Sequence record: NC_029020.1
Length of the DNA stretch: 50,918 bases
Direction: 5' to 3' (one strand)
The notes beneath the pieces are model-generated. The model was not told the origin of the DNA and did no database searches. It saw nothing but the letters and a program-made list of their open reading frames with translations. This document shows, piece by piece, positions 1 through 50,918 of this stretch. The translations under genes were made by a program, and so were the position numbers. Each line of letters starts with the position of its first letter. Within the stretch, counting starts at the first letter, position 1.

Positions 1-9
1 ACGAAACGT

Positions 10-39
10 AAAGCTTATTAATCCCTTAAACAGATGTTT
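10..39 (+). promoter_or_regulatory. BRE/TATA promoter of the putative major capsid gene, followed by a 12-bp palindrome-like site
   Basis: AAAGCTTATTAA at 10-21, AAACAGATGTTT at 28-39, ATG at 53. Confidence 0.6.
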
Positions 40-52
40 CTGACGAAGCAAA

Positions 53-420
53 ATGGTGTTCTCAGTTCAGCTCAGCGGAAACGGCCTAAAGGCAAAGATT
101 CGTNCCNANGTTCANNAACGGCATAANGTTCGGGACANCCGACTTCGACNTTCCNACGATAGCGATAGCCTTGCTGGTCGTCGGTGTAGTGGTNGGNCTC
201 TCTACCCTCATTCTGTCAATATTCGCAGGAGCTACNGCAAATGCNNTTCCCANCCACACAACCAGGAACGCTANCNTACAANNTNACNCACCCGCTTGTG
301 CAGGGAACNTCGNNGTTCTACGGNTTCTACCCNACNCTGTACGTACTGCTAGGCGTTGCAGGAATAGTGCTGATCGCNGNCGGTATGATTTCTATAATAN
401 TGNAGAAGTTCAAGACTTAA
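53..420 (+). CDS. Putative major capsid protein, hydrophobic helical-hairpin (SSV VP1 / SMV1 MCP-like); two apparent frameshifts
   Basis: Joining three frames gives a basic N-terminus (MVFSVQLSGNGLKAKIR), helix 1 (DFDxPTIAIALLVVGVVxxLSTLILSIFAG) and helix 2 (FYGFYPTLYVLLGVAGIVLIAxGMISII..KFKT*). TAA at 418-420; 368 nt = 122 codons + 2 extra bases; many Ns. Confidence 0.6.
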
Positions 421-532
421 ACGTNAAGCCACTTAAAACTNCAAGNCNNAGCAAAGNCAACACGTTATTTTTCGCANANCNGTTTTCTCTTCCTTTTAAG
501 TACTTTCCTGTTAAGATATTAACGACATCGGA

Positions 533-1374
533 ATGGCACTGAAGCCNCCGCCAAATGTTACCTTGGTAACGAACACCGTAGTTCCTCCACAGACGCAAAT
601 CCAACCACTTTCAGCTTTTTCGCTGTTCCATATACTGTTATCCCCGCCGTATGTCTACATTTTCATCACTCTAGCAGTAATGGTAGCTGTATTCATCGCA
701 CTACTACTATCCTTCCAAAGGTCTTACATAAAAGACCCGATAAGAAATGGTCTGGTAAGGCAAATCCGTCGCTCTAAGAAAAGCGACGTTGTAGTAGTCA
801 ACATCGACATCGCCACCAGGTCTGCCCAGTTATATATCGGTGAAAAACTTATCGCCGTCACTGTACACAGTCCACGACCCAGTGACAGGAGAGGAACTGA
901 TAGTTCCGGTGACCTCCGAGTCCATGGTGGGCATGATTCAGTACGGCAACATTCACAGGCCCCTGCTCATCACGGTAAGGAAGAACAACACGATGCCGTT
1001 CGCGATAAGGCTGGAAACGTTAGAGACGTCCATACCCGTGTCCGAATACGACACGGCGGAGCCAGAACTGCTGGCACAGCTGGCGAAGGTCAAGAAAATG
1101 ATCACGTGGTTCCATAACGCTGTCTCCTACAACGAAGCTCGCTATAGCCGTTGACCCAAAGCTGTTGCTCAGCCGTAGGTTGGCCCAAGAGCTAGAAATC
1201 CTGGGCACGATTCCGACGACGGTCAAGGAGATGAACGTGAACCTAGTGAAACTGTTGAAGTTGCAGAACGAGGCAAGGCGTACACAGGCAATGAGCAAGA
1301 TAATGCTGTACTTCGTGATAGGCACAGTTGTAATGATGCTACTAGTAGTGCTGTTCGGCCTCCATATAGTTTAA
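533..1374 (+). CDS. Membrane protein with N- and C-terminal TM helices (~280 aa), split by two apparent frameshifts
   Basis: ORFs 533..1117, 840..1154 and 1165..1374 join at an A5 run (~845) and at ~1144 (NEAR/IAVDPKLLLSRRL). Confidence 0.6.
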
Positions 1375-1466
1375 CTTAAACCGAATTTTTTCTATTCTCA
1401 CGACCTCCCGTAGTTGAGTAGGCTTTTTATAGTCGCAAGTAAACGTATGGTTAAGGGTGATAAGAA

Positions 1467-2999
1467 ATGAGTAACAACGACAGTGTATTACCACCCGAGT
1501 TTACGCCTAACGAAGAAGTCAAGAGTCCCGAGTTGGAGAAATTCCTCAGTAACGATAAGTTACCGCTCGAAGTCGTCGCAAAAGCGGTTGTAGGCACGTA
1601 CGGCCCTTACCCTGCGGTGCTTCTACCAGAAGGAGACTATTCGCAGTACCTCACAGGTAACGAACGCGTAATCAACCTCGGGAGAAACGTTTTGATAGTT
1701 TTCGGCAACCCTCAGACTCAGCAACAACCCCAGCAGGCCCCTGCACCTCAAGCCCAAGAACGGCAGAACAAGGTAGAACAGAATGAAAAAGAAACTTTCG
1801 AAAACGATTTAGAAAAAGCACTCAACATAGAACTTTCGCCGTACATTCCCGACTGGCTGAAATTCTACTTGGTTAAATACGGCGTAACGGAAGGGAAATC
1901 CCCAAGTCCACAAGAGCGTAAAGAGATCGCCGAAAAGATCTGGAACGAGTTGCAGAAGAACTGGAACAAGATCCTGGAATTATTAGAAGTTAAAAACGCC
2001 AGCATTCTCCCCACCACCGTCCTCGCGTTAGTCAAAAAATTCCCGTCCGAATACAAGGGTTCAAAAAAGAAAACGACCAGTAATGCTGAAGAAGTAAAAG
2101 AAGAAACTGTAAGAAGTGTTTTGTCTAACATATTCGAAAGAATCAGAAGCAAATACTTCACTCCGCTGGAGAACTCATACGCTCCAGACGAGATTTTCCA
2201 CTTAAGAATCTTCAGGCCAATGTCTTTAGACGAGTTCAAAAAATTCATGGAAGAGATGGGCGAGGTCACGCAACTGTACAGGGACGCGTACCTGATCTTC
2301 TCTTTCGTGAATATGTTCAAGGTCAGAAGTTCCGTGCAAGTGAAAGGTGCTGACATCAAGGAAGCCAGCCCCGATAAGCTCAAGTACATCCAAGACCTTA
2401 TCGACGCTTACAAGCGTCTGAAGTCTGCAGACCTCGGCCCTCGCATAATCGTAGACGCTAACAACACGTTACTGGTCGGGTCGCTTAAGGGACTGTCGCC
2501 GAACGATACCTATCCCGTACTGAGGATAAACGAATTAGACCTCAGCAAGGCCAGCGAAGAGGAACTGAAGAGGTTGAAATCTCTTCTAGATTTTACAAAG
2601 AACGCTTTTGACGACCAGTACGGGGCATTGATCGTTAAGGCCACCATGAATCCATCGGTTCTCAACATGGAGTCCTTTAAAACTATAGTAAGATTGCTGG
2701 GGATATGCTCTGAAGGGGACGAGGCCTGTCTGTACAAGGCTAGNCAAGNACTGTCAGCGTTCCCTGAGACGCTCAAGGACACGTTCATAGATAATTTCNC
2801 GGAGGAGATAAAGAGTAATCCATTATATAGAATAAAATACCTTAACCAGTTCGCGACGCTATTCGCACTTGTTAATTATTACAGCTATATCTCAGAGTTA
2901 GAGAAACAAGAACTGATTAACAGCAGTATTGCGAAGATAAGGGAGGAGGAAGAGAAGAAGGCTAGAAAGGCCCTTGAGATGTTTAAGCGAGGAATCTAA
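1467..2999 (+). CDS. Hypothetical helical/coiled-coil protein, 510 aa (probable virion or morphogenesis protein)
   Basis: Long ORF, TATA box TTTATA at 1426-1431, lies in the structural cluster. Confidence 0.75.
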   Translation: MSNNDSVLPPEFTPNEEVKSPELEKFLSNDKLPLEVVAKAVVGTYGPYPAVLLPEGDYSQYLTGNERVINLGRNVLIVFGNPQTQQQPQQAPAPQAQERQNKVEQNEKETFENDLEKALNIELSPYIPDWLKFYLVKYGVTEGKSPSPQERKEIAEKIWNELQKNWNKILELLEVKNASILPTTVLALVKKFPSEYKGSKKKTTSNAEEVKEETVRSVLSNIFERIRSKYFTPLENSYAPDEIFHLRIFRPMSLDEFKKFMEEMGEVTQLYRDAYLIFSFVNMFKVRSSVQVKGADIKEASPDKLKYIQDLIDAYKRLKSADLGPRIIVDANNTLLVGSLKGLSPNDTYPVLRINELDLSKASEEELKRLKSLLDFTKNAFDDQYGALIVKATMNPSVLNMESFKTIVRLLGICSEGDEACLYKAXQXLSAFPETLKDTFIDNFXEEIKSNPLYRIKYLNQFATLFALVNYYSYISELEKQELINSSIAKIREEEEKKARKALEMFKRGI

Positions 3000-3060
3000 T
3001 GTGTTTGAACGAATGACGAGTCGTTAAGATTTTTAACCGTTGCTTGAACATATGTTTTAG

Positions 3061-3438
3061 GTGGAAGATATGAATTGGTCGAATTGGGTCAGGTCTGAGT
3101 TTGAAGACTTACATCCCGAGAAATACGCCAGAGATGCTCTGCATACCCTCCTATTGTTCGAGAAGGGCGAGATAGACTACCCAGAGGTGACGCTGAAGCT
3201 AGCGGGAGACGAGGCCTGGTCGAACGCCTTTCCCCCTTTAAAGAAAGCGATACATGATTTAGTCCTCTTGATAAAGCGAGTGGTAAAAGAGAACGGAGTG
3301 CCAGACGGTACGCCAGTGCCAGATTACGTCAGGAAGCAAATACTCAAGGAAGCCAAGAAACGCGGGATTCTGCAAACGTTAGAAGAGTGGGCGAACGGCT
3401 ACGAGGAGGCCCAGCTCCTGAACGAAATGGCTGGGTGA
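3061..3438 (+). CDS. ATV p131/p145-like four-helix-bundle virion protein, paralog 1
   Basis: FEKGEIDYPEVTLKLAGDEA closely matches the remembered ATV p131 segment FENGQLGYPEVTLKLAGEEA. Confidence 0.75.
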   Translation: MEDMNWSNWVRSEFEDLHPEKYARDALHTLLLFEKGEIDYPEVTLKLAGDEAWSNAFPPLKKAIHDLVLLIKRVVKENGVPDGTPVPDYVRKQILKEAKKRGILQTLEEWANGYEEAQLLNEMAG

Positions 3439-3506
3439 ATTAACGTGGGTTTTTTTCTGACCTAGCGACGGCAATACGTGCATCTATTTCTTTCATAGTC
3501 ATCGCT

Positions 3507-3764
3507 ATGTCCGTAATAGTATTCATCATAGTTTTCGGCCTCCTAGTGTATTTCTTCGGCATCTTCAACTCGGCACAGGCCCAGGTGAACCAGGTCGTTC
3601 ACCCAACAAATAATATTTCACACGAAGTCACCGCGGATATGCACAACGCTTACACGGGTTTCGCCCCGTACGTGAACTACTGGATGTACGCAATGGGAGC
3701 AGGGATTGTGACAGCCCTCATTTTCATTATAGCGACATCGATAAGGGAGGAGGAGGGCGAGTAG
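3507..3764 (+). CDS. Small two-TM hairpin protein, possible minor capsid paralog
   Basis: Two hydrophobic helices; GFAP...GAGIV resembles GFYP...VAGIV in the 53..420 product. Confidence 0.6.
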   Translation: MSVIVFIIVFGLLVYFFGIFNSAQAQVNQVVHPTNNISHEVTADMHNAYTGFAPYVNYWMYAMGAGIVTALIFIIATSIREEEGE

Positions 3765-3765
3765 G

Positions 3766-4095
3766 GTGCAACTGAAGCCATCAATAAACACTGCGGTGAT
3801 ATTTTTCGCGTTGGCCGTAATGCTGGTAGTCGTAGCTTACCCGTTCTTTAACCTCATAGCGAAACAGGCCATCATCATATCCAATTCCTCGATAATATAC
3901 ACTAACACGACGAAAGAGTCAATTCAAGTAGGTAATACTACATTTACAGTGAACGAACCACAGTATTATTCCCAGCAGTACAATATTCTACTAATTTTGT
4001 ACAGCGTCCTCGCATATCCGTTTTTCGACATTATGGTATTCGCGATGCTCGTCGGTTTAGCGTTCATCTACTGGTTCTTGCGGGAAAAAGATTGA
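3766..4095 (+). CDS. Small two-TM membrane protein with N-glycosylation sequons
   Basis: 109 aa; two hydrophobic segments around an N/S/T-rich loop (NSS, NTT); operonic spacing. Confidence 0.7.
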   Translation: MQLKPSINTAVIFFALAVMLVVVAYPFFNLIAKQAIIISNSSIIYTNTTKESIQVGNTTFTVNEPQYYSQQYNILLILYSVLAYPFFDIMVFAMLVGLAFIYWFLREKD

Positions 4096-4132
4096 AGAAA
4101 CGAAATTATGTTTTTTAAAGGCTTTTCCGTAG

Positions 4133-7100
4133 GTGTATTCGATGAGTGCTAATCCCATCGTTCAGATTAACCAGTTGCTCTCCGAGGGGAATTATCAACA
4201 GGCTCTGCAAATAGCCCAGCAATACGGCTTAGCTCAGACCGCTCAACAAATTCAGGCGTTAATTTACGTACAGCAGTCAATTAATGAAGCCGAAAACGGT
4301 AACCTCGGCCAAGCGTTAACCGATTTACAAAATGCACAGAAGCTAGACCCGAACCTTAACTTACAGCCCTATTTCGCTTACATCAACGTAATACAGCTCT
4401 TCGATTCCGCAAATCAGGCGTTACAGAATGGCGACTACAATACCGCTTTAAACGACCTTCAGCAGGCTCTGCAAATAGCCCAGCAGTACCCGAATGTAAT
4501 TAACGTAACAGAAATCCAACAACAGATACAGGTAGTACAGGCACTGCAACAAATAGATCAGTACATCAATAACGCCAATAAGGAACTAGAANAAGCGAAC
4601 TTTACAGAAGCTTATCAGTACCTTNANCAAGCCCTACAGTTGGCTCAGCAGTACAACCTAAGCGATAAGAAGTTTGAGGATTTAGTAAGAGCCGTTTCCT
4701 ACTTAGCCGAGATTCCTCCGTTCCCGAAAGCTCCGCAGGGAGAAATAACATTACAGAAGTTACAACAGTACTTGCAAGCATTAGAGTCGTACTTCGCCAC
4801 CGCGTCGCAGTACGGGACGGAGGCATCACGTTACTACAGCGGTTTTTCGTCTCTCGCGAACGGATATCAACGGTCTGAACAGGTCGCTTCTCAGCTTCTG
4901 GGCGTAGTCAATCTGCTGGTAAAAGCACAGAATATTGTAGAAAAGAACGAGAATTCGACGTCCGCAGTTCAAAATGCAATAAACCTCATTCAGCAGGCAC
5001 AGAACCAACTGCAGAACATCAACGCTGATGGCACGCCGTTAGCGGGTCTGGCGAGCTCGTTAACCGATGTCGCCCAGGAAATGTACGCTAAGTACACCGC
5101 TCTCCTGCAGGTGCTTGAGGATATAAATGAAGGGCAACAAGAAGCAGAAAATGGAAACTATTCTGAGGCTGTTCAATATCTTCAACAAGCACAGCAAATA
5201 GCCCAGCAGAACGGTTTTAACATAGATTTAACATCTTATATTCAAGGTTTTTCCATTTTAGAGGGTTTACAGCCCTTACCTCAGCCTCCTTCGACACAAA
5301 ATTTCCTGTCTCTTTCTCAGTATTTCAACCAGGTGTACCAAGTCCTCCAGGAGAACTACCAGGTTTTGGAGAAGGCTTCTAATTACCTACAGATAAATCT
5401 GCAGGCAGTTCAGGGCGATATACAAGACGCGAAGAACATATCGGAAGCCNTNNNGNTGTTAGCNGANGCNCAGCAACTNCTTAATCCACCGCAAAACAAC
5501 ACACCGCAAACCAACACCATCAGCGAAATCCTGGCGAACAAGGACAAGATCCTGAGCGATATCTCGCAGGCTCTGCAGTTGTTGAGCGAGAGCCAGAGTT
5601 ACGATATGCAGAGCACAGCAAAACAGCTGTTTGAGATCGCACAGAACTACCAGACCCAGGTACAGACCTACCTGGAAGGACTGGAGAAGACCCAGCAAGC
5701 ATTAGATGCCCTGAGCACCGTAAACCAACGNTCGTAACNTCAAGCAACCGCAAGCCAAGTTACCCTCAGCGTACTTCTTGGATTTACAGAACAACTATAC
5801 AGAAGCTCTCAACGCATTAAAGAACGCGATCTCTCTCGCCATGCAGGCTAACTCGCTTTTCGAGCAGATAAACGCCACACCACCGTTCGATATGAATCAA
5901 CTTCAAAAGGAGGAGGTTGCGTTAGAGCAATCTATTCAGTTATTCGGGACTACTGCAAGTGCGTACTCGGCTATTGAAAATGTATTAAACGTTCAAAACA
6001 ACTTAAACACTCCATCGGATTACGCGAAATATTACAAGGACGTAGCCTCTACAATACAGAAGGGGATACAGGAGATAAACTCGCTCAACATTACCGACGA
6101 CGGCGTTAACCAGGTAAGACAGCAGATAATTCAACAACTACAGCAAATGGCGACCGATTATCTGGCCCTATCTCATGCCTTCAGCATTATAGCGTCTGCG
6201 TCTACTTGGGCAACCGTTAAAACAGTGAGATATGGAAACAGGATTGTACCGGGAGAATCAACGGGTGGGAATTCGTTACAGGCCTTGGCTCAGGCTTTCC
6301 AGGAAGCGTCGCAGTACCTCTCTCAGTACCCTGACCTTCAAAAAATCTCACAGCAGTTCGCGAACTTGAGCCAGTTCTACAGTCTAGTAGCACAAGCCGA
6401 CGACCTTCTTCAGCAGGCGAAGGCTTCCTCCTCTATNAGTNNTNANATNTCNCTGATGNAACAGGCGAAGGGNTANCTNCAGCAAGCCCTTCAGTACGTT
6501 TCGTCAAATTCACAGGTATACCAGCAAATCCAGAGCGAGATATCGAATATCGACCAAGCAGTCAGCGTACTGCAGAACGCCCAATCCATAGCTCAGCAGA
6601 TAAAAAGTGCTATAAATAACGGTGATTATCCCTCCGCTTTACAGTATTATAATGAATTGTTACAGACTACACAAGGCATCAATATAAATAATGTGATAAA
6701 CGNCGTAGCGAGCAACAACTATTTCCAGGCAATTCAGGACGTCAATAACAACCAATCGCTTCAGCCCCAGCAGAAGCAGTTCCTGAACAGCCTCATAGCC
6801 ACCATAGGCATCAACAAGTATTACCTTCCTCTAATGCAGTCCTCACTTCAGCAGGCTCAGTCTCAGGCGTCTTCCTTACAAATATACAATATTTTCAACT
6901 TCGCTCAACAAATGCAACCAGTAGCTAATGATATACAGAACGCACTTCAATATGCCCAAGATGCTGAGAACTTAGCACAATATGTTTCTCCTCAGGTGCA
7001 ACAGAATTTAGCACGCCTCGTGTCAAAGATTCAAGAGAAGTACAACGCAATCGAGGAACAAATTCAGAAGGCAGAAAGCAACTGGCTCCTTAACGGGTTT

Positions 7101-10100
7101 GAAGGTCTCGCCAACTTCATCAACACGGCAATAAACGACCTAATGAACGACATTAACAACTTCATTTATTCGCACTTAGGTCAGAACGTTTTCACTGAAG
7201 TCCTAGCGGGGATCGTCGACGGTGCCATACTCGTACTGATCTCACTCATTCCTATCTTTGGGAAGGTCTTTGACTATTTGTCGTTTATATCCTTTATCGG
7301 TAGTACGGTATTTGATCTGCTAGCTGGCCCAGCGTCGTTCAACGAGACCGTTAACTCGTTCAAGGAGATGTTGACGAGCCCAACGTCATTAGCAATGATA
7401 GGGACGCTTTTGGTCGGCGGGATTGCTACGGGATTGATAAAACCGAGCAACATAGAAAGCGTTGGCCTAGCCAAGACTGTGGACAGTGTTAAATCGGCTC
7501 TGTCGAAGATTGAGGATTCAATAAAGGACAGGGTCGACATAACAACGATAAGCGATAAGGTCATCGGTACTATCAAGAGCGATGTAGCTAAGTCTTCAGA
7601 CTTCTCGAAAGTTAACCATTTGGTGAAAGAGATAGACCCCGAGAAGCTGGACACTAACGCACTGAAAAATAAGGGTTTAGGCAACACGATAGTGAAGATC
7701 GAAGGCGATGCATACAAATTCATTCAAATTGATACATCCAATTCAAAGATCACAATAGAGACTTACTACGTGTTCAAAAACGTGAGACTGAAAGTGGTTA
7801 AGGGAGTCGACAAGGTTGAAGTAAGGCTTAGAAAAGATTTCACTGGTAAGATAAAAGTAGGCGTCAAGCCAAAGCTTACTGATCAATTAATTGCGACGCT
7901 TAAAAACGGAATTGAAGGTAAAATGCTCCACGTCATAGTAAATATCAAGAATACTGTAAAGAATTTACTTTCCTCAAACAAGTTACCCGAGGCTCTAGAG
8001 ACCATCAAGCTTAACCTGGCGTCGATTGTCGCTAGACAGCTGTTTAAAGACCTCCAAAAGGCGAACGGCAATGCGGTGAAGATATCCCCGTACGAGAAAA
8101 TAGCCTATATCGACGGTAAGTTCTGGGACTTTGTATACAACGAGAACGGCACTCTCAAGGAGANGAATAAGATAAATGACCTAGAGGCGTTAGCTAAGCT
8201 GACGGAGTTCGCGGAGAAGGAGGTAGGCAACTTCGTTACAATGAACAAAAACTTGATAGAACAGTTGCTGGAGAGTAATAAAAACCTGAAGAGCATTGAG
8301 TATTATTTGACAAATAAGCTTACGGGCAACGTCGTAAGGAATGAGTATGTGGAGCTTGAAGACCTGTTAGGAAAGAAGCTGAAGTTCACGTCTGAGACCG
8401 AGATAAACACCGGCGAAATAAAAACGACCAAGACAATTAAAGGAAATTTCCCGCGTGAATTATTACAAAGCATTACTCAACAAGAGAAAAGTATTCTGAC
8501 GCCACAAGAAGTNGCNGACNTACTCAGTTACGATAACAGGNTCTCACGGATATTCAGGCCACTAATTGACGAGCATCCCGAGGTCAAGGAGTTACTAGAG
8601 AAATTAGCGTCGAAAGGGAAACTGACCAACGATATCAATCAGCTGGAAGAAATAGCCAGCAAAATAAAGTCGTTTTACAAGGCTCTGGACAGCGAAGTGG
8701 AAGACATAATGAAAGTCATAAATGATAATCTTAGCAATAAACCACAACTCAACAAGCTGTTCTACGGCGTAGATCTCTCGAAGGTCGTTAATAAGATTGC
8801 TGATAAGATTGCGGAAAAGCAAATACTGAACGACCCCGATGCTGTACTGAACGGCGAAAGCGGAGTACCTAAAATCTCTCTATCGGACGTCCTAAAACAC
8901 TTTAGCATGTCGAACAAGGCTAAGGTTGTCTTAAACTACCTGGAGGCAGATTCCAAGGTATATAACGAGGTAATGGGGAAGCTGAAGAATTTCTCTCCCG
9001 AGGCCAGGGATTATATTCTGGCAGAGGTATTCGACCATCAGTTCGTCGTAGCGATTACTGATGCTATAAAGGAGAATAAGGATATATCGATAACTCCCGA
9101 AGGGCTTGAAAACGTAGTCCAAGATATAGACGATGTTATAGAAACTATCAAAATTGAAGGCCCTCAAGGGTCGCAGGTACCTGTCTCAACGAGCTCAACA
9201 AGCACCACCTCTAGCGGTACCGCTTCGACAAGTTCTACGGAGGGTGCGGTTTCCAGCACCGCTTCGAATGCCAGTTCGAACGGCACCGCTACAGTCCTAC
9301 AGCCTCCAGCACAGCAGTCAGTACAGCAAGGGGCTCAAGCACCGATATCGCAGATCGCAACGCTCAAAAACGCGTTGCCAGCAACGTTCCCGAAATTCAA
9401 CGAACTGCCGTCGGGTGCGAAATTCTTATTCATGGATATTGTCGAAAGACTGTTAGAAGAAAAGGGAGAACTATCACCGGAAGAACTACAGGAGGCGTTA
9501 GAGGACGCAAAGGCGAAGTACCAAGCACAGTTTCAGGCGATACTTGACAGCCTAAAGAAGATGGTCAACGACGTGAAAGCCGAAGCGACGTCTAGTAGTG
9601 AAGAGGAAGCCGTACTGAACAGCCTAGATAAGGGCATAGGCGAGCTGGAGAAGAAAGTAGGGTTCGATCTGCGGAGGCTCTCGTACTTCCTGTCCATCGC
9701 GAGCTTCGTAGCGGACAGGTACAACGTAGCTACGGCGATCGAACTCTTAGACCAGCTGAACTCGCTCACCCCGCAACAGCTACAGAACGTGATTGTCCTT
9801 ACCCAGCCACAGATAGATACGTTAACCAAAATCTCTCCGCTCCTTAAGGAGCTGATCGTAAAGCTTAACAAGGGAGTGAAGACGAAGGACGTGCTGGATA
9901 TAGCAACGGTAATTAAGGAAGCCCTGGAGAAGATGGGAATTAACCTGGACGTCGAGCAGTTAATTAGGGTGATCAACGCGTTACAGACCCTGACTCAGCA
10001 GTTCAATTTNNAAATCAGTGATATAGCGACCCTGATAGCTGTAAGCGACCTCAACGGTCTACTGGCCATTCCCGTTCCTATANTATCCAACCTCAAGTCG

Positions 10101-10377
10101 CTGACTCACGCCCCAGCTCGGANNCAGCACGATAAACGAAAATGTCCTTTCGGTCGGTACCGAAGAAATTACAGAAACGACGCTGTCATTAGGAACTATC
10201 CCGCTACAAGGAGCGACATTAGAACAGTTACAGCAATTGTTGCAACCGCCACTGGTTACACCGCCTAACGCTACGGTTGAAGGAAATCAAGGAGGAGGAG
10301 GCATCAATATACCTCCGTCGTATTCGACTCCGCAGTTCGCGTCGTATAGTTCGAAGCAACAGTACCTGATAATCTAA
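4133..10377 (+). CDS. Giant (~2080 aa) Q-rich TPR-like helical-repeat protein with central TM segments (ATV p1940-like); two apparent frameshifts
   Basis: ORFs 4133..5737 and 5778..10268 join at ~5735. After ~10122 the reading continues in another frame (STINENVL...YSSKQQYLII*) to TAA 10375-10377. Repeats of the type xGNYQQALQIAQQY; hydrophobic stretch at ~7190-7440. Confidence 0.75.
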
Positions 10378-10571
10378 GGTCGGTTCGAAGTAACGTAAAT
10401 TTTTTCCCTCAATTCGAACTTTTGCTTATTATATCCCCCTCGAACCTTTCCCTTGTTATTTTTTTGTTACCTTGGTTTCACGGGTGCGAAATTAAAACCA
10501 CAGCGAAAACCCGATACAATCCAAAATGGCCGTGAAGGATTTTTTGCCAGATCACATATCTTAAGACGGAT

Positions 10572-13500
10572 ATGAAGAGGAAAGTACTGGTTGGTTTCCT
10601 GTTCCTCTTATTCCTAATTGCGACAGTACAGGCAATCATAACTACTAATTCGCAAACACCACCTTCAGCTTCAGCATATGTTGGGAGCATTAGTGTACCT
10701 TCAAACCCGTTCATCCTGAATACGACGTTACCAGCGATAAACCAGCTTGGCTCAAACATACGTTTCTTCGAGTACCCTAACCTGACGGGACAGCTATACG
10801 CCTATGAACAGCAACTACCGCAAACGATATCCACTGTGAACAGTGTTGAGTCCACAGGATGGCATGTGTTTCCTTATTGGGAAGATGGCGAATTGGTGAT
10901 AAATAGCACTGGTAGTACTGGCCAATATATAGCCTGGAGATATTCGCCGATATCAAATTCCATCAACATTACTATCCACGTGACGTCGTTCCCAGTATAT
11001 AATTTTAATCCTGGTATTGATATATTCTCAGCAAATCCGTCTACGGCTTATGATTGGCATGGTGGTAATTATTATTGGCTGGCAATACAGTGGTCTGGTG
11101 CTTATCAGTATATCACCCCTTGGGGTGGCTTGTCTCCAGTTACTGGTTCATCTTCTATACCTAACTTGATGGGTAAAGTGTTTACGGAAACCGTAATCCT
11201 CACGGAGAACAGTGCTGGTAACATAACGATATCGCAGATCTACGTTAACGGGACGCTCTACAGCACCCCTAATATCGATATACCCTTCCCGTGGAACCAA
11301 ATTTATTGGATAGGGATAAGAGGCGACGCTGACAACGTCTTCTACGTTTCGTACTTCGGCGTCTCCCCAGCACCTTATGGCGGTGTTGAACAGTTCGTGA
11401 ACAACGTAGAGACTAAGTATAACATGTTTTCTGACTGGCAAAACGGTCAGTTACTAGTAAACACCTATCCCGTAGTCGTTACGGTGAATAATTCGCAACC
11501 GATCGCTACTCCAGCACCCTTCGACCAATTCTTAAACATATCAGAGTCACAAGTAGCCTCAGCCTTTGGTTCTAGTCTCACGTCTCAACCTAATCTCGCG
11601 TCTCAACTATGGCAACAGGCGGTGTCAGACCATTTCCTCAATTTGTTATTTACACAAAACGGGCAACCACTCTACGCTTGGATACAAAATTACACTTCTT
11701 CATGGGTGGCGGTGTGGGTAAAACTGCCTAATGGTATACCTGCGTCGTCTACAGCGAGTATATACATCTACTTCACGAACACTATCCAATACCCTTACAC
11801 TGGTATAAACCCACTGCTAACTCCTTCTTACGGTCAGTATGATAACGGTCAAAACGTGTTCCTCTTTTACAATAATTTCGCCTCTTCGTCTTCATTAACT
11901 AACTTTAAGGTGATAAATGGGACTAACCCATCTCTAGCAACAGTTACATTCAATGACGGTTTTAATTTAACAGCACAAGCCACAAGCACAGTGAACTGGT
12001 ATGTCCTTAATTCGACTGTGTCATTTAGCGAGCCAGTGATGGCATACGCTGACATTAACGTATACTTGTTCGGTTCCACGTCAAATCCTTACGATTTAAG
12101 GACAGCTTACCCGATGCTCACAGACAACTTATCGGCACTTAATTATGAAACTAACTTGTATGTAGGGCTTGAGAACCAATGGTCTGACAGCGTTGCCATA
12201 TCAATAAGTGTAAATGGTGAAGCTGGTTATTGGGCGTTCTTCGCGACAAACGACAGCGGTAACGCTTACCAATATACGACAAGTATCCAGGGCTCTGTAA
12301 GCGAGCTTTGGGGAGTAGGTTACGGTTATTCCACATCAGTAGGCTATTTTTATGAACACTTACTAAGCACTACATATACAATAAATGGTGCACCGAGGGC
12401 TAACCACCCTATGAGCCTTGTCTTAGGTTTTGATGGAACGCCTTCTGCTAAATTCTCAATAAAGACTTTTTACGTATTTGTTGCACCTCTTCCGCCTAAT
12501 AACGTAATGCCGTCTATAACAAGTGTATCAAATAGTGGTGGTGTTGGTGGTCAATATATTGCTTGGAAATATTCACCAATATCAAATACCATCAACGTCA
12601 CCATTCACGTAACATCGTTCCCATCAGCAAAGGGTAATTCTAGTATTGCCGTCTACTCACCTAACGTAGGAGACCAATCATCTGATGGTAGCAGTGGTTT
12701 CTACGCGTTATTTGTTGACTTCTACGGTGACTCGATATATTTTCACTCTCCAACATCTGGTTGGGTACAGCTCTACTCTTCTTTGCCTCAACCTAACCCC
12801 AACTATCCGTTCACTTTCAGTGTCATCTTGACGGAGAACTCCGCGGGTAACGTCACAGTACAGAGCATATACATTAACGGCACAGCCTACTCCGTTAACT
12901 TTAATACTCCATTCCCGTGGAGCCAGATAGGCTATGTTGGAATAAGAGCCGATACTGGTAACATCTTCTACGTCTCCTACTTCGGCGTCACACAGCTGTT
13001 AGACGCATACTCTCTTGTCACCAACCCTGCCACTAACACGCCTTACACTGGCACGGTTTACGTAGCGGTCTTCCCCTACCCCATCAGCTACGACGTTTAC
13101 GTATCACCAGCACCGATTGTAAACTCTCAGTCCCCTCTCCCGATGTTCTCACCTTCATTTACTTCAACGACAACGCTCTACCCCGTGATTTCGACTAACG
13201 TGAACTACGGCGTCATAAATATATGGACTACTTCTGGATCCGTTACGGCGAGTAGCGGTACAGTTAACATCATCCCTTCNATAGGTGCGTGGACTTCCGT
13301 CTCNCTCTCTACGAATACCGTCCCGAACTTCCTCGTGAACGGTACAGTAAAGAGCGGTAGTGTAAGCGGTAANACAATTACACTAAGCGGGTTAACTGGT
13401 ACTTCAACTGTAGTATTNCCNGACAACTTCATACCTTCTTCAACGGCTGGAGTNACGACCTANAACGCTACNTTTAACGAGATAAAGACTACNGCTTCTT

Positions 13501-15263
13501 CCCTAACTTTCACAGTCAACACACANATGTTTGAAAGCGGTGTACCAGTGATAGGNGCAACTCTCGGTGAGAACTGGTATTACTACGGCTTCTACTCTAC
13601 TGCGGGTAGTTACAACNTACCGTTATTCCTAACTACGTTAGCTGTAGGNAACCAGATTTATGCGAATATTCCAATGGTTGAAAGTATACTTTGGCATCCT
13701 TTTCCATACTGGCAAAACGGTGAACTGGTGATAAATGCTACTGATGCATCTTTTCAGTACATAGCGTGGAGATATTCGCCAATATCAAACGTCATCAACG
13801 TCACTATCCACGTAACATCGTTCCCAGTGCATAATGGTGTCTATTACCCTGGTATTGAAATCCTCATGCCTAATGCGAGAGAAATTGGTGGCGATAATGG
13901 TAATTATCTGTTATTAGTTAACATCTACCATGGTTCGATATATTTCAATACTCCAACATCTGGTTTCACACAGCTTTACTCTTCTCTGCCTCAGCCCAAC
14001 CCCAACTACCCGTTCACCTTCAGCGTCATCTTGACGGAGAACAGTGCTGGTAACGTCACGGTACAAAGCGTATACATTAACGGCACGGCGTACTCTGTAA
14101 ATGTAAACACTCCTTTCCCGTGGTCACAGATAGGTTATGTAGGGTTAAGAGGCGATTTTAGCTTATTCTACGTCTCCTATTTCGGCGTCAACTCAATTCC
14201 ATTAGTCTCTTCCTCAGGCGTCACATCCTTTAACTTCTATTCGCCGTTCTCTCTCTCCTACACTATCACAAACACTTCGATCACAGTCCAAAACACACAG
14301 CTGGTTGATGGAGAAAACTACCTCATAATCCCAGGCACTAACGGCATCATAGGTGCGTCTTTCGCGTTTTACAACGTAACGGATAACGTCCCAGTCCTCG
14401 CGGTGTCCTCTTCTCCTGTGTCCGTAACGTACAACGCACCGTCACGGGCTTTCACGGTGGTTTCCCCGTCTCAGTCGTTCGTAGTTTCGCCATTCGGAAC
14501 ACCAGAACAGAACTATCAGTCACTCACTGGTGGCGTTGTGGTTCTCCCTCAATCCGAAGAAGTGAGTTTCTACGCTAACTATCAACCCAACCTGGTGTCG
14601 TCTTCAACCGCACCTCCGCCACCGCCACCTCCCACCACAACGACCACACCTACTACCACCACTACCATCAACCCCAACCAGGTTACAGTCGTAATCAACG
14701 GCAGTGTCTATCTAACGGCACCCTGGCTGGTTCACTATTCGATTCCTTCTGTAAACGGCAGTGTTACGGCGTACCTGGTTTACAACTATTCAACGAACAA
14801 GCCCGAGCTGGTGCTTTCGTCTCCTACGAACGTTAACGCGAACGTTACATTTACGGCGTCCAACGGCACGGTACTCTTATCCGAAAGCGTCGTGTCCCCG
14901 ACCACCGTAACGCTACCAGTGACTACTGGAAACGTCACGGTGAAGACCGCGAACTCCACTATTACGCTACCCCTCACTTACCAGCGGTTCAACGTCGTTT
15001 CCCTGACCAACGCGATTATGAATTCGCCCATCATGGGAGCGGTCGCGGTTCTCGTGCTGTTCTTCGTGTCGTTCTACATCGGCTTCGTGTTCAGGACGAT
15101 ACCTAACAGCATGGCACTAGGGGCTGTAGTTTACATCACCGCAGTGGCACCCTTCCTCCTCGCCATAGGCTTCCCGATGTCCATAGTGATGATGACCGTC
15201 ATGCTAGCGGTCGTTGCACTGATATACTCCGTCTGGGCATTAAGGGTAACGAACGTGAAGTAG
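10572..15263 (+). CDS. Large secreted, membrane-anchored beta-rich protein (1563 aa) with three lectin-like repeats and a DUF2341-like module; probable adhesin/receptor-binding protein
   Basis: Signal peptide; three repeats (W..FPYW.NGEL...QYIAWRYSPIS...TENSAGN...FYVSYFGV); DUF2341-like AWIQNY..VWVKLP..IYIYF..YDNGQNVF; P/T linker; C-terminal TM helices; many NxS/T. Confidence 0.8.
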   Translation: MKRKVLVGFLFLLFLIATVQAIITTNSQTPPSASAYVGSISVPSNPFILNTTLPAINQLGSNIRFFEYPNLTGQLYAYEQQLPQTISTVNSVESTGWHVFPYWEDGELVINSTGSTGQYIAWRYSPISNSINITIHVTSFPVYNFNPGIDIFSANPSTAYDWHGGNYYWLAIQWSGAYQYITPWGGLSPVTGSSSIPNLMGKVFTETVILTENSAGNITISQIYVNGTLYSTPNIDIPFPWNQIYWIGIRGDADNVFYVSYFGVSPAPYGGVEQFVNNVETKYNMFSDWQNGQLLVNTYPVVVTVNNSQPIATPAPFDQFLNISESQVASAFGSSLTSQPNLASQLWQQAVSDHFLNLLFTQNGQPLYAWIQNYTSSWVAVWVKLPNGIPASSTASIYIYFTNTIQYPYTGINPLLTPSYGQYDNGQNVFLFYNNFASSSSLTNFKVINGTNPSLATVTFNDGFNLTAQATSTVNWYVLNSTVSFSEPVMAYADINVYLFGSTSNPYDLRTAYPMLTDNLSALNYETNLYVGLENQWSDSVAISISVNGEAGYWAFFATNDSGNAYQYTTSIQGSVSELWGVGYGYSTSVGYFYEHLLSTTYTINGAPRANHPMSLVLGFDGTPSAKFSIKTFYVFVAPLPPNNVMPSITSVSNSGGVGGQYIAWKYSPISNTINVTIHVTSFPSAKGNSSIAVYSPNVGDQSSDGSSGFYALFVDFYGDSIYFHSPTSGWVQLYSSLPQPNPNYPFTFSVILTENSAGNVTVQSIYINGTAYSVNFNTPFPWSQIGYVGIRADTGNIFYVSYFGVTQLLDAYSLVTNPATNTPYTGTVYVAVFPYPISYDVYVSPAPIVNSQSPLPMFSPSFTSTTTLYPVISTNVNYGVINIWTTSGSVTASSGTVNIIPXIGAWTSVXLSTNTVPNFLVNGTVKSGSVSGXTITLSGLTGTSTVVXXDNFIPSSTAGXTTXNAXFNEIKTXASSLTFTVNTXMFESGVPVIXATLGENWYYYGFYSTAGSYNXPLFLTTLAVXNQIYANIPMVESILWHPFPYWQNGELVINATDASFQYIAWRYSPISNVINVTIHVTSFPVHNGVYYPGIEILMPNAREIGGDNGNYLLLVNIYHGSIYFNTPTSGFTQLYSSLPQPNPNYPFTFSVILTENSAGNVTVQSVYINGTAYSVNVNTPFPWSQIGYVGLRGDFSLFYVSYFGVNSIPLVSSSGVTSFNFYSPFSLSYTITNTSITVQNTQLVDGENYLIIPGTNGIIGASFAFYNVTDNVPVLAVSSSPVSVTYNAPSRAFTVVSPSQSFVVSPFGTPEQNYQSLTGGVVVLPQSEEVSFYANYQPNLVSSSTAPPPPPPPTTTTTPTTTTTINPNQVTVVINGSVYLTAPWLVHYSIPSVNGSVTAYLVYNYSTNKPELVLSSPTNVNANVTFTASNGTVLLSESVVSPTTVTLPVTTGNVTVKTANSTITLPLTYQRFNVVSLTNAIMNSPIMGAVAVLVLFFVSFYIGFVFRTIPNSMALGAVVYITAVAPFLLAIGFPMSIVMMTVMLAVVALIYSVWALRVTNVK

Positions 15264-15331
15264 TAGTGAAATTCGATGCAATGCATCCGAAAAGCTTTTT
15301 AATCACCGCTCAACCATATGTACGAGGCAAA

Positions 15332-15679
15332 ATGACGGATAAGTACTTCCCAAGGAAAGAAGACGTAGTAGGTGGTGCAAGGAATCTCCTCAAGGCTATC
15401 CTTGATGGCAAGATAAACAAATACCCCGAGATATCGCTGAAGATCGCTGGCATCGAGGCCAACGCTACTAGAGATGGCTATCCGCAGGTAAAAGAGATCC
15501 TTCACAGAGTAGTTGAGGCTATAAGGACTGCCGTTGAGCAGGCCAGCCTCAAGAGGAGGGGCATGGGCTTCCAGAACGTAGAGATCCCGCCCGAAGTTCA
15601 ACAGCAGTACATGCCCGTAGTCCAGGAAGCATATCAATTGTTATCTTCAATGGCGACAAACAAGATGGCTAACGTGTAA
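15332..15679 (+). CDS. ATV p131-like four-helix-bundle virion protein, paralog 2
   Basis: MTDKYFPRKEDVVGGARNLL...KYPEISLKIAGIEANA matches remembered ATV p131 MAKYEPKKGDYAGGA...YPEVTLKLAGEEANA; start moved to ATG 15332, in frame with track ORF 15266. Confidence 0.8.
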   Translation: MTDKYFPRKEDVVGGARNLLKAILDGKINKYPEISLKIAGIEANATRDGYPQVKEILHRVVEAIRTAVEQASLKRRGMGFQNVEIPPEVQQQYMPVVQEAYQLLSSMATNKMANV

Positions 15680-15736
15680 AACGATTTACTTATAAGCCAT
15701 CTTCCTTTTTTAATCCCTATTTTAAAGTTATACAAT

Positions 15737-16234
15737 GTGAAGCTTTCCCAGAAGCTTGCTTCTATTCTTTCTTACGCCGACCCTAATTCTATTTTGTATG
15801 GTTTCGCCGATCTGACCACATTCTTAGAGCAACAGGTCAGCGAGCTGGATGTAGCCGAGAACAACATAATCTTCAATGAGATGAAACGGATAGCCGAGAC
15901 CGTCCTGCAGAATTACATAAGATTGGGCTTAGACCTCGGGGACGCGAAGAACACCAGGGAATTGCTACTTAAAGTAAACGATATTATCAACTCTAATATC
16001 GACGACATTTTACAGTTAGAGCTTCGGCCTACCGCTTATGGTGTGGAACAGGAAATAAACATGCTGAAGGTATCTATATTGAAGGAGATCATAACACAGT
16101 TCGCCAACGTCTTCGGGCTGACGAAAGAACCAATAGCCGTACCCCTACTCTACTCTGGCGGGCAGAGAAACGAAGAAGAAATCAGAAAAATAAGGGAGTT
16201 ACTCGAAAAGGAAAAAATGACTTTTAGTTTCTGA
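15737..16234 (+). CDS. Hypothetical helical protein, 165 aa
   Basis: ORF track; protein-like composition. Confidence 0.65.
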   Translation: MKLSQKLASILSYADPNSILYGFADLTTFLEQQVSELDVAENNIIFNEMKRIAETVLQNYIRLGLDLGDAKNTRELLLKVNDIINSNIDDILQLELRPTAYGVEQEINMLKVSILKEIITQFANVFGLTKEPIAVPLLYSGGQRNEEEIRKIRELLEKEKMTFSF

Positions 16235-16237
16235 AAT

Positions 16238-17647
16238 TCAGATAAAGTTACTGTAGTTAACGCTGTTACTGTTACTGTTACTGTTTACCCTGCCTGGATA
16301 GGGTTGGCCTAAAACGGGGGGGAGGGCTGGTATGATCTCGGAGGTCTGTGTAAGCTCACTTAATTTCGATGCACTCTGGCTCTGGGGTGCTAAGCCGTTG
16401 CTGACGAGGGTATTGTACAGTTGGAGTAACTGCGATAATTGTTGCAGGTTTACTTCTTCCTGCTTATGATTGACGATATTGTAGTAGGCCTCCCTGATAT
16501 CGCTGAGCAAACGTTCAACTACGGTAGATAAGGGAGTTCCGTCGGGAAAACCATACAGCTGATAGAGTTGGACAACTGTATTGACTACTGGGATCATGTT
16601 TGAAGGTATTTCGGACAGCTCCGATAGGAGTGAGCTTACGTCGCCTGCCTGTATCTGAGCCAGCACTTGGCTTTGAGATAGTGTAGGAGGAGAGATTATT
16701 GAAGTTTGAGATGTAGTAGAGGAGGTCGATGTTGATGTGGTAATAGTGGTCGTTGAAGATGTTGACGTTTGAGTATTATACGACGAAGATGAAGTACCGC
16801 TCTGCGAGTTTGTAGTTAGCGATGACAATGGGGAGGGTGACGAGCTACTACCGCTTTGAGAGCTGGCATTAGATGAGGAAGAACTCTGTGGTGTACTGGA
16901 GGATGAGTTACTACCCTGCGAGGATGACGAGCTACTACCGCTTTGAGAGCTGGCATTTTGCATGATACTAACTGCGTTATTGAGGAATTGTGTATAATTG
17001 GAAGCAATAGAGGAAGCTTCTGGTGTACTGTAACTTGGCAATTGTAAACTTTCTAATTCTCCGAGTGTTAAGGTCTGATTTGTTAGAGAATTATATATTT
17101 CGTTCAAATTATTATATACCTGCTGAAGGGCGGAAACACCTTCGAAGCTCAAATTGGCAGTGTTTTCAAATTGCTCCGCGTTTTGCAACATGTTATTAAT
17201 TTGTTGAAGGAGTGATGAAACTTCAGATAAGTAAGACTGAGATAACGATTGTCCAGATGCGTACTCAGAAATTAAGGTAATTAAATCCTGGTATATTTCG
17301 GTAAGGTCATTGTTCATATTTTGTAGGATGTTGTTGTATAAATATGATTTTAGTATGTCCTCTGGCGTAGCAAATTCGAAATTTAAATTTCCCTTTTCAA
17401 TGATTAGCGTTACCGTTGGGACTCCAGGAGGAAAGCCACTTATGCCAGATTGAGGTATATTAGCATCGGGTGCATATACTTGGACGCCATCGTTGTAAGA
17501 CGTTATCAAATACGAAATGTCAACGTAATGATATGGTGAGATTACAAATGACACTGTCTGATCAGTGGTGTCACCAGTTACTGTGACGCCGACGGGACTT
17601 GGATACAAACTAAGCAGATATAAGTTCGGCTTTTGTGACTGCGACAA
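16238..17647 (-). CDS. S/T/Q-rich low-complexity protein, 469 aa (start uncertain, possibly ATG 17660 with a frameshift)
   Basis: Long ORF with a Ser/Thr tract; TATA and ATG just upstream are out of frame. Confidence 0.7.
   Translation of the reverse strand: MSQSQKPNLYLLSLYPSPVGVTVTGDTTDQTVSFVISPYHYVDISYLITSYNDGVQVYAPDANIPQSGISGFPPGVPTVTLIIEKGNLNFEFATPEDILKSYLYNNILQNMNNDLTEIYQDLITLISEYASGQSLSQSYLSEVSSLLQQINNMLQNAEQFENTANLSFEGVSALQQVYNNLNEIYNSLTNQTLTLGELESLQLPSYSTPEASSIASNYTQFLNNAVSIMQNASSQSGSSSSSSQGSNSSSSTPQSSSSSNASSQSGSSSSPSPLSSLTTNSQSGTSSSSYNTQTSTSSTTTITTSTSTSSTTSQTSIISPPTLSQSQVLAQIQAGDVSSLLSELSEIPSNMIPVVNTVVQLYQLYGFPDGTPLSTVVERLLSDIREAYYNIVNHKQEEVNLQQLSQLLQLYNTLVSNGLAPQSQSASKLSELTQTSEIIPALPPVLGQPYPGRVNSNSNSNSVNYSNFI
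16838..16957. repeat. 33-bp exact direct repeat inside the Ser-rich coding tract
   Basis: TGACGAGCTACTACCGCTTTGAGAGCTGGCATT at 16838-16870 and 16925-16957 (encodes NASSQSGSSSS). Confidence 0.9.
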
Positions 17648-17709
17648 CCTCTTCGCCCATTAACACATCTGTTTGAGGCGAATATATGCTTTTTCGTTCC
17701 CTTCAACCG

Positions 17710-19978
17710 CTAGATGTTCAGCCTTTTGAATATGAAGCCCAGTATTATCGCTCCGATGCTGAAGGGAAGTACTATGTAGTCGCTGAATAGCAGTCCTATT
17801 GAGAGCGTGGCGAAGCTGAGGAACAGCGTCGAAGACCAGAGCTGAGAAGAATAGCGGTAAGACGCTACAGCAATCGCCAAAAAGCCGTAGTACGTTATGA
17901 TTCCTATTAGTTCGTTGTTCTGCAAATGTATATTACTCATAAACGAAGACCCAGTACTGCCGTTATACTTTGTGGTAGTAGCGTTAGTAACGTTCACCGA
18001 TGCGATCTGGACAGGTTTAACTGGTAAAGGTGAAGTTGATATTGTTATCGTCCTAGTGGGTTCCGATACTGCGACGACTATTTGTAAATTCGTCGGCAGG
18101 TTCGTCGGATAATCATTGCTCGATATGACGAGCTGAGATTCTATATTGCCGTACTGCACAACGAGGTTATAGCCGGCGAAGCCTATCAGCGTCAGAGACG
18201 ACGACGAATTCGCCAGCTTGGTCTGGTAGACCGCATTGTTGTTGTTGACTATTGCCTCTCCTGGAGCCGTAGTAAGGCTGAGCACGGAGGACTGCAACGG
18301 AGTGGGTAAACCAACTGCAACCGATATGATACCCGTAACTTCATAGTAAAGACCAGAAGAAAGCGTTATGCCGATGCTCGATAAGGAAATAGGTACTGTA
18401 CCGTTGTAATTAACATAAGGAACTATACCAGTAGACGCAACAGCGTTAGGCATGGGCGTTATAAACGTGTAGAAAGACCCGGGATAGTAGTAGAACCCTA
18501 TTAAATAGAACTCATTGCCTATATCCGCGTAACCAACCCCTATATCGGCTGGGAACTTCGGGCTACTTACAAGCTTCGTGACGGCTGATTGAGAGTTGTA
18601 CACGTATACGCCTGAAGTATTTATTATCAGTCCAGCCTTGTGCACGAAGTCCGTAAACCCTACGAGCATGTTGTAACTGACTTGCGTATTTGTTAGCGAC
18701 GGCTGGATCGTTATCCCTACCACTCCCTGCCCGTAAACTTTCAGGTCAACCAAATTCACACCTCCTATAGTATTCACCGTATTCCCGCTCGCGGTAACGG
18801 TATACGTGGTTCCGTTAGCGTACTTCACCGAAATCGTACTGCCCACCGGAATATCGTCGAAGTAAAGGTAGTTGGAAGACGAGTTGTAAGGCATAATATA
18901 CATGTATATGTGGTTCAGGTCGAGCTTAAGGTCGCTGGCTTGGGCCGGCAGAGAATACCATTTGCTATTATTATACACCATGATGTCAGAACCGTCGAGC
19001 AACGTCGGGTTGAAGAAGTACACCGGGTTTTCCAACAGAACGGAGTTAGTACCGTATGTCGCACCTTGAGCAACCGCGAAGGTACCGTTGAACGTAACGG
19101 ATTGCGGGACTAGAATTTGAGGTGCTAAATATTTAACAGTGGGGTACTGCAGAGACACGGCAGACCTGAATACCAAACCGTAAATTGCTGATTGTGGTAG
19201 AGTTGCCTGACCAACTTCTTCATTCGGATAGCCAGCGATTTGGGCGTTGTATGTGAATTGTGAATTCGAAATCGTGAACTGCGAGCTTTTCACGTAGTCG
19301 TCTGAGGAGTATAACCCACGTCGTAGACCCGAAGGGGAACGCCGTATAAGAAGGAATCGTCTGCTGGCCGGAATACGAGAAAAGGCTTATCGAGACTACG
19401 CTACCCGNAGGAACCTGGCCNGTATATATCAGTTCGGGTGGCGTTATGACTGCCGAAGACTGGAAGTTATAGAGTATAACCGCGGAAGTGTAACGCAACG
19501 CAGACGTCGTGAATGTCACAAGGCTGTTCTGCCCGTTTAGTACTAACGTTCCGCCCAGTAGCGAAACGCCTGAGACGTTGAAGATAGACGTGTTGAGGTA
19601 GTAAAATTGAGTGTAGAAGCTGAAGACTCCGGTGGTTACGGCACTAGCCTGGGTATTCCCGCCGTAAACGAAATAGTAAATCTGCGATGAAGGAGCCGGT
19701 TCGTACCACACCAGCAACGGAGGCACCGTCGAGAACAAATACGAGTATTCGTAGTACCCCAAGGCGTTCGCCACATAGTAATTCTGCCCGTACACTACGG
19801 TTTGTTCCGGGAGCGGGGCGATGTAGATTAACCCCTGTGAAACGTTGGCGTTTACGTTGACCGATATAGGTACTTCTTCCTGAATAAAACTGGCTTTCGA
19901 AGTTAACATAAAGAATGGTAATGTAAAGAAGAACAAGTATAGCAAAATCAGAAGTACGGTTTTTTTGCTGACCCTCAT
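17710..19978 (-). CDS. Beta-rich secreted protein with signal peptide and C-terminal TM anchors (~755 aa); one apparent frameshift at ~19320
   Basis: 19220..19978 supplies the signal peptide; 17710..19293 continues (..GLYSSDDYVKSSQF..) to the TM helices; many NxS/T. Confidence 0.7.
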
Positions 19979-20002
19979 TAATGGAACTTATGCTTTGCGG
20001 GT

Positions 20003-20467
20003 TTAATAGTTTTCCAAGATACCAGGTAATTCAGTATATTGATGATATTGAGGAATATTGGCGACCTGAACAGTTTGATAACTGATTATTTTTGGCAAGA
20101 CCTGAGCCAGTTGTAAGTACACTTGTAACGATTTCACTATTTCTGGCTCGATGTTGTACATGGACGTCAGGGAATTTAACACTTCTGGTTTGATTTGTTC
20201 TGCAATTTCATACGCCTTTGTCACGAGTGCCACAGGGTTGTATTCGATCTGCTTAACCAATTTTGGTATTTTGTGGTACTGAGCACCGAAATAATTCGCT
20301 ATTTTTTCGGGCGATACAGGGTTAAACGGCTTATTGAGGTACTGCANNGAGATTTGATTGAGATTGTAGTACTGAGAAAGCTGGTTAACCACGTTTACTA
20401 AATTCAGTACTTTAGTTATTGCCTCGGCATATTCTTCAAATGACGGTTTCCTCCTGCGGTCGCCCAT
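20003..20467 (-). CDS. Hypothetical protein, 154 aa
   Basis: ORF track; TATA-like TTTAAAA upstream. Confidence 0.65.
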   Translation of the reverse strand: MGDRRRKPSFEEYAEAITKVLNLVNVVNQLSQYYNLNQIXXQYLNKPFNPVSPEKIANYFGAQYHKIPKLVKQIEYNPVALVTKAYEIAEQIKPEVLNSLTSMYNIEPEIVKSLQVYLQLAQVLPKIISYQTVQVANIPQYHQYTELPGILENY

Positions 20468-20543
20468 TAAATATTGCTCTCAAAGAGGTGTTTTAAAGTT
20501 TTAGCTTACTCCTTCCTCTAGTAGGCAACCAAGTCTGCTCATT

Positions 20544-22058
20544 TCAGATCGTCACAGCGATCATTTTCTCCAGCACGTCCATAGCTTTTCTGAAGTCCAT
20601 TTCTTTATACAGCTCGTTCAGGGTTTTTTGCCTGTCCAGCTTCAGACCGTAGAACGTATCGACCGTGTATATTATCTTCCTCAGAACGTCTACGTCGGTC
20701 GCGGGCAACTGGGTTATATCGACCCTGGGCAGGAGCTTCAGCGTCTGTACCTGCAACAATGAGCTGTCGAAGCTCGTTATCACCACGAAGCTGACGTTGT
20801 CCTCCTCAAGAAGACGTTCTATCAATAATTGTTTGCTGATGTTGATCGTGCCGTGCAGGTGAATTATGCCAACCGGTTTGTTCTCCTGCTTGAGCAACGT
20901 GATGACGTCGTCGCTCCCGTATCTCAGCGAGGTCGACTCCTGCAAATCGATGAGGTAAACCGGTCTGCCCTCCTTCGTAAGGAAATAGCTCGCCATTATA
21001 GCGGTCATGGTGTAAAGGGCTCCCTCGCAGAGAATCTTCACGTTCTTGTTTCTGATATCGTAACGCCTAAGCTGGGGCAGGTTCGTTATGTCCAGGATGT
21101 TTTCCTTGTCCTGCAACTCGAACGGGACGAGCCTCCTCGGGAAGTTGCTTTTTGCCCTCAGGAAGGAGACAGTCCCGGTCTGCATTATAGTCCTGAACTC
21201 TGCTACGGAGATGCCGGTAGCAGATGCATAAAACGACAGCCTCTGGACATCGTATTCCTTATCCTCAATTCTGAAAGTCCTCTGTGGAGTCGTCCTCCTG
21301 GCTATGTACTCATAGACGGTTTGCGAATACGGAAGGAAGTAAATTTTCCACGGGAACCTCCTGAGCATCGCGTCGTCCATATCGTTTATAGAAGCGTTAG
21401 TGGTTAACACAAGAATAGAGGGATAGTTTGAGTCCATGAACTCCTGGAGCTTTTCCAGCAATATGTTCTTCATGTTGTCCTCCACTAACTTNTCNGCCTC
21501 TCCACCTCCGCCACCCCTTTTTAATAAGAACCTCTCTCCCTCGTCGAAGACTATGATGGAGGGCTTGCTGGAAAACAANTGTTTNTTGATGAAGTCGTTC
21601 AGAAGCTGGTAGGGCTCGCCTACGTANTTCGTCATGAAATCGGTGGGTTGCTTGACGATTACCTTAATCCCTAGAATCCTCGGNAGCAGTTTNGTGGCGA
21701 TGTANGANTTNCCGGTGCCTGGGACNCCGTACANCANNATTCCTCCGTGCAGTGTCCCTTCNCTGAGGTAGGTCGCTATTAGCTCCTTCANCTTGTTCCA
21801 GACCTCTATCGGCAGAACCAAGAAGTCGTCTCCCAAATCTACTACTATGTAATCGTCGTCCTTCACCTCCTCGCCGTTCTCCCTCTTGAACTTCAGACGG
21901 CTTATCTTCGGCAGAGGTTGATCGACGTGAATGAACTGCGTGTACTGAGACGAGAAAATACAGCCTGGCGGGTATGCAAACCGTATGTTTGATATGTCTG
22001 CGTAGACGACGTCGCCGTCGCGGGGCTTGAACGAGCTGGCGACGACCTCGCATATCAT
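20544..22058 (-). CDS. Classical-clade AAA+ ATPase (ATV p529-like)
   Basis: Walker A region Y.VPGT... (partly N), Walker B PSIIVFDEGE, second region of homology LVLTTNASINDMDDAMLRRF. Confidence 0.85.
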   Translation of the reverse strand: MICEVVASSFKPRDGDVVYADISNIRFAYPPGCIFSSQYTQFIHVDQPLPKISRLKFKRENGEEVKDDDYIVVDLGDDFLVLPIEVWNKXKELIATYLXEGTLHGGXXXYXVPGTXXXYIAXKLXPRILGIKVIVKQPTDFMTXYVGEPYQLLNDFIXKXLFSSKPSIIVFDEGERFLLKRGGGGGEXXKLVEDNMKNILLEKLQEFMDSNYPSILVLTTNASINDMDDAMLRRFPWKIYFLPYSQTVYEYIARRTTPQRTFRIEDKEYDVQRLSFYASATGISVAEFRTIMQTGTVSFLRAKSNFPRRLVPFELQDKENILDITNLPQLRRYDIRNKNVKILCEGALYTMTAIMASYFLTKEGRPVYLIDLQESTSLRYGSDDVITLLKQENKPVGIIHLHGTINISKQLLIERLLEEDNVSFVVITSFDSSLLQVQTLKLLPRVDITQLPATDVDVLRKIIYTVDTFYGLKLDRQKTLNELYKEMDFRKAMDVLEKMIAVTI

Positions 22059-22499
22059 AAGTCCTCACCGCTTAATTTGCTCAAAATGAGATCCTTGGTC
22101 TGCTTCCTCGCTCCTCCTTGTTGCTTCATCTTCTGTAGCAGTTCGTTCGGGTTGGTCACCCTTTTTACGTGGAACTGCCTGTTCGCTAAAATTATCAGGT
22201 AGCAGTCCCTGACTTTCGCATAGTTGATGCACGTGAGCACTTTCGTCCCCTCTATTTTTCAGCGTCTCTATCGATTCTATTTCGTCCAGCGGGACNAACG
22301 GGTCGATTATCGACAAACTCTTCTGTAGCCCGCAGTTCTTCACAATGCAATTAAGGATTATCAGCCTAGTCTGTTTGGGCAGATCGTCTCGCAATAGTAA
22401 TTTCAGCAGGGTCTCCGGCTCTCCCTCCTCGTCCTTTTCCCCTAAGGCTTCGGATATCAGTGAAACAACGTCTGNAGGCGTGAGGTCGGCCGGCATCAT
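22055..22499 (-). CDS. Hypothetical protein; probable frameshift joining 22065..22499 and 22055..22240
   Basis: Overlapping ORFs; the second frame gives a more protein-like C-terminus and abuts the ATPase start. Confidence 0.5.
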
Positions 22500-22861
22500 T
22501 TACCACCCTTAATGCAGATAGGGAACTCGGGGTCGAGGTTTATGTTGTCTATTTTCAGCATTTCCTTTACTTTTTCTCTGGCCTTCCTGATCATGCGGTA
22601 CAGCGTAATGTTACTGTTCGTGCAGACGCCTAACGCTATGTAGAAGTCCAACGCGGACGCCAGNAGTGCGTCTNNGAGGTCTCCGACTTGGTCTGGCGTC
22701 ACTTTAAGGCTTACCCTGTTCTCCTCGTCCCTGAACGTTATCGTCGACGTGTTGATGACCTCGTAATACTTCTTCGGCAATTTTATCGAAAAACAGTCTA
22801 CGAAATACTCCGCTATCGGCCCTGGCAGATATACTCTCGTGTCCAGCACATAAAACCTCAT
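22496..22861 (-). CDS. Hypothetical protein, 121 aa
   Basis: ORF track; 4-nt overlap with the next gene. Confidence 0.65.
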   Translation of the reverse strand: MRFYVLDTRVYLPGPIAEYFVDCFSIKLPKKYYEVINTSTITFRDEENRVSLKVTPDQVGDLXDAXLASALDFYIALGVCTNSNITLYRMIRKAREKVKEMLKIDNINLDPEFPICIKGGK

Positions 22862-22966
22862 AATTGTTAACTTGTAGGTAATAACCTTAAAAACCGAGTT
22901 AGCTCACCGTGAAGGACGATCGTTCGGTCAGGCAAAACCCTTTTAAACGTTATGTGACACATATGG

Positions 22967-23755
22967 TTGAGTGAGATAAGTATGAATCCGTTTGAATTCG
23001 ATCATGTCGAGTGGTTGATGGAGAGGGAAGCAGAGGAATTAGGCCTGAATAGAGAAACGCGTTTAGGAATGATAGCATACAGGACAGCCGAGGATGTATT
23101 TGATAAAGTGAAGGATTATTGTGAAGATAAAAATAATAAGGAATATAATGGCGAATGGGTTAGGTGTGTAGCCGATCATAATCCAGACAAGTTTGATAAG
23201 TTTGTAAACAAATACCTTAATGGGGAAGAACTCGAACAGCTAAAAAGAGTGATTGAGGAGAATCCAGACGTGTATAAAAGTCTAGATGAGTTCTGGAACG
23301 AAGTAAAAATACTTTATAATGTATTTTGGGATGAATGGATGGCCTCAACTCTCGCCGAAATGTTAAGCTATCACTTGGAGTTTCCTATAAGTGAAATATG
23401 GAAAAATCCTGATCTTAGTGCATCTTGTAAAATTAAACGCCTGAAAGGTTACGCCACCATATTAGAAAATTTCCGAAAAGCCATTTCGCGTGCGTTAAAA
23501 GAGGAGAAACCATTAAGCAAAAATGAGTTATATCACTGGTTCACGGATCTAGATGAAATTGGCATAAAAACAGACCAACAATATAACAATATTCTAAGTT
23601 ATTGGCTTGACTTTTATGACATGTTACCTGATGATGGCAAATTGGAAACATTAGAAAGATTACATCATGAGATAATTGATACATTATTTCCTGAAATAAG
23701 TAAAATAAGTAGACATATAGAAAAAGAATCAAATCTTTTAACAAACCAAACCTAA
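22967..23755 (+). CDS. Acidic, AT-rich hypothetical protein (likely start ATG 22982), opposite in orientation to its neighbours
   Basis: 262-aa ORF; promoter GTCAGGCAAAA..TTTTAAA at 22927-22947. Confidence 0.7.
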   Translation: MSEISMNPFEFDHVEWLMEREAEELGLNRETRLGMIAYRTAEDVFDKVKDYCEDKNNKEYNGEWVRCVADHNPDKFDKFVNKYLNGEELEQLKRVIEENPDVYKSLDEFWNEVKILYNVFWDEWMASTLAEMLSYHLEFPISEIWKNPDLSASCKIKRLKGYATILENFRKAISRALKEEKPLSKNELYHWFTDLDEIGIKTDQQYNNILSYWLDFYDMLPDDGKLETLERLHHEIIDTLFPEISKISRHIEKESNLLTNQT

Positions 23756-23782
23756 ACTTTTTTCGTTTTAAAGCTAAAAGAT

Positions 23783-25654
23783 CTAAACCTTCGAATACAC
23801 GACGGAGAACAATTCGCTCGCATCATAATCATTGAATTTGTAATATTCGTCGCAGATCTCCTCTATTATGTCCTGCATATTATCAGGCACTCCTCCCTTG
23901 TAAACGTGCAGGCACGTAACTACTAAGCCGTTGCTCTTCGCGAAGTTCTTGAAGTCCTCGAGTGTGTGCTTATCATAGCCCGTCTCGAAGTCTGACATTA
24001 TGAAGACCTGTTTTACGTCCTTCAACCCCGGGTAGTTGTTGTAATAGTCCATGAAGTCTCTTAGTGCGACCATCATGTCCGTCCCTCCTCCGGGTTTGAC
24101 CTGAGCCAGTTCGAGGACGTTGTTGACGTCTATCGGCTCGGTCGTCGAGTAGTCGAAGTACTGTACGAACACCTTCCTGTTGTTCTTTTCGGCTTCCATA
24201 GCGGAAGCCAGGGCTACGGCGGAAACGTTCTCGAACGCCGTGTACCCGTTAGGCATCTCGTCGTCCATAGACTCGCTTTTATCAATGATGAAATAGAAGT
24301 CGCCAACGCCCTCACTCTCCACCGCCCTCTGCAGAAGGGCTCTGTTAGTGTAGCGTTCCAGGAAGATCTCGTCAGGCAGTATTAGCTGGCTCTTGAACAG
24401 ATGCTTGAGGTTGTTACCGGTCGTAATTCCCTTCATCACGCCTCCCTGGTCTTTAACGCCTCTGGTTTCAGCGTACTGCAGGTCGACCCGGTTAGCCAGA
24501 GCCAAAATCCTGTTAGCCCTATCTAATAATTCCAAAACTCTAGGATTGACGTCCTTCAGAATCCCTCCTCCTGAGCCTTTCCCGATGGTCAACGCTGACA
24601 TTGCCTTCTGAAGGCTGTCCTCCAGCAGATCTAAGACCATAAGCTCGTCGTCGATGTTCCTCTCGAGGTCTTCGAAGACGTCTTCTACTCCCTGTCCTCC
24701 TCCTGCACCCCTTTGCTCTCCACCTTCTGACCCCTGCCCTCGCTCNCTNTTTTGACCNTGGCTACCTNCNNNTTCACNCTNNTNCTCTCNTCCTTCTCCA
24801 CCNTCTGACCCCTGCCCTTCGCCTTCNCCGCTTTGTTCTCCGCTTNGGCTNNCCTCANTTNCGCTTTCNCCTNCNGANNCCTCTNCTTCTNCTNCNTCCT
24901 GCCCTNCNCTTTCGCCTTCGCCTGCGTTTNCGCTTCCTCCCTCGCCCTGCTGTTCTCCTCCGGTTTCCTGCCCTTCTTCCCCTTCTCCCAGCTCTCCTTC
25001 TCCTTCACTCTCTTCCCCGCTCTGTTCTTCTTCTCCTAATCCCTGTCCTTGTCCCTCCTCTCCTTCTCCTTCTTCCTCGCCACCTTCTTCCCAACCCTGC
25101 TGTTCTTCACCTAGTGATTCGGCTCCTTCTTCCTCTTCCTCACTCTGGCTCTCTTCACTTTCACCTTCCTCTCCTTGACCTCGCTCTTCTCCCTCTTGTT
25201 CCTCCCCTTCCTGCTCGTTACTCTCTCGGCTTTCTTCCCCTAGCTCTTGTTCTTGCTGTCTTTCATTTCTACTTTGCCTGGATTTTTTCTCCTGTAACTC
25301 CTGTTGCAACATCTGTTTAATTGTGTTGAACGATAGACCCTGCAGGTTCTTCCGCTCTATCAGACGCTGAATGTTGTCCAGCTTCTCGTTTATGTGCTCG
25401 AGTTCATCCAGGTCGAAGTTTTTCAGAAAATTATAAACGAAATAAGCGAGCACTGCTGGGAACTGCAAAAGAAGTTTATTTTGCTCTGAAGCTATCTTTA
25501 CAAGTCTGTGTACTGTATCCCATAAACTTTTCCCGATTCTGGGTGAAACTGAATAAGACTTAAAGTCGAAATACTTTAACAAAGTTTCAAAAACGGCATT
25601 TGTTAGTCCTATCAGTCCTTGCTCCTCATCTTTATTGTTGAAGAAGCTTTGCAT
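23783..25654 (-). CDS. vWA-domain co-chaperone with a long E/G/Q acidic linker (ATV p892-like)
   Basis: MIDAS motif FIIDKSESM, PGGGTD, FIMSDF; adjacent to the MoxR ATPase. Confidence 0.9.
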   Translation of the reverse strand: MQSFFNNKDEEQGLIGLTNAVFETLLKYFDFKSYSVSPRIGKSLWDTVHRLVKIASEQNKLLLQFPAVLAYFVYNFLKNFDLDELEHINEKLDNIQRLIERKNLQGLSFNTIKQMLQQELQEKKSRQSRNERQQEQELGEESRESNEQEGEEQEGEERGQGEEGESEESQSEEEEEGAESLGEEQQGWEEGGEEEGEGEEGQGQGLGEEEQSGEESEGEGELGEGEEGQETGGEQQGEGGSXNAGEGEXXGQXXXEXEXXXXESXXEXSXSGEQSXEGEGQGSXGGEGXEXXXEXXGSXGQXXERGQGSEGGEQRGAGGGQGVEDVFEDLERNIDDELMVLDLLEDSLQKAMSALTIGKGSGGGILKDVNPRVLELLDRANRILALANRVDLQYAETRGVKDQGGVMKGITTGNNLKHLFKSQLILPDEIFLERYTNRALLQRAVESEGVGDFYFIIDKSESMDDEMPNGYTAFENVSAVALASAMEAEKNNRKVFVQYFDYSTTEPIDVNNVLELAQVKPGGGTDMMVALRDFMDYYNNYPGLKDVKQVFIMSDFETGYDKHTLEDFKNFAKSNGLVVTCLHVYKGGVPDNMQDIIEEICDEYYKFNDYDASELFSVVYSKV

Positions 25655-25667
25655 CTAGACTCCCCAT

Positions 25668-27428
25668 CTAGACTTCCTTCGCCATTTGCGAAAGTGCAAC
25701 CTTAACTTCTTGCAACTTGGCTATGAAATCCTCTATTTCTTCTCTTATTGCATCAATATTATCATCAAGTTTTTCAAGCATTTCTTCTTTCTTCCTTTCG
25801 CCTCCCACTCCAAGTGGCAGTGCCTCCGAAAACTGCGGGAAGAATTCTGATATTCCTTCGGCGAGCTTGTTGAGCTCGCTCTCTCCTTTTGCTGACTCGT
25901 TGAACTCCTTTTCGATTTCGGCTTTTATCGACTCATAGACTTTGTTGAGCTCTGACATCATGTCATTTTCTATACGATCCACATCTATTTTGCTCGCGAT
26001 GGTAGTCCCAAAATATTGGAGCAGTCTCCGTGTTACAGTCCATACTTTAGTATTGAGGGCATGCTTAGTCTTGACAAAGTTCAGAGTATCTATAGCCTTC
26101 ATAAGAAGGTCGAGTTTCTGCGGTGTGTTGCTGTTTTCATTGGATACTGCTAGGAATTCCGAAACGAGGCCACTCTTAAGCTTTGCCAGCACTGGCGAAT
26201 TTGCTGGAAATGCCTGGGTAATAACGTCCGAAGCATATGTGGAAGCGTCGTTCAATAATTTATTTAGGTATTCGTTTGAGAAGATTTCGTCTGATATTTT
26301 TGTAATACTCTCAGAGATGTCATTAGCACTAACAGTAGTGTTCTTAGGCACATTCGTCTCGAAATACGACTTGATAATCGACGAAATTATAGGAGATATT
26401 ATATTCTTCAGCTCNGGAGTGAACGGAATTGTGAGGTAGAACGCTAATGCAGTATGCACCGGTGTAATTGTTGAATTGCCGAACATTTCGCGTAAGGCGT
26501 TAGCGACCTGCATTATGCTCTTGAACTTCCTCTCGCTTATCGTCAAGTATCCTCCCATCGATTTGAAGTAGGATTTCACGACTCCNGAATCACTGAATGT
26601 CCTCGGGTTCCGCAGAGCCTGTGCTATTGCACCTAAGATCAGGTTTGCCTGCCTGACAGCTTCGAGCACGATATCCTGCGTTATATATTTGGTATAGTCC
26701 GAGACGATCCTATCCTGAATCCTCTTGACCTCGTCGTAGCTCGTCACTATCGGGATTGAGGTGGGCTTATTCGCCGTAAGGACTTTATAATACCTCTCCG
26801 CAGTCGCTTTGAGATTTTGCAGGTCTTCCAAATCTGGCGAGAGTACTGTCGCGAATATCTTGAACCTGTCCAAGAATGCTCTGTCAGCCTGCGTGTTCAC
26901 CCTGACCTCGTTTGAAGCGGAATAGAATGCGATCCACGGTAATGAGATTTCCTTACTCCCGTTCCTGAACTTCTTCTCGTTTATTGCCCTGAATAATGAC
27001 TCGGCTAGGACTTTATTGCTCTTGAAAATCTCGTCAATGAAAATTAGCTTAGCTGAAGGCAGAAAGCCATCGGTAATATATTCCAGTACTCCTTCTTCCC
27101 TCAGTTTCTTCAAGTTTGCGTTACCGAATATGTCCTCTGGGGTCATCGCCTCGTGGGCGAGGACTATGAATAATTCTTCCGGCTTGATCCCGGCGATCAT
27201 TCTCGAAAGGAGCTCGATGGTATACGTTTTCGCGGTTCCAGGGTCTCCGATGAGGAGCGTAGGGAAGCCAGTCAGTAGACCCGTTATCACTGCCGTCTTA
27301 ACGTCCTCGTTCCCAACCACGTACTTATCCAGNTCNTCNTTCAAACGNCGTGCAATAGTAGAAANGTNNGCAGNAAACGNCGAAACTTCGCTNTTCTGCC
27401 CTTGTTGTTCTTGTACTTGTATTTGCAT
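25668..27428 (-). CDS. MoxR/RavA-type AAA+ ATPase (ATV p618-like)
   Basis: YVVGNEDV, Walker A LLIGDPGTAKT, Walker B LIFIDEIFK, FYSASNE, AFLDRF. Confidence 0.92.
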   Translation of the reverse strand: MQIQVQEQQGQXSEVSXFXXXXSTIAXRLXXXLDKYVVGNEDVKTAVITGLLTGFPTLLIGDPGTAKTYTIELLSRMIAGIKPEELFIVLAHEAMTPEDIFGNANLKKLREEGVLEYITDGFLPSAKLIFIDEIFKSNKVLAESLFRAINEKKFRNGSKEISLPWIAFYSASNEVRVNTQADRAFLDRFKIFATVLSPDLEDLQNLKATAERYYKVLTANKPTSIPIVTSYDEVKRIQDRIVSDYTKYITQDIVLEAVRQANLILGAIAQALRNPRTFSDXGVVKSYFKSMGGYLTISERKFKSIMQVANALREMFGNSTITPVHTALAFYLTIPFTXELKNIISPIISSIIKSYFETNVPKNTTVSANDISESITKISDEIFSNEYLNKLLNDASTYASDVITQAFPANSPVLAKLKSGLVSEFLAVSNENSNTPQKLDLLMKAIDTLNFVKTKHALNTKVWTVTRRLLQYFGTTIASKIDVDRIENDMMSELNKVYESIKAEIEKEFNESAKGESELNKLAEGISEFFPQFSEALPLGVGGERKKEEMLEKLDDNIDAIREEIEDFIAKLQEVKVALSQMAKEV

Positions 27429-27533
27429 AAGAACCTCTGGCANNNGAGGNTNAAAAAGCTTAAAAGTTTCCGTTATACAGCTGTTTTAGAACCAAAACCC
27501 GCTTTAAAAGGNTTCTTGTACAAGAAAGTAATT

Positions 27534-28187
27534 GTGAGCCTNAATAACAACAACAAAAAACAACAACAACAGCAGGAACCCGTCTATGAAATATCTGGAG
27601 TTACCTCAACACCACCGCCGTCAACACCACTCTTTACTCCCATTCAACAACAGCCACAGCAACCCCAGTTATCGCCACTAGGACGGAGGAATATCGTAAA
27701 AGTCGATCCTAACTTAGTAAGNCANGCCATCAGGGAAAAAGCNAGNATACCGACCANGCAAATGACGCAGAGAGAAGCNCTTGANGTAANGGCTAAGCAA
27801 GAATTAGTGAATAACTACGTACTGATTNTAACNAAAGACCTNAAGAGCGGGACTCTGCAGTTCGCCGGNACCCCGTATGATGTAGATGAATATTTCCAAA
27901 TTTTGTTGTCGATTTTAGCGGATAGGTTCTCGAGTCTGGCTTCCGATGAGGTGTACAGAAAGTTAACGGAAATTCGCAGTTTGATAGCGAGCGACGCGAA
28001 TTATGACGACATAATAGCTAAGCTCAATGAGGCACACGACCTCGTGATAGCACTTCTGCTGGCGTTCGAGAGAGGTATATCGGAAATTGCGGGAGTAAGT
28101 AAGGCGAAATTAAGAGTGGAAATTCTTGCTCCATTAGAAACGGCACAGACGCTAGGTATTACACCCATAAGCACAGATAGGTTATAG
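27534..28187 (+). CDS. Hypothetical protein with a Q/P-rich N-terminus (start GTG 27534 inferred)
   Basis: Part of track ORF 27402..28187; start chosen downstream of TATA-like TTTAAAA. Confidence 0.6.
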   Translation: MSXNNNNKKQQQQQEPVYEISGVTSTPPPSTPLFTPIQQQPQQPQLSPLGRRNIVKVDPNLVXXAIREKXXIPTXQMTQREXLXVXAKQELVNNYVLIXXKDXKSGTLQFAXTPYDVDEYFQILLSILADRFSSLASDEVYRKLTEIRSLIASDANYDDIIAKLNEAHDLVIALLLAFERGISEIAGVSKAKLRVEILAPLETAQTLGITPISTDRL

Positions 28188-28190
28188 AAG

Positions 28191-29246
28191 GTGCCAGTTA
28201 TGAAAGTAAAAGATGACATTTCCTGGTTTTTTGCGGGTCTGGGCTTAACCAGCATAGGGATGGCGTTTTTAGGAGACGGAAAACCGTATTTGTTGCCTNC
28301 CGCGTTCCTCATCGTCGCTCTAGGCATNCTNTCCATATTCGTAAGGCANAGANNTCTCGTNGTTACGGCTTTCGCTATCGCGACGGTTACAGCCGTAGTG
28401 AANATTATGACGGGGTTGCCCGTCCTTACTGATGAAGAAGCGATAATACTGTACGCGTCACAACTGTTCCTCCAGGGGAAGAACCCCTACCTCTACTCCA
28501 TGGCTGAGGCGTTTTCGATATATCATGTCCCGTTTAATGCTGTGACCGGCACAACCTCAAACTCGTTTATGCCGTCCGTCTACATTTACCCGCCGTTATC
28601 ATTCGTCAGCGTCGCGGTATTTCACAACCCCGAAACGGTGGACGTAATATCAGCCGTTATAGCCTTCACTTACTCCTTCCTCAAAAAACGCGAGAACCTT
28701 TTCCTCGGGTCTTTTTTCCTGTGGCCGGCACTTTCTTACGATTTCGCGACGGGACAGGAGCTGAACCTCGTCGCTTACTCCCTCGCGTTTATCGCGATAT
28801 TCAACGAGAGGTTCAGGTACTTATTCTTAGGAATATCCGCAGACGTAAAGCAGTTCGCCGTGCTGATAGCTATCCTCCTGGTTAAATTCGAGAGGCAGAA
28901 GCTCAGGAAGATAGCGGAGTTCGTGATACCGCTATTGGTCTCTTCGATTCCCTTCATTTCGAAGCAGTACTTCGCGTCCGTCATAACCATCACACAACCA
29001 GTCGCTCAACAAGGAGTCTCATTTTCTCTTCTTACCGCGTTCGGCTTACCTATCCCTTCATTCGTGTATACCGTGCTCCAGGTGGCTCTTTTGGCNTTAA
29101 TCCTAATATTNAATAATAAGAAGGAGCTGGCTTGGGGTCTCCCCGCATTAACGTGGATATTCTCTTATAGAGATCTGGGGTATTTTGCGTTTTATTTCGC
29201 NTTGCAATACGTAGTNTGGATGGCTGAGAAAGATGGAAAAGTTTGA
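28191..29246 (+). CDS. Polytopic GT-C-fold glycosyltransferase (GT87/DUF2029-like; GtrC analogue)
   Basis: Many TM helices; acidic loop motif LTDEEA..., GKNPY, YIYPPL. Confidence 0.7.
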   Translation: MPVMKVKDDISWFFAGLGLTSIGMAFLGDGKPYLLPXAFLIVALGXXSIFVRXRXLXVTAFAIATVTAVVXIMTGLPVLTDEEAIILYASQLFLQGKNPYLYSMAEAFSIYHVPFNAVTGTTSNSFMPSVYIYPPLSFVSVAVFHNPETVDVISAVIAFTYSFLKKRENLFLGSFFLWPALSYDFATGQELNLVAYSLAFIAIFNERFRYLFLGISADVKQFAVLIAILLVKFERQKLRKIAEFVIPLLVSSIPFISKQYFASVITITQPVAQQGVSFSLLTAFGLPIPSFVYTVLQVALLXLILIXNNKKELAWGLPALTWIFSYRDLGYFAFYFXLQYVXWMAEKDGKV

Positions 29247-29892
29247 ACTCGTTCTGACGCTGGCGGTTGTAATACCTTCTCTTTTCACGTTCTCCATTTT
29301 CTTCTATCATCCCCAGCTACACGCGAAGGTGTTGGGCTTTTATGATGTAGGGGAAATAAACAGGTACAACGTGGTAACGATCTGCTTGCAGAACCCTACC
29401 AACAAAACGTATGCATTGGTGCCAGTGATTGACAGCCATCGCTGGTACCCGAAAGTAATAGTCCTGAAACCTCACGAGAACATTATAGTCAACGTTACGG
29501 CACCAGACCCTACTATCGCTATTTCACAAAATTCTCCGTACNNGATTACTTTCTATTTGTACAACACGAAAACGGCCGTCTTGTCCGTAAGCGGGTTCGC
29601 CCCTGCAGGTACGATATATCCAATCATAAATCCTAACTTTACCGTGGTATACAACTCGTCGTACGGGATATCGGAGTACGGCTGGCAGATACTATACAGC
29701 GGGAATGTGACAGTACAGAAGGGGAAAATCACGGTAAGCGGGACTGCACTGATAGAGCAGACGTTATACTATCCGATAAACGGGAGCGTAACAGTGGTTC
29801 ATGACGGTGGGGAAGTAGAATGGTGGATATACGATAATACTCTGGTTATATACGCCCAAAACACCACGATATACTCCGTGGAGTACGTGTAG
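29233..29892 (+). CDS. Membrane-anchored beta-rich extracellular protein coupled to the GT-C gene
   Basis: N-terminal TM helix, NxT/S sequons, overlaps the upstream stop. Confidence 0.65.
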   Translation: MEKFELVLTLAVVIPSLFTFSIFFYHPQLHAKVLGFYDVGEINRYNVVTICLQNPTNKTYALVPVIDSHRWYPKVIVLKPHENIIVNVTAPDPTIAISQNSPYXITFYLYNTKTAVLSVSGFAPAGTIYPIINPNFTVVYNSSYGISEYGWQILYSGNVTVQKGKITVSGTALIEQTLYYPINGSVTVVHDGGEVEWWIYDNTLVIYAQNTTIYSVEYV

Positions 29893-29939
29893 CGAAGGTT
29901 TTTTAACATCTCCGCTATTCTTGCAATAGCTGACCTGTT

Positions 29940-30194
29940 GTGGAGGTACCTGTCGTTATATCTTATTCTAAGATCGAGGAGCTTTGTGAGTATGATGAAC
30001 ATGAAGGGATCGTATGCGATGACTTCAAAGGGTACATTGACGTCGATGTTGAGGAGGTAAAATTAAGCCAAGATGATTTAGAAAAAATTATGGACAAGTA
30101 CTTAGACGAAATTTCAGATATTTTGAAAATGGATAAACGCCTTTGGGAGAAACTGCAAANACNGNTGGACAAAANTNTAAATCTATATATCTAA
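29940..30194 (+). CDS. Small acidic hypothetical protein, 84 aa
   Basis: ORF track; D/E-rich. Confidence 0.55.
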   Translation: MEVPVVISYSKIEELCEYDEHEGIVCDDFKGYIDVDVEEVKLSQDDLEKIMDKYLDEISDILKMDKRLWEKLQXXXDKXXNLYI

Positions 30195-30207
30195 CAGAAT
30201 AATTGTT

Positions 30208-30882
30208 TTAACGCGGAATATTTATATTCATCCTAATGAATTGTAGGGCTTTTAATAGTTGCGTTTTCTTTTCGGTAACACATTTTCTGTAATATTCAGC
30301 GGTACATTTTTTCTCAATAGTATTCTCGTCGATGCCCAACTCGTTCACAAGTGCCTGGTATAACGACGTCCCCTTGATGCTACTGATCATAGTAGCCGTC
30401 CGGATTTGTATTTCCTTTAGCGTGCTCAGAACGGTGAGTACGTCGAACTCGTTGGGGTTGACTATTTTCGTCAGCACATCTATGAGGTACGAACTTTCGG
30501 CCACGAGTGCTTCCTCGTTGACGTAGAACAACGGTTTCTTGTTCGTGACGTCCAGAATTTTCGTCACCAGTGACTTAACGTCCTCGCCAGACGCATTCAT
30601 CACGATGAACATGATGTCGCACCCGATTTTCAGGATCTGCATCAGCTCGTCTTCGGACACCGCGTTTTCGTACCTTTTCAGGACTAATTCCTTCCACAGA
30701 TCCTCTATTTCGGTGTTGCTGTAATAGGTAAGAACCACAGTGGTCAACCTTTGTATACCTAAATTAGGGTGTGATATGCTGGTGCGATCCATACAGACCT
30801 CGCTGTAGACGATGAACTGGAACTGCTCTGGAGTGGGTACGTCGTTTTCTTTTCTCGTTCGTGGCATTATCAACCACCTCAT
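30208..30882 (-). CDS. Hypothetical helical protein, 224 aa
   Basis: ORF track; part of an overlapping minus-strand operon. Confidence 0.65.
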   Translation of the reverse strand: MRWLIMPRTRKENDVPTPEQFQFIVYSEVCMDRTSISHPNLGIQRLTTVVLTYYSNTEIEDLWKELVLKRYENAVSEDELMQILKIGCDIMFIVMNASGEDVKSLVTKILDVTNKKPLFYVNEEALVAESSYLIDVLTKIVNPNEFDVLTVLSTLKEIQIRTATMISSIKGTSLYQALVNELGIDENTIEKKCTAEYYRKCVTEKKTQLLKALQFIRMNINIPR

Positions 30883-31409
30883 TCTATATTGTACCAGTCA
30901 TCATTGCATGTAATACTATTTACATCATCTAAAACGGTTCTGTTACCTAAACATACCGCGACACGCTTACGGTCGGGCCGTTTCGCCTTCACCACAATGT
31001 ATTTATCGTAGTTGAACGTGAGACGCTTGAACCCTCCTATTTCGAACTCCAAAGCGTTCAATATGTACTCTCCGTCCTTATACTGTGCCTTTCGGTACGA
31101 GAAAACAAAATATTCAGAAGCCGACACCGAGCTCACCAATGCGAACTTCTTCAGGTCGATTTGTTTCTTTAGATAAACTATGTAGTTAATACCCTTTATC
31201 ATTACGTCCGTGATGAAGTAAATACCGGGATATGTTATCCTGTGCATCGACCTGTCAGGCGTTCCCATATCGAGATATAGGACATATTCGTTTTCGCTTT
31301 CGACCATTTTGTCTATTTTATTCTTGAACACGTTACGCAGGTAGTTGAATAGTACCACGTTTTTGCCTACGAGTGATTCCAAATACGAAAGGGACATCAG
31401 AATCCCCAC
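30879..31409 (-). CDS. Hypothetical protein, 176 aa
   Basis: ORF track; operonic overlap. Confidence 0.65.
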   Translation of the reverse strand: MGILMSLSYLESLVGKNVVLFNYLRNVFKNKIDKMVESENEYVLYLDMGTPDRSMHRITYPGIYFITDVMIKGINYIVYLKKQIDLKKFALVSSVSASEYFVFSYRKAQYKDGEYILNALEFEIGGFKRLTFNYDKYIVVKAKRPDRKRVAVCLGNRTVLDDVNSITCNDDWYNIE

Positions 31410-32023
31410 AGACCGAGGGATATTCGTTTGTTTATTGAAGCCAAGTAGTCCTTCCTCGTGACGCTTGTGAAGACGAAGTAATTGTTGAATGTAACTCCGA
31501 CGGCACCGAACGTATCGAACTCCTTCAAATAATTTGTAGGATCGTTGTCTTCGAACTTGTTTATGACGAAATAATTCGTCTCGCTATTATTAGCGTTGTT
31601 ATACCGCTCTAAGGTAAGCCATATCCACCTCGGGAATAGGAAGAACTTCCTTTTGGCATTAGCATTCGCTTTCAGGAAAACCTCTCTAACTACTTTAGCC
31701 CTCTTTCTTGCGAACTCTTGCGGAGAAATGTAAACCATCGCGAAATAAACTATCCTATTACTTGGATTGCCCTGGTTTATCTGCGTCGTCATCTTATAAT
31801 ACTGTTTTAGGAAGTCGGCGGGCAGATCCATCGCCACTTCGACGCCACTTGTTTCGGAATACATTATAGCGACATGCACCCCGTTTTTTTCTATTACCTT
31901 CGTTTTTTTATCGAGTTTCACCGTGACCGGAGGCAGAAACAGTAAGGCATCGTAAATCCTATAACCGTAACTGGCTTGCGACTCATTTTTATCAACTTTT
32001 TTCTTAAACAGTTTCAGGAACAT
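31397..32023 (-). CDS. Hypothetical basic protein, 208 aa
   Basis: ORF track; operonic overlap. Confidence 0.65.
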   Translation of the reverse strand: MFLKLFKKKVDKNESQASYGYRIYDALLFLPPVTVKLDKKTKVIEKNGVHVAIMYSETSGVEVAMDLPADFLKQYYKMTTQINQGNPSNRIVYFAMVYISPQEFARKRAKVVREVFLKANANAKRKFFLFPRWIWLTLERYNNANNSETNYFVINKFEDNDPTNYLKEFDTFGAVGVTFNNYFVFTSVTRKDYLASINKRISLGLWGF

Positions 32024-32037
32024 TTAATCCACCACCC

Positions 32038-32451
32038 TTAAGGAATGTAATACCCTTCGTCTTTACTACTGCCGAAGGAAATGTGTAGAACGTCGATCGC
32101 TAGTGCATATACAAAGTACGCTACGGCCAACGCGAGGACTGCTATACTGACGTATACCAGCACGGCACCGTCGGCACTGTAGGGCGTGATCCTGTATGTC
32201 ACATTGTACGGTGAAGTATACACCGGGTTGTACGTTATGTAAGGGGCGAGATATAGCGAAATTAGGGTAAAGCCTACTGAAAACGTCAGGAACGGGAGGG
32301 CAAGCCTCAGGTGGGTTAAACTACTGTTCCTCAGCATGAAAAGCTCGATTATCGTCATTATAAGAAAACCACCCGCCAGGTCGATAAGGTAGATCTGGGT
32401 GTAGGAAAATGGAGGTAGTGCATTTATCACGGTAGTGTTCACGTTCGCCAT
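32038..32451 (-). CDS. Small polytopic membrane protein, 137 aa
   Basis: Three hydrophobic helices. Confidence 0.7.
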   Translation of the reverse strand: MANVNTTVINALPPFSYTQIYLIDLAGGFLIMTIIELFMLRNSSLTHLRLALPFLTFSVGFTLISLYLAPYITYNPVYTSPYNVTYRITPYSADGAVLVYVSIAVLALAVAYFVYALAIDVLHISFGSSKDEGYYIP

Positions 32452-32457
32452 ATCTCC

Positions 32458-32745
32458 TTAGACCTCCTCGCCGTCCTCGCACAGCTCCTTTTCGTTCACG
32501 ATTTCTTCAATCGTAGTACCATTTCTGATTTTGTTCGTGATCTCTCTCATGGCGACGAGCAAAGCTATAATCGAATATTCTGGTTTCTTCACTTCTTCGA
32601 TCGTTCCGTCGTCCTTTTCTATCCAGTATCCTTTCTGTATAAGGTATTCAGAGGACAACATCTCTGGGAAGTCATCGTCGTATTTGCTTATTATTTGGGT
32701 CAGATTCTCATATGCTTTCATAAGAGTTCTGCAGTCTGGTCTCAC
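32458..32745 (-). CDS. Hypothetical acidic protein, 95 aa
   Basis: ORF track; GTG start. Confidence 0.55.
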   Translation of the reverse strand: MRPDCRTLMKAYENLTQIISKYDDDFPEMLSSEYLIQKGYWIEKDDGTIEEVKKPEYSIIALLVAMREITNKIRNGTTIEEIVNEKELCEDGEEV

Positions 32746-32831
32746 GTCTTTAATCTTCCGCGAGAAGGCTTAAAAATAAGCGAGAAGTGCCCGCTTCTTA
32801 ATCAGCTGTTTAAGGGCAGGGCAGTTTATTT

Positions 32832-32904
32832 CTAACTCGCCAGCTTACGCTGGATCTCGACTGCATCCTTCAGTTGGGTGTATTGTATTATCCTATCCAA
32901 CTTC
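32832..32904. repeat. 73-bp exact copy of the integrase 3' end (direct repeat, copy 1)
   Basis: CTAACTCGCC...CCTATCCAACTTC, identical to 34362-34434. Confidence 0.97.
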
Positions 32905-32959
32905 AGGTTTTAGGATCCTGCTCTTTTGCATAACTGGTTAGGCAAAAATTAATTTTCCT

Positions 32960-33268
32960 TCAGCCCAAAACGGTTATGTCGACTTTTATAGGGAATACCA
33001 TATAAAAGCCGAAAAAGTCGTAGAAAAATATCCAGAACAGTTCACCATTCATGATAATACTGCCTAACATAATCATGTCTCCTTCGGCCCAGTAATCTGG
33101 GACGATCCCGTTTATCGAGTCCCTATCAACTTTTATATGGAAATATTTCAAGATTTCCAATAGAATGTTAGGGTCTTTAGATTTGATATAAGTACTCAGG
33201 ATTTCTTTCAACTTTTCATCCGTTACCCTATTTATTATTTTCATGGCTTCTTCCGTGTTTCTGTCCAT
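32960..33268 (-). CDS. Hypothetical protein, 102 aa (cargo between the 73-bp repeats)
   Basis: ORF track. Confidence 0.6.
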   Translation of the reverse strand: MDRNTEEAMKIINRVTDEKLKEILSTYIKSKDPNILLEILKYFHIKVDRDSINGIVPDYWAEGDMIMLGSIIMNGELFWIFFYDFFGFYMVFPIKVDITVLG

Positions 33269-33326
33269 TTATGTCCACCAGTTCTTGATATGAATAACAT
33301 CTTTTTTATATCTTTCGTTTCGGTAT

Positions 33327-33806
33327 TTGGCACCCATTTCATTTAAATTTATTAGTGTTTCGATATATCGGTTGGTAATGAGGGACTTAACCGACGAAGA
33401 AATACTGAAAATCATGTGCTCGATTGTACCGATATACATTGAGGGTCAACGGCACACCGTTATTATGTACCTAACTGGGTGGTTATATAAGGCAGGAATA
33501 AGCTACAGGTCTGCTAAAAAACTCGTTAAATTAATATGTGAGACGTTTAATGACGGAGAATGCGATGACAGGATATATACATTAGATAGGACTTACGGGT
33601 ATAGGGGGACTCAACCGCAGAAATATAAACTAAAAACCAAAAGCGGGATATACGAACTCCTCGTCGAGGCGTTAAAAGATGAAGAAAAAGCAAAAAGAAT
33701 AATAAGGAAATTGGAGAATATACTCAGTTATAGACCGAAAAGCGTAACGTTATTTGATGTTTTCCCGAAAAAACAGAGTGAGGTGAACATGAATGAGAAT
33801 ATCTGA
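33327..33806 (+). CDS. Stand-alone primase-accessory helical domain (PriCT-1 / pRN1 helix-bundle-like); likely start ATG 33378
   Basis: EGQRHTVIMYLTGWLYKAGIS...DDRIYTLDRTY fits the remembered G.R....L.G.L.K.G...R...L..TY pattern; no AEP catalytic domain. Confidence 0.55.
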   Translation: MAPISFKFISVSIYRLVMRDLTDEEILKIMCSIVPIYIEGQRHTVIMYLTGWLYKAGISYRSAKKLVKLICETFNDGECDDRIYTLDRTYGYRGTQPQKYKLKTKSGIYELLVEALKDEEKAKRIIRKLENILSYRPKSVTLFDVFPKKQSEVNMNENI

Positions 33807-34320
33807 TTTCTTTTCCGAGTACCGTGATAAGCACCCGCTTTATCACTATGTCGTTTCGTCATGGATAAGGTCGAACCCAGGGACGTTTATAGATATAATG
33901 AAAAGGTATAAGGATTGGATATGGTTGAAAGGGAAGCCAGTATTCGTCCAGATGGAATGGCGTCACCCTAATACATTAATGTTCTACGACGTTTATATGA
34001 AAGTTTGGGCACCATACAGGAATATTCCCAATAAATTCAGATACTACCACGTTTTTATAGAAATAAAAACTGGTAAATATAATGATAACTGGGTAACTCA
34101 ATTGAGAAAGCAATATCATAACAGGAAGAGTAGTAAGCTTGGGACTAGATTTGACGATTACCCTCAACTCTTGTTTATAGCTAAGAAATCAGAAATCTCT
34201 AAATTAAAACAAGAACTAGGTAGTTATCCTACTGGTTTCCTTTTATTTTTCGAATTGGATTATATAAAACCCTATATTCAGCGTGACTTGAAATCGCTCT
34301 TATACAAAAAGCTAAGCTAG
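33793..34320 (+). CDS. PD-(D/E)xK restriction-endonuclease-like nuclease
   Basis: FYDVY...VFIEIKTG followed by helix WVTQLRKQY. Confidence 0.6.
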   Translation: MRISDFFSEYRDKHPLYHYVVSSWIRSNPGTFIDIMKRYKDWIWLKGKPVFVQMEWRHPNTLMFYDVYMKVWAPYRNIPNKFRYYHVFIEIKTGKYNDNWVTQLRKQYHNRKSSKLGTRFDDYPQLLFIAKKSEISKLKQELGSYPTGFLLFFELDYIKPYIQRDLKSLLYKKLS

Positions 34321-34361
34321 CTTGACACAAATAACCACCTAGCCTCTTACATAATTTAAGC

Positions 34362-34434
34362 CTAACTCGCCAGCTTACGCTGGATCTCGACTGCATCCTT
34401 CAGTTGGGTGTATTGTATTATCCTATCCAACTTC
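34362..34434. repeat. 73-bp direct repeat, copy 2 (last 73 nt of int, including the catalytic Tyr codon and the stop)
   Basis: Identical to 32832-32904. Confidence 0.97.
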
Positions 34435-35093
34435 TTGTGGCCAGTTACCTTTGCAATGATCGCAGGGTCTGTACCACTCTTTGAGAGAAAGCTGATTAGT
34501 GCATATCGTAGTGAGTGGGTAGTACATTTCAAGTATTTTTTAGCGAACATCCTTATCCTAGCTTTTAAATCGTAGTCGGAAATCGTTAATACGAATCTGT
34601 ACGATTGTTTATTTCTTATGATACTCGGGATGATGAAGAACTTCATATTGCCTTTTTTCTCTGCCTGGAGCTGGAACTCCCTCTGCCCCGACTCCACGAA
34701 CGTCTTGAAAGCCCTGATTGCTTCGCCTATTCTTGAACCGTTAACCAGCTGTATGAGGAGGATCGCGACGTAAGCCTCGTAGGGCATCAGGTTTAGGTCG
34801 TATAACTGTTTGTAGGCTTCCGTGAGAACTTTCTTGGCCTCGAGGAAATCGACTGAATCATCCCAGGTGTGTTCTATCCTCCTCTTTCCCACTGGCTTTA
34901 AAACTTTCTTGAGTATCTCGCTTTCTTCCCTCTTTCTTTCCTTTTCTTCCTTCGGCTTCAGCCCTAGCTTTACGGCAATCATATCAATAATGTCAGTCCA
35001 GTTCTTCTCCCTGGCTTCCTGTAAATACTCTAAAAGTTTAGGGGAGTTATCGGGAAGATTCAAGATAATTTGTTTAAGCTCCTCTTTATCCAT
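34362..35093 (-). CDS. int: Tyrosine recombinase / integrase
   Basis: Catalytic residues: GSRIGEA (R), HSLR (H-x-x-R), TGH (H), IIQYT (Y). Confidence 0.93.
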   Translation of the reverse strand: MDKEELKQIILNLPDNSPKLLEYLQEAREKNWTDIIDMIAVKLGLKPKEEKERKREESEILKKVLKPVGKRRIEHTWDDSVDFLEAKKVLTEAYKQLYDLNLMPYEAYVAILLIQLVNGSRIGEAIRAFKTFVESGQREFQLQAEKKGNMKFFIIPSIIRNKQSYRFVLTISDYDLKARIRMFAKKYLKCTTHSLRYALISFLSKSGTDPAIIAKVTGHKKLDRIIQYTQLKDAVEIQRKLAS

Positions 35094-35212
35094 TTCTCTT
35101 CAACCTCCAAAATTGAATTTTGCTCCTATCAGATTGCCTTATCTCTCCTGGGGTTGACATTTCTCTTTTTCCCGTTATATCCTCAGAAAGAGAAATATAA
35201 AAACTTCACGGC

Positions 35213-35238
35213 GTTTCTCTTAGACCCGTAAGAGAAAC
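35213..35238. terminator. Perfect 10-bp stem-loop downstream of 35248..35541
   Basis: GTTTCTCTTA-GACCCG-TAAGAGAAAC. Confidence 0.5.
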
Positions 35239-35247
35239 AAAATTAGG

Positions 35248-35541
35248 TCAATTGGCTTTTCTACTTCCCATTGCTTTCTCTGCAAATTTTTCGGCTATAT
35301 TCACAATCAACATAACAAGAACCATTAGAAAGGAATCTATAATCAATTGAACCTCTAGGAAAATGCCGACTGAATTTAATCGAATTGAATTAGATATTAC
35401 TTTAGTGTAGATGTTGTTTATATATATCAAATTGACGATTTCTATTATAAAAATTAATACAGCCGAACCCCGCATGATAAGGAGGTTTCTCTTACTTCTT
35501 TTATCTTCTTGATCCGAAAGAGGATTAGGGGATTGAGACAT
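35248..35541 (-). CDS. Small two-TM membrane protein under the conserved promoter cassette
   Basis: 97 aa, two hydrophobic helices. Confidence 0.65.
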   Translation of the reverse strand: MSQSPNPLSDQEDKRSKRNLLIMRGSAVLIFIIEIVNLIYINNIYTKVISNSIRLNSVGIFLEVQLIIDSFLMVLVMLIVNIAEKFAEKAMGSRKAN

Positions 35542-35569
35542 TTTACTCGAGATATCTCTTTGATGAACT

Positions 35570-35622
35570 GATATTTAAGCTTTCTGCCTGACTGGTAAGG
35601 TAGAAAAAAGGCTATTGGCTTT
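35570..35622 (-). promoter_or_regulatory. Conserved promoter cassette A (palindromic operator plus BRE/TATA)
   Basis: Minus strand ...CCTTACCAGTCAGGCAGAAAGCTTAAATATC; 53 bp identical to 36897-36949. Confidence 0.85.
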
Positions 35623-35631
35623 TACCATCAC

Positions 35632-36423
35632 TTAGAATGTTAATGTGCTACACAATGGGCATTTGTAAGTCCTCCCGAAACGTTTCAAGTATTCCTCAGG
35701 ATCCTTTTGAATATCTCGGAAGTATATCCTTTGGTGGTTGTAAAATAACCCCGACCCTCCTTTCCTCAGCTTAGCCTCAGCCTCTACGAACTTTTGGAAG
35801 AACTCTGGGTTCTTTAACGCTAGCACTGCAAAATCTGCTGGTGTCTTGTAAGCAGAGCACCAACAATCGTAAGCTTTTCCGTAAATGTCATAAAGTGGGT
35901 TCTTCTTCAGACCGTTAACCTTTATGTACTCCTCTACATCTTTTTCTGAAAATTCGAAAATAGGAGCATACGTATAAACTTGGAATTTGGGGTGTAAATA
36001 AAATTTCACGGCACGGCTTTTCATCCAACTCTCGTCCTTTCTTACTCCCGTGATAAGGACTATTTCCTCTTTATCCTTGCCCTTCAAGAAGTCTTGTAGA
36101 GGCTCTAGTTTGAGGTAATGTTTACACCACCTCTTTGTCAGTGTAGGGAAACCTATCTTGTTCACCAACTCAAAATAGTTGTATTTGGGCCCTATAATGG
36201 TAAGCTCAATGCCCAACTCTTTAGTCACTTCTTTTACGTAATCCAATAACCCTGGTGTTGCGATACCCGTGTTAATGAATAATGCCTTTGTCTTTTCAGG
36301 ATAAATGGAGTGCGTCAAGTGTAGTGTCACCAATGAGTCTTTGCCACCGCTGAACATGACATAGATTTCTTTAAACCCGAGTAGGATCTTCTTAGCCTCT
36401 TCCTTAACTGCTAGCAGATCCAT
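35632..36423 (-). CDS. PAPS reductase / DndC-like adenine-nucleotide alpha-hydrolase family protein
   Basis: PP-loop FSGGKDS, WCKHYLKLEP, ITGVRKDES, YDCWC, C-terminal CPLC. Confidence 0.88.
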   Translation of the reverse strand: MDLLAVKEEAKKILLGFKEIYVMFSGGKDSLVTLHLTHSIYPEKTKALFINTGIATPGLLDYVKEVTKELGIELTIIGPKYNYFELVNKIGFPTLTKRWCKHYLKLEPLQDFLKGKDKEEIVLITGVRKDESWMKSRAVKFYLHPKFQVYTYAPIFEFSEKDVEEYIKVNGLKKNPLYDIYGKAYDCWCSAYKTPADFAVLALKNPEFFQKFVEAEAKLRKGGSGLFYNHQRIYFRDIQKDPEEYLKRFGRTYKCPLCSTLTF

Positions 36424-36865
36424 GACCTCCCCCTCCCCTTCCCCAATGGAGCGGATGCATCGGGTTGGTTGCGATTGATATACTATCGAGATATATCATG
36501 ATATCGTCGTACTGAGTCATATGGTACTTCAGATATATCACAATATTTTTGTAAAAGTGCCAATATTCTTCATAGATCTTCAACGCAATATATTTTCTAG
36601 ATCTCGCTATTAGCCTTTCTGCTCCATCAAAATAGAAGAATCCTAAATCATCTTCCAGTAGTTGCAAAAACTTCCTAAACTCGTCCTCAGAAAGAGGCAT
36701 ATATCTGTCGAAATCGAAATAGGTATAGATCCTTCCGTCCTCTATCTCTGGGCCCCTTATTTCGAATTTTATGCCTCTTGCCTTCAAAAATTCCTTAATG
36801 GATTCGGTTACATTTTCCCAATCATCCCTTATTTCCTTAGGGATTTCGATCTGAATTTCCGCCAT
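36404..36865 (-). CDS. Acidic small protein, candidate AcrID1-family anti-CRISPR (paralog 1)
   Basis: FDFDRYMPLSEDEFRKF and EYWHFYKNIVIYLKY..DDIMIYL resemble remembered AcrID1 FFDPEVEISKQEFEDL / EWWEFENQYLEFELDY..DEKIFV; paralogous to 38626..39015. Confidence 0.55.
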   Translation of the reverse strand: MAEIQIEIPKEIRDDWENVTESIKEFLKARGIKFEIRGPEIEDGRIYTYFDFDRYMPLSEDEFRKFLQLLEDDLGFFYFDGAERLIARSRKYIALKIYEEYWHFYKNIVIYLKYHMTQYDDIMIYLDSISIATNPMHPLHWGRGGGGHGSASS

Positions 36866-36877
36866 TTGATCCCGCGA

Positions 36878-36949
36878 GATATCTTCTGCCGAAATAGATA
36901 TTTAAGCTTTCTGCCTGACTGGTAAGGTAGAAAAAAGGCTATTGGCTTT
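36878..36949 (-). promoter_or_regulatory. Conserved promoter cassette B
   Basis: GATATCTTCTGCCGAAATAGATATTTAAGCTTTCTGCCTGACTGGTAAGGTAGAAAAAAG; nearly identical to C, and its 53-bp right part is identical to A. Confidence 0.85.
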
Positions 36950-37349
36950 GGGTTTCTCCTTCATCATCGACAAACAGCTGGTTGTTAAGACCCATCCCAT
37001 CGCCTTCCTTCGGCCTGAACACGATCTGCATATTTTCGGGAACTAAGTACGGGTCGAGATCTACGACGGGCTTGGCCAGCTCGCTTGGGATTGATATGTA
37101 ATACTGCGTAAAGACCTTTCCGTTCTTTTTTTCTCGTTTAATCAACCATCTTAATCGGATTCTTAGACCTTTTTTGGCATATCTTCGGTTGGGTTTGAAT
37201 TCTATTATATTATTTTTAATATTGAAATACGGCACATAATTGATTAGGAACACCGCTGACCTGCTGGTGACGTTTATGTATCTTAACATATACTCTTTCC
37301 CATTTTTCCTGTTTATCTTTACCCTCCACCTCAGCTTGACTTCGACCAT
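36939..37349 (-). CDS. Basic protein with two tandem AbrB/SpoVT-like swapped-hairpin repeats; candidate regulator
   Basis: VKLRWRVKINRKNGKEYMLRYINV / IRLRWLIKREKKNGKVFTQYYISIP. Confidence 0.55.
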   Translation of the reverse strand: MVEVKLRWRVKINRKNGKEYMLRYINVTSRSAVFLINYVPYFNIKNNIIEFKPNRRYAKKGLRIRLRWLIKREKKNGKVFTQYYISIPSELAKPVVDLDPYLVPENMQIVFRPKEGDGMGLNNQLFVDDEGETQSQ

Positions 37350-37380
37350 GCTTTCCTATTATTGTATTGATATGAAACCC

Positions 37381-37410
37381 TATAAATATACCTTACCTGT
37401 CAGGCAGAAA
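37381..37410 (-). promoter_or_regulatory. Promoter cassette E with the operator inverted relative to A/B/C
   Basis: Minus strand TTTCTGCCTGACAGGTAAGG directly followed by TATATTTATA, 31 nt upstream of ATG 37349. Confidence 0.75.
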
Positions 37411-37522
37411 GAAGGGGAAAGAAAAAATATTGAACTGACGTAACAGTTTGATTGCAGAGGGGTTAACACCCAACAAACAAAGTGCCACGTCAAAAAGCGT
37501 GGCGAGGTAAAAATCGTAAACT

Positions 37523-38041
37523 TTACCGCACCGGATTTAGGCAGATAGGATATTCATATTCCTTTTCGTACTCCTCGTAAGCCTCGTCTTCGTTTCCAGG
37601 GTTTTTCATCTCCTCTATTAACTTATTGATGAAATCCCTGCTGAAAGTGTTTATGACAAGCAGAGCCCTTCGTTCATTACAAATTACGTTCCCGTTCTCT
37701 ATCTTTTCAATCCTATCGCAGAAGTCGAATATCATGTATTCACTTGATAACGATGCCAATTTCTCTCTAGGAATTTTCAGATCTATAGGAAAATATGAAC
37801 CGTCGTTGTCTATCACCAGGCTACAAAACACGACACATTTGTTACCTTTCCTGTCCTTGTATAAGTGCAGAGACGCAAGGATTAGAGGAAATGCCGAATG
37901 AGGGATATCCCCGAAATATACCACTACTGGCTTGTTTTCCGAATTTAACGCGAAAATGGCGACCCTCTTTCCGAGATTATTTACGACAATCTTTAACTCG
38001 TTGGGGTCGACACCTCCTAATTTTATCCCTACTTCCGCCAT
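37523..38041 (-). CDS. Hypothetical protein, 172 aa, under cassette C; candidate anti-defence gene
   Basis: ORF track; acidic C-terminus; begins MAE like the cassette B gene. Confidence 0.7.
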   Translation of the reverse strand: MAEVGIKLGGVDPNELKIVVNNLGKRVAIFALNSENKPVVVYFGDIPHSAFPLILASLHLYKDRKGNKCVVFCSLVIDNDGSYFPIDLKIPREKLASLSSEYMIFDFCDRIEKIENGNVICNERRALLVINTFSRDFINKLIEEMKNPGNEDEAYEEYEKEYEYPICLNPVR

Positions 38042-38055
38042 TTATGTCCCCGCAA

Positions 38056-38114
38056 GATATCTTCTGCCGAAATAGATATTTAAACTTTCTGCCTGACTAG
38101 TAAGGTAGAAAAAG
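38056..38114 (-). promoter_or_regulatory. Conserved promoter cassette C
   Basis: GATATCTTCTGCCGAAATAGATATTTAAACTTTCTGCCTGACTAGTAAGGTAGAAAAAG. Confidence 0.85.
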
Positions 38115-38186
38115 CCTTAGACCCTAACGGCCCTTAGGCGGGCATCTCTTATTTATAAACCGAATCGGGACAAGTAGATAATTGTA

Positions 38187-38492
38187 ATGGGAATCTTAGA
38201 AGAAGTCCAAAACGCCTTGGCGTACTATCAAAAAACAGCAGTTAGCGAAAAAGATTCCCTGTACCTCCACAACATCTACTCGCAGTTGTACTACATTTTA
38301 ACCGTAGAAAACAGACCGCTTGGTGCCGATGAGTTCGACAGCCTGTTGAAAGCCTTAGGGGTAAACGACACAACGCTACTGGTGCAGGAATACCAGTCCT
38401 TAACCGATGAACAGAAGAAGCAGATCCTCATGCAGATCCTGCAAATGATAGAAAGCGTGATGAGGAATATACATACAATGGTAAACTACTAA
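38187..38492 (+). CDS. Hypothetical helical protein, 101 aa
   Basis: ORF track; TATA TTTATAAA at ~38152. Confidence 0.65.
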   Translation: MGILEEVQNALAYYQKTAVSEKDSLYLHNIYSQLYYILTVENRPLGADEFDSLLKALGVNDTTLLVQEYQSLTDEQKKQILMQILQMIESVMRNIHTMVNY

Positions 38493-38625
38493 TTCCCTCC
38501 TTAAGAATTAAGAATTTTTTCGTTTTCCCTTCTAGTCTTGCGTCTGCTCCCCGCCGGGCTTCCCCGATATACAGCTGTTTAAAGCTTAAATTATAAAGGC
38601 CGGCAAGATGTTACCTCGATAGCAA

Positions 38626-39015
38626 ATGAACGGAAACGAGATAGTAGAAGAAATTTTAGAATTCCTAAATAAAAAAGGTGCTAAGTTCGATATAGATCAG
38701 TTCGAAACCGAAAACAAAACGCTCAAACTTGAAGTAGAATTCCCGAAACCTATAATTCTAACTGAAACGGAATACGATATGCTGTATGATCTTCTGAAGA
38801 GCTTAGGGTTCTATCCTGTAAACGGGGCCGAAAACAAGATAAACGAATATGTAGGGTATAAAAATTATACAGGAATAGAAGAATTCGAAAACGATGCAGG
38901 AGACAAAATATGGTTAGAATACAACAAGGTTTCGGTGGGAGGAGAGACTACTTATTTTGTTAAAAATGTAGAAGTCGAGCTCAATACGGAAGAATTCATG
39001 AACCTGCTTTTCTAA
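38626..39015 (+). CDS. Acidic small protein, candidate AcrID1-family anti-CRISPR (paralog 2)
   Basis: IVEEILEFLNKKGAKFDI..LTETEY..LL..LGF...GAENKI aligns with 36404..36865; contains EEFEN; promoter AAAGCTTAAATT at 38581. Confidence 0.55.
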   Translation: MNGNEIVEEILEFLNKKGAKFDIDQFETENKTLKLEVEFPKPIILTETEYDMLYDLLKSLGFYPVNGAENKINEYVGYKNYTGIEEFENDAGDKIWLEYNKVSVGGETTYFVKNVEVELNTEEFMNLLF

Positions 39016-39272
39016 ACCCTGAAAGCATCATTTTATTTTTTATCTTTAATAAGAAAGCCAGTTTTTCAGCTATAGAGTTCTTGAAAAGTCGCGGTTCAGT
39101 CTGCTAAACATACGGTTGAGGCGAAATCATGGCAAGCCTAACGAGGTTACGGTAAGTTACGCGTCTTAGAACGTCTGGGAATCAACCCCTTAGTCGAAAT
39201 AGAAAAAAGAATAATATATTTAAAAAGAAAAAATTGGCTTCAAAAAGAGAATACGAGACGGCACGTGCTTTT

Positions 39273-40196
39273 CTACGTGATTATTTTGATGCTGAAAATG
39301 CGTGAAGATGGATTAAATAATAAAATTCGTAACCTTTCATGCTTCAGCTTTTTGACGAATCTCTGATTGTTGACCTTGTAATCAACAACGAAGCGTTTGA
39401 GCCCGGTTATGTAATCCGGCAACGTTTTATATAACTTGACCGCCTCCTCCCTTTTACCGTCCTTCAGAAGTAACAGTACAACGGCTACCTTGACCAATAT
39501 CGGGTTGTACAGCTTTAGCAATTTATCAAGGAGATTAACATACCCGTATTTGCTCAGGAGCTCGTACGTATACTGCCTTAGCTTTCGCATTTTCGTCTTT
39601 AGTAAACCCTGCATTTCTTCCTTCGTTAAGCCGAGCTTCTCTTTCAGGACGTAACTTAATTCGAACATGGCATCGGATAGTTTCTGTTTTATTGTGTCCT
39701 CATCATCAGTTGAGAAATTACCGATTAGCTGAATGATGCGGTCTGGCTCGACGTCGCAATACTGAATAGCAAAAGCACCCAATATGTAGAGCTTGTTTGG
39801 AATTTTCCTGCGGAGCATCTTTTGTGCTATTCGCCTGAAGAGGGCTTTCTGTGCAGAGTCCGAAATTAACAAAGAAACCCTATATGCAAAGGAATAATAT
39901 TTCAGTCTCGTGTCGTATTCTACAGGGATCGTGCTGATTCCACCGTACGGTAAAAATGTATTTGCGGGACGATAATGGGTATAAATTTTATATACTATGT
40001 TGAACCTGCTTGACGAATCGTCTATTCCTTCTAAATTGCTGGCGAAGTACTTCTCGTAGTCGTAGCCGATTACTTCTCCGTTGTCCGCACAGACGAGATA
40101 TATGCCGTGAGTCACGATTTGTTTACACTGAACACTTTCAGACTGGTCAAAAAACATTTGGCCGAAAGTTTGAGTTTGAACGACTGCTTCTGTCAT
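39273..40196 (-). CDS. Hypothetical protein, 307 aa
   Basis: Long ORF. Confidence 0.7.
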   Translation of the reverse strand: MTEAVVQTQTFGQMFFDQSESVQCKQIVTHGIYLVCADNGEVIGYDYEKYFASNLEGIDDSSSRFNIVYKIYTHYRPANTFLPYGGISTIPVEYDTRLKYYSFAYRVSLLISDSAQKALFRRIAQKMLRRKIPNKLYILGAFAIQYCDVEPDRIIQLIGNFSTDDEDTIKQKLSDAMFELSYVLKEKLGLTKEEMQGLLKTKMRKLRQYTYELLSKYGYVNLLDKLLKLYNPILVKVAVVLLLLKDGKREEAVKLYKTLPDYITGLKRFVVDYKVNNQRFVKKLKHERLRILLFNPSSRIFSIKIIT

Positions 40197-40330
40197 ACCG
40201 AGTCAATTATGGCCGGGGACTGTTTAAAAAGTAATACTGTAGTGAAATGCATAATACCGTAGAATGGGTCTAATCAGAAAAAATTGAATTTGTTGTTAAA
40301 TTATAAATTACAAACTCGTCAGCGTAATTA

Positions 40331-40552
40331 TCACTTTTCTGCTTTCAACAATATCTCGTAAGGGCTTGGAACGTTGTAAATTAAAGATTTAAGATTTTCT
40401 AGTATTTTCGATATTCCATCATATACGCTGTCATACTTAGGATTNTCTTCGCTGAGATAAAAGTAATCTTTTTCTAAATCCTTAAAATACCTTAAAATCT
40501 CTTCCAAAGACCTTTTGTACTGTTCATAATGTTTGTCTGCATTGTCCAGCAA
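40331..40552 (-). CDS. Small helical hypothetical protein (probably the 3' part of a gene starting ~40668, disrupted by Ns or a frameshift)
   Basis: ORF track; upstream promoter at ~40700 and ATG at ~40668. Confidence 0.45.
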   Translation of the reverse strand: MLDNADKHYEQYKRSLEEILRYFKDLEKDYFYLSEXNPKYDSVYDGISKILENLKSLIYNVPSPYEILLKAEK

Positions 40553-40745
40553 TGTAAGTAACTTAAGTTAGCTCTTTCTCCTTTAATAATGTAAGAACGC
40601 TCTTACCTTCAGTGGTCGAATTTTGNTTANNGTTTTCTGTACTTTGTTCGTCCCAGAACTCCTGAGCCATACTTATCCCATGCTGATTCTCTCAAACGGC
40701 TGTATAAAAGCTTTATGTCGGAAAGCATATAATGGATCGGTGTTT

Positions 40746-41003
40746 TCATTCCTCTGGGATTATTTCCTTGATGTAAGCCTTATGGATGTATGTGGTTCTA
40801 TTTGACATGTCTACAAATTCTATGAAGTATTTTTGATTGTCGTTTATCTTACCCTCTATCGTGGAACCGTCGTGAAAAACTATTCTGCATGCCTTCCCTA
40901 CCCACTTCTTCCCGAAATCGCCGAACTCCTTAACGCCGTTTTTCTGCTCCTGCTTCATNTTCATNTTTTGCTTCAAGCTTTTCACCCCGATGCCCGAATT
41001 CAA
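40746..41003 (-). CDS. Sm/Lsm/Hfq-like fold protein
   Basis: WVGKACRIVFHDGSTIEGKINDNQKYFIEF...TTYIHKAYIKEIIP matches the Sm1 (V.I.L.NG..L.G.I) and Hfq Sm2 (MVYKHAISTVVP) patterns. Confidence 0.65.
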   Translation of the reverse strand: MNSGIGVKSLKQXMXMKQEQKNGVKEFGDFGKKWVGKACRIVFHDGSTIEGKINDNQKYFIEFVDMSNRTTYIHKAYIKEIIPEE

Positions 41004-41170
41004 ATTTAGCNGATTAGGTTTTTAAAGNANGNNGNCTGGTGCTTTCCTATNTGCCTCAAACGGCTGTTTGAGCCTGCCTCAGGCTATAAGCCCGTAATCC
41101 GTATGATTCTGACGGGCGAAAATATTAAAAACCGGGATGTGCTAAAATATACGAAAAGGAGGCCAGAAAA

Positions 41171-41737
41171 ATGCAGGCTAAACCAAGTTACATAGACCCG
41201 ACCTCAATAAATAAGCTTTTCGGTCAAGCTCCTTTCAGGTCTGAAAAGGTCGCCAAGATATTTGAGNTNCTNAGCCTGGGCAGACCGATGTTAGCGAGGG
41301 ATCTGGCAGAGGCAATTAACGTCCCTTCGAAGCAGATCCTGCCGAGGCTGAAGAGGTACATCCAGAGGGGATGGGTCGCCGTCCAGAAGGTAAACAACAT
41401 CAACATCTATTCCCTCACCGAGACGGCCAGGAANATATTGAAGCTACAGGGCAGTTTCGANAAGGTAAGGGAGAAGGCCGAGAAGGTCTTAGGGAGGAAG
41501 CTGGAAAGCGACGAGCTGGAGATCCTGAAGTTCTTCTATAAGGAGCAGAGGTACATAGAGAACTCTCCGAATGAGACGATTGCAGAGCAGGTGTGGCACT
41601 CCGTCGGGATGAAGATCCCCTTGTCAAGGGTACAGGAAATACTAACCGAGTTCACGCTGAGAGGGATCCTGTTCGCCTTCAGGCTGAAGAACGGGCAGAT
41701 CTTGAAGGTGAGGCTGAACAGNAACCTCCTTCTCTAG
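41171..41737 (+). CDS. Tandem winged-helix DNA-binding protein
   Basis: ARDLAEAINVPSKQILPRLKRYIQRGWV...YSLT plus a second wHTH-like half (LSRVQEILTEFTLRGIL). Confidence 0.75.
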   Translation: MQAKPSYIDPTSINKLFGQAPFRSEKVAKIFEXXSLGRPMLARDLAEAINVPSKQILPRLKRYIQRGWVAVQKVNNINIYSLTETARXILKLQGSFXKVREKAEKVLGRKLESDELEILKFFYKEQRYIENSPNETIAEQVWHSVGMKIPLSRVQEILTEFTLRGILFAFRLKNGQILKVRLNXNLLL

Positions 41738-42158
41738 CTAAAGAAGGGCTAATGGACGCCTAATTCTATACACCATTTTTCTCAATTTAGTAATAAAAAT
41801 TCTAAGCAACGTACCTTCCCGCCGTAAATTGTAAAAGCCTGCTTTACGGCGAAAGTAATTATTTGTATAAAGCCCGCGNTCTANCGGCGTAAATNCAAAA
41901 TNCNCTAAAAGGAGATATATTATAATTACTACTACCCCGCTTTTNGCGACCGCTANGCGTGCNGGCCGGCGTTCTTTTGGTGCCGTTGGTTTTACGCGTT
42001 TTTACGGAGACTAGCTTACACTGTTGTTAGACTAATTGAGTTTTTNCTTTTACAGCNGGAGAAATTATTTGGTAGGGTAATGCGTAGTGTGAGCGGGCTT
42101 TACTACCTGCTTATACTAATTGCCTGTATGCTCGCTATATTCCGGTCAGACCTCACAA

Positions 42159-42240
42159 CTCTCCAGTAGTAGTTATTGCAAGCGGTTTGCCGGATTGACT
42201 GGAGATCGTCAAACCGTCTGGCCCTCAAACAGCCGTTTAA
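42159..42240 (+). repeat. ori-like element 1 upstream of Rep
   Basis: 21-bp CTCTCCAGTAGTAGTTATTGC, hairpin CGGTTTG..CAAACCG, then TCAAACAGCCGT; homologous to 43378-43457. Confidence 0.85.
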
Positions 42241-42289
42241 CTGATCTAAAACACATTAACGTTATTAAACCCTAAAACCGACATAGATT

Positions 42290-43159
42290 ATGGTAGGGGA
42301 TCATATTATGACACGGACACGTTTCACTGACGAAAGAATGGCCAAAGAATCTCTCCTTAAGAGTAAAATGGCACTTGAAAACGCCTTCAAACGTTATAAA
42401 GATGCCATCATGGTTACCCTGACGGTGTCACATATATTCCCACTAGTAATTCCTTTAGAAGTTAATGGCCAGAGTATTAGCTATATTCCCCTTCAGGACT
42501 CAATAGTTTCAAATCTGAAGAATTACCTATTGGNCTGGNNNAGNNAAATGTGGAAAGACCGCAAAATTGAGACATTCACAGCTTACGAATATCACGAGGA
42601 TTACAATTTATACCTTCACACCATAATTTTTGGTATTCCTTGTCTCATCGATTGGTCTAAAAAATTCGGTAAGAAAAAGGAAGACGCATTAACCTATTAC
42701 GCCCGGAAGTACAATATCCCCTTACCTCCTGACGCCGAAAAGACCCTAATTTCCAAATCCGTTCTCACCGTGTTATCAGACAAATGGCTCATGAAAATTT
42801 TGGCAAAATTTGACTCAGTACTCAACACTAATCTATTAATGGGTTACATAAACTACAAGATGAAATATAATTTACAAGGGCCAACGATTGAGATATATAA
42901 GATTAAGGACGGTCAGTGGGATGGCACGCCTCCTAGCGACGCCGTTATTCAATATTCAGGTGATGTTAAATATAAAAAAGTTTTATCGCCAGAAGAATAT
43001 GTTACCAAAAATATACTCAGAATCTATAGCATGTTAAGAGGAGGAGGTGGAAGAATAGACGAAGAAGACCAAGCAAAAACCATTGGCTATTGGTTATTCG
43101 GAAAACGATTTAATTCCTATTCCCTCTCTTTGTTGTCACAGGAAAAAGGCACCACTTAA
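42290..43159 (+). CDS. HUH-superfamily rolling-circle replication initiator (Rep), possibly degenerate
   Basis: Motif 1 MVTLTV, motif 2 YEYHEDYNLYLHTIIFG (first His appears as Tyr), motif 3 EEYVTK, C-terminal YWLFGKRFNSYS. Confidence 0.7.
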   Translation: MVGDHIMTRTRFTDERMAKESLLKSKMALENAFKRYKDAIMVTLTVSHIFPLVIPLEVNGQSISYIPLQDSIVSNLKNYLLXWXXXMWKDRKIETFTAYEYHEDYNLYLHTIIFGIPCLIDWSKKFGKKKEDALTYYARKYNIPLPPDAEKTLISKSVLTVLSDKWLMKILAKFDSVLNTNLLMGYINYKMKYNLQGPTIEIYKIKDGQWDGTPPSDAVIQYSGDVKYKKVLSPEEYVTKNILRIYSMLRGGGGRIDEEDQAKTIGYWLFGKRFNSYSLSLLSQEKGTT

Positions 43160-43377
43160 ACTTTCGTAATATTTTTGAACTAACATTTGACTAATTAAAT
43201 TCAGGAAACTTATAAATTTTCCACGATATATTTATGGAAGAACAACATTTGTCATTCGGTGTTTACTTTTACTTGTAGGGAAATTTTTGCGGAAGGATAT
43301 GCGGAGGGGAAACAAAAGGGGATAAGGCTTTGCTATTTGTTTGTATACCTGTTACCTATAGCACGATATTCTCCACT

Positions 43378-43457
43378 CTCTCCAGTAGTAGTTATTGCGG
43401 GTAGTTGGTCGGCCTGACAGGGGATTGGGTTAACCACACGTCAAACAGCCGTATAAC
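43378..43457 (+). repeat. ori-like element 2 downstream of Rep, same orientation as element 1
   Basis: Identical 21-bp CTCTCCAGTAGTAGTTATTGC, similar core (CGG..TGAC.GG.GAT), then TCAAACAGCCGT. Confidence 0.85.
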
Positions 43458-43613
43458 GGTTGGATATTGACTTCCTTCCAGCTCTGAAGGGCGGTGTAGT
43501 TAACTCGAGCTGAACCGCGTTATTGTGTTGGACGCATGCTCCCTCAAACAGCCGTTTGAGGACAGCACAATGGTTGGCGGACAGTCCCAACCTCAAAAAA
43601 CGAAATCCTCTTT

Positions 43614-44165
43614 TCACATTTCAGACCACATCCCAGTCGCCATTAGAATGTAGATTACGCTCATTGCCTCCCCGAACGACGCCAAGACGCCGACAATTAA
43701 TGCCAAGTCATTCGCGAACAGTTGTAGCGGAGGAGCGAGGAACGGTAATGATACTCTCTGCGTCATAGGCAATAGGATCACGTAGACATACAGTGCAATG
43801 CTTTCAAAGCTGTTGAAAATGAACTGAAGCACTAAGTAAATGAAGATTATCTGGAGTGTGCCCATTGTCTGCTGTGACAGGTTCAGGACATAATTCCTTA
43901 CAAACAACGCACCGATGGTAGTGATCCCTCCTAACATTGCTCCAGCTATTACGCCGTTACTACCGAACAGCTTTCCTAAAAGAGACTCCAAATATAACGG
44001 TAGGTTTAACGACATCAAATACGATATATAATGTGCAACTTGGGTATCCGTCGAATACGCATTTAAGTTAACGATGGTTCCCAGTATATAGACGAAAATA
44101 GACGAATACATTATACCCTCATTAATCCTGTAAAAGACAGTGGCGAGCGACCCAATGAGACCCAT
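43614..44165 (-). CDS. Polytopic membrane protein, 183 aa
   Basis: Four to five hydrophobic helices. Confidence 0.7.
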   Translation of the reverse strand: MGLIGSLATVFYRINEGIMYSSIFVYILGTIVNLNAYSTDTQVAHYISYLMSLNLPLYLESLLGKLFGSNGVIAGAMLGGITTIGALFVRNYVLNLSQQTMGTLQIIFIYLVLQFIFNSFESIALYVYVILLPMTQRVSLPFLAPPLQLFANDLALIVGVLASFGEAMSVIYILMATGMWSEM

Positions 44166-44187
44166 AAAAAAGACTTTGAACCTTGGA

Positions 44188-44382
44188 TTAAAAAACCTGG
44201 CTTTCGGACGACTTGAGACGGAGTGGGTTCCCAGGGGTTTTTGTCAGACAGTTTCCATTAAGATAAGACTCGATGGCTTCCCTGACTACATCGCTCCTCG
44301 ACATCCAATTGTTCATGGCGAACAGATCGAGTTCTTTCAATAAATGTTCGGGGAGCTTGACCGTTACGACCTTCATTTTCAT
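44188..44382 (-). CDS. CopG-like ribbon-helix-helix regulator
   Basis: KVVTVKLPEHLLKELD...SRSDVVREAIESYL. Confidence 0.88.
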   Translation of the reverse strand: MKMKVVTVKLPEHLLKELDLFAMNNWMSRSDVVREAIESYLNGNCLTKTPGNPLRLKSSESQVF

Positions 44383-44696
44383 TTGTGATCACCTGTTGGC
44401 TCTTTTTCGACTACCGAATAGATGCGGAATAAATTGGCTCCAATTTTTTGATTTAAAAACGATAGCGTCTCCAAGACCTTTTTTGCTTGCCAATTGTTTT
44501 TCAGAGCTATATCTGATCTAAGAGATCGCACCATGGATGACAATCTGCTGACGTCCTCCTCCAGCTCCCTGAAGATCTCCTGGATCTCCAACTCATTCAT
44601 TCCTCCTCGCCCCTCCCCTCCGATCGTTTCAGAAAAAAGGGCGGTGACTTTTTCATTTCCCTTGGGGAAGTTACCCACAGTAACCATTTTCCTCAA
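44379..44696 (-). CDS. SSV1 D63-like helical-hairpin protein (core probably starts at ATG 44600)
   Basis: EIFRELEEDVSRLSSMVRSLRSD...QKIGANLFRI versus remembered D63 [23 protein letters not shown]...QKIEAELYQL. Confidence 0.65.
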   Translation of the reverse strand: MRKMVTVGNFPKGNEKVTALFSETIGGEGRGGMNELEIQEIFRELEEDVSRLSSMVRSLRSDIALKNNWQAKKVLETLSFLNQKIGANLFRIYSVVEKEPTGDHK

Positions 44697-44714
44697 TGAA
44701 TTTTACGGTCGGTA

Positions 44715-44762
44715 TAGATATTTAAAGCTTCTGCCTGCCTAGTAAGGCAGAAAACTTAAATA
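44715..44762. promoter_or_regulatory. Symmetric divergent promoter cassette D
   Basis: TATTTAA-AGC-TTCTGCCT-GCCTAGTA-AGGCAGAA-AAC-TTAAATA, a two-fold symmetric operator with a TATA box on each side. Confidence 0.85.
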
Positions 44763-44775
44763 CCAGCTTGCTCAA

Positions 44776-45360
44776 ATGATTACTTGGTCAAAAATGTCCC
44801 AGGCCCAACACCCCAAAGACGAGGAGATTTATGAAGTGCTGAAGAAAGAAGGGTTGGAGGATCTTTACGATCTCATAATGAAATACAAAGATGTGGCGGA
44901 ACCACTTTTGAAGGAAATATTATCAAACAAGGACGAAGTAAAGAACATGATCGATACTTTGAAGAAAGAAGGGTTGGAAGATTTTTTAAAGGATGTAATC
45001 ATGGCTTATAACCCCAGAGCCATATTCGAACGGATTATTAAAACAAAACACGCATTAAAGAGGATTATAGACAAGTATGAGCAGGGCAACAATAAGGTAG
45101 CTTTTGATAAAGCCAATAATAAGAATACGATCGTCGCTATCAAATTCAGAACTCCAGAAGAAATGGAGGAATTCAATCGATTAGCCATTGAAATGGATGA
45201 CCTTAGAAATGGAAAAGAGCCCGAAGCCTTGGAAATGACATACGAAGAATTCGCTCAAAGGTTCAAACCGAGAATGATATGGTATAAAAGAATAGGGAGC
45301 GAGAAAGAGGGTACTTATTCTNCTTTGATGGGAGGTTACAGATTTGACGAAGAATTATAA
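44776..45360 (+). CDS. Hypothetical acidic helical protein with an internal 40-aa-spaced repeat
   Basis: LKKEGLED occurs twice; identical 19-bp DNA at 44840 and 44960. Confidence 0.7.
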   Translation: MITWSKMSQAQHPKDEEIYEVLKKEGLEDLYDLIMKYKDVAEPLLKEILSNKDEVKNMIDTLKKEGLEDFLKDVIMAYNPRAIFERIIKTKHALKRIIDKYEQGNNKVAFDKANNKNTIVAIKFRTPEEMEEFNRLAIEMDDLRNGKEPEALEMTYEEFAQRFKPRMIWYKRIGSEKEGTYSXLMGGYRFDEEL

Positions 45361-45758
45361 GGTCGTAATTTTACNTATACCATTTATTNATGACNNGGAT
45401 GTATTAATCGCTTCAAAGCTGTACGAAAAACGTCTACTCCCCTTTCGTTCAGTGATNATGAAGATCTCCTGCCAAGAGGATTGATCATATTCATTCCCAG
45501 NTAGAAAAACTATTTTTCTTTATCTTAGTCCATTTCGCCCNGAGACGNGCNCTTACTTCTTCTGCTGAGACTGCGTGGGCNTGCGTGGGACTCCCTGCTT
45601 CTGCCTCCTTCTTCCGTGGCCTATTTCGTGGACTCCCAAGAATCAGTCTTAACTAAAAGGAAAGGGTAAATTAAAAACGCCTCCGTCCCTTCATTGGTAG
45701 GGGATGAGGTCTACTATTTTTATTGATGTAATTCTAAGTCCAATGTGGGAGATCGTAA

Positions 45759-45899
45759 ATGAGAGACAAGGAGAGGTGGGAGGAAGAAATAAAATACATG
45801 AAAGTACATAAGTACACAATGATAGCCCTTGTAATTCTGCTAGATGCAGTAATAAGAATAAAAACGATTCTTAGAAAAATACTCGTAAAACTAAGCTGA
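45759..45899 (+). CDS. Possible 46-aa small protein with one hydrophobic helix (below the ORF-track cutoff)
   Basis: MRDKERWEEEIKYMKVHKYTMIALVILLDAVIRIKTILRKILVKLS*, read by eye. Confidence 0.35.
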   Translation: MRDKERWEEEIKYMKVHKYTMIALVILLDAVIRIKTILRKILVKLS

Positions 45900-46233
45900 T
45901 TTCCTCCAACGGACGCGGTTTCTAGTGATGAATAATGAAAGTGAATAAACACACAATATCAGCCCTCGAAGTTTTGTTTTCTGTAATAACGGGAATAAAC
46001 TCCAAGCAGATGATAGTAACCGATAACAATCAAGAAAGTAGAGATGGTATGAGCCCCGAGGAAAGGAGTGNNATCATAATAGGGCTTATTATAGCCCTTA
46101 TTGCTTGTGCTATAGTTTGTTACCTNCNTATTACNAANCAAATCGTCTGTGCACCAAACACAATTTGAATCGGTTCTACGCTTAAATGATTTCCGACCGA
46201 AATCTATATTAGTNNNAGTTAGAGGCTAATCTT

Positions 46234-46512
46234 ATGAAAGTAGTGACGAAAAAAGAATCACCAACAAAGTTCCTGTTCAACGCGATGACCAGNGACGAAT
46301 ATGAAAAAGCTAAGAGGTTCCATGAGTTTCTCAAAAACATCTCTAAAGGNNCGCACGGTTACCTAACGATCGAATGGGANGATCTCATNGATATGNCATC
46401 NGGCTTCTTGAAGACCACGCCATATGATGCATATCGGATTCTGATGAAGATGAAGGANTACGGCTGGATCAAGGAAATCGACAGGCATTTTATTATCGTT
46501 AACACCGATTGA
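46234..46512 (+). CDS. Small protein with a wHTH-like C-terminus
   Basis: TPYDAYRILMKMK.YGWIKEI. Confidence 0.55.
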   Translation: MKVVTKKESPTKFLFNAMTXDEYEKAKRFHEFLKNISKXXHGYLTIEWXDLXDMXXGFLKTTPYDAYRILMKMKXYGWIKEIDRHFIIVNTD

Positions 46513-46515
46513 AAC

Positions 46516-46981
46516 TCACTCTTTAAGCCCAGGCAAGATTTTACTTCTAACTATTGAATATCTACCGTATTCCGGGTACTTCTTGTAGACGTAGTTCAGG
46601 ATCTCCGTCCTGCTCTTCCTAACCCATTCTCTGAAGAACGCCTCGATCTCCTTATCCTCTTCACTTGGCGTAAACTCACTCGTTAAGACGTAATGCCACT
46701 TGTACGTCTATTACTTCTCCGCTCAGCGGATCCCTTACTTCCTCCTCTTCCTCGATATCGACCTCTCCTATTTCAATCAGTTTATCGATAAAGTTTTGTA
46801 GTTTTGAGGAGTAAGGGCCGAAGAACCAGGGTTTAAATTCTAGTCCTAAATCAATTCCTTTCTCCTTCTCAAGTAAAAAGAAAATCTTCTGAAGCTTAGT
46901 CGCAGTTACCTCCGTGCTCTCCTCTTTAGCGGTGTAAAGCAATAACTTAATTAAGCGATAAATTCTGTCCTCAATTATCAT
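46516..46981 (-). CDS. Panacea/SocA (DUF4065)-like antitoxin-family protein (~154 aa); one apparent frameshift at ~46712
   Basis: TKLQKIFFLL, FKPWFFGPYS; the shifted frame continues TYKWHYVLT...EILNYVYKKYPEY...KE* to TGA at 46518-46516. Confidence 0.65.
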
Positions 46982-47043
46982 GGCCGATTACCCTTAATTA
47001 ATACTAATGCTGTTAAAATGTGGAGAAAAAAGTATTAACTGAA

Positions 47044-47442
47044 TTAAATTGGAGGTGGGGCTTGCTGGGGAGCCTGGTTGGTAGTTTCTTGGACTTGTAC
47101 TGGCTGGGCCTCCTTCTTGGCTTTCCTTTCCTTCCTCCCGTCTTCGGGAAGGTACTCTCTGATCAGTTTCGCTACATCATCAAGCTCTGACTTCTTCTGC
47201 ATCCAGACCTTGAGGAGTTCTAGCAACTGCTTTCCCTTTTCGGTTATATAGTATAGACCATCCTTGCTCTCTACGAGGCCCAATTTCATGAGTTCTTTGA
47301 GATAGTTGTCCGTTAGATCGTATGAGAGATTGGCCCTGTACATCACCCAGGTCTTCCTTGACCCGTTCTGGCATTGATCCAAAACGTTTTGTATTATTTC
47401 ATACTTGCTTCTTTTTTTCCTTCTGAGTTTAACCTGGCTCAC
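47044..47442 (-). CDS. Archaeal winged-helix transcription factor (HTH_45-like)
   Basis: RSKYEII..VL...KTWVMYRANLSY....YLKELMKLGLV...YYITEKG. Confidence 0.88.
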   Translation of the reverse strand: MSQVKLRRKKRSKYEIIQNVLDQCQNGSRKTWVMYRANLSYDLTDNYLKELMKLGLVESKDGLYYITEKGKQLLELLKVWMQKKSELDDVAKLIREYLPEDGRKERKAKKEAQPVQVQETTNQAPQQAPPPI

Positions 47443-47590
47443 GAATACAGTTGAAATCTATCTGTTATTTAAATTTTAGCTGGCACTGAGGGAGACAAAA
47501 TGCGTTCTTTCAGACGTTTAGTAATTCTCAGATCTCAGGGTTAAAGTTCGAGATTTCGCCTTGGAAGGTTAGGAAGCTTTTAAGCCATAA

Positions 47591-48049
47591 ATGAAAGTTA
47601 TAATCGTGGGTTTACGGATTTTAAAGTTCATGGTAGTGGGAGGCTTGGGGACTTTAGTCAATGAAGGAGTTTTCGTACTTGCAGTACGCGAAATGCCTAT
47701 TTTCTTCTCCTTGGGCCTCGCGATAGAGCTTTCCATATTGTTTAATTTTGTACTGAATGACGTCTGGACTTTTAGGGATAGAAGGGCTGGAAGCTTCGTT
47801 AGACGATTGTTGAAATTCCATTTGTCTTCCTTTAGTGGCGGAGTTGTTCAGTATATTGTGGTTATCGCATTACTAATCATGTTCCTCGGTTTGCCCAGCA
47901 TTTCCGAAATCATTTCCTTAATATTCTTCTCTCACCTCGAGGCCCAATCGATGTTCCTCGCTGTTATCAATTTCATAGGGATCCTTTCGGGCTTCATTAT
48001 AAGGTACTTGACTAGCCTAAGATATGTATGGGTGCTACGTAATGGCTAA
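47591..48049 (+). CDS. gtrA: GtrA-family lipid-linked sugar flippase-like membrane protein
   Basis: LKFMVVGGLGTLVNEG...SILFNFVLNDVWTFRD...KFHLSS. Confidence 0.85.
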   Translation: MKVIIVGLRILKFMVVGGLGTLVNEGVFVLAVREMPIFFSLGLAIELSILFNFVLNDVWTFRDRRAGSFVRRLLKFHLSSFSGGVVQYIVVIALLIMFLGLPSISEIISLIFFSHLEAQSMFLAVINFIGILSGFIIRYLTSLRYVWVLRNG

Positions 48050-48736
48050 GATATCTATCGTAATCCAACCTATAACGAAAGGGACAACGCAGNCCTGCTA
48101 ATTGAGCAGATAGCTAAGTTACTTCCCATGTCTCACATAATTGTAGTAGACGATAATAGTCCAGACGGCACTGCAGAAGCTCTGAGGATCTTGAANATTC
48201 CTAATCTGACCGTTTTCGTAAGGAATGAAAGGGGCTTAGGATCTGCCATAAGATTCGGGATAAAAAAGGCATTAGATGCAGGGAGCGAATTCATCGTAAC
48301 GATGGACGCTGACCTGAGCCACGATCCGGCTTACTTACCTCAGATGACTAAAACAGCTGTTGAAGGCAAATACGATTTAGTCGTGGGCTCGAGGTATATT
48401 AAAGGCGGTGGGATAGAAAACTGGCCGTTAAGCAGGAGAATCATAAGCAGAGGTGCAAATCTCTTATTTAGGTTACTTTCTAATTCCCCTCTGCACGACA
48501 ACACGTCGAACTACAGGGTTTACTCACGCAGGGCAGGAGAGCTGGCGTTAGATTGCGAAACGGCCAACGGCTATGAGTTCCAGATCTGCTCGGTTTTCAA
48601 AATCCTCAAATCCGGCCTAAGAGTGACGGAATACCCTATAATTTTCAAAGACAGAAGGTTCGGAAAAAGCAAGCTCGGAATTTCCGAAATATTGAAATGG
48701 TTCTCCTACGTTGTTAAGCTCTCACTCTCTTCTTAA
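48042..48736 (+). CDS. GT2 polyprenol-phosphate glycosyltransferase (DPM1/GtrB-like); frameshift near the start
   Basis: ISIVI/PTYNERDN, IVVDDNSPDGT, MDADLSHDP, VVGSRY, SNYRVY, EYPIIFKDR..GKSK. Confidence 0.9.
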
Positions 48737-49304
48737 TTTCATGAACTATCCGTCCGTCAATTTAAGGCAAACTGCTAAATTTATACTTGTGCCGAGAGGG
48801 TACAGGAAAAAAATCAGGAGAATCAAAGCACGTTATTATGAAGTGAATATATACTCATTCCCTTGGGACTGCTTCAAGGTCAGGGAGATAGGAGATGACG
48901 TTTACGAATTATATCAGGCGGACTGTAACGACCCGGAAGCCAGAAGGAGATCCAGGACTACGGTGACTATAAACGTGAAAAAGAAGGGGATATACAACGT
49001 TCTACTCTTTCCAGAAAAGATGATCATCAAATTATGGAAAGAATATCACAATTACAACGTGTCTAGGCAGATTTTTCTCCCCAAGAATGTGCAGGACTTA
49101 CAATTTGATGACGACAACCTCATTTTGAAATATATGTACCCTCAGGGGCGGAAAGTGGGTACAGCGAGAATCAAGTTACCTAAGCCGATTTTATATGAGA
49201 GAAGCCGAGTAGACCACTACAGCATAATTAAATTATGGAAGCCCGAAGATTATCAGCTTTTGAAGGAAGAAGTCCTGAAAAAGGTGGAGGTCGATGCGAA
49301 TTAA
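48711..49304 (+). CDS. Hypothetical basic beta-rich protein
   Basis: ORF track; IKLWK occurs twice; start uncertain. Confidence 0.6.
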   Translation: MLSSHSLLNFMNYPSVNLRQTAKFILVPRGYRKKIRRIKARYYEVNIYSFPWDCFKVREIGDDVYELYQADCNDPEARRRSRTTVTINVKKKGIYNVLLFPEKMIIKLWKEYHNYNVSRQIFLPKNVQDLQFDDDNLILKYMYPQGRKVGTARIKLPKPILYERSRVDHYSIIKLWKPEDYQLLKEEVLKKVEVDAN

Positions 49305-50218
49305 TGATTACATAAAGATAAACGTAACGAACCCAGAAGAAGAGCCATTGCTAAAAGTCGATTATAATACATTACTACCGATGTTCGACGAATATTACAC
49401 ACGTGTGTATGAGGGTGATGTACTATTCATCGATTTCCCGTACATGGAGAAGCAGTACATAGAGCTGTCCAGAAAGTATTATATGGAAGGTATTGCGGAT
49501 TTAACGATTCTTACTATGAGCACGATATATCAAATAGCGATAGACAGGAAAGAGCACAAATTCATAAAAATAAGACCAGTCCCTATAGACACCGGGCAGA
49601 CGATAATNGTAAGCGGNGAGGCCAGAGGAGGTAAGTCATCACTGGCCTTATGGCTCGCTTACGCGTTGTACGGCGATTGGGANGTCGCNATTGCNCACAT
49701 CGTTATCGACCCATTACAGCTCGACGACCTANTTGATGCGATGAAAACGTACGGGATANNCAAAATTCCCATGATAATTATCGACGATGCNGGTATAGGC
49801 TTNGGNAAGCAAGGTAGGGAAAATAGACAGNTTAAGGCTTGAGAAAATACACAAATACGCNCAGACGTGGGCGATAAAGTTCAGCAACGTATTGATGACC
49901 ATACCGTCTGAAACNAGNCTATCTGGAGTGCTCANGAAGGCAATGCCGTCGTCGTATGCCATTACAATAAAACCATTAACGATGATGACGTCCGAGGCAC
50001 ACGCGTACAAGAACGTNGTTNACCTTGCAGGGAAATTATTGAAANTAAAGCACCCGCTCAGAGATTACAACAGTGTTAACGTAGGGCTTATGCTAAAAAA
50101 CGAAATGAAAAGGGATTANGCNCACGTAGTTTATACACCGAGGCTTTTACCTGATGAAGCTTACGCGAAATACAAACAACTTAGGGAAGACTATCTATAT
50201 GTCATCGCGAAAATGTGA
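49294..50218 (+). CDS. SSV B251-like P-loop ATPase; frameshift at ~49835
   Basis: Walker A VS.EARGGKS, Walker B IPMIIIDD.GIG; continues into 49892..50218. Confidence 0.65.
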
Positions 50219-50281
50219 AANTTTTAACNTATNANGCNGTTTCTACCATTTTAAAAAGACTTTAGTAAGCAAGAGAATATT

Positions 50282-50614
50282 ATGACAAAAAGNGTCCTTT
50301 CGTTCAGACTGGAAAAGAAAGCAATCGAACTCATTGAGTCTAAAAANANGAATAGGTCTTCGGTGATCAGGGAAGCCATAAACTACGCCGTCAACGGAGG
50401 TATATCGGAAGAAGATATACTGAAAGTAGCCTTCTCCCTTCCGCCGGACGAGAGGAAGACGGTGAGCGTTAAGGTCGACATAGGGACNTTGGTGAAGCTG
50501 AAAAGGATCGCGGAAGAGTACGGCCTGCAGGTGAGCGAACTAGTAAGAATAGCGATATGGAAACTCCTCCTGGAGGAAAGAGCGGTTAGTTCAGGGAAAC
50601 CGCGTAATTTTTAA
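50282..50614 (+). CDS. Tandem ribbon-helix-helix protein
   Basis: VLSFRL...NRSSVIREAI and TVSVKVD...QVSELVRIAI. Confidence 0.85.
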   Translation: MTKXVLSFRLEKKAIELIESKXXNRSSVIREAINYAVNGGISEEDILKVAFSLPPDERKTVSVKVDIGXLVKLKRIAEEYGLQVSELVRIAIWKLLLEERAVSSGKPRNF

Positions 50615-50653
50615 AAAACACAACTGAAACATACGTAAGTGGTACCGTAAACT

Positions 50654-50675
50654 ACNCCGTCCTCACGGACGGGGT
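50654..50675. repeat. GC-rich 9-bp hairpin resembling an IS200/IS605 subterminal palindrome
   Basis: AC(N)CCGTCC-TCAC-GGACGGGGT. Confidence 0.45.
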
Positions 50676-50690
50676 CTCTGGTGAAAAAAG

Positions 50691-50909
50691 ATGAACCCCT
50701 TCGTAGTATTCTTCGTCGCGGTATTCCTGCTGATCCCGTTTTTACTGCTTACCATAGCTCTGGCTAACAACCTGACTGGAATCTTTTACGCGATAGACGG
50801 GAGCTCATTCGCACCAGTAGCAAACATAGTGAATTACATGTTGTGGGCGTTCGTGATCTTAGCGATAGCTCTGGTCGCAGTCTTAATAATCTACCGGAAA
50901 TACACCTAA
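50691..50909 (+). CDS. SSV VP1/VP3-like hydrophobic hairpin protein (candidate minor capsid protein)
   Basis: Two TM helices; LANNLTG and C-terminal LIIYRKYT resemble remembered VP1/VP3 QVNNLTSG and VAYKIYKD; lies directly upstream of the MCP gene if the genome is circular. Confidence 0.55.
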   Translation: MNPFVVFFVAVFLLIPFLLLTIALANNLTGIFYAIDGSSFAPVANIVNYMLWAFVILAIALVAVLIIYRKYT

Positions 50910-50918
50910 CGAGAACCG

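What the first reader, a model, noticed from the sequence alone, without database searches (positions are those of the whole stretch)
40746..41003. Virus-encoded Sm/Hfq-like protein
The sequence fits a minimal Sm fold with an Hfq-like short loop and YIHKAYI in place of YKHAI. Hfq-like genes are known on some euryarchaeal plasmids, but I do not recall a characterised one in crenarchaeal viruses. It could chaperone viral RNAs, bind crRNA, or poison host SmAP rings (inference). It lies beside the Rep/origin locus.
Basis: partly seen in the sequence, partly recalled or inferred. Interest (0 to 1): 0.6.

Follow-up and report, generated by a model that had tools for sequence, protein, structure and literature searches.

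The report
Hfq-like ring-protein gene in SMV2
A small gene of the hot-spring archaeal virus SMV2, so far labelled hypothetical, encodes a protein with the fold of the bacterial RNA chaperone Hfq. It belongs to a little-noticed Hfq-like family carried by archaeal viruses and plasmids, and what that family does is untested.

Summary
The window is the complete genome of Sulfolobus monocaudavirus SMV2. The finding is its gene gp46 (annotated 40746-40976, minus strand, "hypothetical protein"). In detail: it is a real gene under strong purifying selection (dN/dS 0.05-0.1).

The Sm/Hfq reading also holds, on several lines of evidence:
- The AlphaFold2 model (core pLDDT about 90) is a short helix plus five bent strands.
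- All top 50 Foldseek PDB hits are Hfq. VIA-align gives Z 9.2 to Synechocystis Hfq and to the Methanococcus jannaschii Hfq-like protein.
- A profile of the wider family hits M. jannaschii MJ1435 by sequence (E 3.7e-5).
- The same profile matches the Hfq-like proteins of Thermococcales plasmids (hhalign 97%).

ATV ORF86 is a clear relative (hhalign 98%). The family is patchy in Thermoproteota (9 of 401 genomes) and sits on mobile elements.

It is not a canonical Hfq. It carries the motif [IV]-N/H-K-A-Y-I, with an invariant Lys, in place of YKHAI, and it falls below the curated HMM cut-offs. Ring assembly could not be judged (no verdict), and RNA binding is only inferred.

Hfq-like proteins were already reported on archaeal plasmids and in Pyrobaculum spherical virus, so this is a new member of a known kind. 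The gene heads a conserved module next to a winged-helix gene and a possible TFB-like gene.

The parts
40746..40976 (-). gp46 coding sequence as annotated (TTG start). The conserved core begins at ATG 40958 (70 aa, P0002).
   Evidence: purifying selection; Hfq-like fold
40755..40892 (-). Five-strand Sm barrel: residues 23-68 of P0002, strands b1 23-28, b2 33-41 (Gly36), b3 45-50 (Tyr44/Phe45), b4 55-59, b5 63-68. The HKA (family NKA) turn lies at residues 59-61.
   Evidence: DSSP of the AF2 model; family conservation; alignment to MJ1435
41019..41026 (-). TATA-like box TTTAAAAA of the gp46 promoter. A near-identical CTTTAAAAACC...GCTAAA is present before the homologue in L004.
   Evidence: sequence reading; promoter function is inferred
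40982..40986 (-). GGTGA Shine-Dalgarno-like motif 5 nt before the annotated TTG start.
   Evidence: sequence reading
41056..41071 (.). Palindrome TCAAACGGCTGTTTGA between the divergent gp46 and gp47 promoters. It is one of five copies clustered at 40.69-43.56 kb.
   Evidence: 13 strand-matches against 0.5 expected; the same palindrome occurs in the homologous intergenic region of L004
40692..40707 (.). Second copy of the palindrome (2 mismatches), 39 bp downstream of the gp46 stop in the gp46-gp45 spacer.
40331..40552 (-). gp45, a 73-aa ORF downstream on the same strand. It is variable: other small ORFs fill this position in related elements.
39273..40196 (-). gp44, 307 aa, the conserved downstream partner of the Hfq-like gene in SMV2, L004 and L015/L016. 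It may have a cyclin-box or TFB-like fold (weak support).
   Evidence: synteny; fold
41171..41737 (+). gp47, 188 aa, annotated 'conserved conjugative plasmid protein'. It is transcribed divergently from gp46 and is the conserved neighbour in L004 and L015/L016. Homologues lie on Sulfolobus plasmids pSOG1/2 and pTC.

Best explanation
gp46 encodes a 70-76-residue protein of the Sm superfamily, of the Hfq-like type: a short N-terminal helix, five bent strands, a short b3-b4 loop and no extra domain. It belongs to a family of Hfq-like proteins carried by mobile elements of hyperthermophilic archaea. That family also includes ATV ORF86, unnamed genes on crenarchaeal virus- and plasmid-like contigs, and the Hfq-like domains of Thermococcales plasmids.

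By analogy with Hfq and the M. jannaschii Hfq-like protein, it most likely assembles into a ring, probably a hexamer. That ring would bind single-stranded, U-rich RNA in pockets formed at subunit interfaces by the conserved aromatic of strand b3 (Tyr/Phe44, aligned with Hfq F42) and the invariant Lys60 (aligned with Hfq K56). The Lys/Arg-rich disordered N-terminal tail seen across the family would assist binding.

In SMV2 it is the first gene of a conserved gp46...gp44 unit, transcribed divergently from the winged-helix gene gp47, inside a plasmid-derived regulation/replication block. I therefore read it as a small nucleic-acid-binding regulator of the element's own gene expression, acting on transcripts either after or during transcription.

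Shown here: the gene is real, the fold, the family relationship and the synteny. Inferred: the ring, RNA binding and the regulatory role.
For: Fold:
- The AF2 model has mean pLDDT 80 and about 90 over residues 21-70, with a helical turn plus five strands.
- All 50 best Foldseek PDB hits are Hfq (best 3hfo, E 3.9e-4, TM 0.68/0.72).
- VIA-align against 48,161 chains gives 3hfo Z 9.2, M. jannaschii Hfq-like 2qtx Z 9.2 and other Hfq proteins Z 8.3-8.9. SmAP and LSm chains reach only Z 6.6-7.3.

Sequence:
- The close-homologue profile A1 finds about 25 small proteins sharing DF..E..G...v.L.dG..i.G......[YF][WF]IK......Y[IV]NKA[YW]I..I.P.
- The family profile A2 hits MJ1435 over its full length (E 3.7e-5), followed by LSm6, LSm2 and SmD1.
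- Three members hit TIGR02383 Hfq (best E 1e-5).
- Member P0036 finds the plasmid genes annotated 'RNA chaperone Hfq' on pIRI48 and pP12-1.
- hhalign of A2 against those proteins gives 97% probability, E about 5e-11.
- hhalign against ATV ORF86 gives 98.4%, E 8e-15.
- ESM features place it nearest to Hfq_1 clusters, score 0.92.

Other support:
- The Gly in the middle of b2, which the Mura 2013 review calls strictly conserved, is present as G36.
- The family is basic, median pI about 9.5, and the N-terminal tails carry on average +3 net charge.
- dN/dS is 0.05-0.11.

Context:
- The gp47-like / Hfq-like / gp44-like arrangement recurs in SMV2, L004 and L015/L016.
- In L019 the same slot holds a ribbon-helix-helix gene plus an 87-aa ORF, so the slot takes small regulators.
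- The plasmid relatives sit in replication operons (PMC3543421).
- The distribution is sporadic: 9 of 401 Thermoproteota species genomes, mostly on short contigs.
Against: - No direct evidence for a ring. The four-copy complex job gave no verdict (0.32 against a mark of 0.42).
- No RNA or binding data exist, and no RNA-seq run holds the locus.
- The canonical Hfq residues are only partly kept. The His57 position is Ala, the Tyr55 position is Asn/His, and the Gln8 position is not conserved. These correspondences come from the HMM alignment to MJ1435 and the DSSP register, carried onward to E. coli numbering from my knowledge of the Hfq sequence.
- No member reaches a curated NCBIfam cut-off.
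- gp46 or its close homologues alone give no significant PDB sequence hit. The link needs the wider family profile.
- A Z of about 9 for a 60-residue barrel is only a little above background, and a designed SH3-like barrel also scores 9.1.
- From memory, untested here: the best structural match, Synechocystis Hfq, is reported to bind RNA poorly and to act through a protein partner.
- SMV2's own protein is nearly neutral (pI 7.8 for the 70-aa form).
Confidence: 0.55

Rival explanations
1. The Sm barrel works on DNA or at the transcription machinery and not as a free RNA chaperone. It would be a small repressor or co-factor that binds the element's DNA (for example the TCAAACGGCTGTTTGA palindromes or the origin region) or nascent transcripts, together with wHTH gp47 and the possibly TFB-like gp44. 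In that role it would control replication or early transcription of the plasmid-derived block.
For: - Palindromes flank the gene and mark the neighbouring promoters and are conserved in L004.
- In L019 the same slot is filled by an RHH DNA-binding protein.
- Most Thermococcales and Methanococcales relatives are fused to a C2H2 zinc finger and sit in the helicase operon. Their authors proposed DNA-directed action (PMC3543421; PMC3710371).
- Both Hfq and SmAPs bind DNA non-specifically (PMC3710371).
- gp44 gives weak TFIIB/Brf/cyclin matches.
Against: - gp47 (wHTH) is a more obvious reader of a 16-bp palindrome.
- gp46 has no zinc finger or other DNA-reading module.
- Known Sm-DNA binding is weak and non-specific.
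- The gp44 fold assignment is below the reliable range (Z 7.2, Foldseek E 0.037).
Confidence: 0.2
2. It is an anti-defence or host-takeover factor. The ring would sequester host RNAs (crRNA, small RNAs, or signalling oligonucleotides of type III CRISPR), or it would serve as the RNA-level regulator of an anti-defence operon.
For: - In the viral contig L002 the homologue is packed tightly (4-bp and 5-nt spacings) between a 30-aa ORF and a homologue of SMV2 gp41 (48% identity).
- gp41 is listed as predicted anti-defence gene ADG.64 (PMC11065993 supplement).
- In ATV, ORF86 overlaps by 4 bp with ORF167, a weak gp41-like match (E 1e-5).
- The L002 operon has a TATA box bracketed by inverted repeats.
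- The gene lies in the variable accessory third of the SMV2 genome, near the predicted anti-defence genes.
Against: - gp46 is not among the seven SMV2 entries of the ADG table.
- It lacks the SMV2 ADG operator-promoter, which is found only at 35572, 36899 and 38077 at up to 3 mismatches.
- In three other elements it travels with gp47 and gp44 instead.
- The plasmid relatives sit in replication operons.
- No known anti-CRISPR has an Sm fold (my knowledge).
Confidence: 0.12
3. It has an Hfq-like fold but no nucleic-acid role. It would be a protein-binding adaptor or structural or assembly factor, in the manner of Sm-fold proteins such as cyanobacterial Hfq, YaeO, or the spore proteins GerQ and CgeA.
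For: - The best structural match is Synechocystis Hfq, and the nearest feature clusters are the cyanobacterial Hfq_1 family.
- YaeO, GerQ and CgeA score Z 7.8-8.3.
- The canonical His and Gln of the Hfq pocket are missing.
Against: - The Lys aligned with K56 is invariant and the aromatic aligned with F42 is conserved across a very divergent family.
- The family has basic pI and Lys/Arg-rich tails.
- The closest sequence relative with a structure, MJ1435, binds sRNAs and partly complements hfq mutants (PMC3710371).
Confidence: 0.1
4. The ORF is not a functional gene: a chance frame or decaying remnant.
For: It is short, has no Pfam or NCBIfam assignment, the start codon is ambiguous, and the record contains N bases.
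Against: - dN/dS is 0.05-0.11.
- There are 33 invariant columns among 10 homologues.
- The fold prediction is confident.
- A conserved promoter and synteny are present.
Confidence: 0.02

Closest known systems
Hfq-like proteins of Thermococcales and Methanococcales plasmids (pIRI48 gp2, pP12-1 gp2, pCIR10 gp2, pMETVU01; Krupovic et al. 2013, PMC3543421)
   Same: - Same sequence family: hhalign 97%, E about 5e-11.
- Shared signature P/K-Y-[FW]-I-K ... [IV]-N-K-[AG]-[YA]-I..I.P.
- Carried by mobile elements of hyperthermophilic archaea.
- pIRI48 gp2, like gp46, lacks the zinc finger.
- No function has been tested for any of them.
   Different: - Most plasmid proteins carry an N-terminal C2H2 zinc finger and are 107-178 aa.
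- They lie directly downstream of a UvrD-like helicase in the replication operon.
- gp46 is a bare 70-76-aa Sm domain that heads its own unit beside a wHTH gene, in a crenarchaeal virus.
- Pairwise similarity to gp46 itself is undetectable by tblastn.
Methanococcus jannaschii Hfq-like protein MJ1435 (PDB 2QTX, 4X9C, 5DY9)
   Same: - Best solved sequence relative of the family profile (E 3.7e-5, full length), with a top structural score (Z 9.2, rmsd 2.6 over 57 residues).
- About 70 aa, with a basic N-terminal tail, a short helix and a short L4 loop.
- It forms hexamers and binds sRNAs (PMC3710371).
   Different: - MJ1435 is chromosomal and keeps the canonical F-K-H-A-I motif, whereas gp46 has I-H-K-A-Y-I (family I/V-N-K-A).
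- Hexamer formation and RNA binding are shown for MJ1435 and not for gp46.
Bacterial Hfq (TIGR02383 / PF17209; e.g. 1KQ1, 1HK9) and cyanobacterial Hfq_1 (PF21979; 3HFO)
   Same: - Overall fold and size.
- The Gly in b2, an aromatic at the F42 position and a Lys at the K56 position.
- All top-50 Foldseek hits and the nearest language-model clusters are of this kind.
   Different: - gp46 falls below every curated cut-off.
- The Gln8, Tyr55 and His57 equivalents are absent.
- The N-terminal helix is much shorter (three residues by DSSP).
- It is of archaeal-virus origin.
Pyrobaculum spherical virus ORF137 (PDB 2X4J)
   Same: - A crenarchaeal virus protein with a C-terminal domain that weakly matches the family profile (hhalign 61%, motif ...IYIHKDLV).
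- PSV is cited as encoding a variant Hfq-like protein (PMC3543421).
   Different: - 137 aa, with an extra N-terminal domain.
- The similarity is marginal.
- It belongs to a different virus family (Globuloviridae).
- That ORF137 is the protein meant by the citation is my inference, not stated in the text I could read.
Sm-like archaeal proteins SmAP1/2/3 of the host (e.g. S. solfataricus 1TH7)
   Same: Same superfamily fold (Z 6.7).
   Different: - These are heptameric, universal cellular genes with the Sm-type L3/L5 pocket, and they score lower than Hfq.
- The gp46 family is present in only 9 of 401 Thermoproteota genomes searched.

Membership tests
Sm/LSm/Hfq superfamily (Sm fold) | N-terminal helix followed by five strongly bent antiparallel strands forming a small barrel | tested here: met
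   The AF2 model has a helical turn at residues 17-19 and strands at 23-28, 33-41, 45-50, 55-59 and 63-68, with core pLDDT about 90. Hfq and Sm chains dominate both fold searches. The helix is very short.
Sm/LSm/Hfq superfamily (Sm fold) | Conserved Gly in the middle of the bent strand b2 | tested here: met
   G36 is invariant in the 10 close homologues and present in most of the 29-member family. The feature is as described in PMC3710371.
Sm/LSm/Hfq superfamily (Sm fold) | Statistically supported sequence relationship to known members | tested here: met
   Family profile A2 against PDB gives MJ1435 at E 3.7e-5, then LSm6 at E 0.013. This holds only for the extended family. gp46 alone or profile A1 gives nothing.
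Sm/LSm/Hfq superfamily (Sm fold) | Assembly into a hexameric or heptameric ring by b4-b5' pairing | tested here: inconclusive
   The four-copy complex job scored 0.38, 0.32 and 0.16 against a mark of 0.42, with controls at 0.00-0.01. The tool's verdict was 'no answer'.
Sm/LSm/Hfq superfamily (Sm fold) | Binding of single-stranded RNA | not testable with these tools
   Only indirect evidence is available: basic tails and conserved positions aligned with Hfq K56 and F42.
Canonical bacterial Hfq (TIGR02383 / PF17209) | Score above the curated family cut-off | tested here: not met
   gp46 does not hit Hfq models at E<=1. Only 3 of 29 family members do (best E 1e-5). No family reaches its cut-off for gp46 or for the ten further members scanned one by one.
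Canonical bacterial Hfq (TIGR02383 / PF17209) | Y-K-H-A-I motif at the b4-b5 turn (Tyr55, Lys56, His57) | tested here: not met
   gp46 has I-H-K-A-Y-I and the family consensus is [IV]-N-K-A-[YW]-I. Only the Lys is kept (invariant K60). In the register, the His57 position is Ala.
Canonical bacterial Hfq (TIGR02383 / PF17209) | Short b3-b4 loop and an aromatic at the F42 position | tested here: met
   The b3-b4 loop is 4 residues long. Tyr or Phe occupies position 44 throughout the family and aligns with the Tyr of MJ1435 'YEIM'.
Archaeal mobile-element Hfq-like proteins (Krupovic et al. 2013) | Homology to the Hfq-like domain of pIRI48, pP12-1 and pCIR10 gene 2 | tested here: met
   hhalign of A2 against pIRI48 gp2 gives 97.1% (E 6e-11) and against pP12-1 gp2 97.2% (E 4e-11). 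tblastn with member P0036 finds exactly these three plasmids.
Archaeal mobile-element Hfq-like proteins (Krupovic et al. 2013) | N-terminal C2H2 zinc finger | tested here: not met
   There are no Cys/His pairs before the barrel, and the N-terminus is a 10-20-residue disordered tail. pIRI48 gp2 also lacks the finger, so this feature is not obligatory.
Archaeal mobile-element Hfq-like proteins (Krupovic et al. 2013) | Position immediately downstream of the replicative helicase gene | tested here: not met
   gp46 lies between gp45/gp44 and the divergent gp47, and the Rep-like gp48 is 1.3 kb away. The plasmid genes follow a UvrD-like helicase.
Predicted anti-defence genes of SMV2 (Bhoobalan-Chitty et al. 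2024) | SMV2 consensus operator-promoter upstream of the gene | tested here: not met
   At up to 3 mismatches the motif is found only at 35572, 36899 and 38077. The gp46 upstream region differs. gp46 is not in the supplementary ADG table.

The most novel reading that the evidence does not exclude
The [IV]NKA Hfq-like proteins are a dedicated mobile-element toolkit for RNA-level control in hyperthermophilic archaea. The virus-encoded ring would capture host or CRISPR-derived RNAs, or work with a virus-encoded TFB-like factor (gp44) and a wHTH protein (gp47), to redirect host gene expression early in infection. If so, Hfq-type riboregulation, thought to be essentially bacterial, would be used by archaeal viruses, and this would be the first Sm-fold anti-defence or takeover factor.
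Probability: 0.12. Interest if true: 0.75.

Novelty: new member of a known kind. Interest (0 to 1): 0.42.

Why it matters
Most genes of crenarchaeal viruses have no assigned function. This result gives SMV2 gp46, ATV ORF86 and a set of metagenomic relatives a fold, a family and a testable activity. It also links them to the Hfq-like proteins reported on euryarchaeal plasmids in 2013.

The link shows one Hfq-like lineage spread across mobile elements of both Thermoproteota and Euryarchaeota, while cellular archaea rely on SmAPs. If the proteins bind RNA, they offer an entry point to post-transcriptional regulation in archaeal virus infection, which is almost unexplored. They are also small thermostable Hfq-type rings suitable for structural work.

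The gain is incremental: the kind was known, and the function remains inferred.

Tried and rejected
- **No direct PDB sequence link:** phmmer of gp46 and a profile of its close homologues against PDB sequences gave nothing meaningful. The link appears only with the extended family profile.
- **No direct hits in viruses or plasmids:** tblastn of gp46 against phage/virus and plasmid collections found only SMV2 itself and nothing in plasmids.
- **IMG/VR scan:** 127 pattern matches, none confirmed.
- **The search for related loci:** A2 is too divergent for the tool. P0020 found nothing in genome contigs. A sub-alignment then found three crenarchaeal MAG contigs.
- **Complex prediction:** The four-copy job gave 'no answer' (median 0.32, mark 0.42, controls about 0).
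- **Expression:** one metagenome DNA run holds 7% of the words and there are no RNA runs.
- **Anti-defence membership:** rejected for gp46 itself. There is no ADG promoter and it is not in the published table.
- **Paralogues:** none in SMV2, and no family member near the gp47 homologues on pSOG2 and pTC.
- **ATV ORF189 as a gp47 homologue:** rejected (E 20).
- **Sigma-70 promoter and terminator scan:** not informative for an archaeal virus.
- **SmAP poisoning:** no evidence. The protein is closer to the hexameric Hfq type than to heptameric SmAPs.
- **Nielsen 2007 (PMC2080587):** not held in the library, so residue-level statements about Hfq pockets rest on my knowledge and on the review PMC3710371.
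Full report
**What the window and the feature are.** A 6-kb stretch around the finding matches Sulfolobus monocaudavirus SMV2 (NC_029020/KP238129, 50,918 bp, circular, Bicaudaviridae) at 99.9% identity, and the window has the same length as that record. The finding is gp46 (YP_009219261), annotated at 40746-40976 on the minus strand as a hypothetical protein.

That start is unlikely. A TATA-like TTTAAAAA sits at 41019-41026, only 16 nt upstream, so transcription should begin near 40996 (inference from usual archaeal promoter spacing). A GGTGA lies 5 nt before the annotated TTG at 40976, and ATGs follow at 40964 and 40958. I used the 70-residue form from 40958 (P0002), which avoids the two codons that carry N in the deposited sequence.

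**The gene is real.** The 5.8-billion-protein index holds ten clusters of homologues, nine of them near full length (66-91% identity, 66-77 aa) and one a 40-aa fragment. All come from hot-spring metagenomes and none has a Pfam domain. Thirty-three columns are invariant among gp46 and the nine near-full-length homologues. Codon-level comparison with three homologues gives dN/dS of 0.05-0.11 where dS is measurable, and dS is saturated otherwise.

**Fold.** AlphaFold2 with this small alignment gives mean pLDDT 80 and about 90 for residues 21-70. The N-terminus (1-11) is disordered, followed by a helical turn and five strands.
- Foldseek against the PDB returns only Hfq chains among its best 50 (3hfo E 3.9e-4, TM 0.68/0.72).
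- VIA-align 2 against 48,161 representative chains, which does not rely on Foldseek, ranks Synechocystis Hfq and the M. jannaschii Hfq-like protein first (both Z 9.2). Other Hfq proteins follow at Z 8.3-8.9, and SmAP/LSm/Sm chains score Z 6.6-7.3.
- A designed SH3-like barrel also scores 9.1, and the tool warns that Z 7-8 is common background. The fold match alone would therefore not be decisive.

**Sequence evidence.** gp46 alone and the profile of its close homologues give no PDB hit. Their NCBIfam hits are all sub-threshold and fall on Sm-clan-like families: YgdI/YgdR and the RimP C-terminal domain.

An exhaustive profile search of 1.8 billion representatives found 31 proteins at E<=1e-3. 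About 25 are 65-105-aa proteins with a common pattern: a basic tail, DF..E..G, then v.v.L.dG..i.G, then [KR][YF][WF]IK, then Y[IV]NKA[YW]I..I.P. The few very long hits are repeat proteins that match only a short stretch, and I left them out.

The 29-member profile A2 gives the following links:
- It hits M. jannaschii MJ1435 (2QTX) over its whole length at E 3.7e-5, followed by LSm6, LSm4, LSm2 and SmD1.
- Three members reach TIGR02383 Hfq at best E 1e-5. Neither gp46 nor any of the ten members scanned one by one passes a curated cut-off.
- tblastn with member P0036 picks out SMV2 gp46 and ATV among viruses. Among 72,556 plasmids it finds exactly pP12-1, pIRI48 and pCIR10, at genes annotated 'RNA chaperone Hfq'.
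- hhalign of A2 against those plasmid proteins gives 97% probability (E about 5e-11), and the LINKAYI/LINKGAI motif is visible in the alignments.
- ESM-Atlas features place gp46 next to Hfq_1 clusters, score 0.92.

I consider the family assignment secure, at about 0.9.

**Relatives in viruses and cells.**
- BFVD Foldseek ranks ATV ORF86 second, after the gp46 entry itself, and hhalign confirms it (98.4%, E 8e-15). ATV2 and an ATV variant carry it too.
- PSV ORF137 (PDB 2X4J) matches weakly through its C-terminal domain (61%).
- The other homologues lie on virus- or plasmid-like contigs. One is a 15.7-kb contig carrying TFIIB, Cas4, ThyX, PAPS-reductase and integrase genes (L002). One is an Ignisphaera contig with an SSV-type integrase and a Cas4-like gene (L010). 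One is a Yellowstone contig that looks like a concatemer of a unit of about 6.5 kb with two paralogues per unit (L008). One is a 43.5-kb SMV-like contig (L015).
- Among 401 Thermoproteota species genomes, 9 have a match at E<=1e-3 and about 5 of those are strong. Three named hits are on short contigs of Desulfurococcaceae and Acidilobaceae MAGs.
- The distribution is sporadic and associated with mobile elements, unlike the universal SmAPs.

**How canonical is it?** I combined the HMM alignment to MJ1435 with the model's secondary structure (b4 ends at residue 59, turn 60-62, b5 from 63).
- The family's invariant Lys60 aligns with the Lys of F-K-H-A-I (E. coli K56).
- Ala61 takes the place of His57, and Asn/His59 the place of Tyr55.
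- Tyr/Phe44 aligns with the b3 aromatic (F42).
- The mid-b2 Gly is kept (G36).
- In my extension of that alignment to E. coli numbering, the Gln8 position of the N-terminal helix is not conserved, and the helix is very short.

By established knowledge of Hfq-RNA complexes, the aromatic and the lysine of the uridine pocket are retained and its other polar ligands are not. The family is basic (pI mostly 9-10) and its disordered N-terminal tails carry +3 charge on average. SMV2's own protein is close to neutral. This fits nucleic-acid binding but does not prove it.

**Ring formation.** The only available test, four copies with the family alignment, scored 0.38, 0.32 and 0.16 against controls of 0.00-0.01. 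The median is below the mark of 0.42, and the tool's verdict is 'no answer'. I treat oligomerisation as untested.

**Context.** In SMV2 gp46 is followed on the same strand by gp45 (73 aa) and gp44 (307 aa). It is transcribed divergently from gp47 (188 aa, 'conserved conjugative plasmid protein'). Further on lie a 550-bp non-coding stretch and the Rep-like gp48.
- The arrangement gp47-like / Hfq-like / gp44-like recurs in L004 (gp47 74% identity, gp44 49%) and in L015/L016 (79% and 64%). Different small ORFs lie in between.
- In L019 the gp47-like and gp44-like genes are present, but the slot holds a ribbon-helix-helix gene plus an 87-aa ORF. I read this as a slot for small regulators.
- gp47 homologues lie on Sulfolobus plasmids pSOG1/2 and pTC. 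No Hfq-like gene was found in the stretches fetched around them on pSOG2 and pTC.
- A 16-bp palindrome, TCAAACGGCTGTTTGA, occurs at 40692, 41056, 42225, 43441 and 43544 (13 strand-matches against 0.5 expected). It also occurs in the corresponding intergenic region of L004. It marks the whole block and is more plausibly read by the wHTH protein.

A second context exists. In L002 the homologue is squeezed between a 30-aa ORF and a homologue of SMV2 gp41. In ATV, ORF86 overlaps ORF167, a weak gp41-like match. gp41 is a published predicted anti-defence gene (PMC11065993). gp46 itself is not in that table and lacks the SMV2 operator-promoter.

**Interpretation.** The best-supported reading is a bare Hfq-type Sm protein of a mobile-element lineage. 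It most likely forms a ring that binds single-stranded RNA and acts as a small regulator of the element's own expression. The steps from fold to ring, RNA binding and role are inferred.

The rivals are:
- a DNA- or transcription-linked role, supported by the zinc-finger fusions of the plasmid relatives, the RHH replacement, the palindromes and a possibly TFB-like gp44;
- an anti-defence or host-RNA-sequestering role, supported by the gp41-like neighbours;
- a protein-adaptor role, as reported for cyanobacterial Hfq (my recollection).

**Novelty.** Krupovic et al. 2013 reported Hfq-like genes on Thermococcus, Pyrococcus and Methanocaldococcus plasmids. [quoted passage not shown] The review by Mura et al. 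repeats this.

No paper in the searchable library combines Hfq with Bicaudaviridae, or Sm-like with the two-tailed virus. The SMV2 and ATV genes are annotated as hypothetical. The finding is therefore a new member, and a crenarchaeal extension, of a known kind. It is useful annotation with a clear experimental path, not a categorically new system.

Noticed in passing
window 39273-40196 (-), gp44: The conserved 307-aa partner of the Hfq-like gene gives an AF2 model (pLDDT 72, C-terminal 200 residues 80-94) whose best matches are TFIIB/Brf/TFB, cyclins and Orc6. Foldseek's best hit is TFIIB at E 0.037. VIA Z is 6.5-7.2 with 160-178 residues aligned to Brf, TFIIB and P. woesei TFB. An N-terminal beta-ribbon carries two invariant Cys (C24, C36). 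It may be a very divergent virus-encoded TFB-like factor, but the scores are below the reliable range.
   Followed up: partly
window 40692-40707, 41056-41071, 42225-42240, 43441-43456, 43544-43559: Five copies of the palindrome TCAAACGGCTGTTTGA are confined to the gp45-gp49 block, and it is conserved in L004. It is a candidate operator for the wHTH protein gp47. It is distinct from the ADG operator-promoter at 35572, 36899 and 38077.
   Followed up: partly
L019:4295-4716: In a related element the slot between the gp47-like and gp44-like genes holds an RHH_1 gene plus an 87-aa ORF instead of the Hfq-like gene. This looks like non-orthologous replacement of one small regulator by another.
   Followed up: no
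L002:7840-8740 and L014 (ATV):9749-10509: In L002 the Hfq-like gene is co-operonic with a homologue of SMV2 gp41 (published predicted anti-defence gene ADG.64). The L002 promoter TATA is bracketed by GCGAAAT/ATTTCGC inverted repeats. In ATV, ORF86 overlaps ORF167, a weak gp41-like match.
   Followed up: partly
L008:1-15378: This Yellowstone contig appears to be a head-to-tail concatemer of a unit of about 6.5 kb (genes repeat at 7109/13575 and 7462/13920). Each unit carries two Hfq-like paralogues and a 325-aa protein with a weak AbiEi_4 hit. It may be a small circular plasmid or virus.
   Followed up: no
window, whole genome: The deposited SMV2 record contains 295 N bases. Several fall in the gp46 promoter, in two gp46 codons and in gp47, so exact residues and motifs there are unknown.
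   Followed up: no
L010:4833-8804 (Ignisphaera MAG contig): A family member lies next to a Cas4/PD-(D/E)XK nuclease gene and 2.2 kb from an SSV-type integrase (Phage_integr_3), so this is probably an integrated element. L002 also has a Cas4-like gene 2.6 kb upstream of its homologue.
   Followed up: no
NCBIfam NF041655 (MM0924 family) and NF047433 (Lepto_7_Nterm): Ten and sixteen of the 29 family members, respectively, give sub-threshold hits to these two uncharacterised small-protein families. Both may be further unrecognised Sm-like barrels.
   Followed up: no

What the first reader, a model, noticed from the sequence alone, without database searches (positions are those of the whole stretch)
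42159..43457. HUH Rep gene enclosed by two same-strand ori-like elements: an excisable rolling-circle unit?
Two homologous ~80-bp elements lie 1219 bp apart on either side of Rep. Each has an identical 21-mer, a hairpin-prone core and the AAACAGCCGT site. Two nick sites in direct orientation around a Rep would allow initiation at one and termination at the other, releasing a ~1.2-kb ssDNA circle as in IS91-like or Rep-based transposons. Alternatively they are initiation and termination origins of the virus. HUH motif 2 reads YLH (TAC instead of CAC), so the Rep may be inactivated or domesticated, or this may be a consensus error.
Basis: partly seen in the sequence, partly recalled or inferred. 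Interest (0 to 1): 0.75.

Follow-up and report, generated by a model that had tools for sequence, protein, structure and literature searches.

The report
Domesticated Rep gene, not excisable circle
A virus of hot-spring archaea carries a shortened copy of a plasmid replication-initiator gene that has lost key catalytic residues yet is kept by selection, and the repeats on either side of it are ordinary plasmid/virus backbone and regulatory DNA rather than rolling-circle origins.

Summary
The window is the complete genome of Sulfolobus monocaudavirus SMV2. The sequence facts hold. A 21-mer found only twice in the genome lies 1219 bp apart on either side of ORF 42290-43159. That ORF is an HUH-type Rep relative reading YLH instead of HLH.

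The "excisable rolling-circle unit" reading is not supported:
- The repeats are two copies (334 bp and a partial 206 bp) of a non-coding module. The same module lies next to the same wHTH gene in conjugative plasmid pSOG1, and a weaker match to its 3' end occurs in SMV1 and SMV4. None of these carries a Rep.
- "AAACAGCCGT" is half of a palindrome (CTCAAACAGCYGTTTGAG) with 28 near-matches across SMV1, mostly just upstream of start codons.
- Among 80 metagenomic Rep loci, only L020 carries these motifs, as does the separately fetched syntenic contig L002. Each has one module copy.
- Autonomous 2.2-4.9 kb circles encoding the nearest full-length Reps carry a different GC-rich hairpin.

The Rep is a core-only derivative. 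It lacks both termini, the first HUH histidine and the second tyrosine of YxxKY. TAC is real, because an independent contig shares it. The gene is under purifying selection (dN/dS 0.21). A second virus-associated lineage evolved the same truncations and substitutions independently. Best reading: an exapted, probably non-nicking Rep.

The parts
41171..41737 (+). wHTH gene of conjugative-plasmid type (annotated 'conserved conjugative plasmid protein')
   Evidence: Weak Pfam TrmB wHTH hit. 58% identical homologues in pSOG1/pSOG2 and 51% in pTC1, absent from other viruses. In pSOG1 it is followed by the same non-coding module.
41911..42244 (+). Conserved non-coding module, upstream full copy. It starts with AATTACTACTAC, holds the 21-mer and ends with the palindrome.
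   Evidence: Conserved in L002 545-908 and L020 79-420 and in pSOG1 3501-3709 (nhmmer E 7.4e-18). The 12-bp long-range inverted repeat ACTACTAC/GTAGTAGT is kept in all of them. No thermodynamic or covariation signal for a fold.
42159..42179 (+). 21-mer copy 1 (CTCTCCAGTAGTAGTTATTGC)
   Evidence: The core AGTAGTAGTTAWTG is conserved in L002, L020 and pSOG1.
42222..42241 (+). Palindrome-family site (CCCTCAAACAGCCGTTTAAC), right half degenerate
42242..42289 (+). Proximal promoter region of the short Rep gene (TTATTAAA TATA-like box about 22 nt before the ATG)
   Evidence: 42223-42277 is 94.5% identical to L002 887-941, against 82.5% in the coding region. The TATA assignment is by eye.
42290..43159 (+). 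Short Rep-derived ORF (289 aa; GenBank CDS AIZ11382 starts at 42308). HUH core only.
   Evidence: 109 homologues. Alignment A1. AF2 pLDDT 85 and Foldseek top hits are HUH nucleases. phrog_25834 E 3e-161. dN/dS 0.21.
42410..42427 (+). Motif I (MVTLTV)
   Evidence: T43 and T45 invariant, L44 nearly invariant.
42611..42619 (+). Motif II, Y-L-H (TAC CTT CAC); the family has H-u-H
   Evidence: The first residue is His in 83 of the 86 family proteins aligned over the core; the 3 exceptions (Tyr) are SMV2, P0001 and P0068.
42998..43012 (+). Motif III, Y-V-T-K-N; the family has Y-x-x-K-Y
43254..43459 (+). Partial second copy of the module (profile positions 125-339)
   Evidence: nhmmer E 1.3e-19. It lies in the 283-bp SMV2-specific segment 43253-43535 that L002 lacks.
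43378..43398 (+). 21-mer copy 2
43438..43457 (+). Palindrome-family site, degenerate (ACGTCAAACAGCCGTATAAC)
43541..43561 (.). Best palindrome copy (CCCTCAAACAGCCGTTTGAGG). Homologous to the palindrome after the Rep gene in L002 (1922-1943) and L020 (1690-1709).
   Evidence: ssDNA hairpin z -4.4.
41055..41072 (.). Palindrome copy (CTCAAACGGCTGTTTGAG) in the divergent promoter region before the wHTH gene
40691..40708 (.). Palindrome-family site (CTCAAACGGCTGTATAAA)

Best explanation
ORF 42290-43159 is a Rep-derived gene. It was captured from small rolling-circle plasmids of Sulfolobales into the plasmid-like variable region of an SMV2-type virus. It was then cut down to the HUH core and kept as a functional protein whose nicking chemistry is crippled.

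The flanking direct repeats are not its origins. They are two paralogous copies of a backbone non-coding module shared with conjugative plasmids and, in its 3' part, other monocaudaviruses. Each ends in a copy of a palindromic, operator-like motif that is dispersed through these viruses.

Shown:
- Homology, truncations and the residue changes.
- Purifying selection.
- Independent recurrence of the same changes in a second lineage.
- Rep-independence of the module and the palindrome.

Inferred:
- The protein still binds DNA or partner Reps but no longer runs a nick-and-join cycle.
- It acts in trans as a regulator or competitor, for example a dominant-negative inhibitor or origin blocker of co-resident Rep plasmids, or a recruiter of them.
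- The second module copy arose by recombination next to the downstream palindrome.
For: Identity of the window: 100% match to KP238129.

The Rep family:
- 109 homologues, mostly 400-505 aa.
- Eight of the 80 metagenome loci are closed circles of about 2.2-4.9 kb by terminal overlap.
- Motifs uTLT, HuH and YxxKY.
- Relatives P0019 and P0091 pass the Pfam REP_ORF2-G2P gathering score.
- AF2 model pLDDT 85, pTM 0.86. The best PDB fold matches are parvovirus NS1/Rep nuclease domains, the Helitron transposase and gemini/circovirus Reps.

The SMV2 protein:
- It lacks about 100-200 N-terminal residues (including the wHTH of the long forms) and about 30 C-terminal residues. It has H108Y and Y241N.
- L002, from an independent ENA metagenome, is syntenic at 77.5% nt over 1.9 kb. 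It also contains the SMV backbone membrane-protein gene and shares TAC and YVTKN.
- dN/dS SMV2-L002 is 0.21, bootstrap 95% interval 0.15-0.33, with no frameshifts.
- The proximal promoter is more conserved than the coding region (94.5% against 82.5%).

Phylogeny:
- SMV2 and P0001 are sister to C-truncated but motif-intact Reps that sit in larger elements. These are L020, and L025, which has a ParB-like gene and a C5-methylase gene.
- A distant pair (P0059, P0068) has the same N- and C-terminal truncations, with Y-to-N in both and H-to-Y in P0068. These lie on contigs with ATV_ORF273 genes.
- Monophyly of the four short forms is rejected (AU p 0.018, lnL difference 85). Each substitution arose twice on the tree.

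The repeats:
- pSOG1 has the module, including AGTAGTAGTTATT and its partner ACTACTACT, downstream of the wHTH homologue and with no Rep.
- SMV1 and SMV4 have weak matches to the 3' part of the module, dominated by the palindrome (E 4.5e-4 and 5e-3).
- The palindrome has 28 sites in SMV1 against 0.2 expected. 14 are intergenic although only about 12% of the genome is non-coding, and 12 lie 9-72 nt from a start codon.
Against: - No biochemical or expression data exist for this protein.
- The remaining His110, Tyr237, Glu100 and Lys240 are invariant even in the short forms. Residual single-tyrosine activity therefore cannot be excluded.
- Fold matches to HUH nucleases are weak (best E 6e-3, TM about 0.26). 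SMV2's own sequence gets no Pfam hit.
- The proposed trans-acting role is inference only.
- The 21-mer is perfectly conserved between two module copies that are otherwise about 65-79% identical. That shows constraint on a site whose function I cannot name.
- The AU test group was defined after seeing the tree.
Confidence: 0.6

Rival explanations
1. First reader's model. The two elements are initiation and termination origins. Rep nicks at one and rejoins at the other, releasing a 1.2-kb ssDNA circle as in an IS91- or Helitron-like unit or a replicative-release unit.
For: - Same-strand direct repeats with a perfect 21-mer bracket an HUH gene.
- One catalytic Tyr and one His are retained.
- Mobilisation in trans by a full-length Rep from co-resident plasmids is conceivable, and such plasmids are common in the same springs.
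Against: - The module and 21-mer core exist without Rep in pSOG1, and the 3' part matches weakly in SMV1/SMV4.
- L002 and L020 have one copy only.
- The other 79 metagenome Rep loci have neither motif.
- The related circles have a different conserved GC hairpin.
- The elements are not hairpin-prone.
- The AAACAGCCGT site is a genome-wide operator-like palindrome.
- The protein lacks an HUH histidine, a Tyr and two domains.
Confidence: 0.04
2. The direct repeats are scars of cassette insertion by recombination. A circular intermediate carrying Rep plus one copy of the upstream sequence integrated, Campbell-style, into a resident copy. The palindromes act as cassette borders or recombination hot spots. 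The unit could still loop out rarely by homologous recombination, independently of Rep. This is compatible with the best explanation for the protein.
For: - In L002 and L020 the Rep cassette is bracketed by the palindrome alone.
- Homology between L020 and L025 starts at the palindrome.
- The SMV2-specific (283 bp) and L002-specific (217 bp) indels both abut the downstream palindrome.
- In the independent second lineage the short Rep is bracketed by duplicated 30-36-nt promoter copies (L207, L209, L040, L221).
- The region differs between SMV1, SMV2 and SMV4 while its flanks are shared.
Against: - The two module copies are old or diverged (about 65-79% identity), so this was not a recent insertion.
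- No circular [module+Rep] molecule was seen among the fetched loci.
- No recombinase is linked to the palindrome.
- In SMV1 the palindrome's position 9-17 nt before start codons fits an operator or 5' element better than a recombination site.
Confidence: 0.2
3. The short Rep is still an enzyme: a single-tyrosine (Y1-type) HUH nuclease or transposase acting on hairpins, analogous to IS200/IS605 TnpA or to RAYT/REP systems.
For: - Y237, H110, E100 and K240 are invariant in all short forms.
- The same two substitutions arose twice, which hints at a specific new state rather than random decay.
- In L040, L221 and L222 a second-lineage short Rep sits between an IS200/IS605-type left-end hairpin and a TnpB-like ORF, the position of tnpA. 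The hairpin is identical to that of the annotated SMV1 IS element.
- In SMV2 the gene is surrounded by five palindrome copies.
Against: - A Tyr in place of a metal-binding His has no precedent that I know of in active HUH enzymes (from general knowledge, not tested).
- SMV1 and SMV4 have the palindromes but no Rep.
- SMV2 has no IS605-type hairpin.
- No complete LE-Rep-TnpB-RE element was recovered, and other second-lineage contexts (L207, L214) lack the hairpins.
Confidence: 0.1
4. The ORF is a decaying remnant with no function.
For: Truncated at both ends, with two catalytic residues lost. No other virus in the phage/archaeal-virus collection or in IMG/VR has it.
Against: - dN/dS 0.21 (interval 0.15-0.33) over dS 0.58, with an intact frame.
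- Conserved promoter.
- A second lineage, with at least 20 contigs, keeps the same short form.
Confidence: 0.05

Closest known systems
Two-tyrosine HUH rolling-circle initiators (phiX174 gpA type; Pfam PF23343 REP_ORF2-G2P)
   Same: Motif order uTLT, HuH, YxxKY. HUH-nuclease-like predicted fold. The full-length relatives are encoded on 2.2-4.9 kb circles with a conserved hairpin.
   Different: The SMV2 protein has YLH and YxxKN, lacks the N- and C-terminal regions, gets no Pfam hit itself, and lies in a 51-kb dsDNA virus with no family-type origin nearby.
Non-coding region downstream of the wHTH gene in Sulfolobus conjugative plasmids pSOG1/pSOG2
   Same: Same gene-module synteny. Shared blocks TTTTACG..GACTAATTGA..CTTTTAC and AGTAGTAGTTATT with the upstream partner ACTACTACT (E 7.4e-18).
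   Different: pSOG1 has one copy and no Rep. Its published putative origin motif TCTATACCCCC (PMC4390865) lies about 1.3 kb further on and is absent from SMV2.
Domesticated HUH proteins with dispersed palindromes (RAYT/REP) and IS200/IS605 TnpA
   Same: An HUH protein with a single tyrosine, surrounded by dispersed palindromes. In a sister lineage it sits in the tnpA position next to a TnpB-like ORF.
   Different: No sequence relationship to TnpA or RAYT was shown. The first HUH histidine is lost. The palindromes also occur in viruses without the gene (SMV1, SMV4).
IS91 / Helitron rolling-circle transposons
   Same: HUH fold; the Helitron transposase is among the fold matches. Direct-orientation elements on both sides.
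   Different: Those need an intact HUH plus two tyrosines and distinct ori/ter ends that travel with the gene. Here the catalytic set is incomplete and the ends are backbone DNA found without the gene.

Membership tests
HUH endonuclease / Rep superfamily | Motif I (uTLT-like) ahead of the HUH strand | tested here: met
   MVTLTV at residues 41-46; T43 and T45 invariant and L44 nearly invariant in 32 sequences.
HUH endonuclease / Rep superfamily | HUH motif: two metal-binding histidines separated by a hydrophobic residue | tested here: not met
   YLH (TAC CTT CAC). Of the 86 family proteins aligned over the core, 83 have His at the first position; the 3 exceptions (Tyr) are SMV2, P0001 and P0068.
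HUH endonuclease / Rep superfamily | Catalytic tyrosine motif (this family: YxxKY, two tyrosines) | tested here: inconclusive
   YVTKN: the first Tyr and the Lys are kept, the second Tyr is lost.
HUH endonuclease / Rep superfamily | HUH-nuclease fold | tested here: met
   AF2 pLDDT 85. The best PDB matches are almost all HUH nuclease domains, but scores are weak (E 6e-3 to 0.3; TM about 0.2-0.3).
HUH endonuclease / Rep superfamily | Profile match to a curated Rep family | tested here: inconclusive
   The SMV2 protein has no Pfam hit. Relatives P0019 (30.0 bits) and P0091 (28.4 bits) pass the PF23343 cut-off of 27.8; others fall below it.
Rolling-circle transposon / excisable Rep unit (IS91-like, Helitron-like) | Terminal ori/ter sequences that travel with the Rep gene in other copies or relatives | tested here: not met
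   The 21-mer and the AAACAGCYGT site are absent from 79 of the 80 metagenome Rep loci. L002 and L020 have one module copy. The module occurs without Rep in pSOG1, and its 3' part matches weakly in SMV1/SMV4.
Rolling-circle transposon / excisable Rep unit (IS91-like, Helitron-like) | Catalytically complete transposase (HUH plus two Tyr) | tested here: not met
   H108Y and Y241N.
Rolling-circle transposon / excisable Rep unit (IS91-like, Helitron-like) | Circles, empty sites or multiple copies | not testable with these tools
   No reads are available. There is a single copy in SMV2, and the only SMV2-like relative (L002) has the gene at the same place.
Double-strand origin of a rolling-circle replicon | Nick site presented in a conserved hairpin next to the Rep gene | tested here: not met
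   The elements fold no better than shuffles. The related circles have a different hairpin, CTCCGGCGGTGG..CCACCGCCGGAG.
IS200/IS605 | Subterminal LE/RE hairpins flanking the gene(s) | tested here: not met
   No CCYCGCC..GGCGRGG hairpin anywhere in SMV2. They are present next to second-lineage short Reps in L040, L221 and L209.

The most novel reading that the evidence does not exclude
The short 'YUH / single-Tyr' Reps are a new class of working HUH enzymes rather than dead proteins. They would be Rep-derived Y1-type nucleases or transposases, evolved at least twice in bicaudavirus-like elements. In one lineage they have taken the tnpA slot of an IS200/IS605-like element (LE hairpin, short Rep, TnpB). 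In SMV2 they would act on the dispersed palindromes to shuffle gene cassettes.
Probability: 0.08. Interest if true: 0.8.

Novelty: new variant of a known kind. Interest (0 to 1): 0.4.

Why it matters
- It removes a false lead: there is no rolling-circle transposon or nested replicon in SMV2.
- It documents an uncharacterised family of HUH Reps on 2-5 kb circles in Sulfolobales hot springs.
- It shows that viruses have twice converted such a Rep into the same short, active-site-altered form under purifying selection. That is a candidate for virus-plasmid conflict or for a new HUH activity.
- It shows that SMV2's variable region is built from conjugative-plasmid DNA (wHTH gene plus non-coding module).
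- It shows that a palindrome, CTCAAACAGCTGTTTGAG, is a genome-wide promoter-proximal signal of monocaudaviruses. This gives a concrete operator to match to a regulator.

Tried and rejected
- Rfam and tRNA scan: nothing in the window.
- First genome-contig scan with the single protein found nothing. The second, with the alignment, found only Metallosphaera yellowstonensis MK1 (L085), with intact motifs and no flanking repeats of this kind.
- A 15-mer scan of IMG/VR gave only chance hits. The combined 21-mer-core plus palindrome pattern, and the protein profile, found only SMV2 itself.
- RNA/ssDNA structure of the module: the consensus fold has no covariation term and the single-sequence z-score is 0.22. 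A structured RNA or single-strand origin is therefore not supported, but three sequences are too few to exclude it.
- The module as the published conjugative-plasmid origin: the TCTATACCCCC motif lies 1.3 kb away in pSOG1 and is absent from SMV2. Not the same element.
- The anti-defence-gene promoter repeat of SMV2 (D3/D5; PMC11065993) is a different motif from the palindrome studied here.
- PDB sequence search with the family profile gave no significant hit.
- Literature searches found no description of this Rep family or of the SMV2 gene.
Full report
**What the window is.**
The 50,918-bp window is identical to the complete circular genome of Sulfolobus monocaudavirus SMV2 (KP238129; Bicaudaviridae). 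The runs of N are in the deposited consensus. The ORF in question is annotated only as a hypothetical protein (AIZ11382, 42308-43159). The longest ORF starts at 42290.

**The observation.**
- The 21-mer CTCTCCAGTAGTAGTTATTGC occurs at 42159 and 43378 and nowhere else, even with three mismatches.
- Each copy is followed 63-66 nt later by TCAAACAGCCGT.
- The ORF reads N-L-Y-L-H with TAC at 42611-42613.
- The repeat is longer than reported. A profile of the upstream region and its two metagenomic homologues matches 43254-43459 with E 1.3e-19, so about 206 bp are paralogous.
- The AAACAGCCGT site is half of a palindrome. A better copy lies at 43541-43561 and two more at 41055 and 40691.
- The elements are not hairpin-prone. 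Their ssDNA folding z-scores are -0.8 and -0.1, and +0.8 and -0.05 for the homologues. Only the palindrome at 43541 folds strongly, z -4.4.

**What the ORF is.**
- It has 109 homologues, most 400-505 aa. They come from acidic hot-spring metagenomes and from chromosomes of Saccharolobus, Acidianus and Metallosphaera.
- Eight of the 80 fetched metagenome contigs close on themselves by 77-138-bp terminal overlaps, giving circles of about 2.2-4.9 kb.
- The circles nearest to SMV2's protein share a GC-rich hairpin, CTCCGGCGGTGG..CCACCGCCGGAG.
- The family has motifs uTLT, HuH and YxxKY, and some members pass Pfam REP_ORF2-G2P.
- An AlphaFold model of the SMV2 protein (pLDDT 85, pTM 0.86) finds HUH nuclease domains as its best, though weak, PDB matches: parvovirus NS1/Rep, Helitron, and geminivirus and circovirus Rep.
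- So this is a real Rep relative, and the family is essentially undescribed (phrog_25834 'unknown function'; literature searches).

**How the SMV2 copy differs from the family.**
- It is the catalytic core only. About 100-200 N-terminal residues (including the wHTH of the long forms) and about 30 C-terminal residues are missing.
- The first HUH histidine is Tyr, and the second tyrosine of YxxKY is Asn.
- This is not a consensus error. Contig L002, from an unrelated ENA metagenome, is syntenic with SMV2 41372-43252 at 77.5% identity and continues into the SMV backbone membrane-protein gene. It has the same truncations, the same TAC and the same YVTKN.
- Between the two, dN/dS is 0.21 (bootstrap 95% interval 0.15-0.33; dS 0.58), with no frame disruption.
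- The 55 bp holding the palindrome and TATA-like box upstream of the start are 94.5% identical.
- The gene is therefore maintained by selection and is not decaying.

**Recurrence in a second lineage.**
- In a maximum-likelihood tree of 86 core sequences, SMV2 and P0001 (the L002 protein) are sister to four Reps. These lack only the C-terminal tail and keep HLH and YxxKY. They lie in larger elements: L020, and L025, which has ParB-like and C5-methylase genes.
- Far away in the tree, P0059 and P0068 show the same N- and C-terminal truncations and Y-to-N. P0068 also has H-to-Y.
- P0068's 90%-identity cluster has 11 members, and the two members looked up lie on 20 contigs.
- These lie on contigs encoding ATV_ORF273-family proteins, that is, bicaudavirus-like elements.
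- Forcing the four short forms into one clade costs 85 log-likelihood units (AU p 0.018). Each substitution needs two events on the tree. The caveat is that the group was chosen after seeing the tree.

**What the flanking repeats are.**
- The upstream copy is part of a 334-bp non-coding module (41911-42244), conserved in L002 and L020.
- The gene before it (41171-41737, wHTH) has 58%-identical homologues in the conjugative plasmids pSOG1 and pSOG2.
- In pSOG1 that gene is followed by the same module (E 7.4e-18). It includes AGTAGTAGTTATT and its inverted partner ACTACTACT about 210 bp upstream, and there is no Rep gene.
- SMV1 and SMV4 lack the Rep. They give only weak profile matches to the 3' part of the module (E 4.5e-4 and 5e-3), dominated by the palindrome. 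A short similarity of SMV1 to pSOG1 around GTTATTACCA..AGTTGAATT was seen by eye only.
- L002 and L020 each have one module copy before the Rep and only the palindrome after it.
- SMV2's second copy sits in a 283-bp segment (43253-43535) that L002 lacks, immediately 5' of that palindrome. L002 has its own 217-bp insertion immediately 3' of the palindrome.
- Apart from L020, none of the 80 metagenome Rep loci contains the 21-mer core or AAACAGCYGT. IMG/VR holds the combined pattern only in SMV2 itself.

**The palindrome.**
- CTCAAACAGCTGTTTGAG, allowing up to 4 mismatches, occurs 28 times in SMV1 (0.2 expected) and 15 times in SMV2 (0.4 expected).
- In SMV1, 14 sites are intergenic although about 88% of the genome is coding. 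Twelve of them end 9-72 nt before a start codon, and seven end within 9-17 nt.
- It also flanks a gene in L216.
- This behaviour fits an operator or 5'-proximal regulatory site of monocaudaviruses, and perhaps a recombination hot spot. It does not fit a Rep nick site.

**Mechanism proposed.**
- Shown: a plasmid Rep gene was captured next to plasmid-derived DNA in an SMV2-type virus. It lost its termini and two catalytic residues and has since evolved under purifying selection with its own conserved promoter.
- Inferred: the protein keeps the HUH fold's DNA- or Rep-binding surfaces but cannot run the metal-dependent, two-tyrosine nick-and-join cycle. It would then act in trans on DNA or on the Reps of co-resident small circles, as a competitor, an excluder or a regulator.
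- The repeats are backbone modules. The second copy most likely arose by recombination at the downstream palindrome. A Campbell-type cassette history is possible.
- I put about 0.6 on 'exapted, non-nicking Rep with Rep-independent repeats'. I put about 0.1 on residual Y1-type activity, 0.04 on the rolling-circle excision model and 0.05 on plain decay. The recombination-scar account of the repeats (0.2) is compatible with the first of these.

**Comparison with known systems.**
- By homology and fold the protein belongs to the HUH Rep superfamily, but it fails the defining HUH test.
- It is not an IS91- or Helitron-like unit, because the ends do not travel with the gene and the catalytic set is incomplete.
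- It is not a rolling-circle origin pair.
- The nearest functional analogies are domesticated HUH proteins such as RAYTs. No family membership is claimed there.

**Verdict.**
The sequence observation is largely right. The headline interpretation is wrong.

Noticed in passing
L040 212-1603; L221 293-1788; L222 194-1054: A short Rep of the second lineage (HLH, YxxKN) sits directly after an IS200/IS605-type left-end hairpin, CCTCGCCCCTTCTAGGGGCGGGG, and directly before a TnpB-like ORF (phrog_506 E 6.6e-7). That is the position of tnpA. The hairpin is identical to that of the annotated IS200/605 of SMV1. The promoter AAAGTTTAAATACTTCTTT is duplicated before both genes. No complete element was recovered.
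   Followed up: partly
L209 446-2103 (also L210, L211): The short Rep (YVH, YxxKN) plus 86-aa and 98-aa ORFs are bracketed by 37-nt inverted repeats containing the same IS605-type hairpin. Three ATV_ORF273 paralogues lie downstream.
   Followed up: partly
window, genome-wide; SMV1 = L219: The palindrome CTCAAACAGCTGTTTGAG is strongly over-represented (SMV1 28 sites, SMV2 15, against fewer than 1 expected). In SMV1 it usually ends 9-17 nt before a start codon, which makes it a candidate operator of monocaudaviruses. Its binding protein is unknown.
   Followed up: partly
window 15329-15396; L010 940-1003, L011 2340-2400, L018, L021, L035: Several small Rep circles share 61-67 bp (80-88% identical) with the 5' end of the SMV2 gene 15335-15679. 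That gene is a homologue of an SMV1 'conserved archaeal virion protein'. The shared piece includes the start codon and the first roughly 20 codons. It could be a recombination relic, or a hint that the circles interact with SMV-type viruses.
   Followed up: partly
window 41756-41860: A short conserved sequence after the wHTH gene (ttctaagcaacgtaccttcccgccgtaaattgtaaaag) is shared with SMV1, SMV4 and at least four conjugative plasmids. With 41843-41858 it forms an inverted pair at the position where pSOG1 has TAAACTCCCCAGTTTA / TAAACTGGGGAGTTTA. From memory, that pSOG1 sequence is the 'recombination motif' described for Sulfolobus conjugative plasmids; this was not verified in the paper library.
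   Followed up: partly
L214 1698-1797: Seven or eight iteron-like copies of TGATCACCTC lie about 160 nt upstream of a second-lineage short Rep.
   Followed up: no
window 35567, 36894, 38072, 44714: A four-copy 41-nt promoter-type repeat, ATAGATATTTAAGCTTTCTGCCTGACTGGTAAGGTAGAAAA. It is probably the SMV2 early/anti-defence regulatory sequence with inverted repeats described in PMC11065993. It is distinct from the palindrome studied here.
   Followed up: no
L020 50-95; L025 5909-5960: IS200/IS605-type end hairpins abut the module in L020 and cut off the last codons of the Rep in L025. This shows frequent IS/MITE insertion around these cassettes.
   Followed up: partly
window 39000-48000: Cumulative GC skew reaches a broad minimum plateau over about 39-48 kb, which includes the plasmid-derived module. 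The viral replication origin might lie in this region.
   Followed up: no
window 10860-14190: Internal repeats of about 1.2-1.6 kb period lie inside the 1563-aa ORF 10572-15263, so the large structural protein appears to be built of repeated domains.
   Followed up: no
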